In this document: in pieces, positions 1 to 64,000 of the stretch
Layout: the number at the start of each line of letters is the position of its first letter
Numbering within the stretch: the stretch's first letter is position 1
Assembly (NCBI GenBank): GCA_041650835.1
Contig: JBAZKL010000001.1
Location: forward strand, 171,931 to 235,930
DNA: 64,000 nucleotides
Direction: 5' to 3'
Origin: Candidatus Omnitrophota bacterium
Lineage (GTDB): Bacteria; Omnitrophota; Gorgyraeia; Gygaellales; Profunditerraquicolaceae
The notes under the pieces: model-generated
What the model was told of the DNA's origin: nothing
What the model saw: only the letters and a program-made list of their open reading frames with translations
Databases searched by the model: none
Made by a program: the position numbers and the translations under genes

Positions 1-188
1 TTTCATTCATATAAGACGCCGGCTCCTTGATCAACCTTCCGGAACCAAGATATTTCTGGGGCATGGGGAAATATAAAGCTTCGAGAGTGTCCCTCTGCGC
101 TTCAAGAAGATCTAATGTTTTTGCGTTATAATTATACCCTATTGAAAATTTCATTGATTATGACCGGCGTTTGAACATTAATTATCCG

Positions 189-2225
189 CTATCTGACCCT
201 CTTTAATAAATCCACGGCTTTCCCGCTCTTGTCAAACCTAAGCACATAGCAGGGAACCTCCCGCGCTATTCTTTCCGCCACAGACAATGTCTTTTCCCAC
301 CAGTCAACAGTAACCAGAGGCTTGACTAAACACTCCAGAATTTTTTTAATTCTTTCTTTCCTGTCTTCCAAAGGTATAAGCCGATTTTCATCCGCTTTCT
401 CCAAGAACATGATCGCTCTTAACGCGGCTGAATTTGGCGATATATCCGGCACATCTCCATGGCTCCAGGTCCCGTAAATCTTAAAACCTTCGGGTTTTCT
501 TCTTATGATCATCCGGTCATCACAGAGTATTTCAGCCTTTCCCTTGAACATGGCAGCCATAGTGGATTTTCCCGCTTCGGAATGGCCGGCAAAAAGCAGG
601 CCTTTACCGTTGAAATTCACCCCGCTGGAATGCAAATAACATCCCTGCCTATCAGCTAAAACGCGCGCGATAAGCATCTGGTCCGAAGGGAACATAGTCA
701 GAGAATGTAAATTCCCCTGTAAGAACAATTCTTCCGTATCATTGTAAATTCTGCCGCGGCTGTGGTCAGCGTTAAATGACGCGACACGATGCAGCCCTTT
801 ATCCTCTGGCGCCGAAGGAATTCCCAAATATATCCACGAACCGTTATTTTTATATATTGCCCAGGGGGGCCTACGGTAAAACTCTTTGCCAAGGTCTTTA
901 TCGGCCAGGTCCGGCAGAAAAAAGTGCTGCCAAATAGAAATAGTATCTTCTCCCGGGCCATCTACTTCAAAAAGCTTGAATTTAGGGTGGAATGTATTAT
1001 TTTTGATCGGCAGATCAGATTCAACCCGCACGGTAATATCAGCGATTTTAAAGTAACGGCGGTGGAGTTTATGCCATTTTTCCCTGAACTTCCGGTTTTC
1101 TTTGGCAACGGAGCAAAGATATTCAACCTTATGGTTAAAATCCCGGGACTCAAGATACCCATAAACCGGGCAGAAACGGCAATCTTTACGCAGATCGCAA
1201 GAGCCGCAATTCTTCTTATATTCTTCTGTAATCTTAACTTTAGCTGCCAAAGAAGGGATAAATTTATCCCAACAATCCTTAAAACTGCCCTTTATTAAAT
1301 TGTAACGAAGATCAGGGTGCTTGATAAAACTGCAGAAGGTCATTTGCCCATAAGGATCAATGTGAAAATCACGCCTTAAATTTATGCAGGAGCTCAATAA
1401 CCGGCCATTTTCACTTATCATACGGCATTCGGGATCTTCCCCGTTCATCCGGTCATCATAAAACAAATCCGGTTTATCCAACTCAACGACTTTTTCAGGC
1501 GGCAGCCTCTGCCGCGTTATTTCTTTATTCCTTTCGGCATCACCGCAGGCAGACAGAAATAACCAGGCAGCGCCTATTCTATAATACTTACTGACGCGCC
1601 GGGACAACTTAACCATATCCTGAAACTGATGGTAATTATCCTTCATCGGGATTATCTGAACTATAAAACCAGCGCCGGCTTCTTTTAAGTATCGCAACCC
1701 ACGCATAGTCGCCTCAAAAGAGCCCGGGGTACGGGTTATATGATCGTGAATTTGAGCGCTTGCCCCGTAAAGCGCGACCATTTTTACCCCTTTTTTCGCC
1801 AGAAGCTTTGCTATTTTAGGAGTGATCAAAGTACCATTGGTATTTATGGAATAAGAATTGAACCTGCGGGTAAGATAATCAAAGATTTCAGGGAAATCCG
1901 GTCGCAGCAAGGGCTCACCGCCGGAGATAGACCACCTGCGGCAGCCCATTCTCCGCGCTTCATTCACAATTTCCTTAATTTGCGCTACGGCAAGTTCTTC
2001 TTTCTTTTGAGGTGAATTTACGGGGACTCTTAACCAACAATGGCGGCAATTATTATTACAACGGTAGGTAAGATCGATTTTGCCTTCTAAGGGCAAACGG
2101 GTAAACTTGTTTACTTTTATTTCTTGTGAATACTCCTGCGCCATAGTTATAGTTATACGCGGTAACCTAAGAAAATCCAATTCAAAAGCAGCCCAAGAAC
2201 CAAAGATCAAAAGAACGACCTGCAT
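189..2225 (-). CDS. Radical SAM/SPASM enzyme fused to a C-terminal HprK-like P-loop kinase domain
   Basis: N-terminal CxxxCxxC (CNNNCRHC) in TYRCNNNCRHCW. Mid-protein SPASM pattern CSFIKHPDLRYNLIKGSFKDCW ... CGSCDLRKDCRFC. C-terminal GKGLLFAGHSEAGKSTMAAMF...ILCDDRMIIRR closely matches the HPr kinase/phosphorylase C-terminal P-loop (LhhG.SG.GKS...haDD). The true start may be the internal Met (MAQEY, ~2144). Confidence 0.7.
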   Translation of the reverse strand: MQVVLLIFGSWAAFELDFLRLPRITITMAQEYSQEIKVNKFTRLPLEGKIDLTYRCNNNCRHCWLRVPVNSPQKKEELAVAQIKEIVNEARRMGCRRWSISGGEPLLRPDFPEIFDYLTRRFNSYSINTNGTLITPKIAKLLAKKGVKMVALYGASAQIHDHITRTPGSFEATMRGLRYLKEAGAGFIVQIIPMKDNYHQFQDMVKLSRRVSKYYRIGAAWLFLSACGDAERNKEITRQRLPPEKVVELDKPDLFYDDRMNGEDPECRMISENGRLLSSCINLRRDFHIDPYGQMTFCSFIKHPDLRYNLIKGSFKDCWDKFIPSLAAKVKITEEYKKNCGSCDLRKDCRFCPVYGYLESRDFNHKVEYLCSVAKENRKFREKWHKLHRRYFKIADITVRVESDLPIKNNTFHPKFKLFEVDGPGEDTISIWQHFFLPDLADKDLGKEFYRRPPWAIYKNNGSWIYLGIPSAPEDKGLHRVASFNADHSRGRIYNDTEELFLQGNLHSLTMFPSDQMLIARVLADRQGCYLHSSGVNFNGKGLLFAGHSEAGKSTMAAMFKGKAEILCDDRMIIRRKPEGFKIYGTWSHGDVPDISPNSAALRAIMFLEKADENRLIPLEDRKERIKKILECLVKPLVTVDWWEKTLSVAERIAREVPCYVLRFDKSGKAVDLLKRVR

Positions 2226-2440
2226 CCATCGTGTATTGAACCGGACCCGCCGATGCTGTATCCTTTACGCGGCCCTCTCCCTCCTGAGAACCCTGCTTTG
2301 TAAATTTAGATTGGAACTCGGGTACGAATATTATGGCAGATTGGTTCTATGCTACAATACAAACTGACAAAAGTCAAAATAATTCAGTTGCGCCGACAGT
2401 ATCCCCTCATAATAACCGCGGGCCCGCATGACGAACAGGC

Positions 2441-3760
2441 TCAATGATCCCATTTCCTTGATACCTTGTTCAACAAGTAACAAAACGAGGCCCAATGCGC
2501 CAGGCTGACCAGCGGATCACGCAAGAAAAACTTGAAATAATTATCGCATTCAACTCTCCGGCGCCTTGAAAAATAAATATCATAATAATGCTTAAGCATT
2601 GCTGAAACCGGGGGCAGCTTTCTGGTTTTCTTACCGGACAACAACTTTTCTTTTAAAAAAGCCTCCCCCCGAAGGAACAGGTAGAAAATAAATATACATA
2701 TATCGCGCGCCGGCCATACGAAAACAACCTCCCCCTTATCGGTTGATACCGGCAAAGCTACCGCCTTATTTTCGAAAAGAGACAGCGAGATCAGCGGGCC
2801 GTTCACCCCTTCCCTTACTTCCGACCAGGTCCCTTCGCTGATACGCACATTAACCTCCATCACTTTGTGCATGCCATCCCGCGCGTCAACTTTAAGCTGA
2901 ACATGGCCATAGCCGATAAATTGCTCACTCGCGAACAGCGAAACGATCTTGTTAAAATACGCAGGAAGGTTTTTCTTTATCAGCAGCAATCCAAAGTTTT
3001 GATGGATGGTCATTTCCGGCCTTTGACAAACCGCGCATGAACCCAGGAACAAAGTTCCATCCCGCCTCATGTAAACACGCGCGTACGCAATGGTATCGCC
3101 GGGGATATACTCCTGCACCACGAACTCATGAGCGCGCGCCTTGTTCTTTTGCCTCCAAGCCTCCCAATCCCCTCTGTCCTTAATAAAGCATATCCCCCGC
3201 GAGGCGCTTGCGAAACGCGGTTTGACCACAGCCACCGGGGAGGTGCTTCCCGTTTCCGGAAAACGCAGTTTATCCGCATCTTCAACAAGAAAGGTTTCCG
3301 GGCACCGAAGCCCTTGCTCCCGCGCCAGCCGTATTATGGTAAACTTATCCGCCATGCGTTTCAATACGGGATAATCGTTAACGGGGATGAAAACACCTTG
3401 TTCCTCGAATACTTTTTTGTATTTTGCCAGAATAAACACTTCCTCATCTCCGGAAGGGTATATAAGATTTACGCGCTCGCGCCGGCAAATATTTAAGATA
3501 TCATCTATGTATTCTTTTTCTGCGGCAACACAAGAACTTTCGTTCAAAGTGGTCACGCATCCGGCAGGTGATTTGCCGGTTTTTATTCTATACGTTTTAG
3601 CTATTAATCGCGAGTGTGAGGAAAACGAGAACACCCCGGGAACTATCCCATTCCCCTTGACGGTAACGATGATCCTCTCACACTGGTCAAAGAGCGCGCG
3701 GATAATGTCATATGACTGCGGCGTGCCCGGATCGGTAATTAACAGCCTCCAACGTTTCAT
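2441..3760 (-). CDS. ATP-grasp domain protein (carboxylate-amine/thiol ligase family)
   Basis: Pre-ATP-grasp N-domain (MKRWRLLITDPG...) and ATP-grasp-like central region (AVVKPRFASASRGICFIKDRGDWEAW...EFVVQEYIPGD). 4-nt overlap with the downstream gene. Confidence 0.5.
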   Translation of the reverse strand: MKRWRLLITDPGTPQSYDIIRALFDQCERIIVTVKGNGIVPGVFSFSSHSRLIAKTYRIKTGKSPAGCVTTLNESSCVAAEKEYIDDILNICRRERVNLIYPSGDEEVFILAKYKKVFEEQGVFIPVNDYPVLKRMADKFTIIRLAREQGLRCPETFLVEDADKLRFPETGSTSPVAVVKPRFASASRGICFIKDRGDWEAWRQKNKARAHEFVVQEYIPGDTIAYARVYMRRDGTLFLGSCAVCQRPEMTIHQNFGLLLIKKNLPAYFNKIVSLFASEQFIGYGHVQLKVDARDGMHKVMEVNVRISEGTWSEVREGVNGPLISLSLFENKAVALPVSTDKGEVVFVWPARDICIFIFYLFLRGEAFLKEKLLSGKKTRKLPPVSAMLKHYYDIYFSRRRRVECDNYFKFFLRDPLVSLAHWASFCYLLNKVSRKWDH

Positions 3761-4791
3761 GGCCGCTTTCCTTCTTTCTTCAACGGCTCACCCGGGAGCT
3801 CACAGAGATAAGCAATGATCCCCGGGAGAACCAACACCCAGTACTGCGAAAGCTGAAATTTGGGCAGGCCGACCAAAAAGAATATCAACCACAGGGAAAA
3901 CCACTTGATCACCGCGCCAAGACCTGCCGCCCCCTGCCGGACCTTTTCGAACAGGTAAAACAAAAAGGTGACACACGCGGACAAATAGCACAGCGTTACC
4001 ACGGCCGCCGCCCGCGCGCCCATGACCGGCAAAAGCAGATAATAAACATTCGGACTGCGAAACATCCAGGGGCTATAGAAATGCGCGGCCACCATGGATC
4101 CGCTCACCCTTGGCCCGAACAGAGCCTGCGTAAATTCCCGCGGGCCGGTAATGAAAAACGGCAAGAAGATCAAAACAATTGTCCCGGTAAAACACCAAAA
4201 ACTCTTTTTATCAACGCGCCAGAAATAAACCGAAGAAATCAACGCGAGAGGAAAATAAAACTGTTTTACCGACACAGCGCATGCCAGCGCGACCGCTGCC
4301 GCCGCAGGCAGCTTATAGCGCTCATGCAACAAAAGCGCAAGGATTATCCCGCCGGCGGCAACAATATCGTTGGATGCCGTAAACCCGGAAGTTATTTCCC
4401 GCGTGAACGGATTGAGCAAAAAAACAGCCGCAAGGAACATTCCCCAGCGCTCATCCCTGGCGCAGGCCAGCAGGCCGAACGCGGTGAACAGCGCGAAAAT
4501 AAAATTCAGCCAGCGGATATCCGCCCAACTCGCCAACAGGCTATAGCCCAATGCTCCTGCGGGTGGATAACTGTAATGCAGTGAATAAGCCGAATCGGCG
4601 GTCTTAATGATAAACGGCGACGAATAAGGATTCATCCCCTTGATTATCTTGAGCGACGCCAAGCGGTTTATTTCGTATATGTCGCTGGTATGGCCGATCG
4701 GAAATTGCCGGATATTTGCGTGAGTCAGTCCGGCGAACACTGCCACGAACGCTATTGCGATAAGCCATTTTACTAAAGCCTGCTCTTTCAC
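3757..4791 (-). CDS. Polytopic integral membrane protein (possible GT-C-like glycosyltransferase or polymerase; function unknown)
   Basis: About 10 predicted TM helices across the whole length with no soluble domain. Operonic between the ATP-grasp gene and a hypothetical gene. Confidence 0.35.
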   Translation of the reverse strand: MKEQALVKWLIAIAFVAVFAGLTHANIRQFPIGHTSDIYEINRLASLKIIKGMNPYSSPFIIKTADSAYSLHYSYPPAGALGYSLLASWADIRWLNFIFALFTAFGLLACARDERWGMFLAAVFLLNPFTREITSGFTASNDIVAAGGIILALLLHERYKLPAAAAVALACAVSVKQFYFPLALISSVYFWRVDKKSFWCFTGTIVLIFLPFFITGPREFTQALFGPRVSGSMVAAHFYSPWMFRSPNVYYLLLPVMGARAAAVVTLCYLSACVTFLFYLFEKVRQGAAGLGAVIKWFSLWLIFFLVGLPKFQLSQYWVLVLPGIIAYLCELPGEPLKKEGKRP

Positions 4792-4792
4792 G

Positions 4793-6040
4793 TCACTCCT
4801 TTACCTGGTAAATAAAATAAAACGGCCGATTATAACGGATGAGGGCCGCGCCATTCTCTGTCCTGCTGCGGTTTACCAGTAACGCAACATACATGCGCTG
4901 CGGGAACAGATCATAGGCAGAAAGATCGAACGCTCCCTGGCGGTTCGAGGGGATCCGGGCAAGGACCGGCCGGTCCGGCAGAAGAAAGTCTTTCCCGGCG
5001 GAATATAACTCAAGGGCGGTTTCTTCTCCTTCATCCATTCGCCAATCACGATCCATGACCGATTCGCCTCCGTCATAGGCCAAGGTATGCCCAAGCGGCG
5101 CGCGCGCGGGCGGAACAGGAATATTCACCACCATCTCCCCGCTGCCGTGAGACGCTTCCCAACTGATCCGGACATCCGGGATATTTACCGCCGGGATACT
5201 TTCCAAAAGAAGCGTTCGGGAAAAATTCTGTTCGCGTTCATCCCAATCCAGCGTAAAGGGTTGCGAGAAAAACGCCCCTTGCTTCACGCTCATTTTCTTT
5301 AGCTGCCGCAGCGTCACCGCTTCAAGGCGCAAGAAAACACTTTTGCCCGCCTCCAAAAATACCGCATGAACATCCGGACCGAAAGCATCATATGTCCGGG
5401 GGTGATATTCGAACATCCTGCTGGTCGCGCGGTCGCCGAGATACTTCGAAAACGCGGTGATCCTGAACACGCAGGAAGGGACCTGTTCAGGCACGAGAAA
5501 CCGCGGCCCGCACAGGTACGGGCTGGAATATATTATTTCCCCTTCCCGGTTAAAAAAATCCACCGTGTAGAATAACGCCGTCGCGCCGCCAGGCCATTCC
5601 AATAAACCACCCCGCTGTTCCACTTGTCCCACCGCGGAAACGAACAATCTGCGGGAACGCTCAACTGCCACTTCTTTCTTAAAAACAACCCCGTCCTCAA
5701 AGCAGACCTCCACATACAAATGCCGGGGCAGCGAATCATACGCGAGGCTCCCCTGAAACAGCGTTGTCCGCGGGATGTAACCGGAGCGCTCGCCGGTAAG
5801 CGGACCTATAACCTGTCCGGCTTCGTTCTTCAGCACTGCCCGCGTAATGCCGAGCTTATACGCCGGCTTCACCAGTACCACGAGGCGCTTGCCGGCATCA
5901 GCAAATACATGCAGCGCAGGCTTAACCAATATGATCCTTGGAGAAGGATCAAAAAAATACAAACGGATCCCTATAAAAAAAATGAAAAGGAATATAGCTG
6001 TATATTTAAGCGCAGGCTTCATTTTAATCATGCCGAGCAA
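4793..6040 (-). CDS. Membrane-anchored hypothetical protein (single N-terminal TM, large extracytoplasmic domain)
   Basis: N-terminal hydrophobic helix (AIFLFIFFIGIRLYFF), no recognisable motifs, tightly packed in the operon. Confidence 0.4.
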   Translation of the reverse strand: MLGMIKMKPALKYTAIFLFIFFIGIRLYFFDPSPRIILVKPALHVFADAGKRLVVLVKPAYKLGITRAVLKNEAGQVIGPLTGERSGYIPRTTLFQGSLAYDSLPRHLYVEVCFEDGVVFKKEVAVERSRRLFVSAVGQVEQRGGLLEWPGGATALFYTVDFFNREGEIIYSSPYLCGPRFLVPEQVPSCVFRITAFSKYLGDRATSRMFEYHPRTYDAFGPDVHAVFLEAGKSVFLRLEAVTLRQLKKMSVKQGAFFSQPFTLDWDEREQNFSRTLLLESIPAVNIPDVRISWEASHGSGEMVVNIPVPPARAPLGHTLAYDGGESVMDRDWRMDEGEETALELYSAGKDFLLPDRPVLARIPSNRQGAFDLSAYDLFPQRMYVALLVNRSRTENGAALIRYNRPFYFIYQVKE

Positions 6041-7470
6041 GCCGTCCTATAAACAAATTTTAATTTCTCACCGAGAGGAAAACGCGATATTCTCAAGGCC
6101 AAAACATATATTACGCCGGCAACGGACATCTTCAGCAAAAAATAGCCCATCGTTACCGGAAAGACCGCATTCATCCCGAGCAGGCACAGGACCATGACGG
6201 TCGAAGCGGCAATCACCGGCCATACATTCCGCAGATATATCTTTGCGGACACGCCGATCAGGCGGTTGGTTGCCGTAATGATCACCGGAAAATAGATCAG
6301 CTCCGCGAGCGTGACCGCCGCGGCTATACCGGCAATGCCGTAACGCCGGCCGATGAGAATTGCGCTGCAACTGACCAGGCAATAAAAGACCCCCCAGCGC
6401 CAGGTAAGGTCCGGCCTTCCCTTGGCATAAAAGATCGCCCTGATTATACCTCTGCGCAGCGTTTGCAGCAAGCCGTTCACGCAGAGTATCCGCAGCGCGT
6501 CTGCCGCGTTAAGCCATTTCCCGCCGAACAAGAACAAGATAACGTCTGTTGCGTTGACACAAACCGCCAGATGCAAGGGAACGCTCAATAAAGCCATGCC
6601 CTGGATGACTTTTAAATAAAACTCACCGAACAACGCGTTTTCATCGCGCATCCTGCTCAACGCCGGAAATAATACCCGGTAAAACACCGGCGCGGCCTGG
6701 TAGTAAAAATAATTGGAAACCGAATAGGCAAAATAATAGTAACCCATCGCCGCAACACCCAGGAATTTACTGATGATCAGAAAATCAAGATTAGCGCCGA
6801 TATAATTAAGGATCTCCGCGCCGAAAACATTTTTCCCGAAGCGGAGCATTTCTTTCAGCCTCCCGGCTTCAAAGCCAAGGGCCGGTTTCCACTCACTCGC
6901 CCGCCAGCTTAATAAACAGAGTACCGCGCTCTTGAGTACCAGCGCCCACACCAGGCTCCAAACGTTGCGAGTAAGAAACGCGATGCCCCCCCCGGCTACT
7001 CCATAGACGATCACCCCTGCCACCTGGGGGATCACGAGCCGTTTATAAGCCAGCTTTCTGCTTATGACCGCTTCGAAAATAGAGGTCAACGAATCGAAAA
7101 CAAAAGTGACGGAAAGCACCCTTAAGATCGCAGTCAACGGAGGATTGTGGAAGAAGCCCGCGATAAACGGGGCAACGATCACGGTGATCAAAGCCGCTAC
7201 CGTCGCGCTCGCCAGGTAAGAAGAAAAAGCGGTAACAAGATGCCGCTCATCCGTATCATCATTCTGAACCAGCGCTTCCGGTAAACCGAATCCCTGCAGC
7301 AGGACCTGGATACATTTAATATAGATATACGCGGTCGTGATCGTCCCGAAATGCTCCGGCAGCAATAACCGGGCAAGGATAATTGCCGAGACAAACTGTA
7401 TCACCTGGGAAATGATTTGCCCCAGGCTTACCCAGGTGAATCCCTGGGCGACTTTTTGCCGCATATTCAC
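6028..7470 (-). CDS. wzx: Wzx-type oligosaccharide flippase (MOP/polysaccharide biosynthesis protein family)
   Basis: 480 aa, ~12-14 TM helices. N-terminus MNMRQKVAQGFTWVSLGQIISQVIQFVSAIILARLL is typical of Wzx/RfbX. Confidence 0.75.
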   Translation of the reverse strand: MNMRQKVAQGFTWVSLGQIISQVIQFVSAIILARLLLPEHFGTITTAYIYIKCIQVLLQGFGLPEALVQNDDTDERHLVTAFSSYLASATVAALITVIVAPFIAGFFHNPPLTAILRVLSVTFVFDSLTSIFEAVISRKLAYKRLVIPQVAGVIVYGVAGGGIAFLTRNVWSLVWALVLKSAVLCLLSWRASEWKPALGFEAGRLKEMLRFGKNVFGAEILNYIGANLDFLIISKFLGVAAMGYYYFAYSVSNYFYYQAAPVFYRVLFPALSRMRDENALFGEFYLKVIQGMALLSVPLHLAVCVNATDVILFLFGGKWLNAADALRILCVNGLLQTLRRGIIRAIFYAKGRPDLTWRWGVFYCLVSCSAILIGRRYGIAGIAAAVTLAELIYFPVIITATNRLIGVSAKIYLRNVWPVIAASTVMVLCLLGMNAVFPVTMGYFLLKMSVAGVIYVLALRISRFPLGEKLKFVYRTACSA

Positions 7471-7519
7471 GATCGATCACCCCGCACGGTTTTAGCTTCA
7501 ACCAAAATTCATAGTATCC

Positions 7520-8506
7520 CTAATCCAGCAATCGAAGCAAAGAAACACACGACGCACAAATCTTTTCATCGCAGCGGCCCTGCCGCCGGAAACCAGTCCC
7601 CGGGAAACTCCCCGCGTCAAGATCATCCTTATGAACATCGCCTGCCGGCGGAAAATTACGGCAGCGATAGGCTTCGCCGTCCGCGTTCACAAATAACGAA
7701 CGCGCAGGAACAAAGCAACGGCCATCCACGCGCCCCGTTTCCAGGTAACGGATCAATCTTTGCGTCACCAAGCCGTTCCCCAGGGGATTGCGCCTGACGC
7801 TGCGCAGCGCTTGCCGTATCGCGCGCTTCTGCTCAGGGCTGAAAACAAAAGTACCGTTCTTTGAATTTTCTTCAAAATGCAGTGCATTGGTATATGACTT
7901 ATTATTTTCAACTATTTTAAAAACAAAACGCATACGCTTTTGCCGGAAATAGGCGGCAGCGCGTTCAATATCATCGTAGTTCCAGGGAGTAATGACAAAC
8001 TTCGCCTGTAAACCGGCCCAAGGGAATTTTTGTTGTATCAGAGCGATCGAATGTTGCGTTTGTCGCAACGCGCCCGGGGTCCGCGTCAAGCGGTCATGCG
8101 ATTGCAGCCCGTGAATGCTTAATTCCAGGACCAGACGCCGGTCGATCTTTATCCCCGTTAAAAAGTCACCTATCTCGCCGGTAAGCGTGCCGTTTGAAGA
8201 TATGAGCAGCGTCGATTTAGGAAACAATGACCGGGCATGAGAATAGAGCGAGCTCAGGTCCTTTCGCAAAAAAGGCTCGCCGCCGGTAAAGGTGATGTGT
8301 CGCGTTTTTTCGAGTGAGGGATGCTTGAGTACCCGCGTAACGGCATCACTTGATAGCTCATCACTACATTCGCCGTTTCTTTCCCATATATCGCACATGC
8401 GGCACTTCAAATTACACGCAGTGGTCAACGCAAGAGTAACCGAGGTAATTTCCAACCGGCCAAGATATGCGAGCAGGCAATTTTTAATCCGTTTCAATGT
8501 CTCCAT
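7520..8506 (-). CDS. Radical SAM protein with C-terminal SPASM/twitch-like Cys cluster
   Basis: CNLKCRMC near the N-terminus, GGEPFLRKD glycine-rich SAM motif, C-terminal CFVPARSLFVNADGEAYRC...CDEKICASC. Confidence 0.75.
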   Translation of the reverse strand: METLKRIKNCLLAYLGRLEITSVTLALTTACNLKCRMCDIWERNGECSDELSSDAVTRVLKHPSLEKTRHITFTGGEPFLRKDLSSLYSHARSLFPKSTLLISSNGTLTGEIGDFLTGIKIDRRLVLELSIHGLQSHDRLTRTPGALRQTQHSIALIQQKFPWAGLQAKFVITPWNYDDIERAAAYFRQKRMRFVFKIVENNKSYTNALHFEENSKNGTFVFSPEQKRAIRQALRSVRRNPLGNGLVTQRLIRYLETGRVDGRCFVPARSLFVNADGEAYRCRNFPPAGDVHKDDLDAGSFPGTGFRRQGRCDEKICASCVSLLRLLD

Positions 8507-8518
8507 ATTTTACGTCTT

Positions 8519-9577
8519 TCAACAGTCCGCGCGGGCACCGCAAAACCAGCTCCGTGGATTGCAGGCCTTCCTCATAACCCTTTGAAATACCGCTTCGTCT
8601 TGATAGTCGAAATATATCCGGGAAGCTATCCCGCTAAAAGCAAGCTCCGCGGCGCGCATCAACTTCCAGTACTTGCCTCCCTCAAAACAGTTATTGCGCA
8701 CGATCGCGCGGATATTCTCGTGCTTTTCCACGAACCGGCAGAATGCCCCCGTTTCAGCCGCCGTTTCCCGGCAGACGATAAAGATCAATTCCGTGATCTT
8801 ATCTTTTGGCCCCAGAAGCATCGTGATATTACGCATCACCCGTTCAAAATTATCCGCCCCCGTAACGGCACGATATGTTTGCCGGCTCATCCCGTAGAGA
8901 GAAACGGTAACGCCAATACCGCTTGAGATCCGGCCGAAGGTATCTAATAATATCCCGTTAGTAAGAATATGCAGCCTTTTCTCCGGGTAATGAGCGATCA
9001 CCCATTCAATGAATTCCCGCGTAACCGGCGCAAAAAGCGGTTCCCCTCCGGAAACAATGATATCCCGGGCCGCGGGTACCAGATCCTCCTTTATCTCTTT
9101 CATCAGCTCCTCGGATAACTGAGCGCATTGGCGGCGCCGGCGCATCCCGGACTGATAGCAAAAAGAACAATTATTGTTACAGGTAAAAGAAGGAACAACC
9201 ACGAGCATCGGCGGCGCGTAGTCAAGCTGAACCACTTTGTTCTTAAGAGCGTGCTTAACCGGATCATGGGCGGTGAAAGGGAAAAACGGGTCACGGCAAC
9301 AGTTCGCCCCGCGGCAAAAATCCCACGAACCACGGGAGATCATTGTCCTCTGAAACCGGAACTGCTTTGCATTCCAGGCTTCCCTGACCCCTTTTTTAAC
9401 GACCACCCGGTTCCCCGGGATAAACACATTGCTGAAACACGTGCTCAGTTGGGCTGCGCCCTGCTCCGCGGGAGAGATCTCTAACCGGTAATAGCCGCGG
9501 TGGCAGCGATACGGCTTTGTTTCGCCGGTATTTCCCCGAAAGATTGTCCGCGACACCAGTTGGAAATCCTTTATCAT
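8519..9577 (-). CDS. Radical SAM protein with ~125-aa Cys-rich N-terminal domain (paralog A)
   Basis: CNNNCSFC at ~aa 133, GGEP motif (VSGGEPLFAP). N-domain has C..YY...SP...STC...WNA..F..QR...G.W..C..G.C..PFF, which is conserved in the adjacent paralog. Confidence 0.7.
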   Translation of the reverse strand: MIKDFQLVSRTIFRGNTGETKPYRCHRGYYRLEISPAEQGAAQLSTCFSNVFIPGNRVVVKKGVREAWNAKQFRFQRTMISRGSWDFCRGANCCRDPFFPFTAHDPVKHALKNKVVQLDYAPPMLVVVPSFTCNNNCSFCYQSGMRRRRQCAQLSEELMKEIKEDLVPAARDIIVSGGEPLFAPVTREFIEWVIAHYPEKRLHILTNGILLDTFGRISSGIGVTVSLYGMSRQTYRAVTGADNFERVMRNITMLLGPKDKITELIFIVCRETAAETGAFCRFVEKHENIRAIVRNNCFEGGKYWKLMRAAELAFSGIASRIYFDYQDEAVFQRVMRKACNPRSWFCGARADC

Positions 9578-10695
9578 TCTGATCGGCCCTTTTGGGTAAC
9601 CTTAAGCGTTGGGTAAAAATACCGCGTGGTATAATACGGATCATACAACTTCTGTAACAACTTATCAGAAAAGGTTTCCCGGCAGTAACTGAATTTCAAA
9701 CGGGATGAAATACGGGCAAAGCGTGTTTCAAGTGAGCGCATCAAACCTTTGAATTTATTGCCGTCGGCGGAATTATTCCTTACGACGCCTTTCAAACGCC
9801 CCTCCGATTCGATGAATTGGCAAAATTGCATCGCCTCTGCCGCCGTAGTTCTCGAAACGATGAACGTCAAGTTTAAATTCTCACAGCCACAGGCAAGAAG
9901 TTGCGTAATAGCCCCCCAGGCGGCGTCAAAATAACCGGTCCCCGTTGTGTTCTTATATGTCTGCCGGCACATCCCGTAGAGAGAGATCACCGGGAATATA
10001 TTCGGACGGAGGACCTTCTCAATGCCAAATGCCTGCAAAAGCGTACCATTGGTAAGTATGGTGAGCTTTTTTTCCGGGAAATCCGTTATCATCCAGCGGA
10101 TAAGCTTCTGCGCGCACGCGGAGAAAAAAGGCTCGCCTCCGGAAACAACTATTTCCTGCGCTGACGGAACGACTTCTTCCCTCAGTTCTTTGAGGATGCC
10201 TTCGGAGAGCTGATAACAGCTGCCTCTATGGCCTTCTTTCCCATTATAGCAGAAAAAACAATTATTATTGCAAGCCAGAGACGGGATAATGTAAACTTTT
10301 TTGGCAAAATAACCCAGCTTTGTTCCACCGGTAAGGATGGCCTTGCCCACATCGGGATTATCGCCGATAAATTCTTTTTCCTGGAAAAAAGGATTAAAAA
10401 AACAATCTCCCGCTTTCCAGCAATAACTCCAATCGCCCTTACGCGTCAATGCCCTCTGGACCTGAAATTCCCGGGCGTTCCACGACGCGCAGATCCCGGC
10501 AGATACGATCCTGCGGTTCTTCGTCAGAAAAGCATTCTTGCAGCAGGTCGAAACCATCACCCGCCGCTCATCAACGGGAGACACCCACAGCGTATAATAG
10601 CAGGAATAACAATGCTTCAAATTCCCCATATCATTACTTAAACTCCCCATGCGATCAATAACAGTATTGTTATGATCATTCTTTCCCGTAAACAC
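9574..10695 (-). CDS. Radical SAM protein with Cys-rich N-terminal domain (paralog B, tandem duplicate)
   Basis: CNNNCFFC, VSGGEPFFSA. Colinear similarity to 8519..9577 throughout (ILTNG.LL..FG, SLYGM.RQTY, VRNN). 4-nt overlap with paralog A. Confidence 0.7.
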   Translation of the reverse strand: MFTGKNDHNNTVIDRMGSLSNDMGNLKHCYSCYYTLWVSPVDERRVMVSTCCKNAFLTKNRRIVSAGICASWNAREFQVQRALTRKGDWSYCWKAGDCFFNPFFQEKEFIGDNPDVGKAILTGGTKLGYFAKKVYIIPSLACNNNCFFCYNGKEGHRGSCYQLSEGILKELREEVVPSAQEIVVSGGEPFFSACAQKLIRWMITDFPEKKLTILTNGTLLQAFGIEKVLRPNIFPVISLYGMCRQTYKNTTGTGYFDAAWGAITQLLACGCENLNLTFIVSRTTAAEAMQFCQFIESEGRLKGVVRNNSADGNKFKGLMRSLETRFARISSRLKFSYCRETFSDKLLQKLYDPYYTTRYFYPTLKVTQKGRSE

Positions 10696-12112
10696 ATGCC
10701 GTTGAATATCCCTGTTTGAATCCTTTAAGCGGTTTCCAGCCGTATTTATCGATATATCGCTTCAGGTCCCGGGAATTATCCGACTGAGGCGAATAAACGA
10801 TTATATCCAGATCGTCATTATTGACCCGAAACCACGCATTCACCGCGTCAAGTGAGGGCTTATCAAAGAGTTCCCGCACGATAAGCGGCTTTTTCACATA
10901 CCCCAGTTCCGGATAACGTAAGGCCGAGGTTAACGGCCAGGACGCCGCGATGATCGCGCGCGGATAATTCCGCTCGACAAACCGCGCTGCCGCGGCGTGG
11001 ACATTCACGCAAGCTACATAGGACATATTCCGTTCCAGGCGGGCACCGCTGCCGAATGGTTCTTGCTCTTTCAACGGGAAAAAGCAAGATACCAGCAGGA
11101 AAACGACCGCGCCGGCCGCCAGCACGCGTCCGCCGTGCCGGGGAACGCCTTCTATGAGCATGACCGAGGCGGTAATAGCCAAGAAGGGATACAGCGGCAG
11201 CCAGTAACGGGGTATATTGATCTCGTATATGCTATAGAATAAGAACGATCCCGCGAGAAACGTCGCGCTCAGCAGGAGAAAACGAAGAGGATTGTCCTCC
11301 AACGGCTTTCGCGGCGAACGGATGGACCTCATGAGCAAAAAAACCATCGTTACCTGCGCCAACGGGCTGTCCGCAATGAACATTCCAGCCGTACGCGTCA
11401 ATACCCGCAGGTCCATTCCTGAAAGCGGGCGGACATGCCCGATATAGAACTCCCAAACCGCCTGCGTTATCCATAACGGCTTCAGGCAAACAAGCAAAAC
11501 GATGATCACCATGGTAAAGGAAAAAAAGATCCCATAGTATCTTTTACGCTGCTGCCGGTCGATCATCGCTAAGAGCGCCAATGCCAGGGCTATCATAACA
11601 GCGCCCAACACTCCGTTCTCCTTTGAAGCGGCTGCGGCTGTCAATGCGGCGATAAAAAGCCCCTTATTGCCGCTCATGAGCGCGTAAACCGTCAAAACCA
11701 TAAACAACGTCACGAGCATTTCGGGCAGCACCAGAACGCTTTGCGCGTAAAACAAAGGAGCGCACGCGAGTAATACCAGCGCGTAGACAGCGGTGTCCCT
11801 GGTAAAAAGAAGTGCCGCGAGTTTGTAGGTATAGAACAACGTTGCCGCCGCGCAGAGCATACTGAACAAATGGAAAAACGATATTGACATACCGAATATA
11901 CCGGCAATGCTTTTGAGTATAAAATGAAAAAGTGTTTTTCTTTCCGGAAAAGACTGCGCGGCAGCACCGACATAGGCAAGCTCATCCCAGTGCGGCAAAA
12001 CGTTTAATACAGGAACCTTGCTCAGAATGAATATCCCCAGGATATAGAATACCCCGGACGGATAAGTATCGCCGCCATTTTTGTCTTTGCTGGAATTATT
12101 CCGCGAACCCAT
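10676..12112 (-). CDS. GT-C fold membrane glycosyltransferase (GT39/GT83, PMT/ArnT-like)
   Basis: Polytopic N-terminal half with a first-loop DE motif (PHWDELAYV) and a C-terminal soluble domain. Start re-set to ATG at 12110..12112 (MGSRNN...), because the track ORF (to 12454) overlaps the upstream gene that stops at 12114. Confidence 0.6.
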   Translation of the reverse strand: MGSRNNSSKDKNGGDTYPSGVFYILGIFILSKVPVLNVLPHWDELAYVGAAAQSFPERKTLFHFILKSIAGIFGMSISFFHLFSMLCAAATLFYTYKLAALLFTRDTAVYALVLLACAPLFYAQSVLVLPEMLVTLFMVLTVYALMSGNKGLFIAALTAAAASKENGVLGAVMIALALALLAMIDRQQRKRYYGIFFSFTMVIIVLLVCLKPLWITQAVWEFYIGHVRPLSGMDLRVLTRTAGMFIADSPLAQVTMVFLLMRSIRSPRKPLEDNPLRFLLLSATFLAGSFLFYSIYEINIPRYWLPLYPFLAITASVMLIEGVPRHGGRVLAAGAVVFLLVSCFFPLKEQEPFGSGARLERNMSYVACVNVHAAAARFVERNYPRAIIAASWPLTSALRYPELGYVKKPLIVRELFDKPSLDAVNAWFRVNNDDLDIIVYSPQSDNSRDLKRYIDKYGWKPLKGFKQGYSTACVYGKE

Positions 12113-12113
12113 A

Positions 12114-13400
12114 TTATTTTGTAAAATAGATCCTTTTTGACTGCGCAACGGCGACAATATTGCCTTTGCCGGCCGCGGTCCGGTTAAACGCCCAGATCTC
12201 CGCGCATAATCTTTCCCCTGCTGCCCCGACTCCGTCAAGCTCCATCCTGGAACTGAGGGTTGAACGCCTGGCTGCCAGAAAAAGCAGCCCCCTGCTGTTT
12301 TCACGATAAACGTCAACTCTGTATTCTGAAGCTCCGGATACCGGCTGCCATACCACGCGTTGCTCCTGTCCGTCATACCTGATCCCCTGCGCAGGCAAAA
12401 TATCATGCCTTGCCCCGATGAAAACCCTTTCTTCCTGAACACGTAAAGAAGCATCCCGTATCGTCAGCGTATACTCACCCGGCGACAGCGCCTGCATGAG
12501 CTGCACCCTGAATACCGAAAGCATCGTATTAAAGGCTGCCTCCCAACGCCTGCCCCGCGCGTCCTTTATAAAAACCGACCTGACCGAGCCCGGATTATTT
12601 ATCGCCGCGTCAAAAAACATTGTTTTTTTAGTGCCTTCAAGAAAGTCGCAGCTGGTTACCGGTTTGATACGCCACGAAAATATATCCGCCTCCCCCCCCG
12701 TGAACGTAAAAGAATATTCTCCCGACAGGGCGGAATTTGCCGCGAGATAATATTCGCTTTTTTCCCGCGACTGCGTCAACATCGTATCAAAGCCTCTGAG
12801 CCTTACAAAATATTTTTGCCCTTCTTTAAACCTGCGTTGATCAAGGAACAAGACGCACTCGTCAGACTCTCTCACCGGACAGTACATCTGCCGGTATACC
12901 GGCCTTCCGCGGTAGTCATAGAATTGCAGGGAGTAACTCACCACACTTTCATCATTCTTCCAAAGAATATATCCATTCCTGAAATCAAGGCGCTCCGGTA
13001 AAACAATGCTGCGATACTGCCAATAGATACTTTCCCGCTGTACTTCGCCGTTTCGGTACTTAAGGGCCAATTCATATTTCCCGGGGCCCATCGGGAGCCC
13101 CGGAGTTCCCCGGGAACGATACCTGTTTTTAAACCCGGGAACCGAAGTAAAATCGCCTGCCGTAAGTTTTACCGGCGCGCTTACTGAAGGAGGGACCAAA
13201 ACGATCGAGGTTATTTCCGGAAGTTTTCTCACCGAAGAAAAAATAACATGAACAGAGCTCTTACCGTTGTTTTGTTCCGAAAGAAGAGAGAAATCCAGCC
13301 GATGATGCGTCCCGGCGGGACTCCCCGACAAAAACGCCCATGCAGCGCTGGTGAACAGCGCGGCGGACAGAAAACCATACGCCAAAACATTCCTTTTCAT
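12114..13400 (-). CDS. Secreted hypothetical protein (signal peptide)
   Basis: N-terminal MKRNVLAYGFLSAALFTSAAWAF signal peptide, no recognisable catalytic motifs, stop abuts the start of the GT-C gene. Confidence 0.5.
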   Translation of the reverse strand: MKRNVLAYGFLSAALFTSAAWAFLSGSPAGTHHRLDFSLLSEQNNGKSSVHVIFSSVRKLPEITSIVLVPPSVSAPVKLTAGDFTSVPGFKNRYRSRGTPGLPMGPGKYELALKYRNGEVQRESIYWQYRSIVLPERLDFRNGYILWKNDESVVSYSLQFYDYRGRPVYRQMYCPVRESDECVLFLDQRRFKEGQKYFVRLRGFDTMLTQSREKSEYYLAANSALSGEYSFTFTGGEADIFSWRIKPVTSCDFLEGTKKTMFFDAAINNPGSVRSVFIKDARGRRWEAAFNTMLSVFRVQLMQALSPGEYTLTIRDASLRVQEERVFIGARHDILPAQGIRYDGQEQRVVWQPVSGASEYRVDVYRENSRGLLFLAARRSTLSSRMELDGVGAAGERLCAEIWAFNRTAAGKGNIVAVAQSKRIYFTK

Positions 13401-13412
13401 CGCCGGATATAC

Positions 13413-14336
13413 TCAGCTATAATTCGCATACGTGCTTGCGCGCCGCAGTTTGTGCAAAACAAACCCGCACAATAAGCCTGACCGATACCAAAACGCGATC
13501 GCGATTAAAAATCCCGCGGCTAAAAAACGCCGGACCCCTTCTGCCTTTACCCGCTTGAGGACCGCCACCCACCAACAACGTGTTCCATTCCGGGAACCTT
13601 TGACCTTTCCGTTCTTAATGACCGAGTAAGCCTTGCCTAACCCCTGAAGCCACGACCCGTAGAGGTACGCGGACACGCTTCTTTTCGAAGGGACGTGCTC
13701 TGTGGAAAGTTCAGCCAGGAAATACAGCTTCCCGCCGCGTTGAAGGATCCGGTCATTCAACTCCGTCTCCGCGCTGCCATACCGGATAGTTTCATCAAAA
13801 CAACCGCAGTTTTGTAATGTTTCTTTCCTGTACGCGCTCCCGCCGCCGAGAAGGGCGATTGTCCGGTTATCTTGGGTGATATTTTGCTCAAGATAAAAAT
13901 TATCCAATTCATTGCGGCATACCGCGTACAAATCATCGTTATTCTTTCGCAGATACCCGCCGCCGACAGCCATCGCGTCTTTAAACCGTTGGAAAGCGGC
14001 ATAGGCCCGTACCAGCCAAAGATCGTCCGGCAACAGGCAATCATCATCCAGGAAACACAGTATTTTACCCTTTGCCGTCCCTATCCCCGCGTTGCGCGCG
14101 GCATTGGCTCCCGGAGACAAAGCGATAATATGTTGAACGAAAAGGCTTTCTTCCTTTTTTCGGGTGAGCCATTCTTTTGTTTCTGTATCCCGCTGGTCCA
14201 CGGCAATGATAATTTCATGCTCCACGGTTTCACTTACAGCCTGTTGCCGCAAAACAGACCCCAAACATTGCCTAAGCGCAGCCAGCCTGTTGCAGGTAGG
14301 TATAATGATCGATATGGAGGCTCGCGGACCGTTCAT
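13413..14336 (-). CDS. Family 2 glycosyltransferase
   Basis: ISIIIPTCNRLAALRQCLGSVLRQ N-terminal GT-A motif and DDD (FLDDDCLLP). Confidence 0.8.
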   Translation of the reverse strand: MNGPRASISIIIPTCNRLAALRQCLGSVLRQQAVSETVEHEIIIAVDQRDTETKEWLTRKKEESLFVQHIIALSPGANAARNAGIGTAKGKILCFLDDDCLLPDDLWLVRAYAAFQRFKDAMAVGGGYLRKNNDDLYAVCRNELDNFYLEQNITQDNRTIALLGGGSAYRKETLQNCGCFDETIRYGSAETELNDRILQRGGKLYFLAELSTEHVPSKRSVSAYLYGSWLQGLGKAYSVIKNGKVKGSRNGTRCWWVAVLKRVKAEGVRRFLAAGFLIAIAFWYRSGLLCGFVLHKLRRASTYANYS

Positions 14337-14366
14337 AAGGTTGATATTCCTGAAATCTTTTCCACA

Positions 14367-15437
14367 CTACAATTTATTGCTGTTCTTCCGGAAAAAAGGG
14401 TCATCGGCGAATCTGTCCCCCGTCGTATTAAACGCAACCGCGCGGCAGCCGTAAAAATGGCTATGCTTACCCTGCGCTCCGTTATATATATAGCCCCGGA
14501 TCTTTCTCACCTTTGCCGAAGACATAATTTCACTGAGGCTACGGCGCCGGGCATCGCCAAGGGTTTCCGCGAGATAGCCGCACATCTGGACTTTCCCGTC
14601 GCTGCCGACACAACAGCCGGTCTTAACAACCGAACACCCGAGCGCGGCGATCGGATAGGTATGCTCAGGGTCCCAGGAAAACCCGAATTCCTCGTCGATA
14701 AACCGCAGACGGATAAAAAGATCACGCAGTTTTTCAGGAGAAACCCTCAAGCCGTTAAAATATCTCTCGTTTTGATTCCGCGGCGGGACAAGTACTTGGA
14801 AATAGGGAATGATATTTCTGCGCCGGAACTCACCCCACATCTGCGGGATTTCAGCGTAATTACTCCGGCAGATCACCGTGTGGATAGACAGCCGGGACGG
14901 CTTTTTGGTAAAACCCGCTTGTTCAAGACAGCGCAGCCCCCGCAAGATTTTCCCTGAAGATCCTTTTACGCCGGTAAGCGAATCCTGAATACGCGGATCA
15001 AAACTGTTTAATTTACAGACGATCGTCACGTCAAGGCCATAGAGCACCTCAGCGGCGCGCTCATCGATCAGCGTATTATTGGTAAACACAACCACATTCA
15101 ACCCCAGGGAATTGGCATCCCGGATAAGCGCATAAATATCTTTGCCGGTCCGGTCATCCCTGTACATAAAGGGCTCTCCTTCCCCGATGATCGACAGGGA
15201 ACGAAGCCCCATTTCCGCGGCTTGAGACATAATCCGCGCAAAGCGCCCATACCCCAGCGCGCTACGGCTCCTTTGGCTGTAACAATACCGGCACTTCAAA
15301 TTACAGCCTACCGGTAATTTCAGGCTTAAACTTAAAAGCCGGTTCTTATCAATAGCTTCGCTGATCTGGCGCGCGGAAAAACTGCGGCTCAGCCGCGGCG
15401 GAGCATGCAATCTCTTTTTGTTACGCTCAGCACACAT
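14367..15437 (-). CDS. Radical SAM/SPASM domain protein
   Basis: CNLKCRYCY, IIGEGEPFMY, C-terminal SPASM (CCVGSDGKVQMCGYL...LGDARRRSLSEIM...C). Confidence 0.8.
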   Translation of the reverse strand: MCAERNKKRLHAPPRLSRSFSARQISEAIDKNRLLSLSLKLPVGCNLKCRYCYSQRSRSALGYGRFARIMSQAAEMGLRSLSIIGEGEPFMYRDDRTGKDIYALIRDANSLGLNVVVFTNNTLIDERAAEVLYGLDVTIVCKLNSFDPRIQDSLTGVKGSSGKILRGLRCLEQAGFTKKPSRLSIHTVICRSNYAEIPQMWGEFRRRNIIPYFQVLVPPRNQNERYFNGLRVSPEKLRDLFIRLRFIDEEFGFSWDPEHTYPIAALGCSVVKTGCCVGSDGKVQMCGYLAETLGDARRRSLSEIMSSAKVRKIRGYIYNGAQGKHSHFYGCRAVAFNTTGDRFADDPFFRKNSNKL

Positions 15438-17076
15438 ACGTATCCCTATTCAACGGCACTTCAAGGACATTTGTTACTTGCGCGGACAAAGCCTTACGCA
15501 AGGCCTTTCGAAATTCATCTTCGCCGGATACCCGGCACCCCACAGCGCCATTGGCCTGTGCCAAGCGCACAAAATCAACCTTCCCAAAATCAGTGATCGC
15601 AGGATTATGTCCCCCTAATCCCTTTTTTTGATAATGGCGGATAAGCCCGACTGAATTGTCGCAAAAAACGACACAAACCACCGGCAGCTTGTTTCGCACG
15701 CTTGTTTCCAATTCCGGGCTGCTCAAATGAAATCCCGCGTCCCCGCACACCGCGACGACGTTTCTTTCCGGACAAGCCCTTTTCGCCCCAAGAGCTGCCG
15801 GCAGGCCAAAACCCATGCTTCCCAAACCGTTCGAACAAAAGAAAGACTTCGGCTTTTTTGCTTCATAGTAAAGCGACACGTATTGTTTGTGTAAACCGAC
15901 ATCGGATATCAGGATATCCTGCGCTGAAAGTTCCTCATTAAGGACATTGACGATCGCAAATGGCGTAAGGCCGGAACGCTTCCCAAAAGTATCTTCCCGG
16001 TATTCCAACAGCTCTTTTTTAAGTTTTGCTGTTATTTTCAGGTCCCGCGGGGCCTCCCAGGATTTTCCGGTCAACCTCTCAGAGAACGTGCGATACGCCA
16101 TGCTGATATGCGCGTCCACGGGAATAAAGGCAAAGCTATCTTCCACGATCGAATTGATCGCGCACACTTTTTTCTCGCGGCCGAAGCGCCATAATTCCGG
16201 GGTTATCCCTTCAACCATATCGAAACCCGCAAGCAGGATACAATCGGTATCTTCGAATATTTTCTTTAATGTCCCGGGGATAAAACAATCCAGATACTTA
16301 CTGACGGTCCCCAGATAATACGGTGATTCTGGGGGGATCACTCCTTTTCCGCCATAAGTGGTAACAACCGGTATCCGCAAACGCCGCAACAGCTTTTGCA
16401 GCTGCGTTACTTCTGCCGCGCTCCTCACCGCGCTGCCTACGATACAGATCGGATCTTTGCTTTGCCTGATCAGCGTCAACAGATCCTTAATACCGGAAAA
16501 GCCGGCGGGGCGGGTATATACGCGGCTGTCTTTTCCTGCTAGAGCGATACCACCATCAGGCAACGGCCGGAACCCGGTTTTTGCCCTGAAAATATCCAGG
16601 GGAATACTTAAAAAACACGGGCCCGGGATCCCCGATTCAGCGATCGTCGCGGCCCTGAGAATTTCAAGCTGCAGCTCGGAAACAGAGCTTACTTCTTTAG
16701 CGTATTTCGTGATCGGACGCATCAAAGCAACCTGATCCACATACTGATGCGTGGAGGGATGGATCGACAACGATTCCACCTGAGCGGAAATTGCCAGCAT
16801 CGGGGCACGGTCTAAATACGCCGATGCGATACCGGTTGCCAAATTAGTTGCTCCCGGTCCGAACGTCGAATAACAGACTCCGATTTTACCGGTCAACCTT
16901 CCTTGTATATCAGCCATGAATGCCGCCGAGCGCTCATCGCGCGTGAGCATGAACTCCACGCCTTTAACCTCGTTAAACGCGATGGCCTCGGCTTCCCTGC
17001 CCACAATACCGAAGATATGCTTTGTTCCGCGGCTTTTGAGCGTCCGCAATAAGATGTGCGCGCCGGTAAGCATCAT
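15427..17076 (-). CDS. Thiamine-pyrophosphate enzyme, acetolactate-synthase-large-subunit-like (possible YerE-like sugar-branching enzyme)
   Basis: N-terminal TPP-Pyr domain GVCYSTFGPGATNLATGIASAYLDRAPMLAI, central and C-terminal TPP-binding domains (GLGSMGFGLPAALGA), 549 aa. Confidence 0.8.
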   Translation of the reverse strand: MMLTGAHILLRTLKSRGTKHIFGIVGREAEAIAFNEVKGVEFMLTRDERSAAFMADIQGRLTGKIGVCYSTFGPGATNLATGIASAYLDRAPMLAISAQVESLSIHPSTHQYVDQVALMRPITKYAKEVSSVSELQLEILRAATIAESGIPGPCFLSIPLDIFRAKTGFRPLPDGGIALAGKDSRVYTRPAGFSGIKDLLTLIRQSKDPICIVGSAVRSAAEVTQLQKLLRRLRIPVVTTYGGKGVIPPESPYYLGTVSKYLDCFIPGTLKKIFEDTDCILLAGFDMVEGITPELWRFGREKKVCAINSIVEDSFAFIPVDAHISMAYRTFSERLTGKSWEAPRDLKITAKLKKELLEYREDTFGKRSGLTPFAIVNVLNEELSAQDILISDVGLHKQYVSLYYEAKKPKSFFCSNGLGSMGFGLPAALGAKRACPERNVVAVCGDAGFHLSSPELETSVRNKLPVVCVVFCDNSVGLIRHYQKKGLGGHNPAITDFGKVDFVRLAQANGAVGCRVSGEDEFRKALRKALSAQVTNVLEVPLNRDTYVC

Positions 17077-17082
17077 ATACAG

Positions 17083-18009
17083 TTATTCCTGTAAGCGATT
17101 TTGATGTACAATTTTCCCCCCCAGCCACTCGCCCCTGACGATCTGGCCGAAATACCGGAAAAACCCGGGCAGATATGCCGGCGACCGCGCGCAGCGGAAA
17201 AAAACCGGAATAAGCCGCGGGCATAATAGGTTTAAAAAACTGAAACGGAATAAGAGCTTCCCCCACAAGCCAAAAACGGTATATCCTCCCTTGAGAAATC
17301 CCAACGCGTACCTGCGCTGATCCCGAACAAAACACGCCCAACCGGGATCGCCGCTCCATTTATGATGGATGACCCTGGCGGCAGGAGCGAACATGATAAC
17401 TTTTCCCCCGCGGACCAATTCGTCATTAAACAAACTGTCTTCAAACCCCAGCCCCTTATATGCTTCCGGAAATCCATGGCCCTCTATTTCTTTCGCCCTA
17501 TACGCGCTGTTGCAACCCGGAATGTTTTTTATCCTGCGCACCGCGCCCGCGGGAAACCAGGAAGAAAACTCAATGATATATGAAGCCCGGGATAACGCCG
17601 AGCCGCCCGCGTTCACGACACTGCCGCCGACGGCTGCCGCCTGCGGATAGCTGCGAAACACCTCCATAATTATCGAGAGCCAGTTAGCTTCCGGCCGGCA
17701 ATCATCATCCAGGAACACGATGATATCACCGCGGGCCATTTCCCTGCCCCGGTTACGCGCCGCGGCAACTCCACGATTCTCCGGGTTACGCACGGCCTGA
17801 AGCCGCTTTCCGCAGCGGCGCAACAGACTTTCTACCTCAGCGGCCGTAGCATCATCGGAGGCGTCATCCACGATAATGACCTCAAACCCATCCTGCGGAT
17901 AGTCAAGCCGAAGCACGCTCTCCACGCATTCGCGCAAACTCCCGGCGCGATTATACGTAGGGATCACGATGCTTACGTACGGCATACTCCGTTTAAGTCC
18001 TGCGCGCAT
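17083..18009 (-). CDS. Family 2 glycosyltransferase
   Basis: VSIVIPTYNRAGSLRECVESVLRL...IIVDDASDD. The track ORF runs to 18249 but overlaps the aminotransferase gene, so start placed at the internal Met (MRAGLK, 18009; alternative 17985). Confidence 0.7.
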   Translation of the reverse strand: MRAGLKRSMPYVSIVIPTYNRAGSLRECVESVLRLDYPQDGFEVIIVDDASDDATAAEVESLLRRCGKRLQAVRNPENRGVAAARNRGREMARGDIIVFLDDDCRPEANWLSIIMEVFRSYPQAAAVGGSVVNAGGSALSRASYIIEFSSWFPAGAVRRIKNIPGCNSAYRAKEIEGHGFPEAYKGLGFEDSLFNDELVRGGKVIMFAPAARVIHHKWSGDPGWACFVRDQRRYALGFLKGGYTVFGLWGKLLFRFSFLNLLCPRLIPVFFRCARSPAYLPGFFRYFGQIVRGEWLGGKIVHQNRLQE

Positions 18010-19243
18010 AATAGTGCCTGATTTCACGAGCGACTCTTTCAGCGTCTTTTTCCGGTAGCGTATGGGAGATCGGCAGCGAAATAATTTCTCCGCACCCCTG
18101 TTCGCAAGACGGAAAATCTCCCTCCCGGTACCCAAGATGACGGCATTCATTACGCAAATGAAGCGGTATCTTACAAAAAACCCTGGACTGGATCCCCTTA
18201 CCCGAAAGATGCTCCAGGAGCTCATCCCGCCTTTGGACCCGCAGCACATAGTTCCAATATACCTGCTCCCGGGTTTTCTCCGTCTGAATAACTGTGATTT
18301 GAGAAATACCTTCTAACAACGAATCATAGCATTGCGCGATCGTCCTGCGCTTGGCGACGATCTCGCGAAAATGAAGCAGCTTTACTTTTAAGAACGGGAT
18401 ATGCGCCGGGTCCAGGCAGCATGGAGAGCGATGGCTTTTCAAGATCCCGGAGCTATTGTGGACCGGCTGCCGCATTTCTCTGGCTTTTTGAGCAAGCAGC
18501 GGGTCGGATGTTACCAACATACCGCCGTCACCTAAGCCGCTGATAAATTTTGACGGATGAAAGCTAAAACACCCGGCGTTGCCGAATGAACCGACCTTGG
18601 CGCCGTTTATTGCCGCGCCCTGCGCCTGGCAGGCATCTTCGACCAGCGCTAAACGGTATTTCCGGGCAAGCGCGACGATCGCTTCGAGCGCGCACGGCCT
18701 GCCATAGGCGTGTACCGGCAGGAGCGCTTTTGTGCGCGGATTGATCTTTTCTTCGATCTTGTCCGGATCGATACTAAAATCATCGCCCGTGTCCACAAAA
18801 ACGGGGACCGCGCCGGCATCCATGATCGCCAGCACCGTGGCAATATAGGTGTGCGGGGTGGTGATCACTTCATCACCCGGGCCGATACCCAGGCCCAGTA
18901 AGCTGTAAGCCAGCGCCGCGGTGCCGGAAGCAAGCCCGACCGCCTCGGATACCCCGCAAAAATCAGCGTAAAGACGCTCGAATTCGCGCGTATAGAGCTC
19001 AATATCAAAATCGTTGCGCGCCCGTAATAGTTTATTCAATTCCCCGGTTATCTCTTCCAGATAAAGAGCGTTCTCCCCGGCATAATCGGAATAGGGAATA
19101 TCGTAGGTCGTCTGGACAAAAGAAACCGCCTTTAAGGTGATATCCCGCAGGAGACGCGCCCTCCGGAACCTGCCGCCACGCAGGCAGTTCCGAATGACCC
19201 GCCACGCGCTTCTTGCGGCACCCAATCCTGATATCATTTCCAC
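17993..19243 (-). CDS. DegT/DnrJ/EryC1/StrS-family PLP-dependent sugar aminotransferase
   Basis: SFHPSKFISGLGDGGMLVTSD active-site Lys region and the DxxQAxGA motif. Confidence 0.85.
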   Translation of the reverse strand: MEMISGLGAARSAWRVIRNCLRGGRFRRARLLRDITLKAVSFVQTTYDIPYSDYAGENALYLEEITGELNKLLRARNDFDIELYTREFERLYADFCGVSEAVGLASGTAALAYSLLGLGIGPGDEVITTPHTYIATVLAIMDAGAVPVFVDTGDDFSIDPDKIEEKINPRTKALLPVHAYGRPCALEAIVALARKYRLALVEDACQAQGAAINGAKVGSFGNAGCFSFHPSKFISGLGDGGMLVTSDPLLAQKAREMRQPVHNSSGILKSHRSPCCLDPAHIPFLKVKLLHFREIVAKRRTIAQCYDSLLEGISQITVIQTEKTREQVYWNYVLRVQRRDELLEHLSGKGIQSRVFCKIPLHLRNECRHLGYREGDFPSCEQGCGEIISLPISHTLPEKDAERVAREIRHYYARRT

Positions 19244-19248
19244 CTCTT

Positions 19249-20727
19249 CTATTGCGCGTATCCGATACTTTTCAATCTTTCTTTCATTTCACGGCTCAAG
19301 TCCGGCGCAGCTGCGGATGATGAGGGTAGGCGCCGGTAAGATCTTTTGTCCCGCTCAAACCCGTCCAATACTTTTTTAAGCTCCAGGAAGATCGCCTGCT
19401 GTGGCGCGGCCAATACGGGATCATTGAGCAGGTTATGAGCCTCCCCGGGGTCTTTGATCAGATCATACAATTCATAATCATTTTTGTAATAATCCCCCAC
19501 CTTAGAACGGAACCCCTGGCTTGCGTTTATCGCTTCCCGGCCAACATGGATCAATTTCCATTCCCGAGTACGCACGCTCAAAAGGCCGTCCTCCACATTA
19601 CTGAAGGCGTAGGAATAACTGCGGACGCTTTCTTCCGGAACGCTCTCCCACATACTTTTTCCTTCCATCTGCCGGGAATAACCGCGTATGCCGGCCATCT
19701 CCATTATCGTCGGCATCAGGTCAAGCAATCGCAGCTGACGGTCCGCAGGCGGATGATTCTTTAAACGGCGAGGGTCCCGGATGATCATCGGGACCTTAAG
19801 CGCGGTATCATAAAGCGTGAGCCCGTGCACAAAATAATCTTCATGCTCCCCCAATCCTTCTCCATGGTCGGACATGATTATAACGATCGTCTTACGGTAC
19901 AGGCCCAGCCGCTTGAGCTCAGCGACCAGTCGCCCCACCTGATCATCAGCCACGCGGATCTTTCCGTCATATTTTGCGCGATAGTAATCCACGTCGTCAA
20001 TGTTGTTTTCCACGACATATGTCGGAATACCGCCAAAATTTCCCGACTCCCCCGGCAAGCCGAGATCGATGATCGGCCTGCGCTCACCGGTTTTGAACAG
20101 CCCCTCGCGGTAAAATTCATCGCTATAGGGCAATGATGGATGATACGGCCCGTGGGGGGCCATGTAATACAGCCAGAGGAAAAAACTTTCATTTTTATGG
20201 TCATCGATCCATTCAAGCGCCCTGTCAGTCGCTCTCGCCGGATAAAGGTCTTCGAGCTCCATATACGAATCAAAACCCCGGGTGATCCCTTTCATTCTTC
20301 TTATGCTGTAGGGATGATTATTGATAAACGCGGTATGATATCCGTTATGCCTCAGCACGCGCGGAAAAGATATGATATCCGGATCGAAATACAAGACGTG
20401 CGTGCGGCCTACGACCCGGCGATGCACAAACGGGTAACGGGAGGTCAAGAACGACGGGACTGAACTCAGCGTATCCGGCCCCTGCGCGATCACCGGCTCA
20501 AACACCACTCCTTCTCTCGCCAGAAGGTCGATATTCGGGGATGTATTCCGGGAATAACCGTAACAGCCCAGATGGTCCGGCCGAAGCGCATCGAGGGTGA
20601 TCAAAACGATATTCGGTTTTTCTCCCGGGGTAGCGCGATAGCGCCAAAATAATAAGCCGGAGATAACCACCCCGCAGGCCAAAAAGAGCAACGCCGTTCT
20701 TTTACGTTTATCAGATATCATGACCAC
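19249..20727 (-). CDS. Sulfatase-like hydrolase/transferase (alkaline phosphatase superfamily), membrane-anchored
   Basis: N-terminal TM, then PNIVLITLDALRPDHLGCYG...TPNIDLLAREGVVFE. The formylglycine motif position reads LSSVPSF (S-x-P-x-F rather than C/S-x-P-x-R). Confidence 0.6.
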   Translation of the reverse strand: MVMISDKRKRTALLFLACGVVISGLLFWRYRATPGEKPNIVLITLDALRPDHLGCYGYSRNTSPNIDLLAREGVVFEPVIAQGPDTLSSVPSFLTSRYPFVHRRVVGRTHVLYFDPDIISFPRVLRHNGYHTAFINNHPYSIRRMKGITRGFDSYMELEDLYPARATDRALEWIDDHKNESFFLWLYYMAPHGPYHPSLPYSDEFYREGLFKTGERRPIIDLGLPGESGNFGGIPTYVVENNIDDVDYYRAKYDGKIRVADDQVGRLVAELKRLGLYRKTIVIIMSDHGEGLGEHEDYFVHGLTLYDTALKVPMIIRDPRRLKNHPPADRQLRLLDLMPTIMEMAGIRGYSRQMEGKSMWESVPEESVRSYSYAFSNVEDGLLSVRTREWKLIHVGREAINASQGFRSKVGDYYKNDYELYDLIKDPGEAHNLLNDPVLAAPQQAIFLELKKVLDGFERDKRSYRRLPSSSAAAPDLSREMKERLKSIGYAQ

Positions 20728-20749
20728 CCATTTACTTTTTTCGAATACG

Positions 20750-21817
20750 TCACAGCGCTTCTTGCGCGTAGTCCCTCTTTCGGCCGAAGTCGGAAGATTG
20801 ACACGATGCCAACACGCTTTTCCACCGCAGCGCCTCGAATAAGAACCCGGCGCCGTAGGCTAGATGTATCGTAGGAAAAAGCACAAGAAATACCCAGAAC
20901 AAGGAGCGATGTTGCGTTTCAATCGCTTTTTTCGCTGCATTAAAGAGACAAACCGTCAGATAAGCGTATCCCGGCAACAAATACCCCGGCCAGTGCCCTA
21001 CCAGGAGCGCGCCAAGATAAACCAGGAACATCGCCGGGATGCAATAAAGCAGATTATCCACGCGGAAACGGCATTTTGCAGCCTGGCATCTTCCCCTGCC
21101 GTAGGTAAAGATCTGCCGGCAGAATTCGGTGTAATTCTTGCGCCTTTCATGATAAACGGCCAATCCCGGAATATATACCGCCCTATAACCAGCGCACATT
21201 AATTCCTGAAGCAATAAGTTTTCTTCGGCGCAAATGATCGAATCGTTGAAGCAGATGTTGCTTTTCTCGAAAACCCGCATCCGGAACGCGAGGTTGCAAA
21301 GGATAAGCATCCGTTCATCGGCAGCAGACGGTTCCCCGCAGCGAGTATACCGCCGGCTCATCCATAACGTCCCGAAAAATGAACCCAGCACCGCGCCCTG
21401 GGCGACCTGGAACAGGTTACTTCCCGGCGGGGTCAGATTCGGCCCGCCGATTATATCCGCCCCAGGATAATTCTCCATACTTTCCAGCATCACCGAGCAT
21501 GTGTCGCCGGAAACAATCACGTCGTCATCCAGAAAATAAACCAATTCCGTCCGCACATGCCTCAGCAGGATATTACGCGCCTGGCCTTTTCTCGCTTTTT
21601 TTGCCTTCAGGAATTCAATGTTTTCGTATCGCGCGTGGTAGCGGGTGAGGATACTTTCAGTCGAGGGGCTCTCTCCGTTCAGGAGGATGAGTACGGCAAT
21701 TTCCCTGAAGCGTCGGCAATGCACGAGGCTTTCGAGAAACCGCTCCAAACTACCGTCCCGATCGCACGTTACTGTTACAATGGTCGCTTTCCTCATTTTT
21801 ATTATGCCGGCCGGCAA
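20750..21817 (-). CDS. Family 2 glycosyltransferase with C-terminal TM helices
   Basis: TIVTVTCDRDGSLERFLESL, YFLDDDVIV (DxD), hydrophobic C-terminus. Confidence 0.7.
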   Translation of the reverse strand: MPAGIIKMRKATIVTVTCDRDGSLERFLESLVHCRRFREIAVLILLNGESPSTESILTRYHARYENIEFLKAKKARKGQARNILLRHVRTELVYFLDDDVIVSGDTCSVMLESMENYPGADIIGGPNLTPPGSNLFQVAQGAVLGSFFGTLWMSRRYTRCGEPSAADERMLILCNLAFRMRVFEKSNICFNDSIICAEENLLLQELMCAGYRAVYIPGLAVYHERRKNYTEFCRQIFTYGRGRCQAAKCRFRVDNLLYCIPAMFLVYLGALLVGHWPGYLLPGYAYLTVCLFNAAKKAIETQHRSLFWVFLVLFPTIHLAYGAGFLFEALRWKSVLASCQSSDFGRKRDYAQEAL

Positions 21818-21972
21818 TCAGTATTTCCCAATTTGAGTTGTGGAGACGGAAATTTATACCGTACCCCACAGATACGATCATTAACAGGATTATCTTATCA
21901 TCTATCATACTGGACAACAAGACAAAAATCCGAGGAAAGCGTCTTGTTGAGCGCTGTCGCGAGAGGTAAGCC

Positions 21973-23616
21973 TTAACGGCATTGGAACAATTCAACTTCA
22001 AGGCCTCCGGCCTTACGGGCGTCTATCCTGGTAAACATATCCGCGAGCCGCGCGCGCACCTGTACCGCGTTTTCTTTAGGCTTCCACCCCTCATCAACGA
22101 TAGAGGATGCCAGCCATATCCTTTTCCACTCTCCCGGCTCAATGCCCAGGGCCTGAACCGTTGCTCCGGGCTTTGATTTTACGATATAAAGCGAAGTATC
22201 GCTTTCTTCAAAAGGACAAACAATCTCCCGCTGCTTCAACAACCAGATGATCACCCTGCTATAACGGGGAACAAAGAGCAGATACCGGCGGAAATTCCCT
22301 TCCGCCGGGGGTGGGGAGGGGAAATATCTTTTAAGAAGCACCTCGGATTCCTCGCAGGTAGCGGCAACAATATCGCCGTCCTGAAAATTATTCTTAATAT
22401 ATTCGATCGCCGGGGCATAATTCCTTTTGCTGCGCGTTCCCAGGTGATACTGAAAATATTTCTGTGACGTGGGCATAGTACCGGCGTAATGATCGGCTAA
22501 GGAGCTCACCAGCATCATCGCGGCCGCCGCCATTAAAGTGATCCGCAGAACACGGGAATTGGCCTGCGTCAATGCCAGCGCGACGAATATATACAACGAA
22601 AAGGCTACCGGCATCAATGCGCGGTCAAGGTAGACGGGGACCAGGCAATACGATACGGCATACGCGGCGGCGACCGGAACAATAAGAAAAGCGCTCAACA
22701 GCGCCAAGGCTTTCCGGTCGCTTCTCAGCGCAAACATCCCGTAGAGCGCCAGGGCGATAACCGCCGCCCCATAAACAAGATAGCGCTGTGGTGAATTATT
22801 ATATCCAATGATAACGTTGGTCAAGGTGATCAACGGCGCCTGCGGCGCAGGAAGGTTGATCCACCAAAAACAGTGTAGTGCCGAGGATATATCCCGCCCC
22901 ACAACAACGGCCATCAAAAACGCGGGAACAGCTATGCAGAAAGTCGATACTACCCAGGCCCCGGCAGCCGTTCGGCCCTGCTTACTCCACAGCGATACTA
23001 CTGAAGCCGCGATCAGGAATATGAACATATAATTCGTGTAAAACGCGGCGATCCCTGATAACGTGCAAACAATCCAATGAACATTTCTGCGGGTACGCAG
23101 TGCCCGGACATAATAATACGCCCAGAGCAGGCTTAAGAGCGTGCTCAAGGCGTACCCGCGCGCTTCCTGCGCGTACCAGACCTGCATCGGGCTCAACAGG
23201 AATAACGCCATTGCCGCCAGGCTTACCCTCCGGTCCAGGAAGAGCCGGGTAAATTTATACATCAGCGCGCCGGCAGCCACATTGAGTATCACCGAAAGGA
23301 CGCGTAAAGCATACGCGCTATCACCGAAAAGAAAAGTCCAGGGAAAGATCAGAAGGTAATACAGCGGCGAGTGCCGGTCGGCCGCGAAAGAGCGCGCCAT
23401 AAACTCCGGGATGGACTCCGCTGCCCAGCCTGCCATGGCAACAAGATTTTGATAGCTCCATCCGAAGGTAATAACTTCATCATACCAAAGATCGTACTTA
23501 CCGAGCTGATATAAACGCAGCGCTATAGCCGCCGCAAGCAGAATAAGAAACCACAACGCCTCTACCCTTGACGGCAAACTCCGTATCTTCCGGAATATAT
23601 CCTTAATTGTATCCAA
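21973..23616 (-). CDS. GT-C fold membrane glycosyltransferase (GT39/PMT_2-like)
   Basis: About 11 TM helices, first-loop DLWYDEVITFGW (DE motif), C-terminal ~170-aa soluble domain. Confidence 0.55.
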   Translation of the reverse strand: MDTIKDIFRKIRSLPSRVEALWFLILLAAAIALRLYQLGKYDLWYDEVITFGWSYQNLVAMAGWAAESIPEFMARSFAADRHSPLYYLLIFPWTFLFGDSAYALRVLSVILNVAAGALMYKFTRLFLDRRVSLAAMALFLLSPMQVWYAQEARGYALSTLLSLLWAYYYVRALRTRRNVHWIVCTLSGIAAFYTNYMFIFLIAASVVSLWSKQGRTAAGAWVVSTFCIAVPAFLMAVVVGRDISSALHCFWWINLPAPQAPLITLTNVIIGYNNSPQRYLVYGAAVIALALYGMFALRSDRKALALLSAFLIVPVAAAYAVSYCLVPVYLDRALMPVAFSLYIFVALALTQANSRVLRITLMAAAAMMLVSSLADHYAGTMPTSQKYFQYHLGTRSKRNYAPAIEYIKNNFQDGDIVAATCEESEVLLKRYFPSPPPAEGNFRRYLLFVPRYSRVIIWLLKQREIVCPFEESDTSLYIVKSKPGATVQALGIEPGEWKRIWLASSIVDEGWKPKENAVQVRARLADMFTRIDARKAGGLEVELFQCR

Positions 23617-23703
23617 CCTTCTTACCCCCTATGCCCCGCTCGTCGTACCCGCGCCCTCACGCATGTTCCCGGGATTACCCCCGGTCATTCAATAGCCACT
23701 TTT

Positions 23704-24834
23704 TTAACCTGTTCTTTTACGAAATCCCCATGAACTCAACGTAACAATCGATATCCCGATCATCAAAAGCGCCAGCATGTGGGGCCAAAGCACATCAAAA
23801 CCGCTGCCTTTTAAGAATATCCCCCTGATAATAACCAAATAATATCTCAGCGGATTAACTAACGTAGCAATACGCACTATTTGAGGCATATGAGCGATCG
23901 GGAAGATGAATCCGGACAACAGCGTCATCGGCTGTGCCACCATGAACATGGACATAAGCGCTTCTTGCTGAGTATTAGCCCGCGCGGAAATAAGCAGCCC
24001 CAGCCCTAACGTATTTATCATAAAAAGGCAGGAACCGGCAAGCAGCAACAGAAAACTCCCGCGGACAGGGACCTTAAGCAAGAAGATGGCTACAGCGGTA
24101 ATAATAAAGATATCGATAATGCCCACAATGGCAAAAGGAATGAGTTTCCCCAGAATAAGTTCGAAAGGCCGGATAGGACTCACTATTAACTGTTCAATAG
24201 TACCTATCTCCTTTTCTTTAACAATTGCCATTGCCGTCAAAAGCAGCGTGACCAGCATGACGATCATGCCTATGACCCCCGGGATATAATAATTGCGCGA
24301 CTCTAAGTTTTCATTGAACCAGCTGCGGCTTTGCAGTTCTACGCGAGGGATATCGCGGGCGCCATTTAACTGTACCTGCAACCTCGAGCCTTCGATCGTA
24401 GATGAATACCGTCCGACTATTTGGGTCGCGTAGCGTAAAATGCTCATTGCGGTATTTGAATCAGTCCCATCGACAATAAGCTGCACATACGCGGTCCGCG
24501 CGGAATGTAAATCCCGGGAAAAACCGCGGTTAATGCGAATTACGGTACTGACCAGGGTTTTATCCACAAGATCATTTTGCTCGGCATCTTTTGATATATA
24601 AAACTTCGGCAAAAAGTATTTAGTAGAAGTAAAACTATCGATCAATTCGCGGCTTTCTTTGGTATTGTCGAGATCGTAAACAGCAGTCGGGATTTTCTTA
24701 ACATCGGTTGAAACCGCGAAGCTCATAATGACCAACTGGATGACCGGGGTCACGAACATCACCATCCGCATTTTGGGGTCGCGCAGGGCTTGAACGAACT
24801 CTTTAATGATTATGGTCTTTATGCGTTCCCACAT
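23704..24834 (-). CDS. ABC-2 family transporter permease (YbhR/YbhS-like)
   Basis: N-terminal cytoplasmic segment, large periplasmic loop, 5 C-terminal TM helices. Paralogous to the adjacent gene. Confidence 0.75.
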   Translation of the reverse strand: MWERIKTIIIKEFVQALRDPKMRMVMFVTPVIQLVIMSFAVSTDVKKIPTAVYDLDNTKESRELIDSFTSTKYFLPKFYISKDAEQNDLVDKTLVSTVIRINRGFSRDLHSARTAYVQLIVDGTDSNTAMSILRYATQIVGRYSSTIEGSRLQVQLNGARDIPRVELQSRSWFNENLESRNYYIPGVIGMIVMLVTLLLTAMAIVKEKEIGTIEQLIVSPIRPFELILGKLIPFAIVGIIDIFIITAVAIFLLKVPVRGSFLLLLAGSCLFMINTLGLGLLISARANTQQEALMSMFMVAQPMTLLSGFIFPIAHMPQIVRIATLVNPLRYYLVIIRGIFLKGSGFDVLWPHMLALLMIGISIVTLSSWGFRKRTG

Positions 24835-25995
24835 TTATGCTACTCTTTTCTTAAATTTAGCATTTGTCAAGACGATCATCGCCAAAGCAAAGATCAGTAA
24901 AAATAAAGCCTGGGGCCATAGAACATCGAACCCCGCTCCTTTTAGGTATATACCCTTCAATATGGTAACAAAATGCCGGGCGGGGATAATATACGTGAGC
25001 AACTCTATCGGCTTTGGCATATTGATAATAGGGAACGCGAAACCGGAAAGCAAAAATGCCGGAAGGAAAGTAGTAATAAAGGAGATCTGGCTTGCCATAA
25101 ACTGATTTTTAGTTACTACTGAAATAAAGATCCCCCAGCACGATATTCCAGTCAGGAAAATCGCGGATAAAACAAAAAACTCCGCGATATTGCCGCGAAA
25201 AGGCACATGAAAAACAAATTGCCCCATAGTCACCGCGATCAGGATATCAACCACGCCGATCACAAAATAAGGGATAAATTTTCCGACGAGGAGTTCTTCT
25301 GATTTAACCGGAGTGGAGATAAGCTGCTCCATAGTGCCCCTCTCCCATTCTCTTGCCACGGTCAATGAGGTAAGGAGCGCGCAGACGATCATCATGATCA
25401 CCCCTATGAGCCCCGGAATTATGAAATTCTTGCTCAGCAGCGTTTCGTTGAACCAAACCCGGGGGCGCAATTCAACCGCATCAGTATAACGGGCGCCCTT
25501 ACGGCTCAACGCGTCGCCGGCAAGTGTCCTGTTAAACGCGCCGACTACCCCCTCAACATAGCCTAAACCGATGGAAGCGGTATTAGAATCGCTTCCATCG
25601 ACGATCAATTGCACCGGCGCTCTCTGTCCGGCCCCGAGTGAATGCGAAAAATCCTTTGGGATGACCAGGGCCATAAGGGCATTATTCCTGTTGATCTGCT
25701 CATCGATCTGGCCATATGTATCAGCGTAAGCTACTATTTTAAAATAACGCGAATTTTTAAAATTCAGGATAAGATCCCGGGAAACCGAACTATGGTCCTG
25801 GTCACGGATCATCAAGGGAACGTTGTCGACGTCCAGGGTAAGGGCGTATCCGAATAAAACAAGCATCATGACCGGTATAGCTATAGCCATCCACAAGCTC
25901 CGGTAATCACGAAAAACCTGGATGAATTCTTTCCTGATCAAAGCTTTAATTCTTTGGGGATTCATGAAAGCCATTTCCTCTATCGTGGGTTTCAA
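24835..25995 (-). CDS. ABC-2 family transporter permease (YbhS/YbhR-like)
   Basis: Same architecture as 23704..24834, directly adjacent (1-nt gap). Confidence 0.75.
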   Translation of the reverse strand: MKPTIEEMAFMNPQRIKALIRKEFIQVFRDYRSLWMAIAIPVMMLVLFGYALTLDVDNVPLMIRDQDHSSVSRDLILNFKNSRYFKIVAYADTYGQIDEQINRNNALMALVIPKDFSHSLGAGQRAPVQLIVDGSDSNTASIGLGYVEGVVGAFNRTLAGDALSRKGARYTDAVELRPRVWFNETLLSKNFIIPGLIGVIMMIVCALLTSLTVAREWERGTMEQLISTPVKSEELLVGKFIPYFVIGVVDILIAVTMGQFVFHVPFRGNIAEFFVLSAIFLTGISCWGIFISVVTKNQFMASQISFITTFLPAFLLSGFAFPIINMPKPIELLTYIIPARHFVTILKGIYLKGAGFDVLWPQALFLLIFALAMIVLTNAKFKKRVA

Positions 25996-26917
25996 TCAGC
26001 GAAACAAATACGTCTTCCAGTGTCGGCGGTATCTTCTTAAGCGCGTACTCTTTGATCTTTGATCTCCGGAATAATTCTTTAACTGCGATTATGGAACCTT
26101 CCGCATCCGCGCTGATGGCGTGGATCACCGAACCAAAAAGCGCGGTATCTTTTATTTGCGCGACGCCTTTAAGCTTATCCAGCCACGTTTCAGGTTGAGC
26201 TACCAGGACCTGTAAAACTTCCTCCCTCATAAAATTTGTTTTTAATTCCACCGGAGTGCCTGCGGCAATAATATCGCCTTTATAAATAAGGGCGATGCGG
26301 TCGCAATTCTCAGCTTCGTCCATATAGTGCGTGGTTACAAACACCGTAACGCCGTTTTTCGCCATCGTTTTAATAAGGTCCCAGAACCGTTTCCGGGAGA
26401 TCGGGTCAGTTCCCGAAGTAGGCTCATCTAAAAACAAGATCCGCGGCTCATGGATGATCGCGCAGCCCAAAGCAAGCCGCTGCTTCCAGCCTCCGGACAA
26501 TGTTTGCGTAAGGTGAATACGAAGCTCATCCAACCCGGCCATTTTTAATACCCAATCCTTGCGCTCTTGCCTTTTAGCTTTGGGTATCCGGTAAATACCG
26601 GAATAAAAATTTATATTCTCTTCAACCGTAAGGTCGTTGTAGAGAGAAAATTTTTGCGACATATACCCGATCGTCTGCTTGATAAAATCCTGCTGGCGAA
26701 TAATGTCGTATCCACCGACATGCCCCTCCCCGGAGGTCGGAGAGATTATGCCGCAGAGCATTCTGATAGTGGTAGATTTTCCCGCGCCGTTAGGCCCGAG
26801 AAATCCGAATATTTCTCCTCTTCTTACCGAGAAGCTGATCTTATTGACAGCGACAAAACTACCGTACTTTTTCTCGATAGCTTCGACTTCAACCGCGTTT
26901 TGGTCATTGATGGTCAT
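25946..26917 (-). CDS. ABC transporter ATP-binding protein (second YbhF-like half)
   Basis: Walker A GPNGAGKST, signature LSGGWKQRL, Walker B ILFLDEPTSG, plus a C-terminal extension. Confidence 0.85.
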   Translation of the reverse strand: MTINDQNAVEVEAIEKKYGSFVAVNKISFSVRRGEIFGFLGPNGAGKSTTIRMLCGIISPTSGEGHVGGYDIIRQQDFIKQTIGYMSQKFSLYNDLTVEENINFYSGIYRIPKAKRQERKDWVLKMAGLDELRIHLTQTLSGGWKQRLALGCAIIHEPRILFLDEPTSGTDPISRKRFWDLIKTMAKNGVTVFVTTHYMDEAENCDRIALIYKGDIIAAGTPVELKTNFMREEVLQVLVAQPETWLDKLKGVAQIKDTALFGSVIHAISADAEGSIIAVKELFRRSKIKEYALKKIPPTLEDVFVSLIETHDRGNGFHESPKN

Positions 26918-27635
26918 ATTTATTTATGGTTGAAATAAACGCCCCTTCAAGGGTTTGCGCGGAAAATTCTTTTTTGATCGCGTACGGGGATTCGCAGCGA
27001 AGCAGCTTCCCTTTATGCATAAGGCCTATGCGCTTACACCGTTCCGCTTCATCCAGATAAGCGGTCGAAAAGAATATCGTTACTTTCTCTTTTAACAGTT
27101 CGTAGAGGATGTTCCAAAAGTCCCTGCGGGATACCGGGTCTACCCCGTTTGTCGGCTCATCGAGGAAAAGGATCTTAGGCGTATGGATAAGCGCGCAGGC
27201 AAGGCCTAACTTTTGCTTCATCCCCCCGGACAGGTTACCGGCGAGCCTGTTTTGGAAAGGAAGCAGACGCGTAAAATCCAACAGCCGTTTTATTCGCGCG
27301 GGCCGCTGGCTTAAAGGCGTCATATAAACATCGGCATAAAAATTAATGTTCTCCATGACCGTAAGGTCTTCATACAGCCCAAAACGCTGCGGCATATACG
27401 CGATCATTTCTTTAAGCTTCTCGGAATCCTTTACGATATGGCACCCCGCGACCCACGCTTCACCGGAAGAAGGCTCAAGTATCCCCGTCAAGAGCCGCAT
27501 GACAGTGCTTTTACCGGCGCCGTCAGGGCCCACCAGGCCGAAGATCTCGCCCTCCGCGACATCGAGATCGAGATCGTCAACCGCGCGAGTCTTACCAAAG
27601 TCTCTGCGTAAACTGATCGTCTTTATAATTGACAT
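26904..27635 (-). CDS. ABC transporter ATP-binding protein (first YbhF-like half)
   Basis: GPDGAGKST, LSGGMKQKL, ILFLDEPTNGVD. Confidence 0.85.
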   Translation of the reverse strand: MSIIKTISLRRDFGKTRAVDDLDLDVAEGEIFGLVGPDGAGKSTVMRLLTGILEPSSGEAWVAGCHIVKDSEKLKEMIAYMPQRFGLYEDLTVMENINFYADVYMTPLSQRPARIKRLLDFTRLLPFQNRLAGNLSGGMKQKLGLACALIHTPKILFLDEPTNGVDPVSRRDFWNILYELLKEKVTIFFSTAYLDEAERCKRIGLMHKGKLLRCESPYAIKKEFSAQTLEGAFISTINKYDHQ

Positions 27636-27636
27636 A

Positions 27637-28473
27637 CTATTGTGCCGTTATAAAAGCGTCTGCCGGCATGCCCGGCTTAAGTTCAAGATCCGCGTTGTCA
27701 ACCGCGATCTTGATCCTATACACCAGTTTTACCCGTTCCTCTTTGGTCTGGATCTGTTTAGGCGTGAATTCTGCTTCCTGCGAAATAAATGAGATCCGGC
27801 CTTTGTAGGTTTTACCCGGATAGGTATCGGTCCTGATACCGGCATCCTGATTCAATTTAACTTTCCCCAGGTCCGTTTCATTAACATACGCGGTAAGCCA
27901 GATATTTTTCAGGTCAGCAACCGTAAAAATAGTCGCTCCCTCCGGGACAACTTCTCCCGCTTCTGCGCTTTTGGTAAGGATAAAGCCGTCAATGGGCGAA
28001 GTTAATTCCGCGAAGCCAAGCCGCGTAACCGCCAGCTCCAGCGTTGCGCGCAGGGCATCAAGATTTGCTTGCGCGCTATCGGCATTCGTTTTAGCGGCAT
28101 CCCGCTTTTGAGCGGAGATCGCGCCTGCCTGAAAAAGATTTTCCGACCTGCCATAATCGTCTTTAGCCCTTTCATAAATAAATTCAGCGGACCTCAAAGA
28201 CGCTTCCGCCTCATTTCTGATTTTCTCAAGTTCATCGATCTCAAGCCTTGCGACCGCCGCGCCCGCCTTGACCATTTCACCTTCATCGGTTAAGAGCTCC
28301 CTGATCTTGCCTGGGGCCCTAAAGGCAAGGCGAACGCCAGTTGTTTCAATATTCCCGGAAACATCGAGTGTTTTATGATTTAAATCTTTTCCCCTCCCTG
28401 CGTACCATACCGAGACACTCGCGATCAAAGCTATCGCTACAACAGGTATAATAATCCTAATTGGTTTTTTCAT
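27637..28473 (-). CDS. HlyD-family membrane fusion protein (YbhG-like)
   Basis: N-terminal TM, coiled-coil region, beta-barrel/lipoyl-like segments. Directly upstream of the ABC ATPases. Confidence 0.8.
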   Translation of the reverse strand: MKKPIRIIIPVVAIALIASVSVWYAGRGKDLNHKTLDVSGNIETTGVRLAFRAPGKIRELLTDEGEMVKAGAAVARLEIDELEKIRNEAEASLRSAEFIYERAKDDYGRSENLFQAGAISAQKRDAAKTNADSAQANLDALRATLELAVTRLGFAELTSPIDGFILTKSAEAGEVVPEGATIFTVADLKNIWLTAYVNETDLGKVKLNQDAGIRTDTYPGKTYKGRISFISQEAEFTPKQIQTKEERVKLVYRIKIAVDNADLELKPGMPADAFITAQ

Positions 28474-29821
28474 TACGGGCCTCCCTTATGAAACTTTGCC
28501 CCATGGTCCGGTCCAAATAAATCTCCGCCATGAGATAATCGTAAATGCCTTCCGACAAGTTTTTCTCAACCTGGCTTAATGAAACCTGCGCGTCCATAAC
28601 ATCCAGGTTAGTCCCCTCGCCGTTATCATATCTGACTCCGGCGATCTTCAAAGCTTCCCTGGCTTCCTCTATGCCGTCTTTTTGCGAATCAATAACAGAC
28701 CGCGCTTTTTGCAGCTCAAGACAGGCCTTCCTGATATCCACCGCGACCTTATCCCCCAGATCCTCTTTTTGTAATTTTGCCTGCGCGTAACGCGCCTTAG
28801 CCTCGTCGACTTTTGCCTTCGTTGAAAACCCGTCGAAAATAGGGATACGCACGCTGACCCCCGCCTGCCAATTACTATGCCGGCTGTTAATCATGTCCCC
28901 GGTATCGTTGGACCTGTACTGGGACCCAAGTTGAAGATTTATCTGCGGCTTACTGCCTGCCTTAGCCATTTCTATCGACCATTTATTTATATCGACGCCC
29001 AGAGCCATGAGCGTCATTTCAGGTTGCTCCAGGTATGCGAGCTTCAAGAATTCGCTTTCTTTAATTTCTATCGGGCTATATATAAACCGGTCTTTTAACC
29101 TGATCGGATCCTGCATTTTAAGGCCGAGGAATCTTTTTAATTCCGCCTCGATCAGATCTACGGCATTCTTTGCCTTGATGAGCTCCGGACCCAGCCTTGA
29201 AACCTGCACGCTGGACTGTAAACGGTCAAAACGGGAAGCGCTGCCCTGCTCATATTTATTCTTCACATTTTCAAAATGAGACCTGGCCTGATCAAGAAGA
29301 TTTTGCGCGATCCTGAGGGTTTCATGAGCCAAAAGCAGCCCGTAATAAAGCCTTTTTACTTCAAATTCAGCATCAAGTTTACGCGCGCGCAGGGTTTCCT
29401 TCTGAATTCTCAATTTAACCTGTTTTTGCTGAAGATTAACGGTATTGGCTCCTCCGTTGTATATAGCCTGCTCCAATTCCAGCCCCACTTTATTATCATT
29501 ACGGTACCCTGAATGAATACCCGGGTCTTTTTTTGTGTTTTGCGTTTGAGGCAGGCTCAAAACGCTGTCAACATGTTCATAGCCGGCATTCGCGCTTAAT
29601 TTTGGCAGGAATTCGCTTCGCGCCCCCAGGAGAGCTGCTTGCGCCGCGCTGATTTCCTGCTCTTCCATCTGAATATCCAAATTATTCTTAAAAGCGGCCC
29701 TTATTGCCTCCTCCAGGGAAAGGTTATACACGGTTGACATTTCTTCCCCCGCGGCAAAACAACAGGAAATACCGCAAATGCAAACTAAAAAGATAACGAA
29801 TAAACTATTGGTTTTTTTCAT
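28457..29821 (-). CDS. TolC-family outer membrane efflux protein
   Basis: Signal peptide, two repeats of long alpha-helical/coiled-coil segments, ~450 aa. Confidence 0.75.
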   Translation of the reverse strand: MKKTNSLFVIFLVCICGISCCFAAGEEMSTVYNLSLEEAIRAAFKNNLDIQMEEQEISAAQAALLGARSEFLPKLSANAGYEHVDSVLSLPQTQNTKKDPGIHSGYRNDNKVGLELEQAIYNGGANTVNLQQKQVKLRIQKETLRARKLDAEFEVKRLYYGLLLAHETLRIAQNLLDQARSHFENVKNKYEQGSASRFDRLQSSVQVSRLGPELIKAKNAVDLIEAELKRFLGLKMQDPIRLKDRFIYSPIEIKESEFLKLAYLEQPEMTLMALGVDINKWSIEMAKAGSKPQINLQLGSQYRSNDTGDMINSRHSNWQAGVSVRIPIFDGFSTKAKVDEAKARYAQAKLQKEDLGDKVAVDIRKACLELQKARSVIDSQKDGIEEAREALKIAGVRYDNGEGTNLDVMDAQVSLSQVEKNLSEGIYDYLMAEIYLDRTMGQSFIREARNEKTN

Positions 29822-29825
29822 GGCG

Positions 29826-30419
29826 TTAAGATCTTGTCCTCATGATCGATTTAAAAATAATTTCTTTCACTGTATCCCTTATTTCATCCGCCGTGTTATC
29901 TTTCACTCCGAAATGCAGTTTGATGATATTGAATTGCATCATCCCCAGAAGGCTCGAAGCTATAATATTCGAACTTACCGATTGGAACTCTGCCGAATGG
30001 ATGCCTTGAATGACAATATGCTCAATGATCCGCTGGTAAGGCAAAATGATAGTTTTAAGCACGTAAGGAAAAGGGACTATCGCGTCCCCTGACTTACCGA
30101 ACAGGATCTGAAAAATATGGACCTTACCCGTGAAATACCGGAAATGGAAATCTATCAGCCTTTCAAGCTTATCCCCGGCAGACTTCGCTTCATTGATCTC
30201 ACTCTTTAACCGGCCCAGGAACTCTTCGGCGTTTTCCTTAATAACCGCCAGAAAAAGTTCATGCTTACCGGAAAAATAATGATAGATGATCCCCTCGGAA
30301 CAATCCGCTTCCCGGGCAATTTCCCTGGTCGTCGCTTGAGTAAACCCCGATCGCGCCGCGATGGTGATCGCGGCTTCGATGATCCTCTTGCGCGTATCGA
30401 TCATTACAGCTTCCTGCAT
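29826..30419 (-). CDS. TetR/AcrR-family transcriptional regulator
   Basis: TRKRIIEAAITIAARSGFTQATTREIAREADCSEGIIYHYF HTH. Start set to ATG 30417..30419, preceded by AGGGGG. The track ORF begins at a GTG inside the operator palindrome. Confidence 0.8.
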   Translation of the reverse strand: MQEAVMIDTRKRIIEAAITIAARSGFTQATTREIAREADCSEGIIYHYFSGKHELFLAVIKENAEEFLGRLKSEINEAKSAGDKLERLIDFHFRYFTGKVHIFQILFGKSGDAIVPFPYVLKTIILPYQRIIEHIVIQGIHSAEFQSVSSNIIASSLLGMMQFNIIKLHFGVKDNTADEIRDTVKEIIFKSIMRTRS

Positions 30420-30430
30420 AGCACCCCCTA

Positions 30431-30450
30431 TTGAGTGAGCACTCACTCAA
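30431..30450. promoter_or_regulatory. Perfect 9-2-9 inverted repeat TTGAGTGAG-CA-CTCACTCAA; candidate TetR operator
   Basis: Read directly from the sequence. Lies ~12 nt upstream of the tetR ATG (30419) at the head of the efflux operon. Confidence 0.45.
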
Positions 30451-30519
30451 TATGAGTTTAACATAAAAACCCGCGGACCGTCAATCTTTTTTCCGGATAA
30501 TTTCCGCGGGCTTAAACTA

Positions 30520-31572
30520 TTACTGTTTTAAGTTACGGTCTTCATTAATGGCGCGGATCAACTCAAAAAGCCGCCCGTAATCGCGCAGGTTAAACTTCAT
30601 CACCAGTCGGGGAAGATCAGGGTACTCTGACTTTTCAAGCTCTTCTTTCAAAGCAGAAGCTGCTGTGATCTCACCCTCGCTCAAGATATCCTTGAATTCG
30701 AGGTTGATCGCCCTTAAGGCCTCCCCGGAAAGCGGCCTGTTCAATCGTAACACCGTAAGGCCGGACACATAACGCAAAGAATGATATACTCTATAAAAGT
30801 TCTCTATATACTTAACCGCCTCATCGGCGCTACGGGCTACCTTGAAAAGATTAAGGTCATGTTTATTAATATAACCGTTCTTGATTAATTGCTCTTTTAC
30901 AAAACTGATCCAGCTTGCCCAATAGGTAGAGCCCTCAGGCTCCATGAGAACCACCGGGCGGGGGCGTGATTTACCGGTTTGGATCAGAGTGAGCGCTTCA
31001 AAGCCTTCATCATTGGTGCCGAAGCCTCCGGGAAAAAGCGTTGTGGCATCGGTTTCTTTGATAAAGATAAGCTTGCGGGTGAAGAAATATTTATAGTTGA
31101 TCAACCGTTCTTTTTCGTCAAGATAAGGATTCGGCTTTTGCTCAAAAGGAAGGCGGATATTCAAGGCGAAATCCTTTCCCGCGCCGGCCCCTTTATTACC
31201 CGCCTCCATGACCCCGGGCCCGCCGCCGGTTACCACCATATAGCCTTTTTTAGTGATCTTTCCCGCGAACTCTTCTGACATTTTATATTCTGCCGAATCC
31301 TTCCCCGACCTCGCAGAACCGAAGATGATCGCTTTTTTAACGTTTCTATAGGGAGCGAATATCTTGAAGGAATAACGTAATTCTTTCAGGCAATTATTTA
31401 TCAGCTTGAGGTCGCCGATATCATGAGACTCCATTCCCAGCTTAACACAGGTGGTAAGTATCTCCCGCATCAGAGATTCCGTGCCTGCGCAAGAACAAAG
31501 CTTAATAAGTTTACCGATTGCATCATCGGCGTCCTTATCGAAAACCTTATATTCCTTTGACATTTTTATCAT
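30520..31572 (-). CDS. LOG-family protein (PpnN/YgdH-like nucleotide 5'-monophosphate nucleosidase)
   Basis: IFGSARSGK...MVVTGGGPGVMEAGNKGA and FPGGFGTNDEGFEALTLIQTGK LOG motifs, plus long C-terminal extension as in PpnN. Confidence 0.75.
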   Translation of the reverse strand: MIKMSKEYKVFDKDADDAIGKLIKLCSCAGTESLMREILTTCVKLGMESHDIGDLKLINNCLKELRYSFKIFAPYRNVKKAIIFGSARSGKDSAEYKMSEEFAGKITKKGYMVVTGGGPGVMEAGNKGAGAGKDFALNIRLPFEQKPNPYLDEKERLINYKYFFTRKLIFIKETDATTLFPGGFGTNDEGFEALTLIQTGKSRPRPVVLMEPEGSTYWASWISFVKEQLIKNGYINKHDLNLFKVARSADEAVKYIENFYRVYHSLRYVSGLTVLRLNRPLSGEALRAINLEFKDILSEGEITAASALKEELEKSEYPDLPRLVMKFNLRDYGRLFELIRAINEDRNLKQ

Positions 31573-31598
31573 AGTATCCTCTAATATTTTAACTCCAT

Positions 31599-32126
31599 CT
31601 AAATCTTTTTCTTTTCAAACAAACTAAAGCACGCTATAAAGATCATGCTCAACACGATAATAACAATCCAATGATTCACGCCTAACCCGTCTGCCAGGGA
31701 TATTTTTCCCCAGTCCTTCCAGGTAAGCACTGTCTGCTTAAAGAAAGGGAATAACTCCGCGAATACGCCGGCTCCCGCGATCATCCCCATAATTGCCCAT
31801 ATCGCATGCCAACGTCCTTCCGCGACCGCGCCGACAGAAGTGCCGGGACAGAATCCCATGACCGACCAACCTAACCCAAAAAGCATCCCCCCGATTACCG
31901 TTGCCCCTAAATTCATTGTTTTATGCTTAAGCTCAATAACCCCAAGATCATTAAGCAAATAAATCCCCGCCATTCCGACAATGATCGCCGAAAGCATGAA
32001 CTTAAGGATTGTCATATCTTTAAGCAGCAACGCGCCGATTTGCTTTTCGAAGCGCAGCACACGTCCTTTTTGCAATAAGAAACCAAAGATTACGCCTGTT
32101 ATAAGACCAACCATCTGCTCGTTCAT
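31599..32126 (-). CDS. YeeE/YedE-family membrane protein (sulfur-compound transporter half)
   Basis: About 4 TM helices with GxxxGxxMGFCPG-like motif (MGFCPGTSVG), adjacent to its partner half. Confidence 0.6.
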   Translation of the reverse strand: MNEQMVGLITGVIFGFLLQKGRVLRFEKQIGALLLKDMTILKFMLSAIIVGMAGIYLLNDLGVIELKHKTMNLGATVIGGMLFGLGWSVMGFCPGTSVGAVAEGRWHAIWAIMGMIAGAGVFAELFPFFKQTVLTWKDWGKISLADGLGVNHWIVIIVLSMIFIACFSLFEKKKI

Positions 32127-32665
32127 GACCGGCCTCCTTTATATATAAATCGGCTCGCGACAATGCCTGTTAGAAAGAAGAAGATCACCGCCACCAATCC
32201 GCTCACTGATAACTGCATCATTCCGCTTAAACCATGGCCGCTCGGGCACCCATCCGCTAAACGAGCACCGATCATCGCGATAATACCCCCTACAAAAGCG
32301 CCTATAGCTCTTTTACTTACTGAAGGGCCAAAACGTTTTAGCCATATTGGCGGGACTGCCTCGGACTTAAAGCTTCGGTCGGCAACTGAAGAGATCAAAG
32401 CTCCCAGAAAGATCCCGGCCACCAGCATGAATTGCCAATCGATCTTAACCTTCTCTTTAGCGAAATATTCATTTTGAGCGACATGTTCCGGGGAAAAAAC
32501 CCTCTCAATCAATCCTGCCACCCTCACAAATGTAGTTGAAGCGCCCAGGTAATTCGGCTTGTTAATTAATTTGGTAGTCACCAACACCGAAGCCACCGCC
32601 AACAGGCCGACAAGCGCGCCTGCCAAGTACGGGTTCCAACCGCCATCCCCTGTTTTTATTTTCAT
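32123..32665 (-). CDS. YeeE/YedE-family membrane protein (partner half)
   Basis: TM protein with ADGCPSGHGLSGM motif, 4-nt overlap with the second half. Confidence 0.6.
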   Translation of the reverse strand: MKIKTGDGGWNPYLAGALVGLLAVASVLVTTKLINKPNYLGASTTFVRVAGLIERVFSPEHVAQNEYFAKEKVKIDWQFMLVAGIFLGALISSVADRSFKSEAVPPIWLKRFGPSVSKRAIGAFVGGIIAMIGARLADGCPSGHGLSGMMQLSVSGLVAVIFFFLTGIVASRFIYKGGRS

Positions 32666-32758
32666 GCTCCCCTCCTTTTTACCAGGCTTTCTTTTTTTAA
32701 ACCCTGAAATTATAAGACATTACGCTTAATTATAAACTGACTTGGAAAGAAATGACTG

Positions 32759-33961
32759 TCACCGCTTTTCACCCTCACCGAGCCCGGGAGGAGATTTCCT
32801 CCAAGGATATCCTTCTGAAGCTTCCTTAAAGCCCAGATCAAAGAGTGCCTGCATTTCAACGGGATCAAAAAATTCCTTTGCATTCGATACATGGGTTGCG
32901 GGGATATAAGCAAGATTAAAATCCCCCCTGCCGCCGTCTTTAGCAAATACATAGAGCTGGTAAAGATCCCCGATACTTTGAGCATTGATCATGGTATCGA
33001 CCGCGCGCTCGGCGATCGCGGAAAGCTTATCGCGGACTTCTTTATAAAACGGGTCAACATATCCGTTTCTTATCACATAGATCGTATATTTAGTCCGGGA
33101 GGCATCGCGCCCCTTCTCCTGGAAAGCCTTGTCAAACCCCTGTAAAACATCATAAAGAAAAAACACCTGCCTGGTTACTCCTCCGTCAACGTGCATCTCA
33201 TCATAGGTCTTATCATCAACTTCTACTTTTAAATAAACAGGAGGAAAAGCGATCGGCATTGAGGCGGATGCCAATATGATCTTACGGAACAATTTCAAGG
33301 CTAAATCATCTCCTAAAGAGGCGATCTTTCCCATATCCCAGACCACAAGCCGCTGCGCGTCCAGGTTAGTAGTTCCCACATAAAGCCGCCGGCCTTTGTT
33401 ATATTCTACAGCTATCTTTTTCAGCAATTCAGCGTCAAAATACCGCCCGATCAAACGCTCCAGCGGGCGCATATTCGCGAAGGAATTAGTAAAGGGGATA
33501 TGTATGCGCGCGATATGCTTCGTTGAATATTTAGTATAGAATTCCTTCAAAGTAGCATCGTATTTGCTTCCCAGGAAAGCGATCGGCGCGATGATCGCTC
33601 CCGTACTTATGCCGGTAACCACCTTAAATACCGGGCGCCTCCCGGACTGCGACCAGCCGTTAAGTAATCCGGCCCCATACGCTCCGTTAGCCGCGCCCCC
33701 GGAAACAGCAAGTACGTTATAAGTCCGGTCGTCATTAAAACTAACGCCGGAAGGGCTAACTTTCTCTTCCTGCGCGAATAACTTAATCAGGTCTTTTTTA
33801 AAATAATCGCTCGGGCTCCCGCTGAACGCCCTGATATCCCGCATACCGAAAACTCGCGCGTCGCTTAACAGCTCCGGAGGGACAGCATGCCTGAGACTAG
33901 CGCAACCGGAAAGAATAAACACAAAAACACTGAATGAGCAGATCCGCTTTACTATTTCCAC
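32759..33961 (-). CDS. Patatin-like phospholipase, lipoprotein
   Basis: Lipobox ILSGC. Oxyanion GGAANGAYGAG, GISTG (GxSxG) nucleophile elbow, DGG in the C-terminal half. Confidence 0.8.
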   Translation of the reverse strand: MEIVKRICSFSVFVFILSGCASLRHAVPPELLSDARVFGMRDIRAFSGSPSDYFKKDLIKLFAQEEKVSPSGVSFNDDRTYNVLAVSGGAANGAYGAGLLNGWSQSGRRPVFKVVTGISTGAIIAPIAFLGSKYDATLKEFYTKYSTKHIARIHIPFTNSFANMRPLERLIGRYFDAELLKKIAVEYNKGRRLYVGTTNLDAQRLVVWDMGKIASLGDDLALKLFRKIILASASMPIAFPPVYLKVEVDDKTYDEMHVDGGVTRQVFFLYDVLQGFDKAFQEKGRDASRTKYTIYVIRNGYVDPFYKEVRDKLSAIAERAVDTMINAQSIGDLYQLYVFAKDGGRGDFNLAYIPATHVSNAKEFFDPVEMQALFDLGFKEASEGYPWRKSPPGLGEGEKR

Positions 33962-34061
33962 TTGGAATTAACTCCTGAGGTTTTAGTTTTACCGCGACTG
34001 AACAAGATATACGTATAATTATATCATGACAAGAACAGCATGGCGCACATCAGCTTCAATT

Positions 34062-35150
34062 TCAACTCTTATGCCCTGAGGTGATGGCCTTAATTTGCTC
34101 TGTTCTTCGCGCTTTTTCTTTTGCGTCAAAAACATCTTTCATACCGTAGGCCTTTGTTCCTTTATGCCGGTTAAAGATATTAATAGTGAATTTATCGAAA
34201 TAGTGCAATATAGATATGGTTTTCTGAAAATCATCAGCTGTTTCTGTCGGAAAACAGTAAATTATGTCCGTTTCAATAAGTATCCCCGGGGAAAGCCTCC
34301 TTAATTCCTTTACCATCTTTTTGATATCTTCAACAGTGTATTTCCTGTTCATATCTTTGAGCACTTTGTTGCTGCCTGACTGGATAGCCAAGAATAAATA
34401 AATAATTTTTTTTGTTTTAAAGTACTTCCTCAACTCATCAAAATACTTAAGGAAATTGCCGGGCTCAAAACCGAAAACACTCAGGGTAAATTCTTTTTTT
34501 TCTTTGAATAGAGCGGCAAACAAATCAACGACGCTCATACCTATATCTTTACCATACAACGACACATCGGTCCCCAATATTGAGAAATTGCGGAACCCTT
34601 TCTTTATCCCGTTTCGGAACTCTTTTTTGACTATCGAGAAATCCCGGCTTTTCACGGCAGGAAAGATCTTATTTTTTATACAATACGAGCATTTATTATT
34701 ACACCCTAATGAAACCAGGATATTATATATTTTTTCCTTATTTGTTCCTTTTTCCGATCCAGGGCCAAAAACATTCGCGGAAATCTGTTCAAGGGGGACC
34801 TTGGGTTTAAAAAGATCGTCAAACAAACCCGCATTAAGCGGGCTATAGTAACTCGTAGTTTTGCTTAAAACAGACAGATTTTTCTCCAGGAAACATCCGG
34901 TTATGATGATCTTTTTATCCGGGTATTGCTTTTCATAAGACTTTATCACTTCCAAAGCTAAAACGATCTTTCTTTCGAAATTGCTGCATACAACAACAAT
35001 AATTATATCTGCCTCCGGAAGAGGCGTCATCTTTACCTGATTCCGCTTAAAATATCCAACTAATTGCGCAGCGAATAGATCAGTAAAAATACAGGTATTC
35101 TCTTTAATATGTATAAATACCTTCAATGGGTGTTTTTTTTCTGTTTTCAT
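34062..35150 (-). CDS. Radical SAM protein with B12-binding/MTTase-like N-terminal domain (no TRAM domain)
   Basis: CNNKCSYC; N-domain has three spaced Cys (NTCIF, VVVCSNFERK, IITGCFLE) as in MiaB/RimO-type N-domains. The gene is strongly AT-rich (~30% GC in sampled 60-mers versus ~50% in flanking genes). Confidence 0.55.
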   Translation of the reverse strand: MKTEKKHPLKVFIHIKENTCIFTDLFAAQLVGYFKRNQVKMTPLPEADIIIVVVCSNFERKIVLALEVIKSYEKQYPDKKIIITGCFLEKNLSVLSKTTSYYSPLNAGLFDDLFKPKVPLEQISANVFGPGSEKGTNKEKIYNILVSLGCNNKCSYCIKNKIFPAVKSRDFSIVKKEFRNGIKKGFRNFSILGTDVSLYGKDIGMSVVDLFAALFKEKKEFTLSVFGFEPGNFLKYFDELRKYFKTKKIIYLFLAIQSGSNKVLKDMNRKYTVEDIKKMVKELRRLSPGILIETDIIYCFPTETADDFQKTISILHYFDKFTINIFNRHKGTKAYGMKDVFDAKEKARRTEQIKAITSGHKS

Positions 35151-35242
35151 TTTATTCTATTTCCATGGAACACGCCAGCCGGTCGCGCGGGAATTTACTT
35201 AAATGCCTGTCCCCAAAAGTGACTGTCACCGTTCTTCCGTTC

Positions 35243-35869
35243 TTATTTTATCTCCAGAGACTTCACAAAAGCGGCATGAACATGCGACATACAGAAAGAA
35301 AGCGGCTCTTTTTTACCGTTACGCGTTATCGCGGCGTGCTTATAAAGGACTCCGGAAAACGAGACCGTATCCCCTGCTTTTATTTTCATTACGGTTGCTT
35401 TAACGCCGTCTACGGTCGGCAATATGCCAATACCAAACTTGGTGACGTTCAAATATTGGAAATCCCTGCTTGTCTGATTGACCCTCGCCCAGGCTTTTTT
35501 ATCCCGCGCGTTGAACTCAGGTACGCCCGCGCTTAATTCCCTGATCGCGCGTAACGCTCTTTTATCGTTCGCGGGAACGATATTAATAGTCCTCACAAAC
35601 GCATCTTCAGGAGCTGGTTTGTGCTCCGAAGTAAAGCTCAAAGAATCGGTATCAACGACCACGTACCGTTTCTTGTTCAGGACCGCTTTCCTCTTAAGGG
35701 TATAGGTATAAGCGCCGCGGCTGACTTTTAAGGTCCTTTTATACGCCTTGAGCGTAAATATCGACGGTATATCATCAAGTTTGATGATCTCACCCGATGG
35801 GCTCTGACAGCCGGAAACCCCCAGAGAAAAAACAATTATTGCTGCTATAATCGTTATCTGCCGCGCCAT
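35243..35869 (-). CDS. Hypothetical lipoprotein
   Basis: Signal peptide plus lipobox VSGC; no recognisable domains. Confidence 0.5.
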   Translation of the reverse strand: MARQITIIAAIIVFSLGVSGCQSPSGEIIKLDDIPSIFTLKAYKRTLKVSRGAYTYTLKRKAVLNKKRYVVVDTDSLSFTSEHKPAPEDAFVRTINIVPANDKRALRAIRELSAGVPEFNARDKKAWARVNQTSRDFQYLNVTKFGIGILPTVDGVKATVMKIKAGDTVSFSGVLYKHAAITRNGKKEPLSFCMSHVHAAFVKSLEIK

Positions 35870-35966
35870 AACTCTCCGATAAAGAACACATCTAATTAAT
35901 TAACATGATAGTATATATAATTATATCACGGTAAGAAAAGTATGGAACAACTCTTTACGAAGGTTG

Positions 35967-36010
35967 GATTCCCGCTTATAGCTAATGAAGAGAACGGGAA
36001 TGACAAAAAA
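35967..36010. repeat. Repeat R1 copy a (upstream of lipoprotein gene 35243..35869)
   Basis: GGATTCCCGCTTATAGCTAATGAAGAGAACGGGAATGACAAAA, ~88% identical to 36829..36872. Followed by a second shared block AAGTCAAAAGG after a ~70-nt insertion. Confidence 0.6.
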
Positions 36011-36186
36011 AAGAATGGTAATGAAGAATAGCAGGAACGATACCCTTTCATGCCATCCCCGCGAAAACGGGGGTGACATGAAAAGTCAAAAGGAAAAATT
36101 TAACCCCAATAACACGAGAGGTCACTTATACGCTTTCTTTAAGCCTGCGATTGGGGTGATTTTCTGCATATCTATCCCTTCTTTCA

Positions 36187-36717
36187 TTATGAGCCGCCTG
36201 AATTTTTCATCTTGGAGAAGAAATTTTTGGCTTCCTCATCTATCTGCTGAGCGGTGAGATCCCGCGTATGAGTAGCGACCGACCAGGTATGTCCAAAGGG
36301 GTCCCGTAACTGCCCGACCCTATCCCCCCAAAACATCTCCTGCACCGGCATGATCTGGGTAGCGCCGGCCTTGAGCGCCCGGCTGAAAACTTCATCGGCA
36401 TTTTCTACATAGAGGTAAAAACTGGCGGTGTTCCCTTTCAATATAGACGGAGAAACGGAACAATTTTGCTCATGACCGGGATGAGGGTCACAATCATCGG
36501 CCAACATAAAGATAGAATCCCCGATCTTCAGTTCCGCGTGCATAAGCTTACCTCCCGGCTTATCCATGCGGCTTAATTCCTGGGCGGCAAAAGCGCTCTT
36601 GTAGAATCTTATCGCCTGCGCGCCGCCGCTGACCACCAGATGAGGTGTAAGTGTATGATACCCTTCAGGTATTGGTTTTAAATCTTGAGCCATATTTTCC
36701 TCCTTTGTTAAGACCAA
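36187..36717 (-). CDS. VOC-family protein (glyoxalase/bleomycin resistance/PhnB-like)
   Basis: Two betaalphabetabetabeta modules; HAELKIGDSIFMLAD and later H/E metal ligands typical of PhnB-like VOC proteins. Confidence 0.7.
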   Translation of the reverse strand: MVLTKEENMAQDLKPIPEGYHTLTPHLVVSGGAQAIRFYKSAFAAQELSRMDKPGGKLMHAELKIGDSIFMLADDCDPHPGHEQNCSVSPSILKGNTASFYLYVENADEVFSRALKAGATQIMPVQEMFWGDRVGQLRDPFGHTWSVATHTRDLTAQQIDEEAKNFFSKMKNSGGS

Positions 36718-36828
36718 TAGGTCCCTTGCCCTCTTTACTTATTTATATCACTATTAAGAACATTAACAATTGGCTATTTCCACGGATTATTGACTTTTTT
36801 CCACTCCAACGGGATTACGTCAAGGATT

Positions 36829-36872
36829 TGATCCCCGCTTATAGATCATTAAGAGACCGGGAATGACAAAAC
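36829..36872. repeat. Repeat R1 copy b (upstream of VOC gene 36187..36717)
   Basis: TGATCCCCGCTTATAGATCATTAAGAGACCGGGAATGACAAAA. Confidence 0.6.
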
Positions 36873-36914
36873 AAGTCAAAAGCCAAAAGGAAAAAGACCG
36901 CCTGCTTTGACTTG

Positions 36915-36949
36915 AAAAAAAACCTCTCTACCGCTTGACGATAGAGAGG
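36915..36949 (-). terminator. Intrinsic terminator (8-bp perfect stem CCTCTCTA/TAGAGAGG, 11-nt loop, T8 tract) after gene 36997..37800
   Basis: Minus strand reads CCTCTCTATCGTCAAGCGGTAGAGAGG TTTTTTTT. Confidence 0.6.
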
Positions 36950-36996
36950 TTATTAAAATAATTTAAATGTCCCTTAATTTTTGCGCGGGCCGCTAT

Positions 36997-37800
36997 TTAT
37001 TTTATTCCTAAGATCTGGATTTCTCCGCCTTCAGTTTTAGAAAAATCAATTTCTTTGACCAGTGGAGCGCCTCCGCCAAAATCAAAGCTCAAAAAGAGGG
37101 TATATTTACCCTGGGGCATTTTGGGAGGGATCTCCGTCTTAAAAACAGCCTTTTCTCCTGAAGGAAGATAAACCCCCTGCAGCGTTCCTCTACTTAAAAC
37201 AACGCCTTTTTCATCAATTACATGGAAAGTCGGATTAGAAACCAGCAAAACATTACCGATGTTGGTAATATTTCCTTGAATAGCGCCCTTAACAAAAGAC
37301 GCGCCATCTATTGTCGCTTTCTTTATTTTATCGCCTGTCTCTAAAAATAATGTATAGCCCCAACTTATGGCTAAACTCACACTGGCTTTATCATCGACCT
37401 GACCTGAGGCGGTTTTCTCGAAATAAATCGTCCCGTAATAACTCCCCTTTACTGCCTCCGGCACATTTATAATGTAGTCCACTGCCAGCTTGCCAAACGC
37501 GGGGATATTGAACGACTCAGGCGAAACCTTGATCCACGTGTTGATAGAATAAGGAGTCGACCCTGCGGGTAGAATTTCTTTTTTTCCGTCAAATGGCCGG
37601 ACAAACTTGATATCTTTCAAATATGTCTTCAAAAAGAGGATTTTGTCGGAAGTGTTTCTAAGAGTAATTGTCCCTTTAACAGCCTGCCCAGGCGCAATAT
37701 CCACTCTCTCACTGTATTTATCCAAAGCTAACTGCGCGAACGCAGGACAATTCCAACTTGCCGATAAGACTAATGCTAAAGAAATGATATATTTCTTCAT
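36997..37800 (-). CDS. Secreted hypothetical protein, two Ig-like repeats (possible periplasmic pilus-chaperone-like fold)
   Basis: Signal peptide MKKYIISLALVLSASWNCPAFA. Two internally similar beta-rich halves (…GTITLRNTS… / …GNITNIGNV…). Confidence 0.4.
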   Translation of the reverse strand: MKKYIISLALVLSASWNCPAFAQLALDKYSERVDIAPGQAVKGTITLRNTSDKILFLKTYLKDIKFVRPFDGKKEILPAGSTPYSINTWIKVSPESFNIPAFGKLAVDYIINVPEAVKGSYYGTIYFEKTASGQVDDKASVSLAISWGYTLFLETGDKIKKATIDGASFVKGAIQGNITNIGNVLLVSNPTFHVIDEKGVVLSRGTLQGVYLPSGEKAVFKTEIPPKMPQGKYTLFLSFDFGGGAPLVKEIDFSKTEGGEIQILGIK

Positions 37801-37883
37801 TAAGATTTTCTCCTGTTTTCCCGTTAATTTGCCTCAAATAATAAAGGAGGCAGGATCTTTTCTGCCTCCCTTATCAAAATATT

Positions 37884-38525
37884 CTAACCTATTCTTATTG
37901 TTAACGTCCCGGAATAAGTCCCCGCGGGAGTATTGTAGCTGAAAATATGCTTAGCGGCTTCAACGGGGTCGGTAAACCCAAAGAGAGCCGGGTCGGTGAT
38001 AATGCCCACATATATCCTCACCCAATGCCCATCATAAGACGCCTCTGAATTTACAGCGCCCGGGGTGCCGGCATTTATTAATTGCGTGGCAAAAGTCTCT
38101 TCAGTACTTTCGGTCGCGCTTTTCCAAGTCATTAACTTATAGGTAGCCCCGACTCTATCTCCCAACCCCAATGACCCATGATCAGACCACTCTACAGCTA
38201 TTCCCGGGAAAACAGGCTTACCTCCCCCGCTGATCCCGATATCGACAGCGTAGTACCTATTATCTCTCGGCGCGAAAACACCTAATTTTTTGCCGCTTAT
38301 GTCCGATATTTCCGCCAACTCACCGAAAGTCATTGTATTTACTTGTCCTATTGTGGTCCAGTCGTCAGGGCCGCTTGGCGATACATATAGAATACCTGTA
38401 ATCGTCGCCCCATACGAACCCGTCGGAATTGTCGCTGAGACTTCGACCGTTTGTCCGAATACCCGGGGATAAATACCTAAACCTATGCCTGCCAAAGCCA
38501 GTAATATTACAAAAACTTTTTTCAT
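37884..38525 (-). CDS. Secreted hypothetical protein
   Basis: Start set to MKKVFVILLALAGIGL, preceded by AAGGAGGG; beta-rich, Gly/Thr-rich. Confidence 0.45.
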   Translation of the reverse strand: MKKVFVILLALAGIGLGIYPRVFGQTVEVSATIPTGSYGATITGILYVSPSGPDDWTTIGQVNTMTFGELAEISDISGKKLGVFAPRDNRYYAVDIGISGGGKPVFPGIAVEWSDHGSLGLGDRVGATYKLMTWKSATESTEETFATQLINAGTPGAVNSEASYDGHWVRIYVGIITDPALFGFTDPVEAAKHIFSYNTPAGTYSGTLTIRIG

Positions 38526-38729
38526 TTTGCCCTCCTTAATTTTAACCGGTACTTTATAAATATGCTGAATTTGAAACATCCTTTCTCCGTTTTTTCGCTA
38601 AAACCCAGTTCCTCGGGAACCGATATAACTATATGATATCATATTTTATTACAAAAAAACTATATTTGTCTATTACCTGACACCTTTATTTATTGACTTT
38701 CTTCCACCTAATAGGGACCGGCCTATTAA

Positions 38730-39551
38730 TTACCCCTTTCTTCCTGAAAACAACGACAGCCCTGCGGATATGATCAACGCCAAACCAAAACAGGTAACCA
38801 CAGAGGCTCCGGTAGGTAAATCGCATTTGGCTGAAAAAAACAAACCAAAAACGCTTACTAAAAATCCTATTATCCAACCCAGAACGAGCCTTTTGAATAT
38901 ACCCTTTGTTAAAAGCATCGCGCAGGTTGCGGGAACAACAAGGTAGCTAAAAACTAAAAGCACACCGGCAATCTTTACTGAACTGGTAACTACAAAACCA
39001 AAGGTGATATAAAAAAGGAAGTCCCAAAGCACGACTTTAACCCCTTGCCTTCTGGCCTCCCCTGCATCTTGTGATATAAGAAAGAATCTCCGGCGAAAGA
39101 CAAAATGAAAAACCCCCACAGCTGAATAAATCAGCAGGATCTTTATAACCTCATGCCAATTGACATAGAGTATACTTCCCACGAGCATAGCCTGCAGCGC
39201 TTCATGGCCATGGGGCGCGCGGTCTAAAATCAAGATCGCCGCTGCGGAAAAAACCGCATAGGCTATTCCAATGATCGCCTCCTGCGGAACAACTTTTTCA
39301 CGGAAACGGCCTAAAGCAAATATCCCCGCCCCAACAAAGGTAAAAAACAGAGAAAAAATATAAGCCTGAATACTGGCAAGCTCATATCCAAAGTACAAGG
39401 CTAAAGTAGCTCCAAAGGCAGCGATCTGAGCCAAAGCTAGATCAACGAATATCACTCCCCTGGTGACGATATGCAGCCCTAAATAACAATGTATTCCTGT
39501 AAGGATTAAGCAGACTGCGAACGGCGCAGCCATCAAAATTAACATTTCCAT
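38730..39551 (-). CDS. Metal ABC transporter permease (ZnuB/MntB/TroC-like, ABC-3 family)
   Basis: 273 aa, 8-9 TM helices, directly downstream of the ZnuA-like gene. Confidence 0.7.
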   Translation of the reverse strand: MEMLILMAAPFAVCLILTGIHCYLGLHIVTRGVIFVDLALAQIAAFGATLALYFGYELASIQAYIFSLFFTFVGAGIFALGRFREKVVPQEAIIGIAYAVFSAAAILILDRAPHGHEALQAMLVGSILYVNWHEVIKILLIYSAVGVFHFVFRRRFFLISQDAGEARRQGVKVVLWDFLFYITFGFVVTSSVKIAGVLLVFSYLVVPATCAMLLTKGIFKRLVLGWIIGFLVSVFGLFFSAKCDLPTGASVVTCFGLALIISAGLSLFSGRKG

Positions 39552-39569
39552 GATTTCCGCTCTCCTCTT

Positions 39570-40484
39570 TTATGGGCGAAGGCCTTGCACAAGATTATCT
39601 ATGATTGTATCCATAAGGCTGAAATAATCTTGCGCCTCTTTTGTGCCGCCGACAGAATTCGGCACTACTGCTACTTTAACGCCTGCCCGCTCCGCAACAA
39701 ACCGCGCCGGCTTCTCATCGTAAAAAACCTCCATCAGGATCACCTTAACATTCTGCTGCTTAATGGTCTCAATAATCTTTCTCAAATGTTCCGGTGAAGG
39801 CGGTATACCCGGCTTAGGCTCAAGCTCACAGGCAATTTCCAGGCCGAACCTGTTAAAGAAATACGGCCAGCTACGGTGATAAATAGCGATCTTCTCTCCT
39901 TCAAACGGCGCCATTTTTGTCTTCCACCCAATCAGTTTCTCATCTATTTTATGGTTGAAATCAGAAAGGTTCTTATTAAAATATGCTTCATCTTCCGGAC
40001 GAAGCTCACCCAGGCGCTCCGCGATATTAAAAGCTATTATTTTAACGTTCAAGGGGTCAAGCCAATAATGCGGATTCCCCATAGGATGCACATCGCCCAT
40101 TGAACGGTCTATCTTGGTTGTCGTGGGGACTTCCAATAAAAGCGCTCCTTCTGATACATCAAGATGCCCAAGCTCACCGATCCTTATCTTTTGATTTCGG
40201 GAGCCGTCAATGATCGGTTCTTCATAGCCGATCTCCAGCTCTAAGCCGACACGGACAAAAAGATCGGCTTTCTTTGCCTTTATCATAAAAGACGGCTTTG
40301 CTTCCACGAAATGCGGGTCCTGGCAACCCATTGCCAGACTATCTACCTTGACTTTGTCTGCGCCGATAAATTCAGCTACAGATTTAAGATCAGCGGTTGT
40401 TGTAAGTATATTGATCTTGTCTTGAGCGAAGGAATACGAAGCTGACCCCGCCAATAAAACTAAAATAAAGAATATCTTTTTCAT
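39570..40484 (-). CDS. Metal ABC transporter substrate-binding protein (ZnuA/TroA-like)
   Basis: Signal peptide, metal-binding His residues, NPHYWLDP motif characteristic of TroA-family binding proteins. Confidence 0.75.
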   Translation of the reverse strand: MKKIFFILVLLAGSASYSFAQDKINILTTTADLKSVAEFIGADKVKVDSLAMGCQDPHFVEAKPSFMIKAKKADLFVRVGLELEIGYEEPIIDGSRNQKIRIGELGHLDVSEGALLLEVPTTTKIDRSMGDVHPMGNPHYWLDPLNVKIIAFNIAERLGELRPEDEAYFNKNLSDFNHKIDEKLIGWKTKMAPFEGEKIAIYHRSWPYFFNRFGLEIACELEPKPGIPPSPEHLRKIIETIKQQNVKVILMEVFYDEKPARFVAERAGVKVAVVPNSVGGTKEAQDYFSLMDTIIDNLVQGLRP

Positions 40485-40502
40485 TTTATTTCCTCCCAAG
40501 AA

Positions 40503-41771
40503 TTAATATTCGTGTTTTCTATGCGGCCCTAAACCAAAATTACATTGCAGCCAGACCTCATTGCTATCCTTACCATAATCCCGGTCCGTATGCTTAAATT
40601 GCAATCGCCAGAAACAATATTCACTCTGTGCGAAAGTAAATCCTCCTGAGAAAGCATTATCGCGCCTATCAGAATAATCCGGGAATTCCGAAAGATCATA
40701 TCTGCCGAAAACCGAACAGCGTTTTGCAAATTGATATTGCAATGAAGAATACATGCCCCAGGAATCAATTTGTTTCGGGCCTGAGCCTTCTTCAGCGATC
40801 ACGTTATCTTTTTGGCTGAAGAATGCCTCATTTTGGAAAACAAGAGACCTGTATAAACCTTCTTTTAAAGGTTTCCATTTATAGGTAAGGTCTATTCCTT
40901 CAAGAGTGGTCCTGTTTTTTCCATGGCCGTCATCATTAGGCCCCGTTGCTAAACTCCCTCCCAGCTCCAAGGTTGATACGTCATTGATATCAAAAAAACT
41001 TTTTAAGTGTGACACATAAACCATATTTCTGCCCTGGTTTCCGGCGAAACTGGCAGCATTGCGGTTATTCATAGCCTCCAATGAAAATTCCATATACTTA
41101 TCCCATGGATTAGGGATCAAGTAGTTTACTGAAACTCCCGGAAGGCTCATTCCCTCTTCACCAAAATAGTTGGCGAGGACATTGGGATAATCGACCCAGG
41201 GAAGTGAATGCAGGTGAAGCCTGTTTATCTTGCCGAAATTAGCTTTAAACTTTCCTATTTTGCCCTGTAGATCCTCAACAGGCAGATTGAGCAACGTCAA
41301 ATATCCTTCGCATAGTCCCACATGCCATTCTTCGCCTTCCGGCTCAACATGCAAAAATAGATCCGCCCTCGAGTAAGGGTCAACCGGGGCAGAAAAAGCC
41401 AATTCCGCCTGGCGCATCTTAAACTGGTCATATTGCTCATCGTCTTTTTTATCCGTACCATGATACGTAAGATCACCGATAACGCTTATATCGGGATTAA
41501 AGCTTTGAAAATACCTCCCTACTCTTGACTGCGAAGGCGGGACAACCTGAGCCGCATTGCCAGAAGCCGGCGTATTCTGCGGCAAGACCTGTTCAACTTT
41601 AGACTCAAGCTGATCGATCTTTCTTTTATAACGAGCCCTCATTTCTTCAAACTGTGATTTCAACAACTTTATCTCTTCTTTTAGATCATCCACTTCTCGA
41701 GGATCTGTTTCCGCGTATAAACAGGTAACCGCAAAAAACATGATCATAAAAAACACTAATATTCTTTTCAT
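40503..41771 (-). CDS. Putative outer-membrane beta-barrel (porin-like) with N-terminal coiled coil
   Basis: Signal peptide, ~40-aa coiled coil (DLKEEIKLLKSQFEEMRARYKRKIDQLESKVEQV), then alternating amphipathic beta-strand pattern rich in aromatics. Immediately upstream of znuA-like gene (3-nt gap). Confidence 0.4.
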   Translation of the reverse strand: MKRILVFFMIMFFAVTCLYAETDPREVDDLKEEIKLLKSQFEEMRARYKRKIDQLESKVEQVLPQNTPASGNAAQVVPPSQSRVGRYFQSFNPDISVIGDLTYHGTDKKDDEQYDQFKMRQAELAFSAPVDPYSRADLFLHVEPEGEEWHVGLCEGYLTLLNLPVEDLQGKIGKFKANFGKINRLHLHSLPWVDYPNVLANYFGEEGMSLPGVSVNYLIPNPWDKYMEFSLEAMNNRNAASFAGNQGRNMVYVSHLKSFFDINDVSTLELGGSLATGPNDDGHGKNRTTLEGIDLTYKWKPLKEGLYRSLVFQNEAFFSQKDNVIAEEGSGPKQIDSWGMYSSLQYQFAKRCSVFGRYDLSEFPDYSDRRDNAFSGGFTFAQSEYCFWRLQFKHTDRDYGKDSNEVWLQCNFGLGPHRKHEY

Positions 41772-41821
41772 AATTATGCACCTCCGCAGGACCGGTAATT
41801 AATGTATAAACGACGGCGATT

Positions 41822-42145
41822 TTATAAGAGGCGCAAAGAAGGCGGAGAGCGAAGGTATTGGATCATACAGCACGGTTTGGAGAAAAGAGCGGGGATATTG
41901 TCATAAAAGAACGCCTGAGGTTTTTTTAATAAAGATCCGAGGCAGACAAGAACACATAAGAACACAACGGTATTAATTATCGACACCCACGAACAGACAG
42001 GACAATCGGCATGGAAATCCCGATCGCCGTGATTATGAAAGAATTCCGCTCCTACGGAAAAAAAGGTAAAAAGGAGGACAAGGAAACAACAAATAGCTTT
42101 AAAACTTACATTCTTATTCATACGCATAAAATTAATGATACCCAT
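41822..42145 (-). CDS. Small membrane protein with His/Cys motif (HNHGDRDFHADCPVC)
   Basis: Two TM helices flanking a potential metal-binding H/C cluster. Weak gene call. Confidence 0.25.
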   Translation of the reverse strand: MGIINFMRMNKNVSFKAICCFLVLLFTFFSVGAEFFHNHGDRDFHADCPVCSWVSIINTVVFLCVLVCLGSLLKKPQAFFYDNIPALFSKPCCMIQYLRSPPSLRLL

Positions 42146-42221
42146 GAAACGGTTTAATCAAGACAAGCGGAACTCACGCGCCGCGGCCTATGCACACCCC
42201 TCATCAACAAGCCCCATTCAT

Positions 42222-42944
42222 TCATAACTCTATGCTATCCCCCTCAACCGCTTTTATACAACGGCCGCCAAACTCATGACGCATCATTTTTTCGGCCCGC
42301 GTACCGGTGCAATGCATCGGGACGATCTTAGAAATACCGGCATCCTTAAGCTCCCGGATAATATTCATATTCACTTCATCCGGATTATCCTTTAAATGAA
42401 ACCCTCCCAGGACAGAATAAACCTTCTCTTTCTGGAATTGCTTTTGAACGGTATGAATAATATTAATAATTCCCGGATGAGCGCAGCCCGTAACTATGGT
42501 CAGGTTGTTTAAAGACTTAATAACCAGCGCCTGCTCGAAGATCCTGCGGTCAGCGCACGAAGCAAATATTTGCCCGCTGGAAAACATATCTTTATTAATC
42601 TCTGTCAGCGGCTCTACCTCAACGAGGCGCGCGCCAAAAGAGGCTATCCTGTCTTTTAATTCCTGTTTGAACCTCGGGCAAATATAAACAGTGATATCGG
42701 GCCGGTTTTGCAGCAAATACCATAACCCCGCGATATGGTCCCAATCGTCATGCGACAACACGATGTTCTTGATCTTTGCCGTATCAACACCGAATTTCCT
42801 AATATTATTCAGCAATATCCCCGGATCGCCGAAGGTATCAAAAAGCAGGTCATCACCGATGAGGAAAGAAACGCCCCAATGATGGATCAAACGTTCGAAT
42901 TTACTTGAGCCTGTAGCTAAAATCCTGATTTTCATATTCTTCAC
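42222..42944 (-). CDS. MBL-fold metallo-hydrolase
   Basis: HxHxDH-type motif (LSHDDWDHIAG) and downstream His/Asp ligands. Confidence 0.75.
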   Translation of the reverse strand: MKNMKIRILATGSSKFERLIHHWGVSFLIGDDLLFDTFGDPGILLNNIRKFGVDTAKIKNIVLSHDDWDHIAGLWYLLQNRPDITVYICPRFKQELKDRIASFGARLVEVEPLTEINKDMFSSGQIFASCADRRIFEQALVIKSLNNLTIVTGCAHPGIINIIHTVQKQFQKEKVYSVLGGFHLKDNPDEVNMNIIRELKDAGISKIVPMHCTGTRAEKMMRHEFGGRCIKAVEGDSIEL

Positions 42945-43034
42945 GAGCTATTTTACGCGGCACAACACATAAACGCTGCTTCCATCAATGCGCCGGCGGG
43001 AAGACTGGTCGGCGATAAGGCCCGCATTGACCTT

Positions 43035-43442
43035 TTACTTCTTGAATAGATAATCCGCTATCGCGCGATAAAGCGCGCTGACTGAAAGTATCGAACAGTG
43101 CAGATGATCATCGGGTAAACCCTTAAGTTTCTTGATCACTTCTCCCGCGGAAATAGAAAGCGCCTCTTTTACGGTTTTACCCCCTGCCAGCTTCGCCGCC
43201 ATGGCCGCGCAGGCCCTTGTAGCATGGCAACCTTCGGTATAATATTTAATTTCGGCGATCAAGTCATTTTCGATCACCAGATAAAACTCCATCGCGTCCC
43301 CGCATGGCCCCTTTACATGCGAAAAGCCCACCGGATCATTCATCCTTCCAAAATATCTTTGATTATTAATAAGGTCGATTACCTCCTGCGGATATTCAGC
43401 AAGCCCTTCCTGCCTGTTATTCATCATCGCAATCCCTCCCAA
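43035..43442 (-). CDS. NifU/IscU-like Fe-S cluster scaffold protein
   Basis: GPCGDAMEF..., YTEGCHATRAC..., HCSILSVSALYRAIADY match the three conserved Cys regions of IscU/NifU N-domain. Confidence 0.7.
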   Translation of the reverse strand: MGGIAMMNNRQEGLAEYPQEVIDLINNQRYFGRMNDPVGFSHVKGPCGDAMEFYLVIENDLIAEIKYYTEGCHATRACAAMAAKLAGGKTVKEALSISAGEVIKKLKGLPDDHLHCSILSVSALYRAIADYLFKK

Positions 43443-44272
43443 ATATTTTTCACTTCATCTGCCGCCGCACACGCCGCGTATTCGACAATGGTCTTACCTT
43501 CTACAAGCGCCTCCACGACCGTCTTATCAAAGGGAATCCTGCCTATGACCGGAATGCCTATCTCCCGGCAAAACGCCTCAATTTTTTCTGTGACGGCCGT
43601 ATTCAGGTCGTATTTATTCACTACCAGCTTGACCGGGATATTAAAATGCCTGGCTACATCCATAACGCGCCCGGCATCATGCAGGCCGGACAGTGTCGGC
43701 TCAGTCACGATTAAAGCGCAATCAACGCCCGACAGCGACGCGATAACCGGGCACCCTATACCAGGAGGGCCGTCAATGATCACGTATTCGAAACACTTCT
43801 TTTCCGACAATTCTTTGGCGATCTGCCTGATCTTCGCCACAAGCTTGCCGGAATTCTCCTCGGCTATCCCCAATTTAGCATGAACAAACGGGCCGTAACG
43901 AGTATCGGAAATAAACCACTCACCTGCCACGTTCTCTTCCATCCGGATGGCCCCATACGGACACACATGGCTGCAGAGAGCGCACCCTTCGCAGGAAAAA
44001 CGCTCAACCGCAAAATCATCACGTATAGCCCCAAATCTGCATACAAAGATGCATTTACCGCATTTCTTACAAAGTTCCTTATCAATAACCGCGGCTTGCC
44101 CGCTTCTAAACTCATGGCGTTCTTTTACCGTAGGATGCAACAAAAGATGCAGGTCCGCCGCGTCCACGTCGCAGTCAACCATGACTTTATTTTTAGCCAA
44201 AGCGGCAAGCGCCCCCGCAACCACAGTCTTGCCTGTGCCGCCTTTTCCGCTAATGACGACTATTTGCTTCAT
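43424..44272 (-). CDS. MinD/ParA-superfamily P-loop ATPase with 2x[4Fe-4S] ferredoxin insert
   Basis: Deviant Walker A SGKGGTGKT; CKKCGKCIFVC and CEGCALCSHVCPYGA ferredoxin motifs. Confidence 0.75.
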   Translation of the reverse strand: MKQIVVISGKGGTGKTVVAGALAALAKNKVMVDCDVDAADLHLLLHPTVKERHEFRSGQAAVIDKELCKKCGKCIFVCRFGAIRDDFAVERFSCEGCALCSHVCPYGAIRMEENVAGEWFISDTRYGPFVHAKLGIAEENSGKLVAKIRQIAKELSEKKCFEYVIIDGPPGIGCPVIASLSGVDCALIVTEPTLSGLHDAGRVMDVARHFNIPVKLVVNKYDLNTAVTEKIEAFCREIGIPVIGRIPFDKTVVEALVEGKTIVEYAACAAADEVKNIWEGLR

Positions 44273-45119
44273 TCTTTATTCCACGAATATTGATATATAA
44301 ATTAATAAATTTATCCTGATAAGAAGCGTTCTTTTCCACGATAGGTATACCCTCAGAACAACTTACTGCTATTTCTCTGCTAAAAGGGAGCTTCATTAAA
44401 ATAGGGATACGCTCTGCCCTGCAATAATCCTCCACCTTGCCGTCTCCGATATCAGAGCGATTAACAACCACACCAAATGATATCTGTAATTTTCGTAATA
44501 CCTCTACAGCCAAAATCAGATCATTTAAACCGAATGGCGTTGGCTCTGTCACTAATACGCAGTAGTCGCTCCCCTTAACTGCCGTGATAACCGGACACGA
44601 AGTCCCGGGAGGAGCGTCAATAATCACCGTCCTTGTAGGATTTACATAACTTTTCACCTGCCGGATCAAAGGCGGAGACATTGCCTCCCCTATATTAAGG
44701 CGGCCATGAATAAACTGCATATTGCCTTTCGATCCGATCTCTATTGTTCCGATCTCTTTATTAACTTCTTTTATTGCCCCTTGAGGACAAAGCAAACTAC
44801 ACGCCCCGCATCCATGACAGAGATGCGGAAAGATCAAAACACTCCCCTTGTGAGCGTTATTACCCGGTAGCACTGCGATAGCATGGTACGCGCATACCTG
44901 CCGGCACTTACCGCAATACGTGCACTTGTCCTCATCATCCTCCGGCACCGGAATAAACGCCTTCACTTCATCATTTATGCGTGGCTTAATAAACAAGTGC
45001 GCGTTCGGCTCCTCTACGTCGCAATCAAGAAGCTGGATATTCTTAAGCGACAAGGCCAAATTAACCGCGATCGTCGTTTTTCCTGTCCCGCCTTTTCCGC
45101 TGGCGATTGAAATGATCAT
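44250..45119 (-). CDS. MinD/ParA-superfamily P-loop ATPase with 2x[4Fe-4S] ferredoxin insert (paralog)
   Basis: ASGKGGTGKTT; CTYCGKCRQVC and CHGCGACSLLCPQGA. Confidence 0.75.
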   Translation of the reverse strand: MIISIASGKGGTGKTTIAVNLALSLKNIQLLDCDVEEPNAHLFIKPRINDEVKAFIPVPEDDEDKCTYCGKCRQVCAYHAIAVLPGNNAHKGSVLIFPHLCHGCGACSLLCPQGAIKEVNKEIGTIEIGSKGNMQFIHGRLNIGEAMSPPLIRQVKSYVNPTRTVIIDAPPGTSCPVITAVKGSDYCVLVTEPTPFGLNDLILAVEVLRKLQISFGVVVNRSDIGDGKVEDYCRAERIPILMKLPFSREIAVSCSEGIPIVEKNASYQDKFINLYINIRGIKNEANSRH

Positions 45120-45748
45120 ATTAATTCCTGCCTCACCGGCAGGCAGGGATGGTATGCAATTAAGACGTCTTGAAATTTACTGCTTGCTTTATTAACCCTA
45201 AAGCCCTTGCCTGCTAAATACTCCTCTATATCGGATAACGTGGTTTTGCCGACCTCATGCTTATTGCCTTCGCTGGCATGGATTTTATCCATAAGCGCCA
45301 AGCCATCTTTGGTAAAATCGCTTAGGATCAGCTTGCCTTTAAAAGAAAGCACGCGCAACAACTCATCGATCACCTTATAAGGATTGATCAAATGATGCAG
45401 GGTATTGACCGAGAAGACAGCGTCAAAAACTCTATCCTGGAAGCTTAAGGTTTCTCCGTTTTCAATACGAAAATCAACCTGCCTGTCTAAGCCGAAATAC
45501 CTGAGGTTGAGTTTCGCGAAAGCCTGCTCGGTTTCCGAGATATCAAAGGTGATAAAACTGTAGCCGGCCTTTGCCAACTCGAGCGCAAAGTGGCCCTTCC
45601 CGGTCCCGGCTTCAAGGATATCGCCGTAAAGAGGCCGGGCCTTCTCTAAAATAAAAGCCCGCTCTTTATCGACATCATAACCAAGACTGCTATATAATGC
45701 CTTACGCTCTAAATAGCGTTTATGATTTGTTAAAAGCGCTTCTTCCAA
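45116..45748 (-). CDS. Class I SAM-dependent methyltransferase
   Basis: Motif I ILEAGTGKGHFALELAK, motif post-I DISE, 210 aa. Confidence 0.7.
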   Translation of the reverse strand: MEEALLTNHKRYLERKALYSSLGYDVDKERAFILEKARPLYGDILEAGTGKGHFALELAKAGYSFITFDISETEQAFAKLNLRYFGLDRQVDFRIENGETLSFQDRVFDAVFSVNTLHHLINPYKVIDELLRVLSFKGKLILSDFTKDGLALMDKIHASEGNKHEVGKTTLSDIEEYLAGKGFRVNKASSKFQDVLIAYHPCLPVRQELI

Positions 45749-45753
45749 AACGG

Positions 45754-46122
45754 CTATTTTCCCATCCCGAACTTAGAGCCGACACTCGGCCTTTCGGTCA
45801 TCTTTAACTTCCCGCTCTTATAAGTATCAACGGCCTCTTTTACCGTACCGGATACATTGGTATAGATCTGGATACCCGCCTTATCCAGGATCTCAAAGGC
45901 ATTAGGCCCGACATTACCGGTAAGCACTACCTTTGCGTCTTTAGAGCTTACCATCTGGGCTGATTGGATCCCCGCGCCTCCCTGGAACTGCGCGTTAGCA
46001 TTCTCCTGCGCTTCAAACTTACCGGTGTCCGTGTCAAAAAAGATAAAATTCCGGCACCTGCCGAAACGGGGATCTACCGTAGAATCCGGATTTTTCCCTT
46101 CCGAGGTAATACATATCTTCAT
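45754..46122 (-). CDS. NifX/NafY/NifB-C-terminal-like (dinitrogenase FeMo-cofactor-binding family) protein
   Basis: MKICITSEG...VDPRFGRCRNFIFFD pattern and ~120 aa length typical of this family. Confidence 0.65.
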   Translation of the reverse strand: MKICITSEGKNPDSTVDPRFGRCRNFIFFDTDTGKFEAQENANAQFQGGAGIQSAQMVSSKDAKVVLTGNVGPNAFEILDKAGIQIYTNVSGTVKEAVDTYKSGKLKMTERPSVGSKFGMGK

Positions 46123-46137
46123 TTTGGGCCTTTCTTC

Positions 46138-46518
46138 TTAATGACAACTACCGCCGCCGTGGCCGTGATCCTTGCACGCATCAAGACCGCCCAAGGCGTT
46201 ATTCATAAGATCATCAAGCGCTTTTTGCACATTGCCCGCATATCCAAACACTGCAACCCCGGCTTGAGCAAATTTCTGCTGAGCCCCCATTCCCATACCG
46301 CCGGCAATAACATGGGTGATTTTATGCTTTAATATCTCATCAACTGCAACGCATCCTCCACCGCCATGCACTGCGGTATTCGGCAGAATGCGCGTATGAA
46401 TAATCTTTTTCTTATCTTTATCAACATCGGCCAATAAGAAATACCTGCACTGCCCAAAATGCGCGCAGACATTACCGTCTACTCCATTTTCATCTTCCAA
46501 TACGACTCCCACCCTCAT
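46138..46518 (-). CDS. NifX/NafY-like cofactor-binding family protein (second copy)
   Basis: MRVGVVLED...HFGQCRYFLLADVD, Gly-rich C-terminus. Confidence 0.65.
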   Translation of the reverse strand: MRVGVVLEDENGVDGNVCAHFGQCRYFLLADVDKDKKKIIHTRILPNTAVHGGGGCVAVDEILKHKITHVIAGGMGMGAQQKFAQAGVAVFGYAGNVQKALDDLMNNALGGLDACKDHGHGGGSCH

Positions 46519-46551
46519 CTTTAAACCCTCCCTTTTCTGTAGAAACTGCAG

Positions 46552-46803
46552 TTATTTTTTATCGGACCCCTGCCGGCCTTGAGCGAAACCAAAAGGCATT
46601 CCCTTTTGTCCCCTCATCCAGCCGGGAAGCCCTGTGGCATAGAAACAATTACGTCGTCCTCTGCCGCCTCTTATCCCAACAGCCCCTTTTCCGGATTGCA
46701 TTCCAACCCCGTCAACGGGCATAGCGCAATAACCCCTTCCGCCGCCCGTCATTGCACCTTGACCTCCCGGTCCTGTTCCGTCAAAACCTGGCATCGTTAC
46801 CAC
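46552..46803 (-). CDS. DUF5320-like Gly-rich small protein
   Basis: MPGFDGTGPGGQGAMTGGGRGYC... matches the DUF5320 pattern (MPxxDGTGPxGxGPMTGRGxGYC) that commonly sits beside NifX-like/MinD-Fd genes. Confidence 0.55.
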   Translation of the reverse strand: MVTMPGFDGTGPGGQGAMTGGGRGYCAMPVDGVGMQSGKGAVGIRGGRGRRNCFYATGLPGWMRGQKGMPFGFAQGRQGSDKK

Positions 46804-46858
46804 CTTCCCTTCTCTTAATGAAAATCATTTTCATTAAAATACAAAAAAAATAAAACCC

Positions 46859-47332
46859 TTAGTTTTTTCCCTCACATTGTTCACATATACCGTAAAACTG
46901 TATCAGGTGATTAGTGATCTTAAACTTGTATTTCTGCCCCAATCCCTTCTCTGTTTGATTAAGCAGCTCGACTTCATCATCAATAAAGTCAGTGTAATCG
47001 ATGACCTTATTGCATTGCGTGCACACCAGGTGGTGATGATGATGCGCTCCCTTGGGGCCTTCGGCAAACTCATAGCGCGCCCTGCCATCGCCAAAATCAA
47101 GCTTATATACCATACCCAGGTTCGATAATACATCCAGCGTCCGGTAAACGGTAGTCAAACCTACCCCGGGGAACTTTGGATGGACCTTCATATAAATATC
47201 TTCGGCGCTCAGATGGCCTTCTTCCTTGGATAAAATATCAAGGATCGCCTCGCGGCCCAACGTAAGCCTATACCCGCAATCCCTGAACTTCCCATGCCAC
47301 CAGCCCTGCCCCTTACATTCACCTCTATGCAT
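46859..47332 (-). CDS. fur: Fur-family metalloregulator
   Basis: DNA-binding N-domain (…SAEDIY…TVYRTLDVL), C-terminal HHHHLVCTQC...CEQC metal sites. Start set at the second Met (47330..47332), because the promoter -10 lies at 47367..47372. Confidence 0.75.
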   Translation of the reverse strand: MHRGECKGQGWWHGKFRDCGYRLTLGREAILDILSKEEGHLSAEDIYMKVHPKFPGVGLTTVYRTLDVLSNLGMVYKLDFGDGRARYEFAEGPKGAHHHHHLVCTQCNKVIDYTDFIDDEVELLNQTEKGLGQKYKFKITNHLIQFYGICEQCEGKN

Positions 47333-47350
47333 GTAACGCCCCTTATTGGA

Positions 47351-47369
47351 AATGATTACCATTATTAAT
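47351..47369. promoter_or_regulatory. Fur-box-like palindrome (minus-strand reading TAATAATGGTAATCATT)
   Basis: 14 of 15 match to core of GATAATGATAATCATTATC. Sits immediately downstream of, and overlapping, the -10 of the fur promoter. Confidence 0.5.
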
Positions 47370-47395
47370 ATACATCACCGGACTGTTTTTGTCAA
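47367..47395 (-). promoter_or_regulatory. Sigma70-type promoter of fur: TTGACA-N17-TATATT
   Basis: Minus strand: TTGACA (47390..47395), 17-nt spacer, TATATT (47367..47372). About 35 nt upstream of the fur ATG at 47332. Confidence 0.5.
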
Positions 47396-47415
47396 TCTTT
47401 TTTATTCCAAGACAT

Positions 47416-47457
47416 CCCCTCACGTAAGCATTTGTAAATTCCTTCGCCTCCTGGACT
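47416..47457. repeat. Repeat R2 copy a (between cgs stop and fur promoter)
   Basis: CCCCTCACGTAAGCATTTGTAAATTCCTTCGCCTCCTGGACT, ~80% identical to 56600..56640, with a 22-nt identical core AAATTCCTTCGCCTCCTG. Confidence 0.6.
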
Positions 47458-47525
47458 GGATTTAACGGTAGATAGATATCAAAAGCCCACCTAAAAGAGA
47501 TAGACATCAGGCTTGTTTTCTATGT

Positions 47526-50500
47526 TCATCCGATCTTCACTTCCACTGAATGCTCTACCCGATCATCAATGAGCTGTACCGCCATTTCCTTCTGCGCGAC
47601 ACCATCCACCTCAATAGACGTCAAACGGCCTGACGGTCCCAAACACACAAATGTAATGTGATAAAAAGTCTCCCTGTATCGGTAATGCAGCTTCCAAGAA
47701 GTCCAGCCCGCGGGAAGACACGGCTCGAAATAGATCCTGTCCACTTTCAACCGAATCCCCAGTAAATACTTCACGATAAGCTGATACATCCAACCGGCGG
47801 ATCCGGTGTACCATGTCCATCCACCGCGTCCGGTGAGGCCGGCAGAGGCATACACATCCGCCGCCATCACGAACGGCTCCACCTTGTAAACAGCGCACTT
47901 ATCCGCAGTATCGCAATGACGCACCGGGTTGATCATATCGAACAACTCCCAGGCCCGTTTTTTATCACCCAATACCGCGAACGCGATCGCCGCCCAGATC
48001 GCAGCATGCGTGTACTGTCCCCCGTTCTCCCTCACTCCGGGGACATAGCCTTTGATGTATCCCGGGTTAGGAAAAGCCTTATCAAAAGGAGGATCGAACA
48101 ATCTCACGAGCGCGTGCTTCCTGTCGACAAGCTGCCGGTCCACCTGCTCCATGGCCTTTCGGGCTCTGTCCCCCTGAGCCGCGCCCGAAAGAACCGCCCA
48201 GGATTGCGGGATCGAATCGATCCGGCATTCGCTGTTCAAGGAAGAACCCAAAGGTTCCCCATTGTCAAAATAGGCCCGGCGATACCATTGCCCGTCCCAG
48301 CCATACTTTTCAATATTCTTGGAAAGCTTCTCTGACTCCTCAACACAGAATTCCGAAAAAACCTTATCCTCACGCTGAGCTGCCAGGGCCGCCATCGACT
48401 TAAGGACATCGAAAAGAAAAAAAGCAAGCCAAACGCTTTCGCCTTTTCCTTCGCGCCCGACCAGATTCATCCCGTCATTCCAGTCACCGCTTCCCATAAG
48501 AGGAAGGCCATGAACGCCGAACTGCAAACCTCTTTTCACGCTTAAAACACAATGTTCATAAAGTGTCCCGGTACGAGCGGAGATTCTCGGCATATCGTAG
48601 TAAGATTCTTCTCCCTGCTTGACCAGGGGCCCTTCCAGGAACCCAGCAATTTCATCAAGGATCCCTGTATCCCCGATATTTTCGACATACAGGCAGGTCA
48701 CCAACGGAAGCCATAAATAATCATCCGAACACAGACTACGGACCCCCCGGCCGGAAGGCGGATGCCACCAGTGCTGCACATCTCCCTCCACAAACTGGCG
48801 CGCGGCAAAGCTCAGCAATTGTTCCCGGACCATTTCCGGCTTCGAATGGAGGAGCGCCATCACATCCTGGAGCTGGTCCCGGAAGCCGAAAGCCCCGCCG
48901 GATTGATAAAAACCGCTTCGGCCCATGAGGCGTGAGCTTATGAGCTGATATTGCAGCCATCCGTTGACGAGAAAATTGATCGAGGCATCGGAGGTTTCCA
49001 CATACACAACGCCCAGGGTACGTTTCCAGTATTCCCACACCCTTTCAAGCTCCTGACGTGCCGCCTCGACACCGCCAAAACGCCGGACGAGGTCCCGCGC
49101 CTCGTCCATCGTTCTCCCGGATCCAAAAGTAAAAACTATCTCTTTCTGCTGACCATCCTCTATTTCAAACTTCACCTGCGTGGCAACGCACGGATCAATC
49201 CCCGCGCCCACTTTTCCGGAAAGCCTATCCCTTCGCATCACGGAAGGCGATCGCATAGTGCCGTTCCTTCCGATAAATTCGATCCGGTCCCCGGTCACGA
49301 ATCGCGCCGGTTCGCTCACATCCAAAAAAACAGCGCGGGCAGGGAATTCCTTGTTATAAGGATTACGGGCGAACAGGGCGCCGCTTTTAGGGTCGACCTC
49401 GGTAAGGATATGCATGTGGTATTTATCCCGAGAAGGCCCCATGACCAGCTCATAGTACGACGTCACGGACAGGCGCCTGCGGCGGCCGGAAATATTCCTG
49501 ATCTTCAGGGCAGAGAATTTGACTCGGTCCTCCAGGGAAACGAATACCGTTAACTCCGAAACAATCCCGTTTTCGACATGCTCAAAAACGCTGTACCCGA
49601 ATCCATGGCGCGAGGTGTAACCGGCCTCGCCCCGAGCGGGTAGCGGGGTCGGTGACCAAAATCTCCCGCTCTCCTCATCGCGAATATAGAGCGCCTCTCC
49701 CGAAGCGTCCGTAACAGGATCGTTCTTCCAAGGCGTTAAACGAAATTCATGCGCGTTCTCGCTCCAGGTAAAAGCGCTGCCGCTTTCGGAAACCACCGTG
49801 CCGAAATGCCGGTTCGCCAACACATTTACCCACGGAGCGGGAGTGGTCTTCGAGCGCGAGGTCATGATCACATATTCCCGACCATCCCCGGTAAACCCTC
49901 CCAAGCCATTAAAGTAAACCAGATGAGAGCGCTCTGCGGGATCCCGGGGCTCTTCTTCCGGATCATCTTTCCTGGTGGGAACAAATGGAAGAAAATGCGC
50001 CTTGGGCTGTGTCATATCCGTCAACTGCTCCGTCAGCGTACCCCCGCGGTCAGAAATAATGATCCGCGCGGCCGTTTGCATGAGGATCCGGTCCTCATCC
50101 GACATCTGATCGGCGCGCCTTAAAAAAATACCTCCGTTACGGCCGGCTTGTTCCTTGGTATTGGCAACGATCAACCCGCTGATCCTCTCACCCAGACTAT
50201 CACGATAAATAGAACTATCTTCATTCCATATAAGAAGATCGACCGCCAGTCCTTTCATCTGCCAATAGGCATGGGCTTGCACCATCTGCACGACGAGATC
50301 GATATTGTCCTGATTTTCGATGCGGACGAGGACGATCGGGAGGTCCCCCGAAATACTGTATCCCCAAAGATCGGGCTGGCCCCGGTTATTCCGCCGCAAA
50401 ATACTCGCGCTCGCCCGCCAGGCGGGATTGGCGTACACAATAGCGCTGGTCAGACGGCCGTAGAGCTGAGCGGCCGCCTCCGTCGCATTGATCTGTTGCA

Positions 50501-53500
50501 AAACAACCTGCCCGTGGGTCCACGCCAGGTTAAAAACGCGATCAGCCAGATTCCGGTCCCTGTATTTTTCCATGAGCGCCTGCGCGGCTTCCCGGCTCTC
50601 GCATATTCCGGTTACATAATCGATCACCGCCGATTCATCCGGCTCCAGTTCGATACGGCTGCGTATGGAAACGATTGGATCGAGCACAGAACCTTCGCTG
50701 TCCGAAAGACGTCCGCTCTCCATCATCGCCGCGGGATCAGCCACCGTGCGGCCTCGCCCGATGAATTTGCCGCGGTCAGTTTCATAGGAGGCGCCCTCGA
50801 CCGCATTCCCGTGAACGGCCATCAGATGCAGCATCAAGGGAAACGCTTCTTTGTCGGAGCGCGGCCGCCTCCGGCAAAGGATCGCCTGATGGGACCTGAT
50901 AATTTCGGTCTGGACGAACAGATTACTGAATGTCCGGTGGGCCTGGTCGCTTGCCGGATCATTCAAAACGACTTCCGCGTAACTGGTAATTTCTATGATA
51001 CGCCTATTGCGGGACTGGTTGGTGATCGTCACCCGGCGAAGCTCGATATCATCTTCCGGAGAAACCGCGATCTCGGTATGCGTCTCGATCTGATGGTCCC
51101 TGCGTTTAAATTCTACCCACGCCTGGGAAAACAAGGCTTCATAATACTTAGGGGTTTTTTGTGCCGGCTGATACGCCGAAGACCAGAACTTGCCGGACTC
51201 CGCGTCCCTGAGATAAATAAATGTCCCGTCATTATCCAACGCCGAATCCTCGCGCCAGCGCGTCACGGCGATATTTTGCCAGCGGCTGTACCCGCCTCCG
51301 GCGTTGCTGACCATCACATGGTAGCGGCCGTTGGAAAGCGGATGGACCTCCGGCACCGGAGTTTGAGGGGTTGTGAACACCCTCAAAAGGGTTTCCCTGT
51401 CCCCGAATTTCCTAAGCATTCCGGTTACTTCGAAATCGTAGAGGAAAGGCTCGATGGTGGGAACCCGCTCTTGAAGAAGAAGTTCGGCTGATTTAAACAT
51501 CGGCTCGGCAAGAAAACGTCTTTGCATAGGCCGGTCCAGAAGCACGCAGGCCAGAGATAACAAACTCATACCCTGATGATGCGCCATAAAAGATTTAACG
51601 ATCGCCCGGGTTTCATCCGGAGCAAGGCGCGCGGGCGTGTAATCAATCGCTTCATAGAAGCCATAGAGCCCTCCGGCTCCTTCATCGAATAAGCGTTCGA
51701 GATTTTCGCAAGCCTTCTCCGGCGCCACCATCAAAGCCAGCATCGAAGCATAGGGAGCCACGACAAGATCCTCGGCGAGGCCACGCTTGAAACCCATGTT
51801 CGGAATTCCGAACGACTGATACTGATACACCTTGGTCGCGTCGACCTTATTGTAACCGGACTCTGAGATCCCCCAGGGAATATTGTTCTCGGCCGCATAG
51901 CGGATCTGGCCGCTGACCGCGGCCTTGCAGGTCTCATCCAGCAGGCTCCCCGCATAGGTCGGCATCACCAGGAGCGGCATGAGATACTCAAACATCGACC
52001 CACCCCAGGAAACCAAAACAGGATCTCCTTCGCATTTTGCGATCATCCTGCCGAGCTTGAACCAATGATCCTGGGGCATTCTCCCCTGGGCGATGGCGAC
52101 AAAACTGCAAAACCTGGCCTCGGAGGCCAAAAGGTCATAACAACCCCGCTCCATCTTGTGCTCGCTGACATTGTATCCGATGGAAAGAAGATGGGTATTT
52201 TTATCATAGAGGAATTCATATTCTATACCGGAGATCTCGTTACAGCGCAGCACGATATAATCGATGGCTTTGATCCTTTCGGTGGAACGTGTCCCGGCAT
52301 TCTTGATCGTGTCACGAAGCTTCAAAAACCATTCGCGGACCTTTTTCGACTCATCATCTATGACAGGCATGGCCCTCAGGATCTCCTCGATAAGCGGGAC
52401 CAGCTTCTGCTCAAGCCTCGCTACTTCCCCAAGTATGGGGATCTCGTCCAAATACCGCAAAGCCTCCCTAAGCTGAACAAGCCGTTCCTGCTGATGTTCA
52501 TCCCCCCCATCCCACATCCCCGGTATTTCCGGCGCGAGCAAGATCCAGGGAGCGATAAAAGACATATCCTCCAGAAAGTCGTAATACTGCCGCTCGAAGG
52601 CGCGGGCCCATTTTTTGCTTTGCTCAGAATGCTTATGGTCCAGACCCGTTAAAACCTTTGCAATATCCGTGGAAAGTTGGCGTAAAAACGTATAGATCTC
52701 CGAAAGACGCGCGGGGGACAACGCGCACTTTTCCTGAAATTGCTTGATCTTTTCGGGAAATTGCGCCAGGGATCCGGCGACATCACCCTTGCAGCTTTTC
52801 TCAAGCTCGGCCACACTTTGACGCAGTATCTCCAGGGTATCTCTCAGCCCGTCAAATATCTTCGCGGAGACGATCTTCTGAAGGTTCAATTCCGCAAGCC
52901 CCGAACGCAGGACCAGCAAATGGCCAACCAAGTTCCCGCTATCCACCGATGAGATATACAGAGGCGTCAGGGGCTTAAGCGTCTGGGTGTCGTACCAATT
53001 GTAAAAATGCCCCCTGAATCTTTCCATAAGATTCAGAGTATCAAATGTTTTTTCTGTCCTGTTAAACATCATCCCCATGGAAATATATCCGAAATCATAG
53101 GCGGTCAAATTTGCAAGAAGCGACAGGCCGATATTCGTCGGCGAAGTCCTATGGGCCAGAACGCTGACAGGCTCTTCCTGAAAATTGTCAGGCGGCAGCC
53201 AATGGTCATTCTCGGTAACAAAATTCTCAAAGAACGCCCAGGTCATCCGGGCAAGCTTCCTTAAGAAAAGTACCTGCGACTGGGAAAGCATGATCTTCCG
53301 GGGAGAGGAAGGCTGACTGATCATATACGCCGCCGCGGGAGAAACGAACCACAGGCTTAAAAAGATCAAAGCCAATCCGTCGAAGCGCGGGAATAGCCCC
53401 GAAAAAAGAACCATCAGCACAACGGCGGCAACCGGCGTAAACCACATGCTCCTGTAGTAGCCTGAAATATGGGTCGATGAGGAAACTTCCGATTCAAGGG

Positions 53501-56315
53501 AAGTATTCCAATTCAACAAACGTTTCCTTGACACTGACATTCTCCACAACGTCCGCGCGATCGCGTCCAGGCAATAAAAAGCCTCGTGCAGCAAAAAAAC
53601 AAACGAGAAGAAAAACCGGAGCGTGTTCTTCTTAAGCGAGGATAACACCAATTCAAAATGGGCCTTGAAGGTCAAGTGCTCCGATTTCCTCACCGCCTCC
53701 GCTAAAGACATCGGCACAAGGGGAAAACCAAGCAGAGCGATGACGAAAGCCGACCATATCCAAGAGGGCTGATAAAACATCCAACCTGATAAAAGCAGTA
53801 TCACTGTCGATAAAGGAACGAGGCTGCGCCTCAAGTTATCGGCGATCTTCCATTGGGACAGCCAGGAGATCGGATTCTTGACTTTTGAGCCATTGGCCCC
53901 GGGTACCGAAGAGAACAGCCAGGGGGAGATCTGCCAGTCCCCGCAAACCCAGCGATGCCTGCGCCTTGAGTCATTAAGATACCCCGGAGGATACCCCTCG
54001 TAAAATTGGATATCGGTCACAAGCCCTGACCGGGCGTAACATCCTTCCAAAAGATCATGGCTCAGTATACGATTTTCCGGAAAACGGCCTTCCATGGACC
54101 GTTCGAAGGCAGCCACATCATAAAGCCCTTTCCCGATAAAAGACCCCTCGAAGAAAAAATCCTGGTACACATCGGAGACCGCTTTGGTATAAGGATCAAT
54201 CCCGGTATCGCCTCCGAAGATCCTCACGAACAAAGAAGGATTTTCTCCCGGATAGCTGGATTCTACCCTGGGCTGGAGGATCCCGTAGCCGGAAATAACA
54301 CGTTGTTTTTTTTCATCATAAACCGGCCGGTTAAGGGGATGCGCGATGACCCCCACCAGATCCCGGGCCGCGTTGCGGGACATCCGGGTATCCGCGTCCA
54401 GCGTAATGACATATTTGACCTCATGAAGCCTCTGGAGATTGCCGATAATCACGCTAAAACGGCCCTCGCCTTTTCCGCGAAGGAAAGCGTTCAGATCACC
54501 CAGCTTACCCCGCTTGCGTTCGTACCCCATCCACACCTTTTCTCTTTCATTCCATAGGCGGGGCCTGTGGAAAAGAGAGAAAACTTGATCTTTCTGCCGC
54601 CGGTATTTGTAATTCAACTGCTCGATCCCGTTTATGACCTGCGCCAGAAGCGCTTCATCCTCCGCCATCGTCTCCTGTTGCGCATCGCAAAAATCCGTCA
54701 AAAGCGCGAAATCCGTATTCGCGTCAATATTCGCCAAATACCGGACCTCCAATCCTTCCAGAAGCGAGTCAATTGTCCGCGCGTCTCTGATCATACAGGG
54801 AACCACGGCCAGTGTATGAGCATAGGCGGGAATTCCTTCTGAAAAGTCCATCCGGGGAAGATTTTGGGGCCGCACGAGCATCATGGAAAACCAATTCACC
54901 AGCGAAACTGCCGTCTGGCTTGACGTAAGCATAAGCGATACCCCGAATAAAACAAGCCACGGCCGGCTCAAGATCACCGCCGGCCGCAACCAATACAAAA
55001 CGCCGATGGTAAAAACAAGAGTCACAAAAACAATAGAACCGAAAAATAAAAAAGACGACCAATAAGTTTTTTTTGCCTGCAGATACTGGCTCAGTGGCAA
55101 ACGCAGGCCCAATTCGCGGCAAAAAAACGCCAATCCCCGGTCGAGAAGGTAAAAACCTACATGCGCCGTGACGTGAGCGGGGCCTTTTTCCGTTTTCGCT
55201 TTCTTCGCCAGCAGGATGGCGCGCGCCGCAACCTCTTCCTCCGAGATCCTGCTTCTCAAGGAAAGTTTCTCAATGACATGCCGGTAGCGGTCGCGGGTGG
55301 CGAAAGACATCAGGGGATAATCCCCCGAGGGATCCTGACCTAAAACTTTTTCCATAAAGCTCAGGGCTTCGACAAAATCATGCCAATCGGTACCCCCCAG
55401 AAGACGCAGGCTCCCGATCGTATTCGCGATCGAAACCTGGTCAGCCGCCTGTTTCTGGCCGGTCGCCCGGATCATCCTATCAAGGGTCTCCCCTTGCTCC
55501 GAAAGCTTCTTTTCCAGCCAGGTAAAAGGAAGATTAAGCGCCTGACTCTGGCTATGCAAACGCCGGGTGAATTCCGCGACAAAAACATCGGAAAGCGGAG
55601 GGTTACTCCTGGACATCGCCGCTATTTCAAAGATCACCCCGTCGGAATCTTTGGCTGAGACCTCCAGGATCCGCGTCGCCCAATAATTCGCCTTATCTCT
55701 TTCTGTTTGCGCTACGATCAACCGGGAGGAAACGCGCCTTAAATTCTCAATAAGCGCGAGCCTTAACATGATAGGAATAGCCCAGAGTTCGCCGAGCTTC
55801 AAGTGGCTGACGCTTTGATAGGCAGTGACAAACTCCGTAAGCCCCTGGTTATCCAGCCGTCCGTCGCCGTGAGAAACAAGTTCCATGGCAAGCTCATACA
55901 CGCGAGGATAACCGACAAACGGCCCCGAAGAAAGATGGGGTAATTCACGAATGTAATTCTCCGGAAGATATTTCTGGGCGAGCCGTATCTGCTCCTCAAT
56001 AAGGTAATAGTTATCCAGAAGCCATTCTCCGGCAGGGGAGATCTTTCGTTTGGATTTACCGGTCACATTAAGGAGTTCATGGACCTCGGCAAGGACCTTT
56101 TCATTCTGCTTCAGCCGCAGCAATAGCCTGTTGCGTCCCTTTTTGTAGCTGACCAGGCGGCCATGGGCCAGGCTTTTTGCGTGCGCCTTGAACTGCTCAA
56201 TGTTAAAAAGCTCGGCGCGCAGAGGCTGTTCCTCGGCAATCCTGTTCCTATCCAGAAAATCGCCAAGACGCATTTTAAAAGGCAGCATATAGTCTTGAAA
56301 AGGCTTCTGCGGCAA
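47526..56315 (-). CDS. cgs: Cyclic beta-1,2-glucan synthase (Cgs/NdvB/ChvB-like; GT84 glycosyltransferase + GH94 phosphorylase domains)
   Basis: 2929 aa. N-terminal region, then TM segments, a GT domain (LDADT, ILQPRV), more TM helices, and a C-terminal GH94 cellobiose-phosphorylase-like catalytic domain (FGFRDQLQDVMALL…WYTGSAGW). Size and order match Cgs/NdvB (~2830-2870 aa). Confidence 0.85.
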   Translation of the reverse strand: MPQKPFQDYMLPFKMRLGDFLDRNRIAEEQPLRAELFNIEQFKAHAKSLAHGRLVSYKKGRNRLLLRLKQNEKVLAEVHELLNVTGKSKRKISPAGEWLLDNYYLIEEQIRLAQKYLPENYIRELPHLSSGPFVGYPRVYELAMELVSHGDGRLDNQGLTEFVTAYQSVSHLKLGELWAIPIMLRLALIENLRRVSSRLIVAQTERDKANYWATRILEVSAKDSDGVIFEIAAMSRSNPPLSDVFVAEFTRRLHSQSQALNLPFTWLEKKLSEQGETLDRMIRATGQKQAADQVSIANTIGSLRLLGGTDWHDFVEALSFMEKVLGQDPSGDYPLMSFATRDRYRHVIEKLSLRSRISEEEVAARAILLAKKAKTEKGPAHVTAHVGFYLLDRGLAFFCRELGLRLPLSQYLQAKKTYWSSFLFFGSIVFVTLVFTIGVLYWLRPAVILSRPWLVLFGVSLMLTSSQTAVSLVNWFSMMLVRPQNLPRMDFSEGIPAYAHTLAVVPCMIRDARTIDSLLEGLEVRYLANIDANTDFALLTDFCDAQQETMAEDEALLAQVINGIEQLNYKYRRQKDQVFSLFHRPRLWNEREKVWMGYERKRGKLGDLNAFLRGKGEGRFSVIIGNLQRLHEVKYVITLDADTRMSRNAARDLVGVIAHPLNRPVYDEKKQRVISGYGILQPRVESSYPGENPSLFVRIFGGDTGIDPYTKAVSDVYQDFFFEGSFIGKGLYDVAAFERSMEGRFPENRILSHDLLEGCYARSGLVTDIQFYEGYPPGYLNDSRRRHRWVCGDWQISPWLFSSVPGANGSKVKNPISWLSQWKIADNLRRSLVPLSTVILLLSGWMFYQPSWIWSAFVIALLGFPLVPMSLAEAVRKSEHLTFKAHFELVLSSLKKNTLRFFFSFVFLLHEAFYCLDAIARTLWRMSVSRKRLLNWNTSLESEVSSSTHISGYYRSMWFTPVAAVVLMVLFSGLFPRFDGLALIFLSLWFVSPAAAYMISQPSSPRKIMLSQSQVLFLRKLARMTWAFFENFVTENDHWLPPDNFQEEPVSVLAHRTSPTNIGLSLLANLTAYDFGYISMGMMFNRTEKTFDTLNLMERFRGHFYNWYDTQTLKPLTPLYISSVDSGNLVGHLLVLRSGLAELNLQKIVSAKIFDGLRDTLEILRQSVAELEKSCKGDVAGSLAQFPEKIKQFQEKCALSPARLSEIYTFLRQLSTDIAKVLTGLDHKHSEQSKKWARAFERQYYDFLEDMSFIAPWILLAPEIPGMWDGGDEHQQERLVQLREALRYLDEIPILGEVARLEQKLVPLIEEILRAMPVIDDESKKVREWFLKLRDTIKNAGTRSTERIKAIDYIVLRCNEISGIEYEFLYDKNTHLLSIGYNVSEHKMERGCYDLLASEARFCSFVAIAQGRMPQDHWFKLGRMIAKCEGDPVLVSWGGSMFEYLMPLLVMPTYAGSLLDETCKAAVSGQIRYAAENNIPWGISESGYNKVDATKVYQYQSFGIPNMGFKRGLAEDLVVAPYASMLALMVAPEKACENLERLFDEGAGGLYGFYEAIDYTPARLAPDETRAIVKSFMAHHQGMSLLSLACVLLDRPMQRRFLAEPMFKSAELLLQERVPTIEPFLYDFEVTGMLRKFGDRETLLRVFTTPQTPVPEVHPLSNGRYHVMVSNAGGGYSRWQNIAVTRWREDSALDNDGTFIYLRDAESGKFWSSAYQPAQKTPKYYEALFSQAWVEFKRRDHQIETHTEIAVSPEDDIELRRVTITNQSRNRRIIEITSYAEVVLNDPASDQAHRTFSNLFVQTEIIRSHQAILCRRRPRSDKEAFPLMLHLMAVHGNAVEGASYETDRGKFIGRGRTVADPAAMMESGRLSDSEGSVLDPIVSIRSRIELEPDESAVIDYVTGICESREAAQALMEKYRDRNLADRVFNLAWTHGQVVLQQINATEAAAQLYGRLTSAIVYANPAWRASASILRRNNRGQPDLWGYSISGDLPIVLVRIENQDNIDLVVQMVQAHAYWQMKGLAVDLLIWNEDSSIYRDSLGERISGLIVANTKEQAGRNGGIFLRRADQMSDEDRILMQTAARIIISDRGGTLTEQLTDMTQPKAHFLPFVPTRKDDPEEEPRDPAERSHLVYFNGLGGFTGDGREYVIMTSRSKTTPAPWVNVLANRHFGTVVSESGSAFTWSENAHEFRLTPWKNDPVTDASGEALYIRDEESGRFWSPTPLPARGEAGYTSRHGFGYSVFEHVENGIVSELTVFVSLEDRVKFSALKIRNISGRRRRLSVTSYYELVMGPSRDKYHMHILTEVDPKSGALFARNPYNKEFPARAVFLDVSEPARFVTGDRIEFIGRNGTMRSPSVMRRDRLSGKVGAGIDPCVATQVKFEIEDGQQKEIVFTFGSGRTMDEARDLVRRFGGVEAARQELERVWEYWKRTLGVVYVETSDASINFLVNGWLQYQLISSRLMGRSGFYQSGGAFGFRDQLQDVMALLHSKPEMVREQLLSFAARQFVEGDVQHWWHPPSGRGVRSLCSDDYLWLPLVTCLYVENIGDTGILDEIAGFLEGPLVKQGEESYYDMPRISARTGTLYEHCVLSVKRGLQFGVHGLPLMGSGDWNDGMNLVGREGKGESVWLAFFLFDVLKSMAALAAQREDKVFSEFCVEESEKLSKNIEKYGWDGQWYRRAYFDNGEPLGSSLNSECRIDSIPQSWAVLSGAAQGDRARKAMEQVDRQLVDRKHALVRLFDPPFDKAFPNPGYIKGYVPGVRENGGQYTHAAIWAAIAFAVLGDKKRAWELFDMINPVRHCDTADKCAVYKVEPFVMAADVYASAGLTGRGGWTWYTGSAGWMYQLIVKYLLGIRLKVDRIYFEPCLPAGWTSWKLHYRYRETFYHITFVCLGPSGRLTSIEVDGVAQKEMAVQLIDDRVEHSVEVKIG

Positions 56316-56599
56316 AGCGGGCTCCTGTTCCTATTCGGTAAGCGAGACGTTGGAAAGATAAAATTTTTAGGATGATGAATGCTTCAAAGATTATTATACA
56401 CCTCAAAGCGAAATTTCTGCTATACAAAATCTCCGAGCTGATCTTATATACCGGCCCCCTCACTCTTACGAACATCGCTACTTCAAAAGGCCCATAACCG
56501 CTGGCGCGACCATAGACCTCCCTTGGTTATATTATACCAAAAGAGTTACCTAATTACTGAGCATTAACAATGCTTCTCATCCTAAGCAGTCTATATTTG

Positions 56600-56640
56600 C
56601 CCCTCGCCTAAACACTTGCAAATTCCTTCGCCTCCTGACT
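56600..56640. repeat. Repeat R2 copy b (far upstream of cgs start, just after the stop of 56653..57591)
   Basis: CCCCTCGCCTAAACACTTGCAAATTCCTTCGCCTCCTGACT. Confidence 0.6.
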
Positions 56641-56652
56641 AAGTCAGTCGGC

Positions 56653-57591
56653 CTATCGTAACGTCAGTTTATCAAGTATCTGATACAAAACCCCTCCTGC
56701 GACGTCAAGTTTGGGGAACATATATTTGCGCGCGGAAATCGTAATTTCAGTCTTATTGTCTACGCCTTTCCTGAATATAAGCGCCACCATCGCTCCATGA
56801 ATATTGGCTTTGATCACTCCATCTGACGCAAGATCTTTAGTGATTTTACCCATACGCTTTACCACCTCGAGACTTACTTTATAGACATGTTCAAAACCGG
56901 CATCGACGGTTTGCTGCACATAATCTTTACCTATAAATGTCGCTGCTACGGCAACCGGCAGCACCGCTACACCCGTTAACAGAGCAGCGCCGTAGATCTT
57001 GGCGTTCTTTATTGCGGCAGCCTTCATAGGTTCTGCAAGCACAAGCAAAGCCAACTGTTGAGCAGAGGGAACACCCTTATAACTTTTATGCCTATTAACA
57101 TCATAGACTCGCACACCGGGTTGGGTGCCGGCCGTGTAGTCCTTGTAAACAATCTTGCCGATGCTTAAGGTGAGGAGATCGATTTGCATAGGAGTAGACG
57201 GAGAAGACTTTGATTCTTTCGCTATCTTTAATGAATCCACATTGAGTTTGCCTTCAGTATTTTTTGTAAGCCCCATCTCTTTTAATTCGATCTCCACAAG
57301 TAAAAAATGACGCTTCTGCTTAAATAAGGTCGCTCGATCATATATGACTTTTATTTTAGGACAAGATACCAGTATGCCTTCAGGGAAGCCTCCGGGATTA
57401 TACATTTTAAATCCGGATATGTGTATAGTTGAGCTTAAAAGATTCAATGAGAAACCGTCCATATGTACCGGTGCTCCTGTGATGCGCGAGGCGGCCGTTG
57501 TTACCACGGATTTAATGATCAGATTTTTAAAAATTGAGATACACGCCAAAGAAATGAACACTATCACGAGCACTATAAGAAATTTCTTCAT
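56653..57591 (-). CDS. Membrane-anchored hypothetical protein
   Basis: N-terminal TM (LIVLVIVFISLACISIF), beta-rich periplasmic portion; family not recognised. Confidence 0.4.
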   Translation of the reverse strand: MKKFLIVLVIVFISLACISIFKNLIIKSVVTTAASRITGAPVHMDGFSLNLLSSTIHISGFKMYNPGGFPEGILVSCPKIKVIYDRATLFKQKRHFLLVEIELKEMGLTKNTEGKLNVDSLKIAKESKSSPSTPMQIDLLTLSIGKIVYKDYTAGTQPGVRVYDVNRHKSYKGVPSAQQLALLVLAEPMKAAAIKNAKIYGAALLTGVAVLPVAVAATFIGKDYVQQTVDAGFEHVYKVSLEVVKRMGKITKDLASDGVIKANIHGAMVALIFRKGVDNKTEITISARKYMFPKLDVAGGVLYQILDKLTLR

Positions 57592-57752
57592 AGGAGCCTC
57601 CCCATCACGCTCATTCTGCCTTCACGAGAACCCTTCTTGATTCCGAGCTAAACCTAAAAACCCAACTACTCAGGCGGCCGATCAAGCGATCAGACGCCAG
57701 AGTGCCTTGCCAGTAGGTGCGCCCGCATCATTCATTTCCTGATTTACGCCCT

Positions 57753-58214
57753 TTATTTCGTGTTTAAAGCAATACGCGTATTTTGTATTCCCGGTAAAAC
57801 TTCGGCAAAACGCACCATCATCTCATCAAGAGACGTTAATTTTGAGATTTGCACGTCATCCTGGTTGAGCTTTACCGAATATCCTGTTTCTTCTTTGATG
57901 ATACTCTCAATAGTTGCATTGGTACAATGCTTAGGATCAAACTTTACCTGTTTTAGATCTTTAGGGCCCAGGAAACTGTGAGCTGTACCCGGCAGGTAAA
58001 TCGTCCCATTAGAAAAATCTACAGCGTACGCGATGATACCCGGAATTATAAAAAACAATAAACCAATTCCGTCTAACACCGCGACCCCTGCGTCGATCCT
58101 GCCTGCTTTTTGCCCTCTGCGTTCAGGATACATAAGGGTCCCGCAGCCTGCCAACTGGATGATCAAAACTGCACCCACTAACACATACAACGATTTCAAC
58201 AGCTTTTTAACCAT
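57753..58214 (-). CDS. Lipoprotein, YceK/YidQ (DUF1375)-like
   Basis: Lipobox LAGC followed by GTLMYPERRG… and a hydrophobic DGIGLLFFIIPGIIAYAVDF segment resembling YceK. Confidence 0.4.
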   Translation of the reverse strand: MVKKLLKSLYVLVGAVLIIQLAGCGTLMYPERRGQKAGRIDAGVAVLDGIGLLFFIIPGIIAYAVDFSNGTIYLPGTAHSFLGPKDLKQVKFDPKHCTNATIESIIKEETGYSVKLNQDDVQISKLTSLDEMMVRFAEVLPGIQNTRIALNTK

Positions 58215-58392
58215 ACTTCCACCTCTTATTAATTAGAGTAATTTTATTAAAAATCTCCGCGCTCGGCAATGGGCTAATTCCTTTCTTCAGACTCACACAC
58301 CATTTCTGCGCTGCCTTGACCACTTTGGATTTTAATATGCGGTTCTTGTTCCGGTGGCGGTGTTGGAGTAGCGCACCCCATTGTTCTCTTAC

Positions 58393-58770
58393 CTAAAATA
58401 TCCATCCTATCAAACCGCCAACGAGCCTAAAGGGCAAAGCAATAACCCAGCCAACCGCATGCAAGGTAGCCCCTAAGACACTCTGATGCCCGGCTTTCGC
58501 CTCAGTACTTGTAACAGTAGTCGTCTCCTCACTTTTCTGAGTAACCAAATTATTTTGTTGATCATTCGAAGTGGCCACGCTCGCGGTTTTCATAAGATAT
58601 CCCTTATTACCCTCATTGGCGGGATACGTTTCTGTTGTTTTTGTTGTCGTTGTTTTCGTTGTCTTATGAGAACTAGCACACCCGACACCCATAGCAACAA
58701 CAATAAAGAATGCGAGGTATATACAAACACTGCTCTTATTTACCGATATTTTCAATATGCCCTCCTGCAT
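58393..58770 (-). CDS. Putative small lipoprotein with Thr/Lys-rich linker and C-terminal amphipathic/hydrophobic tail
   Basis: Possible lipobox AMGVGC, KTTKTTTTKTTET low-complexity run. Its 5' end overlaps the entericidin-like ORF in another frame, so the start is uncertain. Confidence 0.3.
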   Translation of the reverse strand: MQEGILKISVNKSSVCIYLAFFIVVAMGVGCASSHKTTKTTTTKTTETYPANEGNKGYLMKTASVATSNDQQNNLVTQKSEETTTVTSTEAKAGHQSVLGATLHAVGWVIALPFRLVGGLIGWIF

Positions 58771-58867
58771 TCTTTAGATCTGTTCCCGCGCCTCTGGCCG
58801 CGTTACATCCTGCAAGTGAAGCCATTACTATCACGGCTAACAAGCTCAATAAAGCAAGTTTTCTCAT
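58736..58867 (-). CDS. Entericidin (EcnA/EcnB)-like 43-aa lipoprotein, not in the supplied ORF track
   Basis: Minus-strand ATG at 58865..58867 preceded by AGGAGA. MRKLALLSLLAVIVMASLAGCNAARGAGTDLKNAGGHIENIGK* has a lipobox LAGC followed by the CN..RG.G.D....GG.I entericidin signature. Confidence 0.5.
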   Translation of the reverse strand: MRKLALLSLLAVIVMASLAGCNAARGAGTDLKNAGGHIENIGK

Positions 58868-58893
58868 ATCGTTCTCCTTTCGTAGAAAGCGGA

Positions 58894-58921
58894 CACCTTG
58901 GCCATCCGATAGGCCAAGGTG
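58894..58921. terminator. 10-bp perfect hairpin CACCTTGGCC-N8-GGCCAAGGTG between BON gene and entericidin-like gene
   Basis: Read from the sequence. U-rich flank is much stronger on the plus strand (TTTGTCTGAGTTATTTTTT) than on the minus strand (TCCGCTTTCTAC). Confidence 0.4.
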
Positions 58922-58989
58922 TTTGTCTGAGTTATTTTTTCTATAAATGCTCCTTAAACACGACCTTGACTCCCCTCATTAGCTATCTA

Positions 58990-59745
58990 TCAACCGGTAG
59001 TCATGTTATTGATCACCTGTGTTACGCCATGCACACTACCTGCTACCTGAGTGGCCATATCTTTCGCTGCCCCACTCGTAGCGTTCCCCGTTAACGTAAC
59101 CACGCCGTTGGTTGTCGTAACCCCGGTTTTAAACGCGCTGGTTGAGTGATGCGTCAAGAATGCCATCTTAACCTGAGCGGTGATGGATGCGTCATCGATT
59201 TTCTCACCCAAGGTCATTTTTGATTCGCTTGGGATTTGCGCTATAGTCATTTCATTCTTTACATCTTTAACGCCTTTAATGTCTGCGGCGTATTGACCTG
59301 CCAGATCCTTTTGAGCCTGGTTTCCGGCTTCGCCTTTCAAAGTTACGATCCCATCATTTACAAAAACCTGAGTTCTGATACCGCTAACATTTCGATTGTA
59401 AAGAAGCGAATATTTTACCTGAATACTGATCCATCCATCAGAATTCTCAGCCAGACGCTCACCTTTGAGTTCCAATTGATTGTCTACGCTTTTGACTCCG
59501 GGCAGGCTCGCCACGGTCTCGTACGCCAATGATTTGCTGGCTTCCTCGGCGACAGTTCCCGTCAAAGTAACAACGCCTTCCTGGGACTGGATTTTAATAT
59601 TATCGCTCTTGAGATAGGTTTTGAACACGTAAGACTGCTTAGCCGATGATTCGATACGTGAATCCATTTCGGAAGCGCATGCCCATACGCTCGTAAACAA
59701 CACAAGAGCCATTACAACAAGTACTTTCATATAATTTTGCTTCAT
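58990..59745 (-). CDS. BON-domain periplasmic protein (OsmY-like, three BON repeats)
   Basis: Signal peptide; three repeats of …VVTLTGTV…A…A…GV..V.N.L…. Confidence 0.75.
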   Translation of the reverse strand: MKQNYMKVLVVMALVLFTSVWACASEMDSRIESSAKQSYVFKTYLKSDNIKIQSQEGVVTLTGTVAEEASKSLAYETVASLPGVKSVDNQLELKGERLAENSDGWISIQVKYSLLYNRNVSGIRTQVFVNDGIVTLKGEAGNQAQKDLAGQYAADIKGVKDVKNEMTIAQIPSESKMTLGEKIDDASITAQVKMAFLTHHSTSAFKTGVTTTNGVVTLTGNATSGAAKDMATQVAGSVHGVTQVINNMTTG

Positions 59746-59820
59746 AATATACCTTCCTTTATTTTTTATTCCTCTGCGGATAGAACCATCTATCCGCTTC
59801 TCTTAAACACAAAATTGCTC

Positions 59821-60090
59821 CTATACTGCCACTTGCCTTACAACCAAGCGCGTCAGTCCCACCAAAACTAATGCTCCCGCGAGTGCCACTAAGAATGCGC
59901 CTATCGAACTGCTGGTATAGAGCCCCATTCCTCTGGCAATCCATCCGCCAAGCATAGCTCCCACGATCCCGACCACTATGTCTCCGATGATCCCAAACCC
60001 CCGGCCTCTAATGATCAGCCCCGCTAACCACCCGATTACCCCACCGATAAAGAGAAACCACACCCAATATGTAACAGTACTATTTTCCAT
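59821..60090 (-). CDS. GlsB/YeaQ/YmgE-family stress membrane protein
   Basis: 89 aa; GWLAGLIIRGRGFGIIGDIVVGIVGAMLGGW signature. Confidence 0.7.
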   Translation of the reverse strand: MENSTVTYWVWFLFIGGVIGWLAGLIIRGRGFGIIGDIVVGIVGAMLGGWIARGMGLYTSSSIGAFLVALAGALVLVGLTRLVVRQVAV

Positions 60091-60286
60091 ATTTTCACCC
60101 TCCTTTTTATGTTATCCGTTACCGTGTTACAGTCGCATGCCTCCTTCCACCATAAATACACACCGGTTCAAATCCAGATATTTTTGCCATTGAGGCACAT
60201 TTTACTCCCTTGAATGTAAATTTGTTTCTTTGACTTGACATTTGAGCGCCCATCCTTACGCTGTACCATTTCTCGCTTCTGATACC

Positions 60287-60314
60287 ATTATAGGAAGGGC
60301 AAGAATAAAATCAA
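60287..60314 (-). promoter_or_regulatory. Sigma70-type promoter TTGATT-N16-TATAAT upstream of the yeaQ-like gene
   Basis: Minus strand: TTGATT (60309..60314), 16-nt spacer, TATAAT (60287..60292). The -35 is embedded in repeat R3. Confidence 0.4.
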
Positions 60315-60332
60315 TTGTACGCGGGTATACGC
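60308..60332. repeat. Repeat R3 copy a (abuts stop of pqiC-like gene; contains -35 of the yeaQ-like promoter)
   Basis: AAATCAATTGTACGCGGGTATACGCC. Confidence 0.6.
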
Positions 60333-60971
60333 CTACTCGTTTGTTTTAGGATGCGCATCAAGCGTTGCCAGTTCCTCTGATATCTGACTGCTTAATGACG
60401 CGCAAACCGCGCTGAGCGTTTTGGCTAAACCGGAGTAATCCTGCGGAATGATCGGCTGCCGGAATTCCGCTCTTTTCATGATCAGAGTTTTCGAATTTTC
60501 GGTATCGATCACCAGCCATTGAGCAGCAAAAAACATGCCCTCATCAAATTCGCTATCCAATTCAACAATTTCTACGACCACCTGGTATTTGACCGGGACA
60601 GATGAATTCCAGGGATATAAGGAAAACTTTGCATCCGGGAGCATGACGGTGAGATATTCTCGGATCAGGCGCGCCACCCCAAGGTCAAGAGATTCCCCCC
60701 AACGGTCGAATTGAGCAAAGGTAATCATCTTTTCTTTGCTCTGGGTCACCATTTGCGGCCTATCCAGGTATTCCGGGATTTTAACCGGCCCAACGCCAAT
60801 AAACACATCAGAAGCAATATTTATTTTTTTACTGACCTTGTTTTCATTTACGGCAGAAAGCAGGTAAAACCGCGGCGCCGGGCTTTTTTGTACCGATATG
60901 CAACCGCTCAAGACCAAAACAACACACGCCACGCTAATAACCATACAGGAATCAACCAAAATTTGTCTCAT
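60333..60971 (-). CDS. ABC-transport auxiliary lipoprotein (PqiC/YmbA-like)
   Basis: Lipobox LSGC, ~210 aa, immediately downstream of the MCE gene (1-nt gap), the canonical pqiC position. Confidence 0.6.
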   Translation of the reverse strand: MRQILVDSCMVISVACVVLVLSGCISVQKSPAPRFYLLSAVNENKVSKKINIASDVFIGVGPVKIPEYLDRPQMVTQSKEKMITFAQFDRWGESLDLGVARLIREYLTVMLPDAKFSLYPWNSSVPVKYQVVVEIVELDSEFDEGMFFAAQWLVIDTENSKTLIMKRAEFRQPIIPQDYSGLAKTLSAVCASLSSQISEELATLDAHPKTNE

Positions 60972-60972
60972 C

Positions 60973-61707
60973 TTATTCCCCCTTAATAACAGGTTTTCCT
61001 TTTAAGATCGCTTCAGGATGCTGCTCAAGATATTCAGTAAGCAAGCGGATCGATCGCATTGCCTGTTTGGTCTCCTGAAGGGTATTACGCATCTCGTAAA
61101 GGCTTCTTTCTAAGTCGTTGGAATTGACCAATCGATCAATCCCTTTGGCGGTAGCAGCGAGGTTCTTCGAGATCTCTTTAATGGGTATTTCATTCATAAG
61201 CTCAAAAATATCGGGTGAGATAGGAAGCGTGGGCAGCTCCGGATATTGATTCAGGATGCCGCGGAACGCTACAGGCTTATCCGGATAAAAGTCAAATGAG
61301 ATCATAAGCTGGCCGGTCAAAAAACTCTGAACTTCGAGCTTCCCCCGCAAACCAAGCTCGATCATCTTCTTGGGGCCGTCTTTTTCCCCAAAGCTCGGGG
61401 CACCCTTAATACGGCCCTCTTCGATCTCGACAATAACAGGAAGCATGATAGTCCCGGCTTTTGAGTCATAGATCAGGCTGATATCTTTAATTATTCCTAT
61501 ACTGACACCCCTGAACATTACCGGTGCCCCTACTGAAAGGCCTTTAACGGAACCATCAAAATACAGGACAAATTTATTAGTCCGCTTAAAAAGCACCCCC
61601 GAACCAAAAACCGCTATTCCTATTATTAACAATACTAAGGCCCCTACGACAAATAAACCGATCACTGTTTTGTTTACTTTTCTACTCATGTGTTTGCTCC
61701 TGGCCAT
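60973..61707 (-). CDS. MCE-family protein (MlaD-like)
   Basis: N-terminal TM (VIGLFVVGALVLLIIGIAVF), then an MCE domain (…GLSVGAPVMFRGVSIGIIKDISL…). Confidence 0.75.
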   Translation of the reverse strand: MARSKHMSRKVNKTVIGLFVVGALVLLIIGIAVFGSGVLFKRTNKFVLYFDGSVKGLSVGAPVMFRGVSIGIIKDISLIYDSKAGTIMLPVIVEIEEGRIKGAPSFGEKDGPKKMIELGLRGKLEVQSFLTGQLMISFDFYPDKPVAFRGILNQYPELPTLPISPDIFELMNEIPIKEISKNLAATAKGIDRLVNSNDLERSLYEMRNTLQETKQAMRSIRLLTEYLEQHPEAILKGKPVIKGE

Positions 61708-62461
61708 CTGCCGCTCTGGTTAAAAACTGGATGACTCTGGGGTCCTTAGAATTATCCAACAAGGACCGGGGGTTGCCCGTGGCGATCATCGTCTTACTTG
61801 CTGCGTCAAGAAACACGGAATTATTACCCACGGCAAAAATACTGGCGAGTTCATGCGTTATTACGACTATGGTAGCTTTTAACCCGTCTCTTAACTCAAG
61901 GATCAGGTCATCAAGCTTGCGCGCGTGTATCGGGTCAAGCCCGGCCGAAGGTTCATCAAAGAAAATAATACCCGGATCAAGGGCGATTGCCCGCGCAAGA
62001 CTGGCACGTTTGCGCATCCCGCCGCTTATTCCCGAAGGAAAATAATCCCCGAATCCGTCCAATCCCACGAGTGAAAGTTTTAATGTTACTATTTCCTGTA
62101 TCTGCCGGCCGGATAACTTTGTATACATCCGTAAAGGAAGCGCGACATTTTCCCCCACCGTCAAAGAGCTCCACAACGCTCCGCCTTGAAAAAGGACCCC
62201 AAACCCCCGCATAAGAGCGTGCTGGGCTGTTTCATCTTCATCCCAATAGCTCTTTCCGTCGTATAAGACCTTGCCCTGAGACGGCGCCTTAAGGCCGATC
62301 AAACTCTTAAGCAACGTGCTCTTGCCGCAACCATTGACCCCCATGACAATAAAAACGTCGCCTTTATTCACACTGAAATTAAGATTGCGCAGCACCGGGG
62401 AATCGTTATACCCCAGATCAAGGTCCCGCACCTCAAGAACCGGCTGAATGTTTTGGCCCAT
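61682..62461 (-). CDS. ABC transporter ATP-binding protein (MlaF-like)
   Basis: GVNGCGKSTLLK, SGGMRKRASLARA, IIFFDEPSAGLDP. Confidence 0.85.
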   Translation of the reverse strand: MGQNIQPVLEVRDLDLGYNDSPVLRNLNFSVNKGDVFIVMGVNGCGKSTLLKSLIGLKAPSQGKVLYDGKSYWDEDETAQHALMRGFGVLFQGGALWSSLTVGENVALPLRMYTKLSGRQIQEIVTLKLSLVGLDGFGDYFPSGISGGMRKRASLARAIALDPGIIFFDEPSAGLDPIHARKLDDLILELRDGLKATIVVITHELASIFAVGNNSVFLDAASKTMIATGNPRSLLDNSKDPRVIQFLTRAADGQEQTHE

Positions 62462-62464
62462 GCG

Positions 62465-63592
62465 TTATACTCCCAATATCTGGCAAATAAATGTGATCGC
62501 CGCAGTCGCAATTACAATTCCGGTTATCCCGGTAACAACGGCCGAAGTAGTTGCGAATCCCACACCGGCGGCGTTTCTTTCGCACTTAATACCGCGCAGG
62601 CAACCCGCGACTGCAATGATCACACCGAACACCAAACTATGAATTAACCCGATCCACACGTAACTAAGCTTTACCGCGGCTTGCGTATGGTTCAAATATT
62701 CTATCCCATTAAGATGAAGCATCCCCGCGCTGATCACAAAACCGCCTACTATGCCCATAAGGTCCGCGTAAATAACCAGGACCGGCATCATAAGTACTAC
62801 TGCCAGAAGGCGCGGCATGACCAAAAACTCGACAGGGGAAATCCCTAATGTTTTAAGCGCGTCGATCTCCTCGCTTGTCTGCATCATCCCCAGCTCAGCC
62901 GCAAAAGATGCTCCGACGCGGCCGGACATAATAATACCCGTCATTACCGCCGACAATACGCGCACCATGGCGATCCCCACTATATCGGCAATAAAGATCT
63001 GGGCCCCGAACATCTTAAGCTGGATCGAGCCGACAAAAGCAAGGATCATGCCTACTAATAAACTTATCAAAGAAACAAGCAGAAACGAATCGACTCCGCA
63101 TCTTTTTACGAGAAGGTAAAAATCATCCCGGCGAAAATACGCTTTACCGGTAAGCAGGCGGCCGAAAGAAACAGCGATATCCCCTAAAAACTCAAGCTCA
63201 GAGCTCAAGCTTTCGCTGATTTGCAAAGCTTTTGCCCCGGCCCGCTCAAGGAACGGCTCGCGCGCTTTTTGAGCGGTAACTCCCTTAACACGCACCTTTA
63301 AGGCCAGCACAAGCAGTTTCTGCGCTTCTTGCGGCAAGCCTTCACGAGCGACTTGAATATTCCTTTGTTCACACTCCTTGACCAGCTTCAACAAAAAAGC
63401 AATAAGCCCACTGTCCCACTGTAACTCTTCTGAAACAGTAAAATTGACCTGCGCGATATCCGGATGGCTAACCAGTTGCGAGGCAACCTCAAGCACCGGC
63501 ACAACGCCCGCGGAAATCCGCCAATCTTTGCTTAACGCGATAAGGAGTGTCTTAGGTTTTGAATAATCGAGGGAAAGCTTTTCCTGAATCAT
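62465..63592 (-). CDS. MlaE-like ABC permease fused to an N-terminal STAS (MlaB-like) domain
   Basis: C-terminal ~260 aa with 5-6 TM helices typical of MlaE/YrbE. N-terminal ~110 aa soluble domain with STAS-like alternating beta/alpha pattern. Confidence 0.7.
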   Translation of the reverse strand: MIQEKLSLDYSKPKTLLIALSKDWRISAGVVPVLEVASQLVSHPDIAQVNFTVSEELQWDSGLIAFLLKLVKECEQRNIQVAREGLPQEAQKLLVLALKVRVKGVTAQKAREPFLERAGAKALQISESLSSELEFLGDIAVSFGRLLTGKAYFRRDDFYLLVKRCGVDSFLLVSLISLLVGMILAFVGSIQLKMFGAQIFIADIVGIAMVRVLSAVMTGIIMSGRVGASFAAELGMMQTSEEIDALKTLGISPVEFLVMPRLLAVVLMMPVLVIYADLMGIVGGFVISAGMLHLNGIEYLNHTQAAVKLSYVWIGLIHSLVFGVIIAVAGCLRGIKCERNAAGVGFATTSAVVTGITGIVIATAAITFICQILGV

Positions 63593-63597
63593 AGGAT

Positions 63598-63626
63598 ATT
63601 ATTGCAAGATACAGGAATTAAATCAA
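63598..63626 (-). promoter_or_regulatory. Possible promoter TTGATT-N17-AATAAT upstream of the mla operon (would give a leaderless or near-leaderless mlaE)
   Basis: Same -35/upstream sequence as the yeaQ-like promoter. The -10 lies only 5 nt from the ATG. Confidence 0.3.
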
Positions 63627-63646
63627 TTGTACGCAGGTATAACCGC
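63620..63646. repeat. Repeat R3 copy b (between response-regulator stop and mlaE start)
   Basis: AAATCAATTGTACGCAGGTATAACCGC. Confidence 0.6.
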
Positions 63647-63665
63647 TGATTTTATCGAGGGATAA

Positions 63666-64000
63666 TTACTTCGGGGGCGGGATAATGCCCGCTTTTTGCG
63701 CTAAATGGATAAGCTCGGTAACGGTTCTGGCTTGCATCTTTTGCATGACCCGGCCGCGGTGAACTTTTATCGTCTGAAGGACAGTTCCCCGCTTAAAGGC
63801 AATTTGTTTGCTCAGCATCCCACTGGCGACTAAACGGAAGACTTCAAGTTCTTTAGGGGAGAGTAACTTAATATTTCGCCAGATTTTTGCCGTTTCATTT
63901 TGTTTCTTAATGATGGCTTTGCTTTTCGCGATCGCAAGCGCAATGGCATCCAGAAGCTTTGACGCGGTAAAAGGCTTAAGAAAGAAATCTATGGCTCCGG
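63666..64000 (-). CDS. Response regulator, LuxR/FixJ-type HTH output domain (C-terminal part; 5' end beyond window)
   Basis: Manual minus-strand translation gives …FLKPFTASKLLDAIALAI…LSPKELEVFRLVASGMLSKQIAFKRGTVLQTIKVHRGRVMQKMQARTVTELIHLA…: receiver-domain end plus LuxR HTH. Stop at 63666..63668. Confidence 0.6.
   Translation of the reverse strand, partial: GAIDFFLKPFTASKLLDAIALAIAKSKAIIKKQNETAKIWRNIKLLSPKELEVFRLVASGMLSKQIAFKRGTVLQTIKVHRGRVMQKMQARTVTELIHLAQKAGIIPPPK

Follow-up and report, generated by a model that had tools for sequence, protein, structure and literature searches.

The 64-kb stretch of DNA analysed here (the window), from an uncultured Candidatus Omnitrophota bacterium, carries on its minus strand a gene, cgs, with a reading frame that runs uninterrupted from position 56315 to 47526 (2929 codons plus stop). 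The frame opens with a TTG codon, preceded at 6 nt by an AGGAG ribosome-binding site, and the first ATG downstream corresponds to M15. The TTG is likely the real start, since the 14 codons before M15 vary in a codon-like and conservative manner among five Omnitrophota relatives, and reading from the TTG yields 2929 residues in all five. A 100% identical protein is already present in NCBI/ENA, originating from a Candidatus Omnitrophota MAG.

Upstream of cgs lie a DUF748/AsmA-like protein, two proteins of unknown type, a 43-aa entericidin-like lipoprotein, a triple-BON protein, a YeaQ/Transgly_assoc protein and a four-gene Mla-like ABC system. The downstream side is occupied by Fur, DUF5320, two NifX-like proteins, a methyltransferase, two MinD-Fer4 proteins, NifU and Znu genes. 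Outer-membrane and periplasmic functions are encoded in the window (OEP, BON, Mla-like, AsmA-like, lipoproteins), which indicates a diderm host with a periplasm to receive a glucan.

The cryo-EM structure of Agrobacterium tumefaciens Cgs (8RF0) matches the 2929-residue protein end to end (1981 bits, HMMER), in two aligned stretches spanning residues 65-1238 and 1363-2876, with 42% identity in the glycosyltransferase and transmembrane (TM) regions, 45% in the C-terminal part of the cyclization (CY) domain and 45% in the phosphorylase (GP) half. The two proteins are close in length (2929 residues here, 2818 in the solved chain), collinear over ~2700 residues, and share the domain order, the 2+4 TM arrangement, the GT motifs, the Tyr primer site, the cyclase residues and the GH94 catalytic Asp. 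They differ in that only 42-45% of residues are identical, that a Cys stands here in place of R776, that a four-helix CY insert (~1150-1360) is unaligned past residue 1238, and that no chvA/ndvA exporter adjoins the gene here; moreover, A. tumefaciens is a host-associated alphaproteobacterium, whereas the present host is an uncultured Omnitrophota bacterium.

Pfam domains occur in the order expected for Cgs in a single polypeptide: an N-terminal domain, two TM helices, GT84, four TM helices, the GH189 cyclase and the GH94 phosphorylase, which agrees with the order given in the earlier note. The N-terminal scaffold domain (residues 1-416; 55068-56315, minus strand, as are all features below) aligns with its A. 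tumefaciens counterpart from residue 65 and evolves with a dN/dS of 0.11-0.20. TM helices 1-2 (residues ~417-465; 54921-55067) and 3-6 (residues ~851-1001; 53313-53765) align with the A. tumefaciens TM regions, the latter with residues 830-978. The six segments (417-465, 851-876, 901-920 and 956-1001), in a 2+4 pattern around the GT domain, come from a simple Kyte-Doolittle hydropathy scan rather than a dedicated topology predictor.

Between the TM bundles lies the GT84 domain (residues ~466-850; 53766-54920), delimited by alignment to 8RF9/8RF0 and by motif positions. Because its Pfam GT2_3 match is weak and below threshold (21.9 versus 27 bits), the assignment rests on the alignment to A. 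tumefaciens Cgs, with 42% identity over 536 aligned residues. Essential residues of A. tumefaciens Cgs, including those of GT84, have been described (PMC10901819), and their counterparts are D541 (A. tumefaciens D527, UDP-coordinating), R600 (R586, near the putative UDP-Glc/gating site), D640/D642 (D624/D626, the DxD motif), D754 (D739, the catalytic base) and R788-W789 (R773-W774, the RW motif). Tyr709 corresponds to the primer residue Y694 on the IF1-homology loop, lies within GIDPYT (GIDPYV in A. tumefaciens) and is invariant in an eight-sequence alignment; by analogy, it is the predicted autoglucosylation site.

The central (α/α)6 domain is the GH189 CY domain (residues ~1010-1625; 51441-53288), matched by Pfam 'Glycoamylase' (PF10091), by 8RF0 and, best of all, by the founding GH189 member TiCGSCy from Thermoanaerobacter italicus (8WY1; E 4.5e-131), which has been characterised as an isolated domain only. 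Local motifs are identical to those of TiCGSCy (YDLLASEAR, MFEY, PWGISESG, FMAHHQGM), whereas the linker or insert between the two aligned blocks, here a divergent helical segment at ~1150-1360, is unrelated in sequence. All five key cyclase residues of TiCGS, whose roles are known (PMC10834661), are present: the acid/base E1399 (TiCGS E1356, A. tumefaciens E1300), the pKa-tuning E1443 (E1400), the nucleophile E1485 (E1442) and the His-His pair H1579/H1580 (H1536/H1537); in addition, S1122/D1125 match A. tumefaciens S1101/D1104. The β-1,2-glucanases of GH144 and GH162 (CpSGL, TfSGL) belong to the same (α/α)6 fold family, keep the general-acid Glu position (PMC10834661, PMC10901819) and are likewise covered by PF10091. 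They are inverting hydrolases, whereas the domain here has two features typical of GH189, the His pair and Glu1485 as retaining nucleophile. Both regions that the earlier note had singled out as decisive for its reading, GT84 and the cyclisation region, are present.

The GP half (residues ~1626-2929; 47529-51440) consists of two GH94 supersandwich domains followed by a GH94 catalytic domain (PF06165 twice, PF17167), and aligns with 8RF0 2193-2790. The catalytic acid is D2614 within GDWNDGMN (A. tumefaciens D2528), and the second active-site Asp is D2480 within FGFRDQLQD (D2393). The HMMER alignment is unbroken over A. tumefaciens residues 1264-2790 and so spans the Rossmann-fold-like insert between GP1 and GP2 (1847-2012); the matching segment, recognised by sequence alignment, has a dN/dS of 0.09-0.21. 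Stand-alone GH94 enzymes such as cellobiose phosphorylase (3QDE) and 1,2-β-oligoglucan phosphorylase (5H3Z) share the supersandwich, the (α/α)6 catalytic fold and the catalytic Asp over the C-terminal 790 residues. In contrast, they are soluble catabolic proteins of ~800-1100 aa that have neither GT84, TM helices nor GH189, and they score 308 and 28 bits, respectively, against 1981 bits for Cgs.

The identical protein and many relatives are labelled 'glucoamylase family protein', 'cellobiose phosphorylase' or 'GH36-type hydrolase', names that would suit a catabolic enzyme that degrades β-glucans and makes no cyclic glucan, as would the strongest Pfam matches (GH94 and 'Glycoamylase') and the cellobiose phosphorylases that are the best stand-alone PDB matches of the C-terminus. 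This is highly improbable, as these names cover only the C-terminal two thirds, while the N-terminal 1000 residues form a membrane-anchored GT84 with intact DxD, catalytic Asp, RW and Tyr primer site, no loss of GT motifs is observed, the whole protein is collinear with an experimentally proven Cgs, and cyclic beta 1-2 glucan synthetase is already the annotated name of several relatives from this phylum. The catabolic names mask Cgs in databases.

For the identity of the protein, its sequence match to solved structures is decisive, and what the earlier note had called a Cgs/NdvB/ChvB homologue is very probably a full-length orthologue, acting as an inner-membrane, single-polypeptide assembly line for cyclic β-1,2-glucan. 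Following the scheme of A. tumefaciens Cgs, GT84 would glucosylate Tyr709 to give a short covalent primer, and would then lengthen it with UDP-glucose into a linear β-1,2 chain. The GH94 half would offer a glucan-binding surface and trim the chain by phosphorolysis (Asp2614), and GH189 would release a ring of ~17-25 glucoses by retaining transglycosylation (nucleophile Glu1485, acid/base Glu1399), regenerating the primer. The product and ring size of the Omnitrophota enzyme are assigned by this analogy, and the glucan would reach the periplasm through an exporter whose gene lies elsewhere.

In its sequence, domain architecture and key residues the protein agrees with Cgs enzymes already characterised, so knowledge of the enzyme itself gains little. 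Cyclic β-1,2-glucans are usually discussed as alphaproteobacterial symbiosis or virulence factors, and the earlier note had described the family as best known from Rhizobiales and Brucella. It is not special to these groups: full-length relatives are spread over many bacterial phyla, and the protein is an ordinary member of a very widespread Cgs family. That complete machinery for this glucan exists in uncultured Omnitrophota as well as in many other phyla is of modest ecological value; in the three Omnitrophota papers examined, the word 'glucan' occurs in unrelated contexts only.

Of the residues published as catalytic or essential, all are present except R776 of A. tumefaciens, which is Cys791 here. 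This position is Arg in 109 of 118 relatives and Cys in 8, namely this protein and seven close relatives, all in an otherwise strongly constrained clade. Substitution of R776 strongly reduces activity in A. tumefaciens (PMC10901819), and the Cys here counts against the orthologue reading. The natural Arg-to-Cys variant offers a small testable lead.

As the earlier note had stated, the window holds no NdvA/ChvA/Cgt exporter; no ORF of at least 500 aa in it encodes such an ABC transporter, and the ABC systems that it does contain belong to the Mla, ABC-2/HlyD/OEP and Znu classes. This is no peculiarity of the locus, as an NdvA/ChvA-type exporter adjoins cgs in none of the 83 loci compared (82 others plus the window), so its absence beside the gene is normal. 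A regex search for fused TMD-NBD proteins across the 83 loci returned a single fused ABC exporter (locus L076), whose NCBIfam scores are MsbA-like and under the ChvA cut-off, and it was rejected as an NdvA/ChvA. In Omnitrophota, two loci (L002 and L087) have MacB-type tripartite pumps next to cgs.

The missing exporter and the two MacB-type pumps could speak for a Cgs-like synthase that departs from the rhizobial model in its product or in where that product goes, be it a linear or other-sized glucan, a cytoplasmic solute or store, or a glucan with a non-NdvA exit. Such a departure would also accommodate the Cys near the proposed UDP-Glc/gating site, the presence of Cgs in T. italicus, the source of the crystallised CY domain, and the low constraint on the CY insert, the least constrained part of the protein (dN/dS 0.20-0.34). 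We consider it unlikely: the cyclase catalytic residues are all kept, the isolated TiCGS CY domain makes cyclic glucan by itself (PMC10834661), and the GH94 Asp that controls length is kept. The position of the exporter gene says little, because in Brucella, too, it is not known to be adjacent to cgs.

The orthologue can be inferred to help the diderm Omnitrophota cell in hypo-osmotic or envelope adaptation. Of the 82 other loci, 6 have BON-domain (OsmY-like) ORFs no more than 10 kb away from the gene, which is weakly consistent with osmotic adaptation. Against this link, the osmotic-stress neighbourhood is not kept in the closest relatives: the seven Omnitrophota loci have seven different neighbourhoods, and a phmmer comparison of 19 window neighbours with the ORFs of the 82 other loci found that only BON (six loci) and one Mla set recur. 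The bracketing of cgs by envelope-stress genes and the Fur module, to which the earlier note drew attention, is real in this window and is not conserved even in the nearest relatives.

Purifying selection on cgs is, like the architecture and the residue conservation, directly observed. Against the five relatives, dN/dS is 0.11-0.17 for the whole gene (dS 0.47-0.67) and 0.07-0.20 for each whole domain. Separately, cgs shows far less synonymous divergence than a neighbouring Mla operon, a hint of horizontal spread.

The gap 5′ of cgs is 337 nt (56316-56652), as long as the earlier note had it, and only its proximal ~120 nt are conserved. This part (56316-56435) contains a TATAAT at 56393-56398 and the AGGAG at 56322-56326, and from -1 to -120 it is 72-80% identical to four of five Omnitrophota relatives, each with a different upstream gene; the fifth, L087, is without 37 nt of the leader and matches at 42 of 60 positions from -61 to -120. 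Beyond -120, identity falls to background. The conserved part looks like a promoter followed by an unstructured leader. A scan for sigma-70 consensus promoters did not call the TATAAT, because there is no -35 match. A riboswitch or structured leader was considered for the upstream region and set aside: an Rfam scan of 40000-64000 (E ≤ 1) gave no upstream match, the only hit being a sub-threshold nuoG inside the ORF, and RNAalifold found no conserved structure in the leader (-2 kcal/mol), with two of the five sequences mis-registered by 42 nt and the shared part also null. On the other side, 21 nt after the cgs stop, a consensus scan marks a terminator-like hairpin with a T-rich tail (47485-47505), a pattern match only, and 3′ of it lies a strong fur promoter (TTGACA-17-TATATT, 47395-47367).

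A 38-nt direct repeat brackets cgs in the window. The upstream copy (56600-56637) and the downstream copy (47416-47453, after the cgs stop codon and before the promoter of fur) are 87% identical and share an exact 18-nt core, found twice in the window against 0.06 expected. Six other cgs loci that were checked lack the flanking repeat, and the 57 matches to the core in a metagenome scan are all chance (flanks at most 17 of 43), with no empty site and no second copy among them.

Taken with a GC3 of 0.62 (0.42-0.58 in the immediate neighbours), a gene context that differs in every relative and the replacement of R776 by Cys, the flanking repeat could mark a decaying or inactive remnant of horizontal transfer that has no current function. 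This is scarcely credible given the intact 8.8-kb frame, the low dN/dS in all domains, the conserved promoter, ribosome-binding site and start, and the full set of catalytic residues.

A bolder proposal, to which we give little credence, is that Omnitrophota cgs might be a self-contained mobile unit, consisting of the 120-nt promoter and leader with the 8.8-kb ORF and bracketed here by the 38-nt repeat, that has spread recently from lineage to lineage. Beyond osmoprotection, its glucan might mediate interaction between cells or with a host in these ultra-small, possibly host- or prey-dependent bacteria, with export by a non-NdvA route such as MacB-type pumps. The apparent mobility of cgs with its own promoter is a further small testable lead. 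Among the Omnitrophota genomes compared, the neighbourhood of the gene changes from one to the next, and the 120-nt promoter and leader are kept.

The product of cgs (47526-56315, minus strand), the 2929-aa cyclic β-1,2-glucan synthase homolog Cgs, belongs, as an ordinary member, to an enzyme family that is well characterised and very widespread, and it had been deposited previously: NCBI and ENA list an identical protein, named “glucoamylase family protein,” from a Candidatus Omnitrophota MAG, where it is encoded on an 868-kb contig. An HMM scan with Pfam gives, in order, a weak GT2 match below threshold (residues 635-864), the “Glycoamylase” domain PF10091 (1396-1589), two GH94 supersandwich domains, and the GH94 catalytic domain (2429-2853). 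For the middle of the protein, the match is to the GH189 cyclization domain crystallised from Thermoanaerobacter italicus CGS (TiCGS, 8WY1), at E about 1e-131, and identity to the Agrobacterium tumefaciens enzyme (Atu Cgs) is 42% over the GT and TM regions and 45% both in the C-terminal half of the cyclase and in the final 600 residues. The Cgs/NdvB/ChvB identity proposed in the earlier note is upheld, the GT84 and central cyclization regions both being present and aligning with characterised Cgs enzymes. A hydropathy scan places two TM segments N-terminal and four C-terminal to the GT domain, in agreement with the six-helix membrane anchor reported for Atu Cgs (PMC10901819).

Residues named in the Atu Cgs structure-function paper (PMC10901819) and the TiCGS paper are retained in all three catalytic parts. 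In GT84, these are D541 (Atu D527), R600 (R586), D640/D642 (D624/D626), Y709 (Y694, autoglucosylated in Atu Cgs), D754 (D739, the Atu catalytic base), and R788-W789 (R773-W774); in the cyclase, S1122/D1125 (Atu S1101/D1104), E1399 (acid/base Atu E1300, Ti E1356), E1443 (Ti E1400), E1485 (Ti nucleophile E1442), and H1579/H1580 (Ti H1536/H1537); in GH94, D2480 (Atu D2393) and D2614 (Atu D2528). The sole exception is Atu R776, substitution of which strongly lowers the activity of the Agrobacterium enzyme (PMC10901819) and which is replaced by Cys791 in the window (codon TGC, 53943-53945). This position is Arg in 109 of 118 relatives and Cys in eight, all close Omnitrophota. Because seven of these eight are proteins other than the window Cgs, Cys791 is a genuine natural variant and not an error. 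Purifying selection acts over the full length of cgs, the GH94 half included: by the Nei-Gojobori method against five relatives (dS 0.47-0.67), dN/dS is 0.11-0.17 for the whole gene and 0.07-0.21 in each whole domain, with the weakest constraint in the helical insert of the cyclase (0.20-0.34).

By homology, the window Cgs should act like Atu Cgs. The GT84 domain would make a short glucan primer on Tyr709 and lengthen it with UDP-glucose, the chain would bind to the GH94 surface and be trimmed there by phosphorolysis, and retaining transglycosylation by GH189 would then free a cyclic β-1,2-glucan and restore the primer. The window genes include OEP, BON, Mla-like, AsmA-like, and lipoprotein types, so the organism is a diderm with a periplasm. 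Cgs has no export channel in its TM domain (PMC10901819), so periplasmic delivery needs a separate exporter.

No ABC exporter was found among window ORFs of at least 500 aa, as the earlier note had stated for NdvA-type exporters. Across 83 cgs loci, with flanks of up to 10 kb per side, a fused TMD-NBD ABC protein lies near cgs at a single locus, and its NCBIfam score is MsbA-like and under the ChvA cut-off; cgs loci thus normally lack an adjacent ndvA, and nothing can be read from its absence in the window. Gene size, a lone gene, and the lack of a neighbouring exporter, all flagged earlier as unusual, are typical of the family. The window also holds an efflux operon under TetR at 23704-30446 (OEP-HlyD-2xABC-2xABC-2 permease), of a type other than NdvA. 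In two Omnitrophota relatives, contigs L002 (16715-25247) and L087 (742-4982), MacB-type tripartite efflux genes (OEP, membrane-fusion protein, ABC-MacB_PCD-FtsX) stand directly beside cgs. In L002 the next genes encode MatE, a PilZ protein, and a GH94 phosphorylase of 778 aa that stands alone; such genes could serve to export or recycle the glucan.

The identities given earlier to the neighbouring genes were confirmed, and the association of cgs with envelope-stress genes is not conserved, the seven Omnitrophota loci having seven unrelated contexts. At six of the 82 non-window loci, from several phyla (L010 6958-7395, L071 19123-19443, L029, L062, L006, and L015), a BON-domain ORF lies no more than 10 kb from cgs, and at two of these it is directly adjacent, a weak but recurrent association. 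A 43-aa lipoprotein, MRKLALLSLLAVIVMASLAGCNAARGAGTDLKNAGGHIENIGK (58736-58867, minus strand), carries a lipobox, and its C-terminal part resembles E. coli entericidins, with no Pfam match at E<=0.01; its gene is grouped with triple-BON and YeaQ genes in an OsmY/Ecn/YeaQ-like osmotic-stress set.

Omnitrophota relatives are 75-88% identical to Cgs and go by various names, “cyclic beta 1-2 glucan synthetase” among them, and the next relatives come from Elusimicrobia (about 66%), Spirochaetia (about 62%), and NC10 (about 57%). With one genome per species, the best 80 of at least 600 matches, examined as loci and nearly all full length, span Elusimicrobiota, Planctomycetota, Verrucomicrobiota, Acidobacteriota, Bacteroidota, Chloroflexota, Nitrospirota, Gemmatimonadota, Myxococcota, Desulfobacterota, Pseudomonas, Xanthomonas, and others, and the Cgs-specific N-terminal 1010 residues retrieve 3938 clusters at 50% identity (E<=1e-30). 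The family is thus common and widely spread among bacteria; it is famous from Rhizobiales and Brucella because those are the groups in which it has been studied.

The cgs ORF runs unbroken from 56315 to 47526, with 2929 residues counted from a TTG that has a candidate RBS, AGGAG, 6 nt upstream. An ATG 14 codons inside is the start chosen for some database relatives (2915 aa). The TTG appears the better call, because the equivalent TTG yields 2929 aa in all five closest Omnitrophota loci, among which changes in these 14 codons are synonymous or conservative.

The 337-nt upstream gap has the length reported earlier, and what had been called unusually long divides into about 120 nt of regulatory sequence and about 215 nt of lineage-specific spacer. 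Positions -1 to -120 (56316-56435) are 72-80% identical in four of five Omnitrophota relatives with differing upstream genes, and identity falls to 35-45% beyond; the fifth, L087, keeps 42 of 60 positions in the promoter-proximal half (-61 to -120) but has a 37-nt deletion in the leader. Within the conserved block lie the GGTGTATAAT box (TATAAT, 56393-56398), about 70 nt of A/T-rich leader, and the AGGAG-TTG start. No Rfam family matched the upstream region, and no RNA structure was detected in the leader. The block reads as a constrained promoter with an unstructured leader, because it is better conserved than the synonymous sites of cgs (pS 0.43), its leader has stops in all frames, and the leader deletion in L087 is not a multiple of 3. 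It is kept with cgs in six unrelated contexts (the window, L003, L084, L085/L088, L086, and L087).

Several observations suggest that cgs was transferred with its own promoter among Omnitrophota lineages after these diverged. Between the window and L088 (531-9320), Cgs is 86% identical (dS 0.65), while the four-gene Mla-like operons (60333-63592 in the window and 14424-17723 in L088) are 42-68% identical with saturated synonymous sites (pS 0.69-0.755); the context differs in each genome, GC3 is 0.62 in cgs against 0.42-0.58 in its immediate neighbours, and a transposase adjoins cgs in L002. The discordance could also arise if the two Mla operons were paralogues, and codon bias could lower the dS of cgs. 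A 38-nt imperfect direct repeat (33/38 identical) flanks the cgs unit at 56600-56637, right after the DUF748 gene, and 47416-47453, right before the fur promoter. Its exact 18-nt core, CAGGAGGCGAAGGAATTT, occurs twice in the 64 kb, where 0.06 copies would be expected. This bracketing is seen in the window only: six other cgs loci lack the repeat in their flanks, and a metagenome scan with the core gave chance matches only. The repeat could be the scar of an insertion, or an operator that is shared.

The fur promoter itself is near-consensus (TTGACA-17-TATATT, 47395-47367, in the region 47363-47400), and AATAATGGTAATCATTTCC on its 3' side resembles a Fur box, which suggests that fur is autoregulated. 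Elsewhere in the window, 189-23616 is a large surface-polysaccharide cluster encoding at least five radical-SAM enzymes, three GT2 glycosyltransferases, two PMT_2-type membrane glycosyltransferases, a Wzx-like flippase, a DegT aminotransferase, a sulfatase, and a TPP enzyme, with a GC content (0.50-0.535) above that of the region around cgs.
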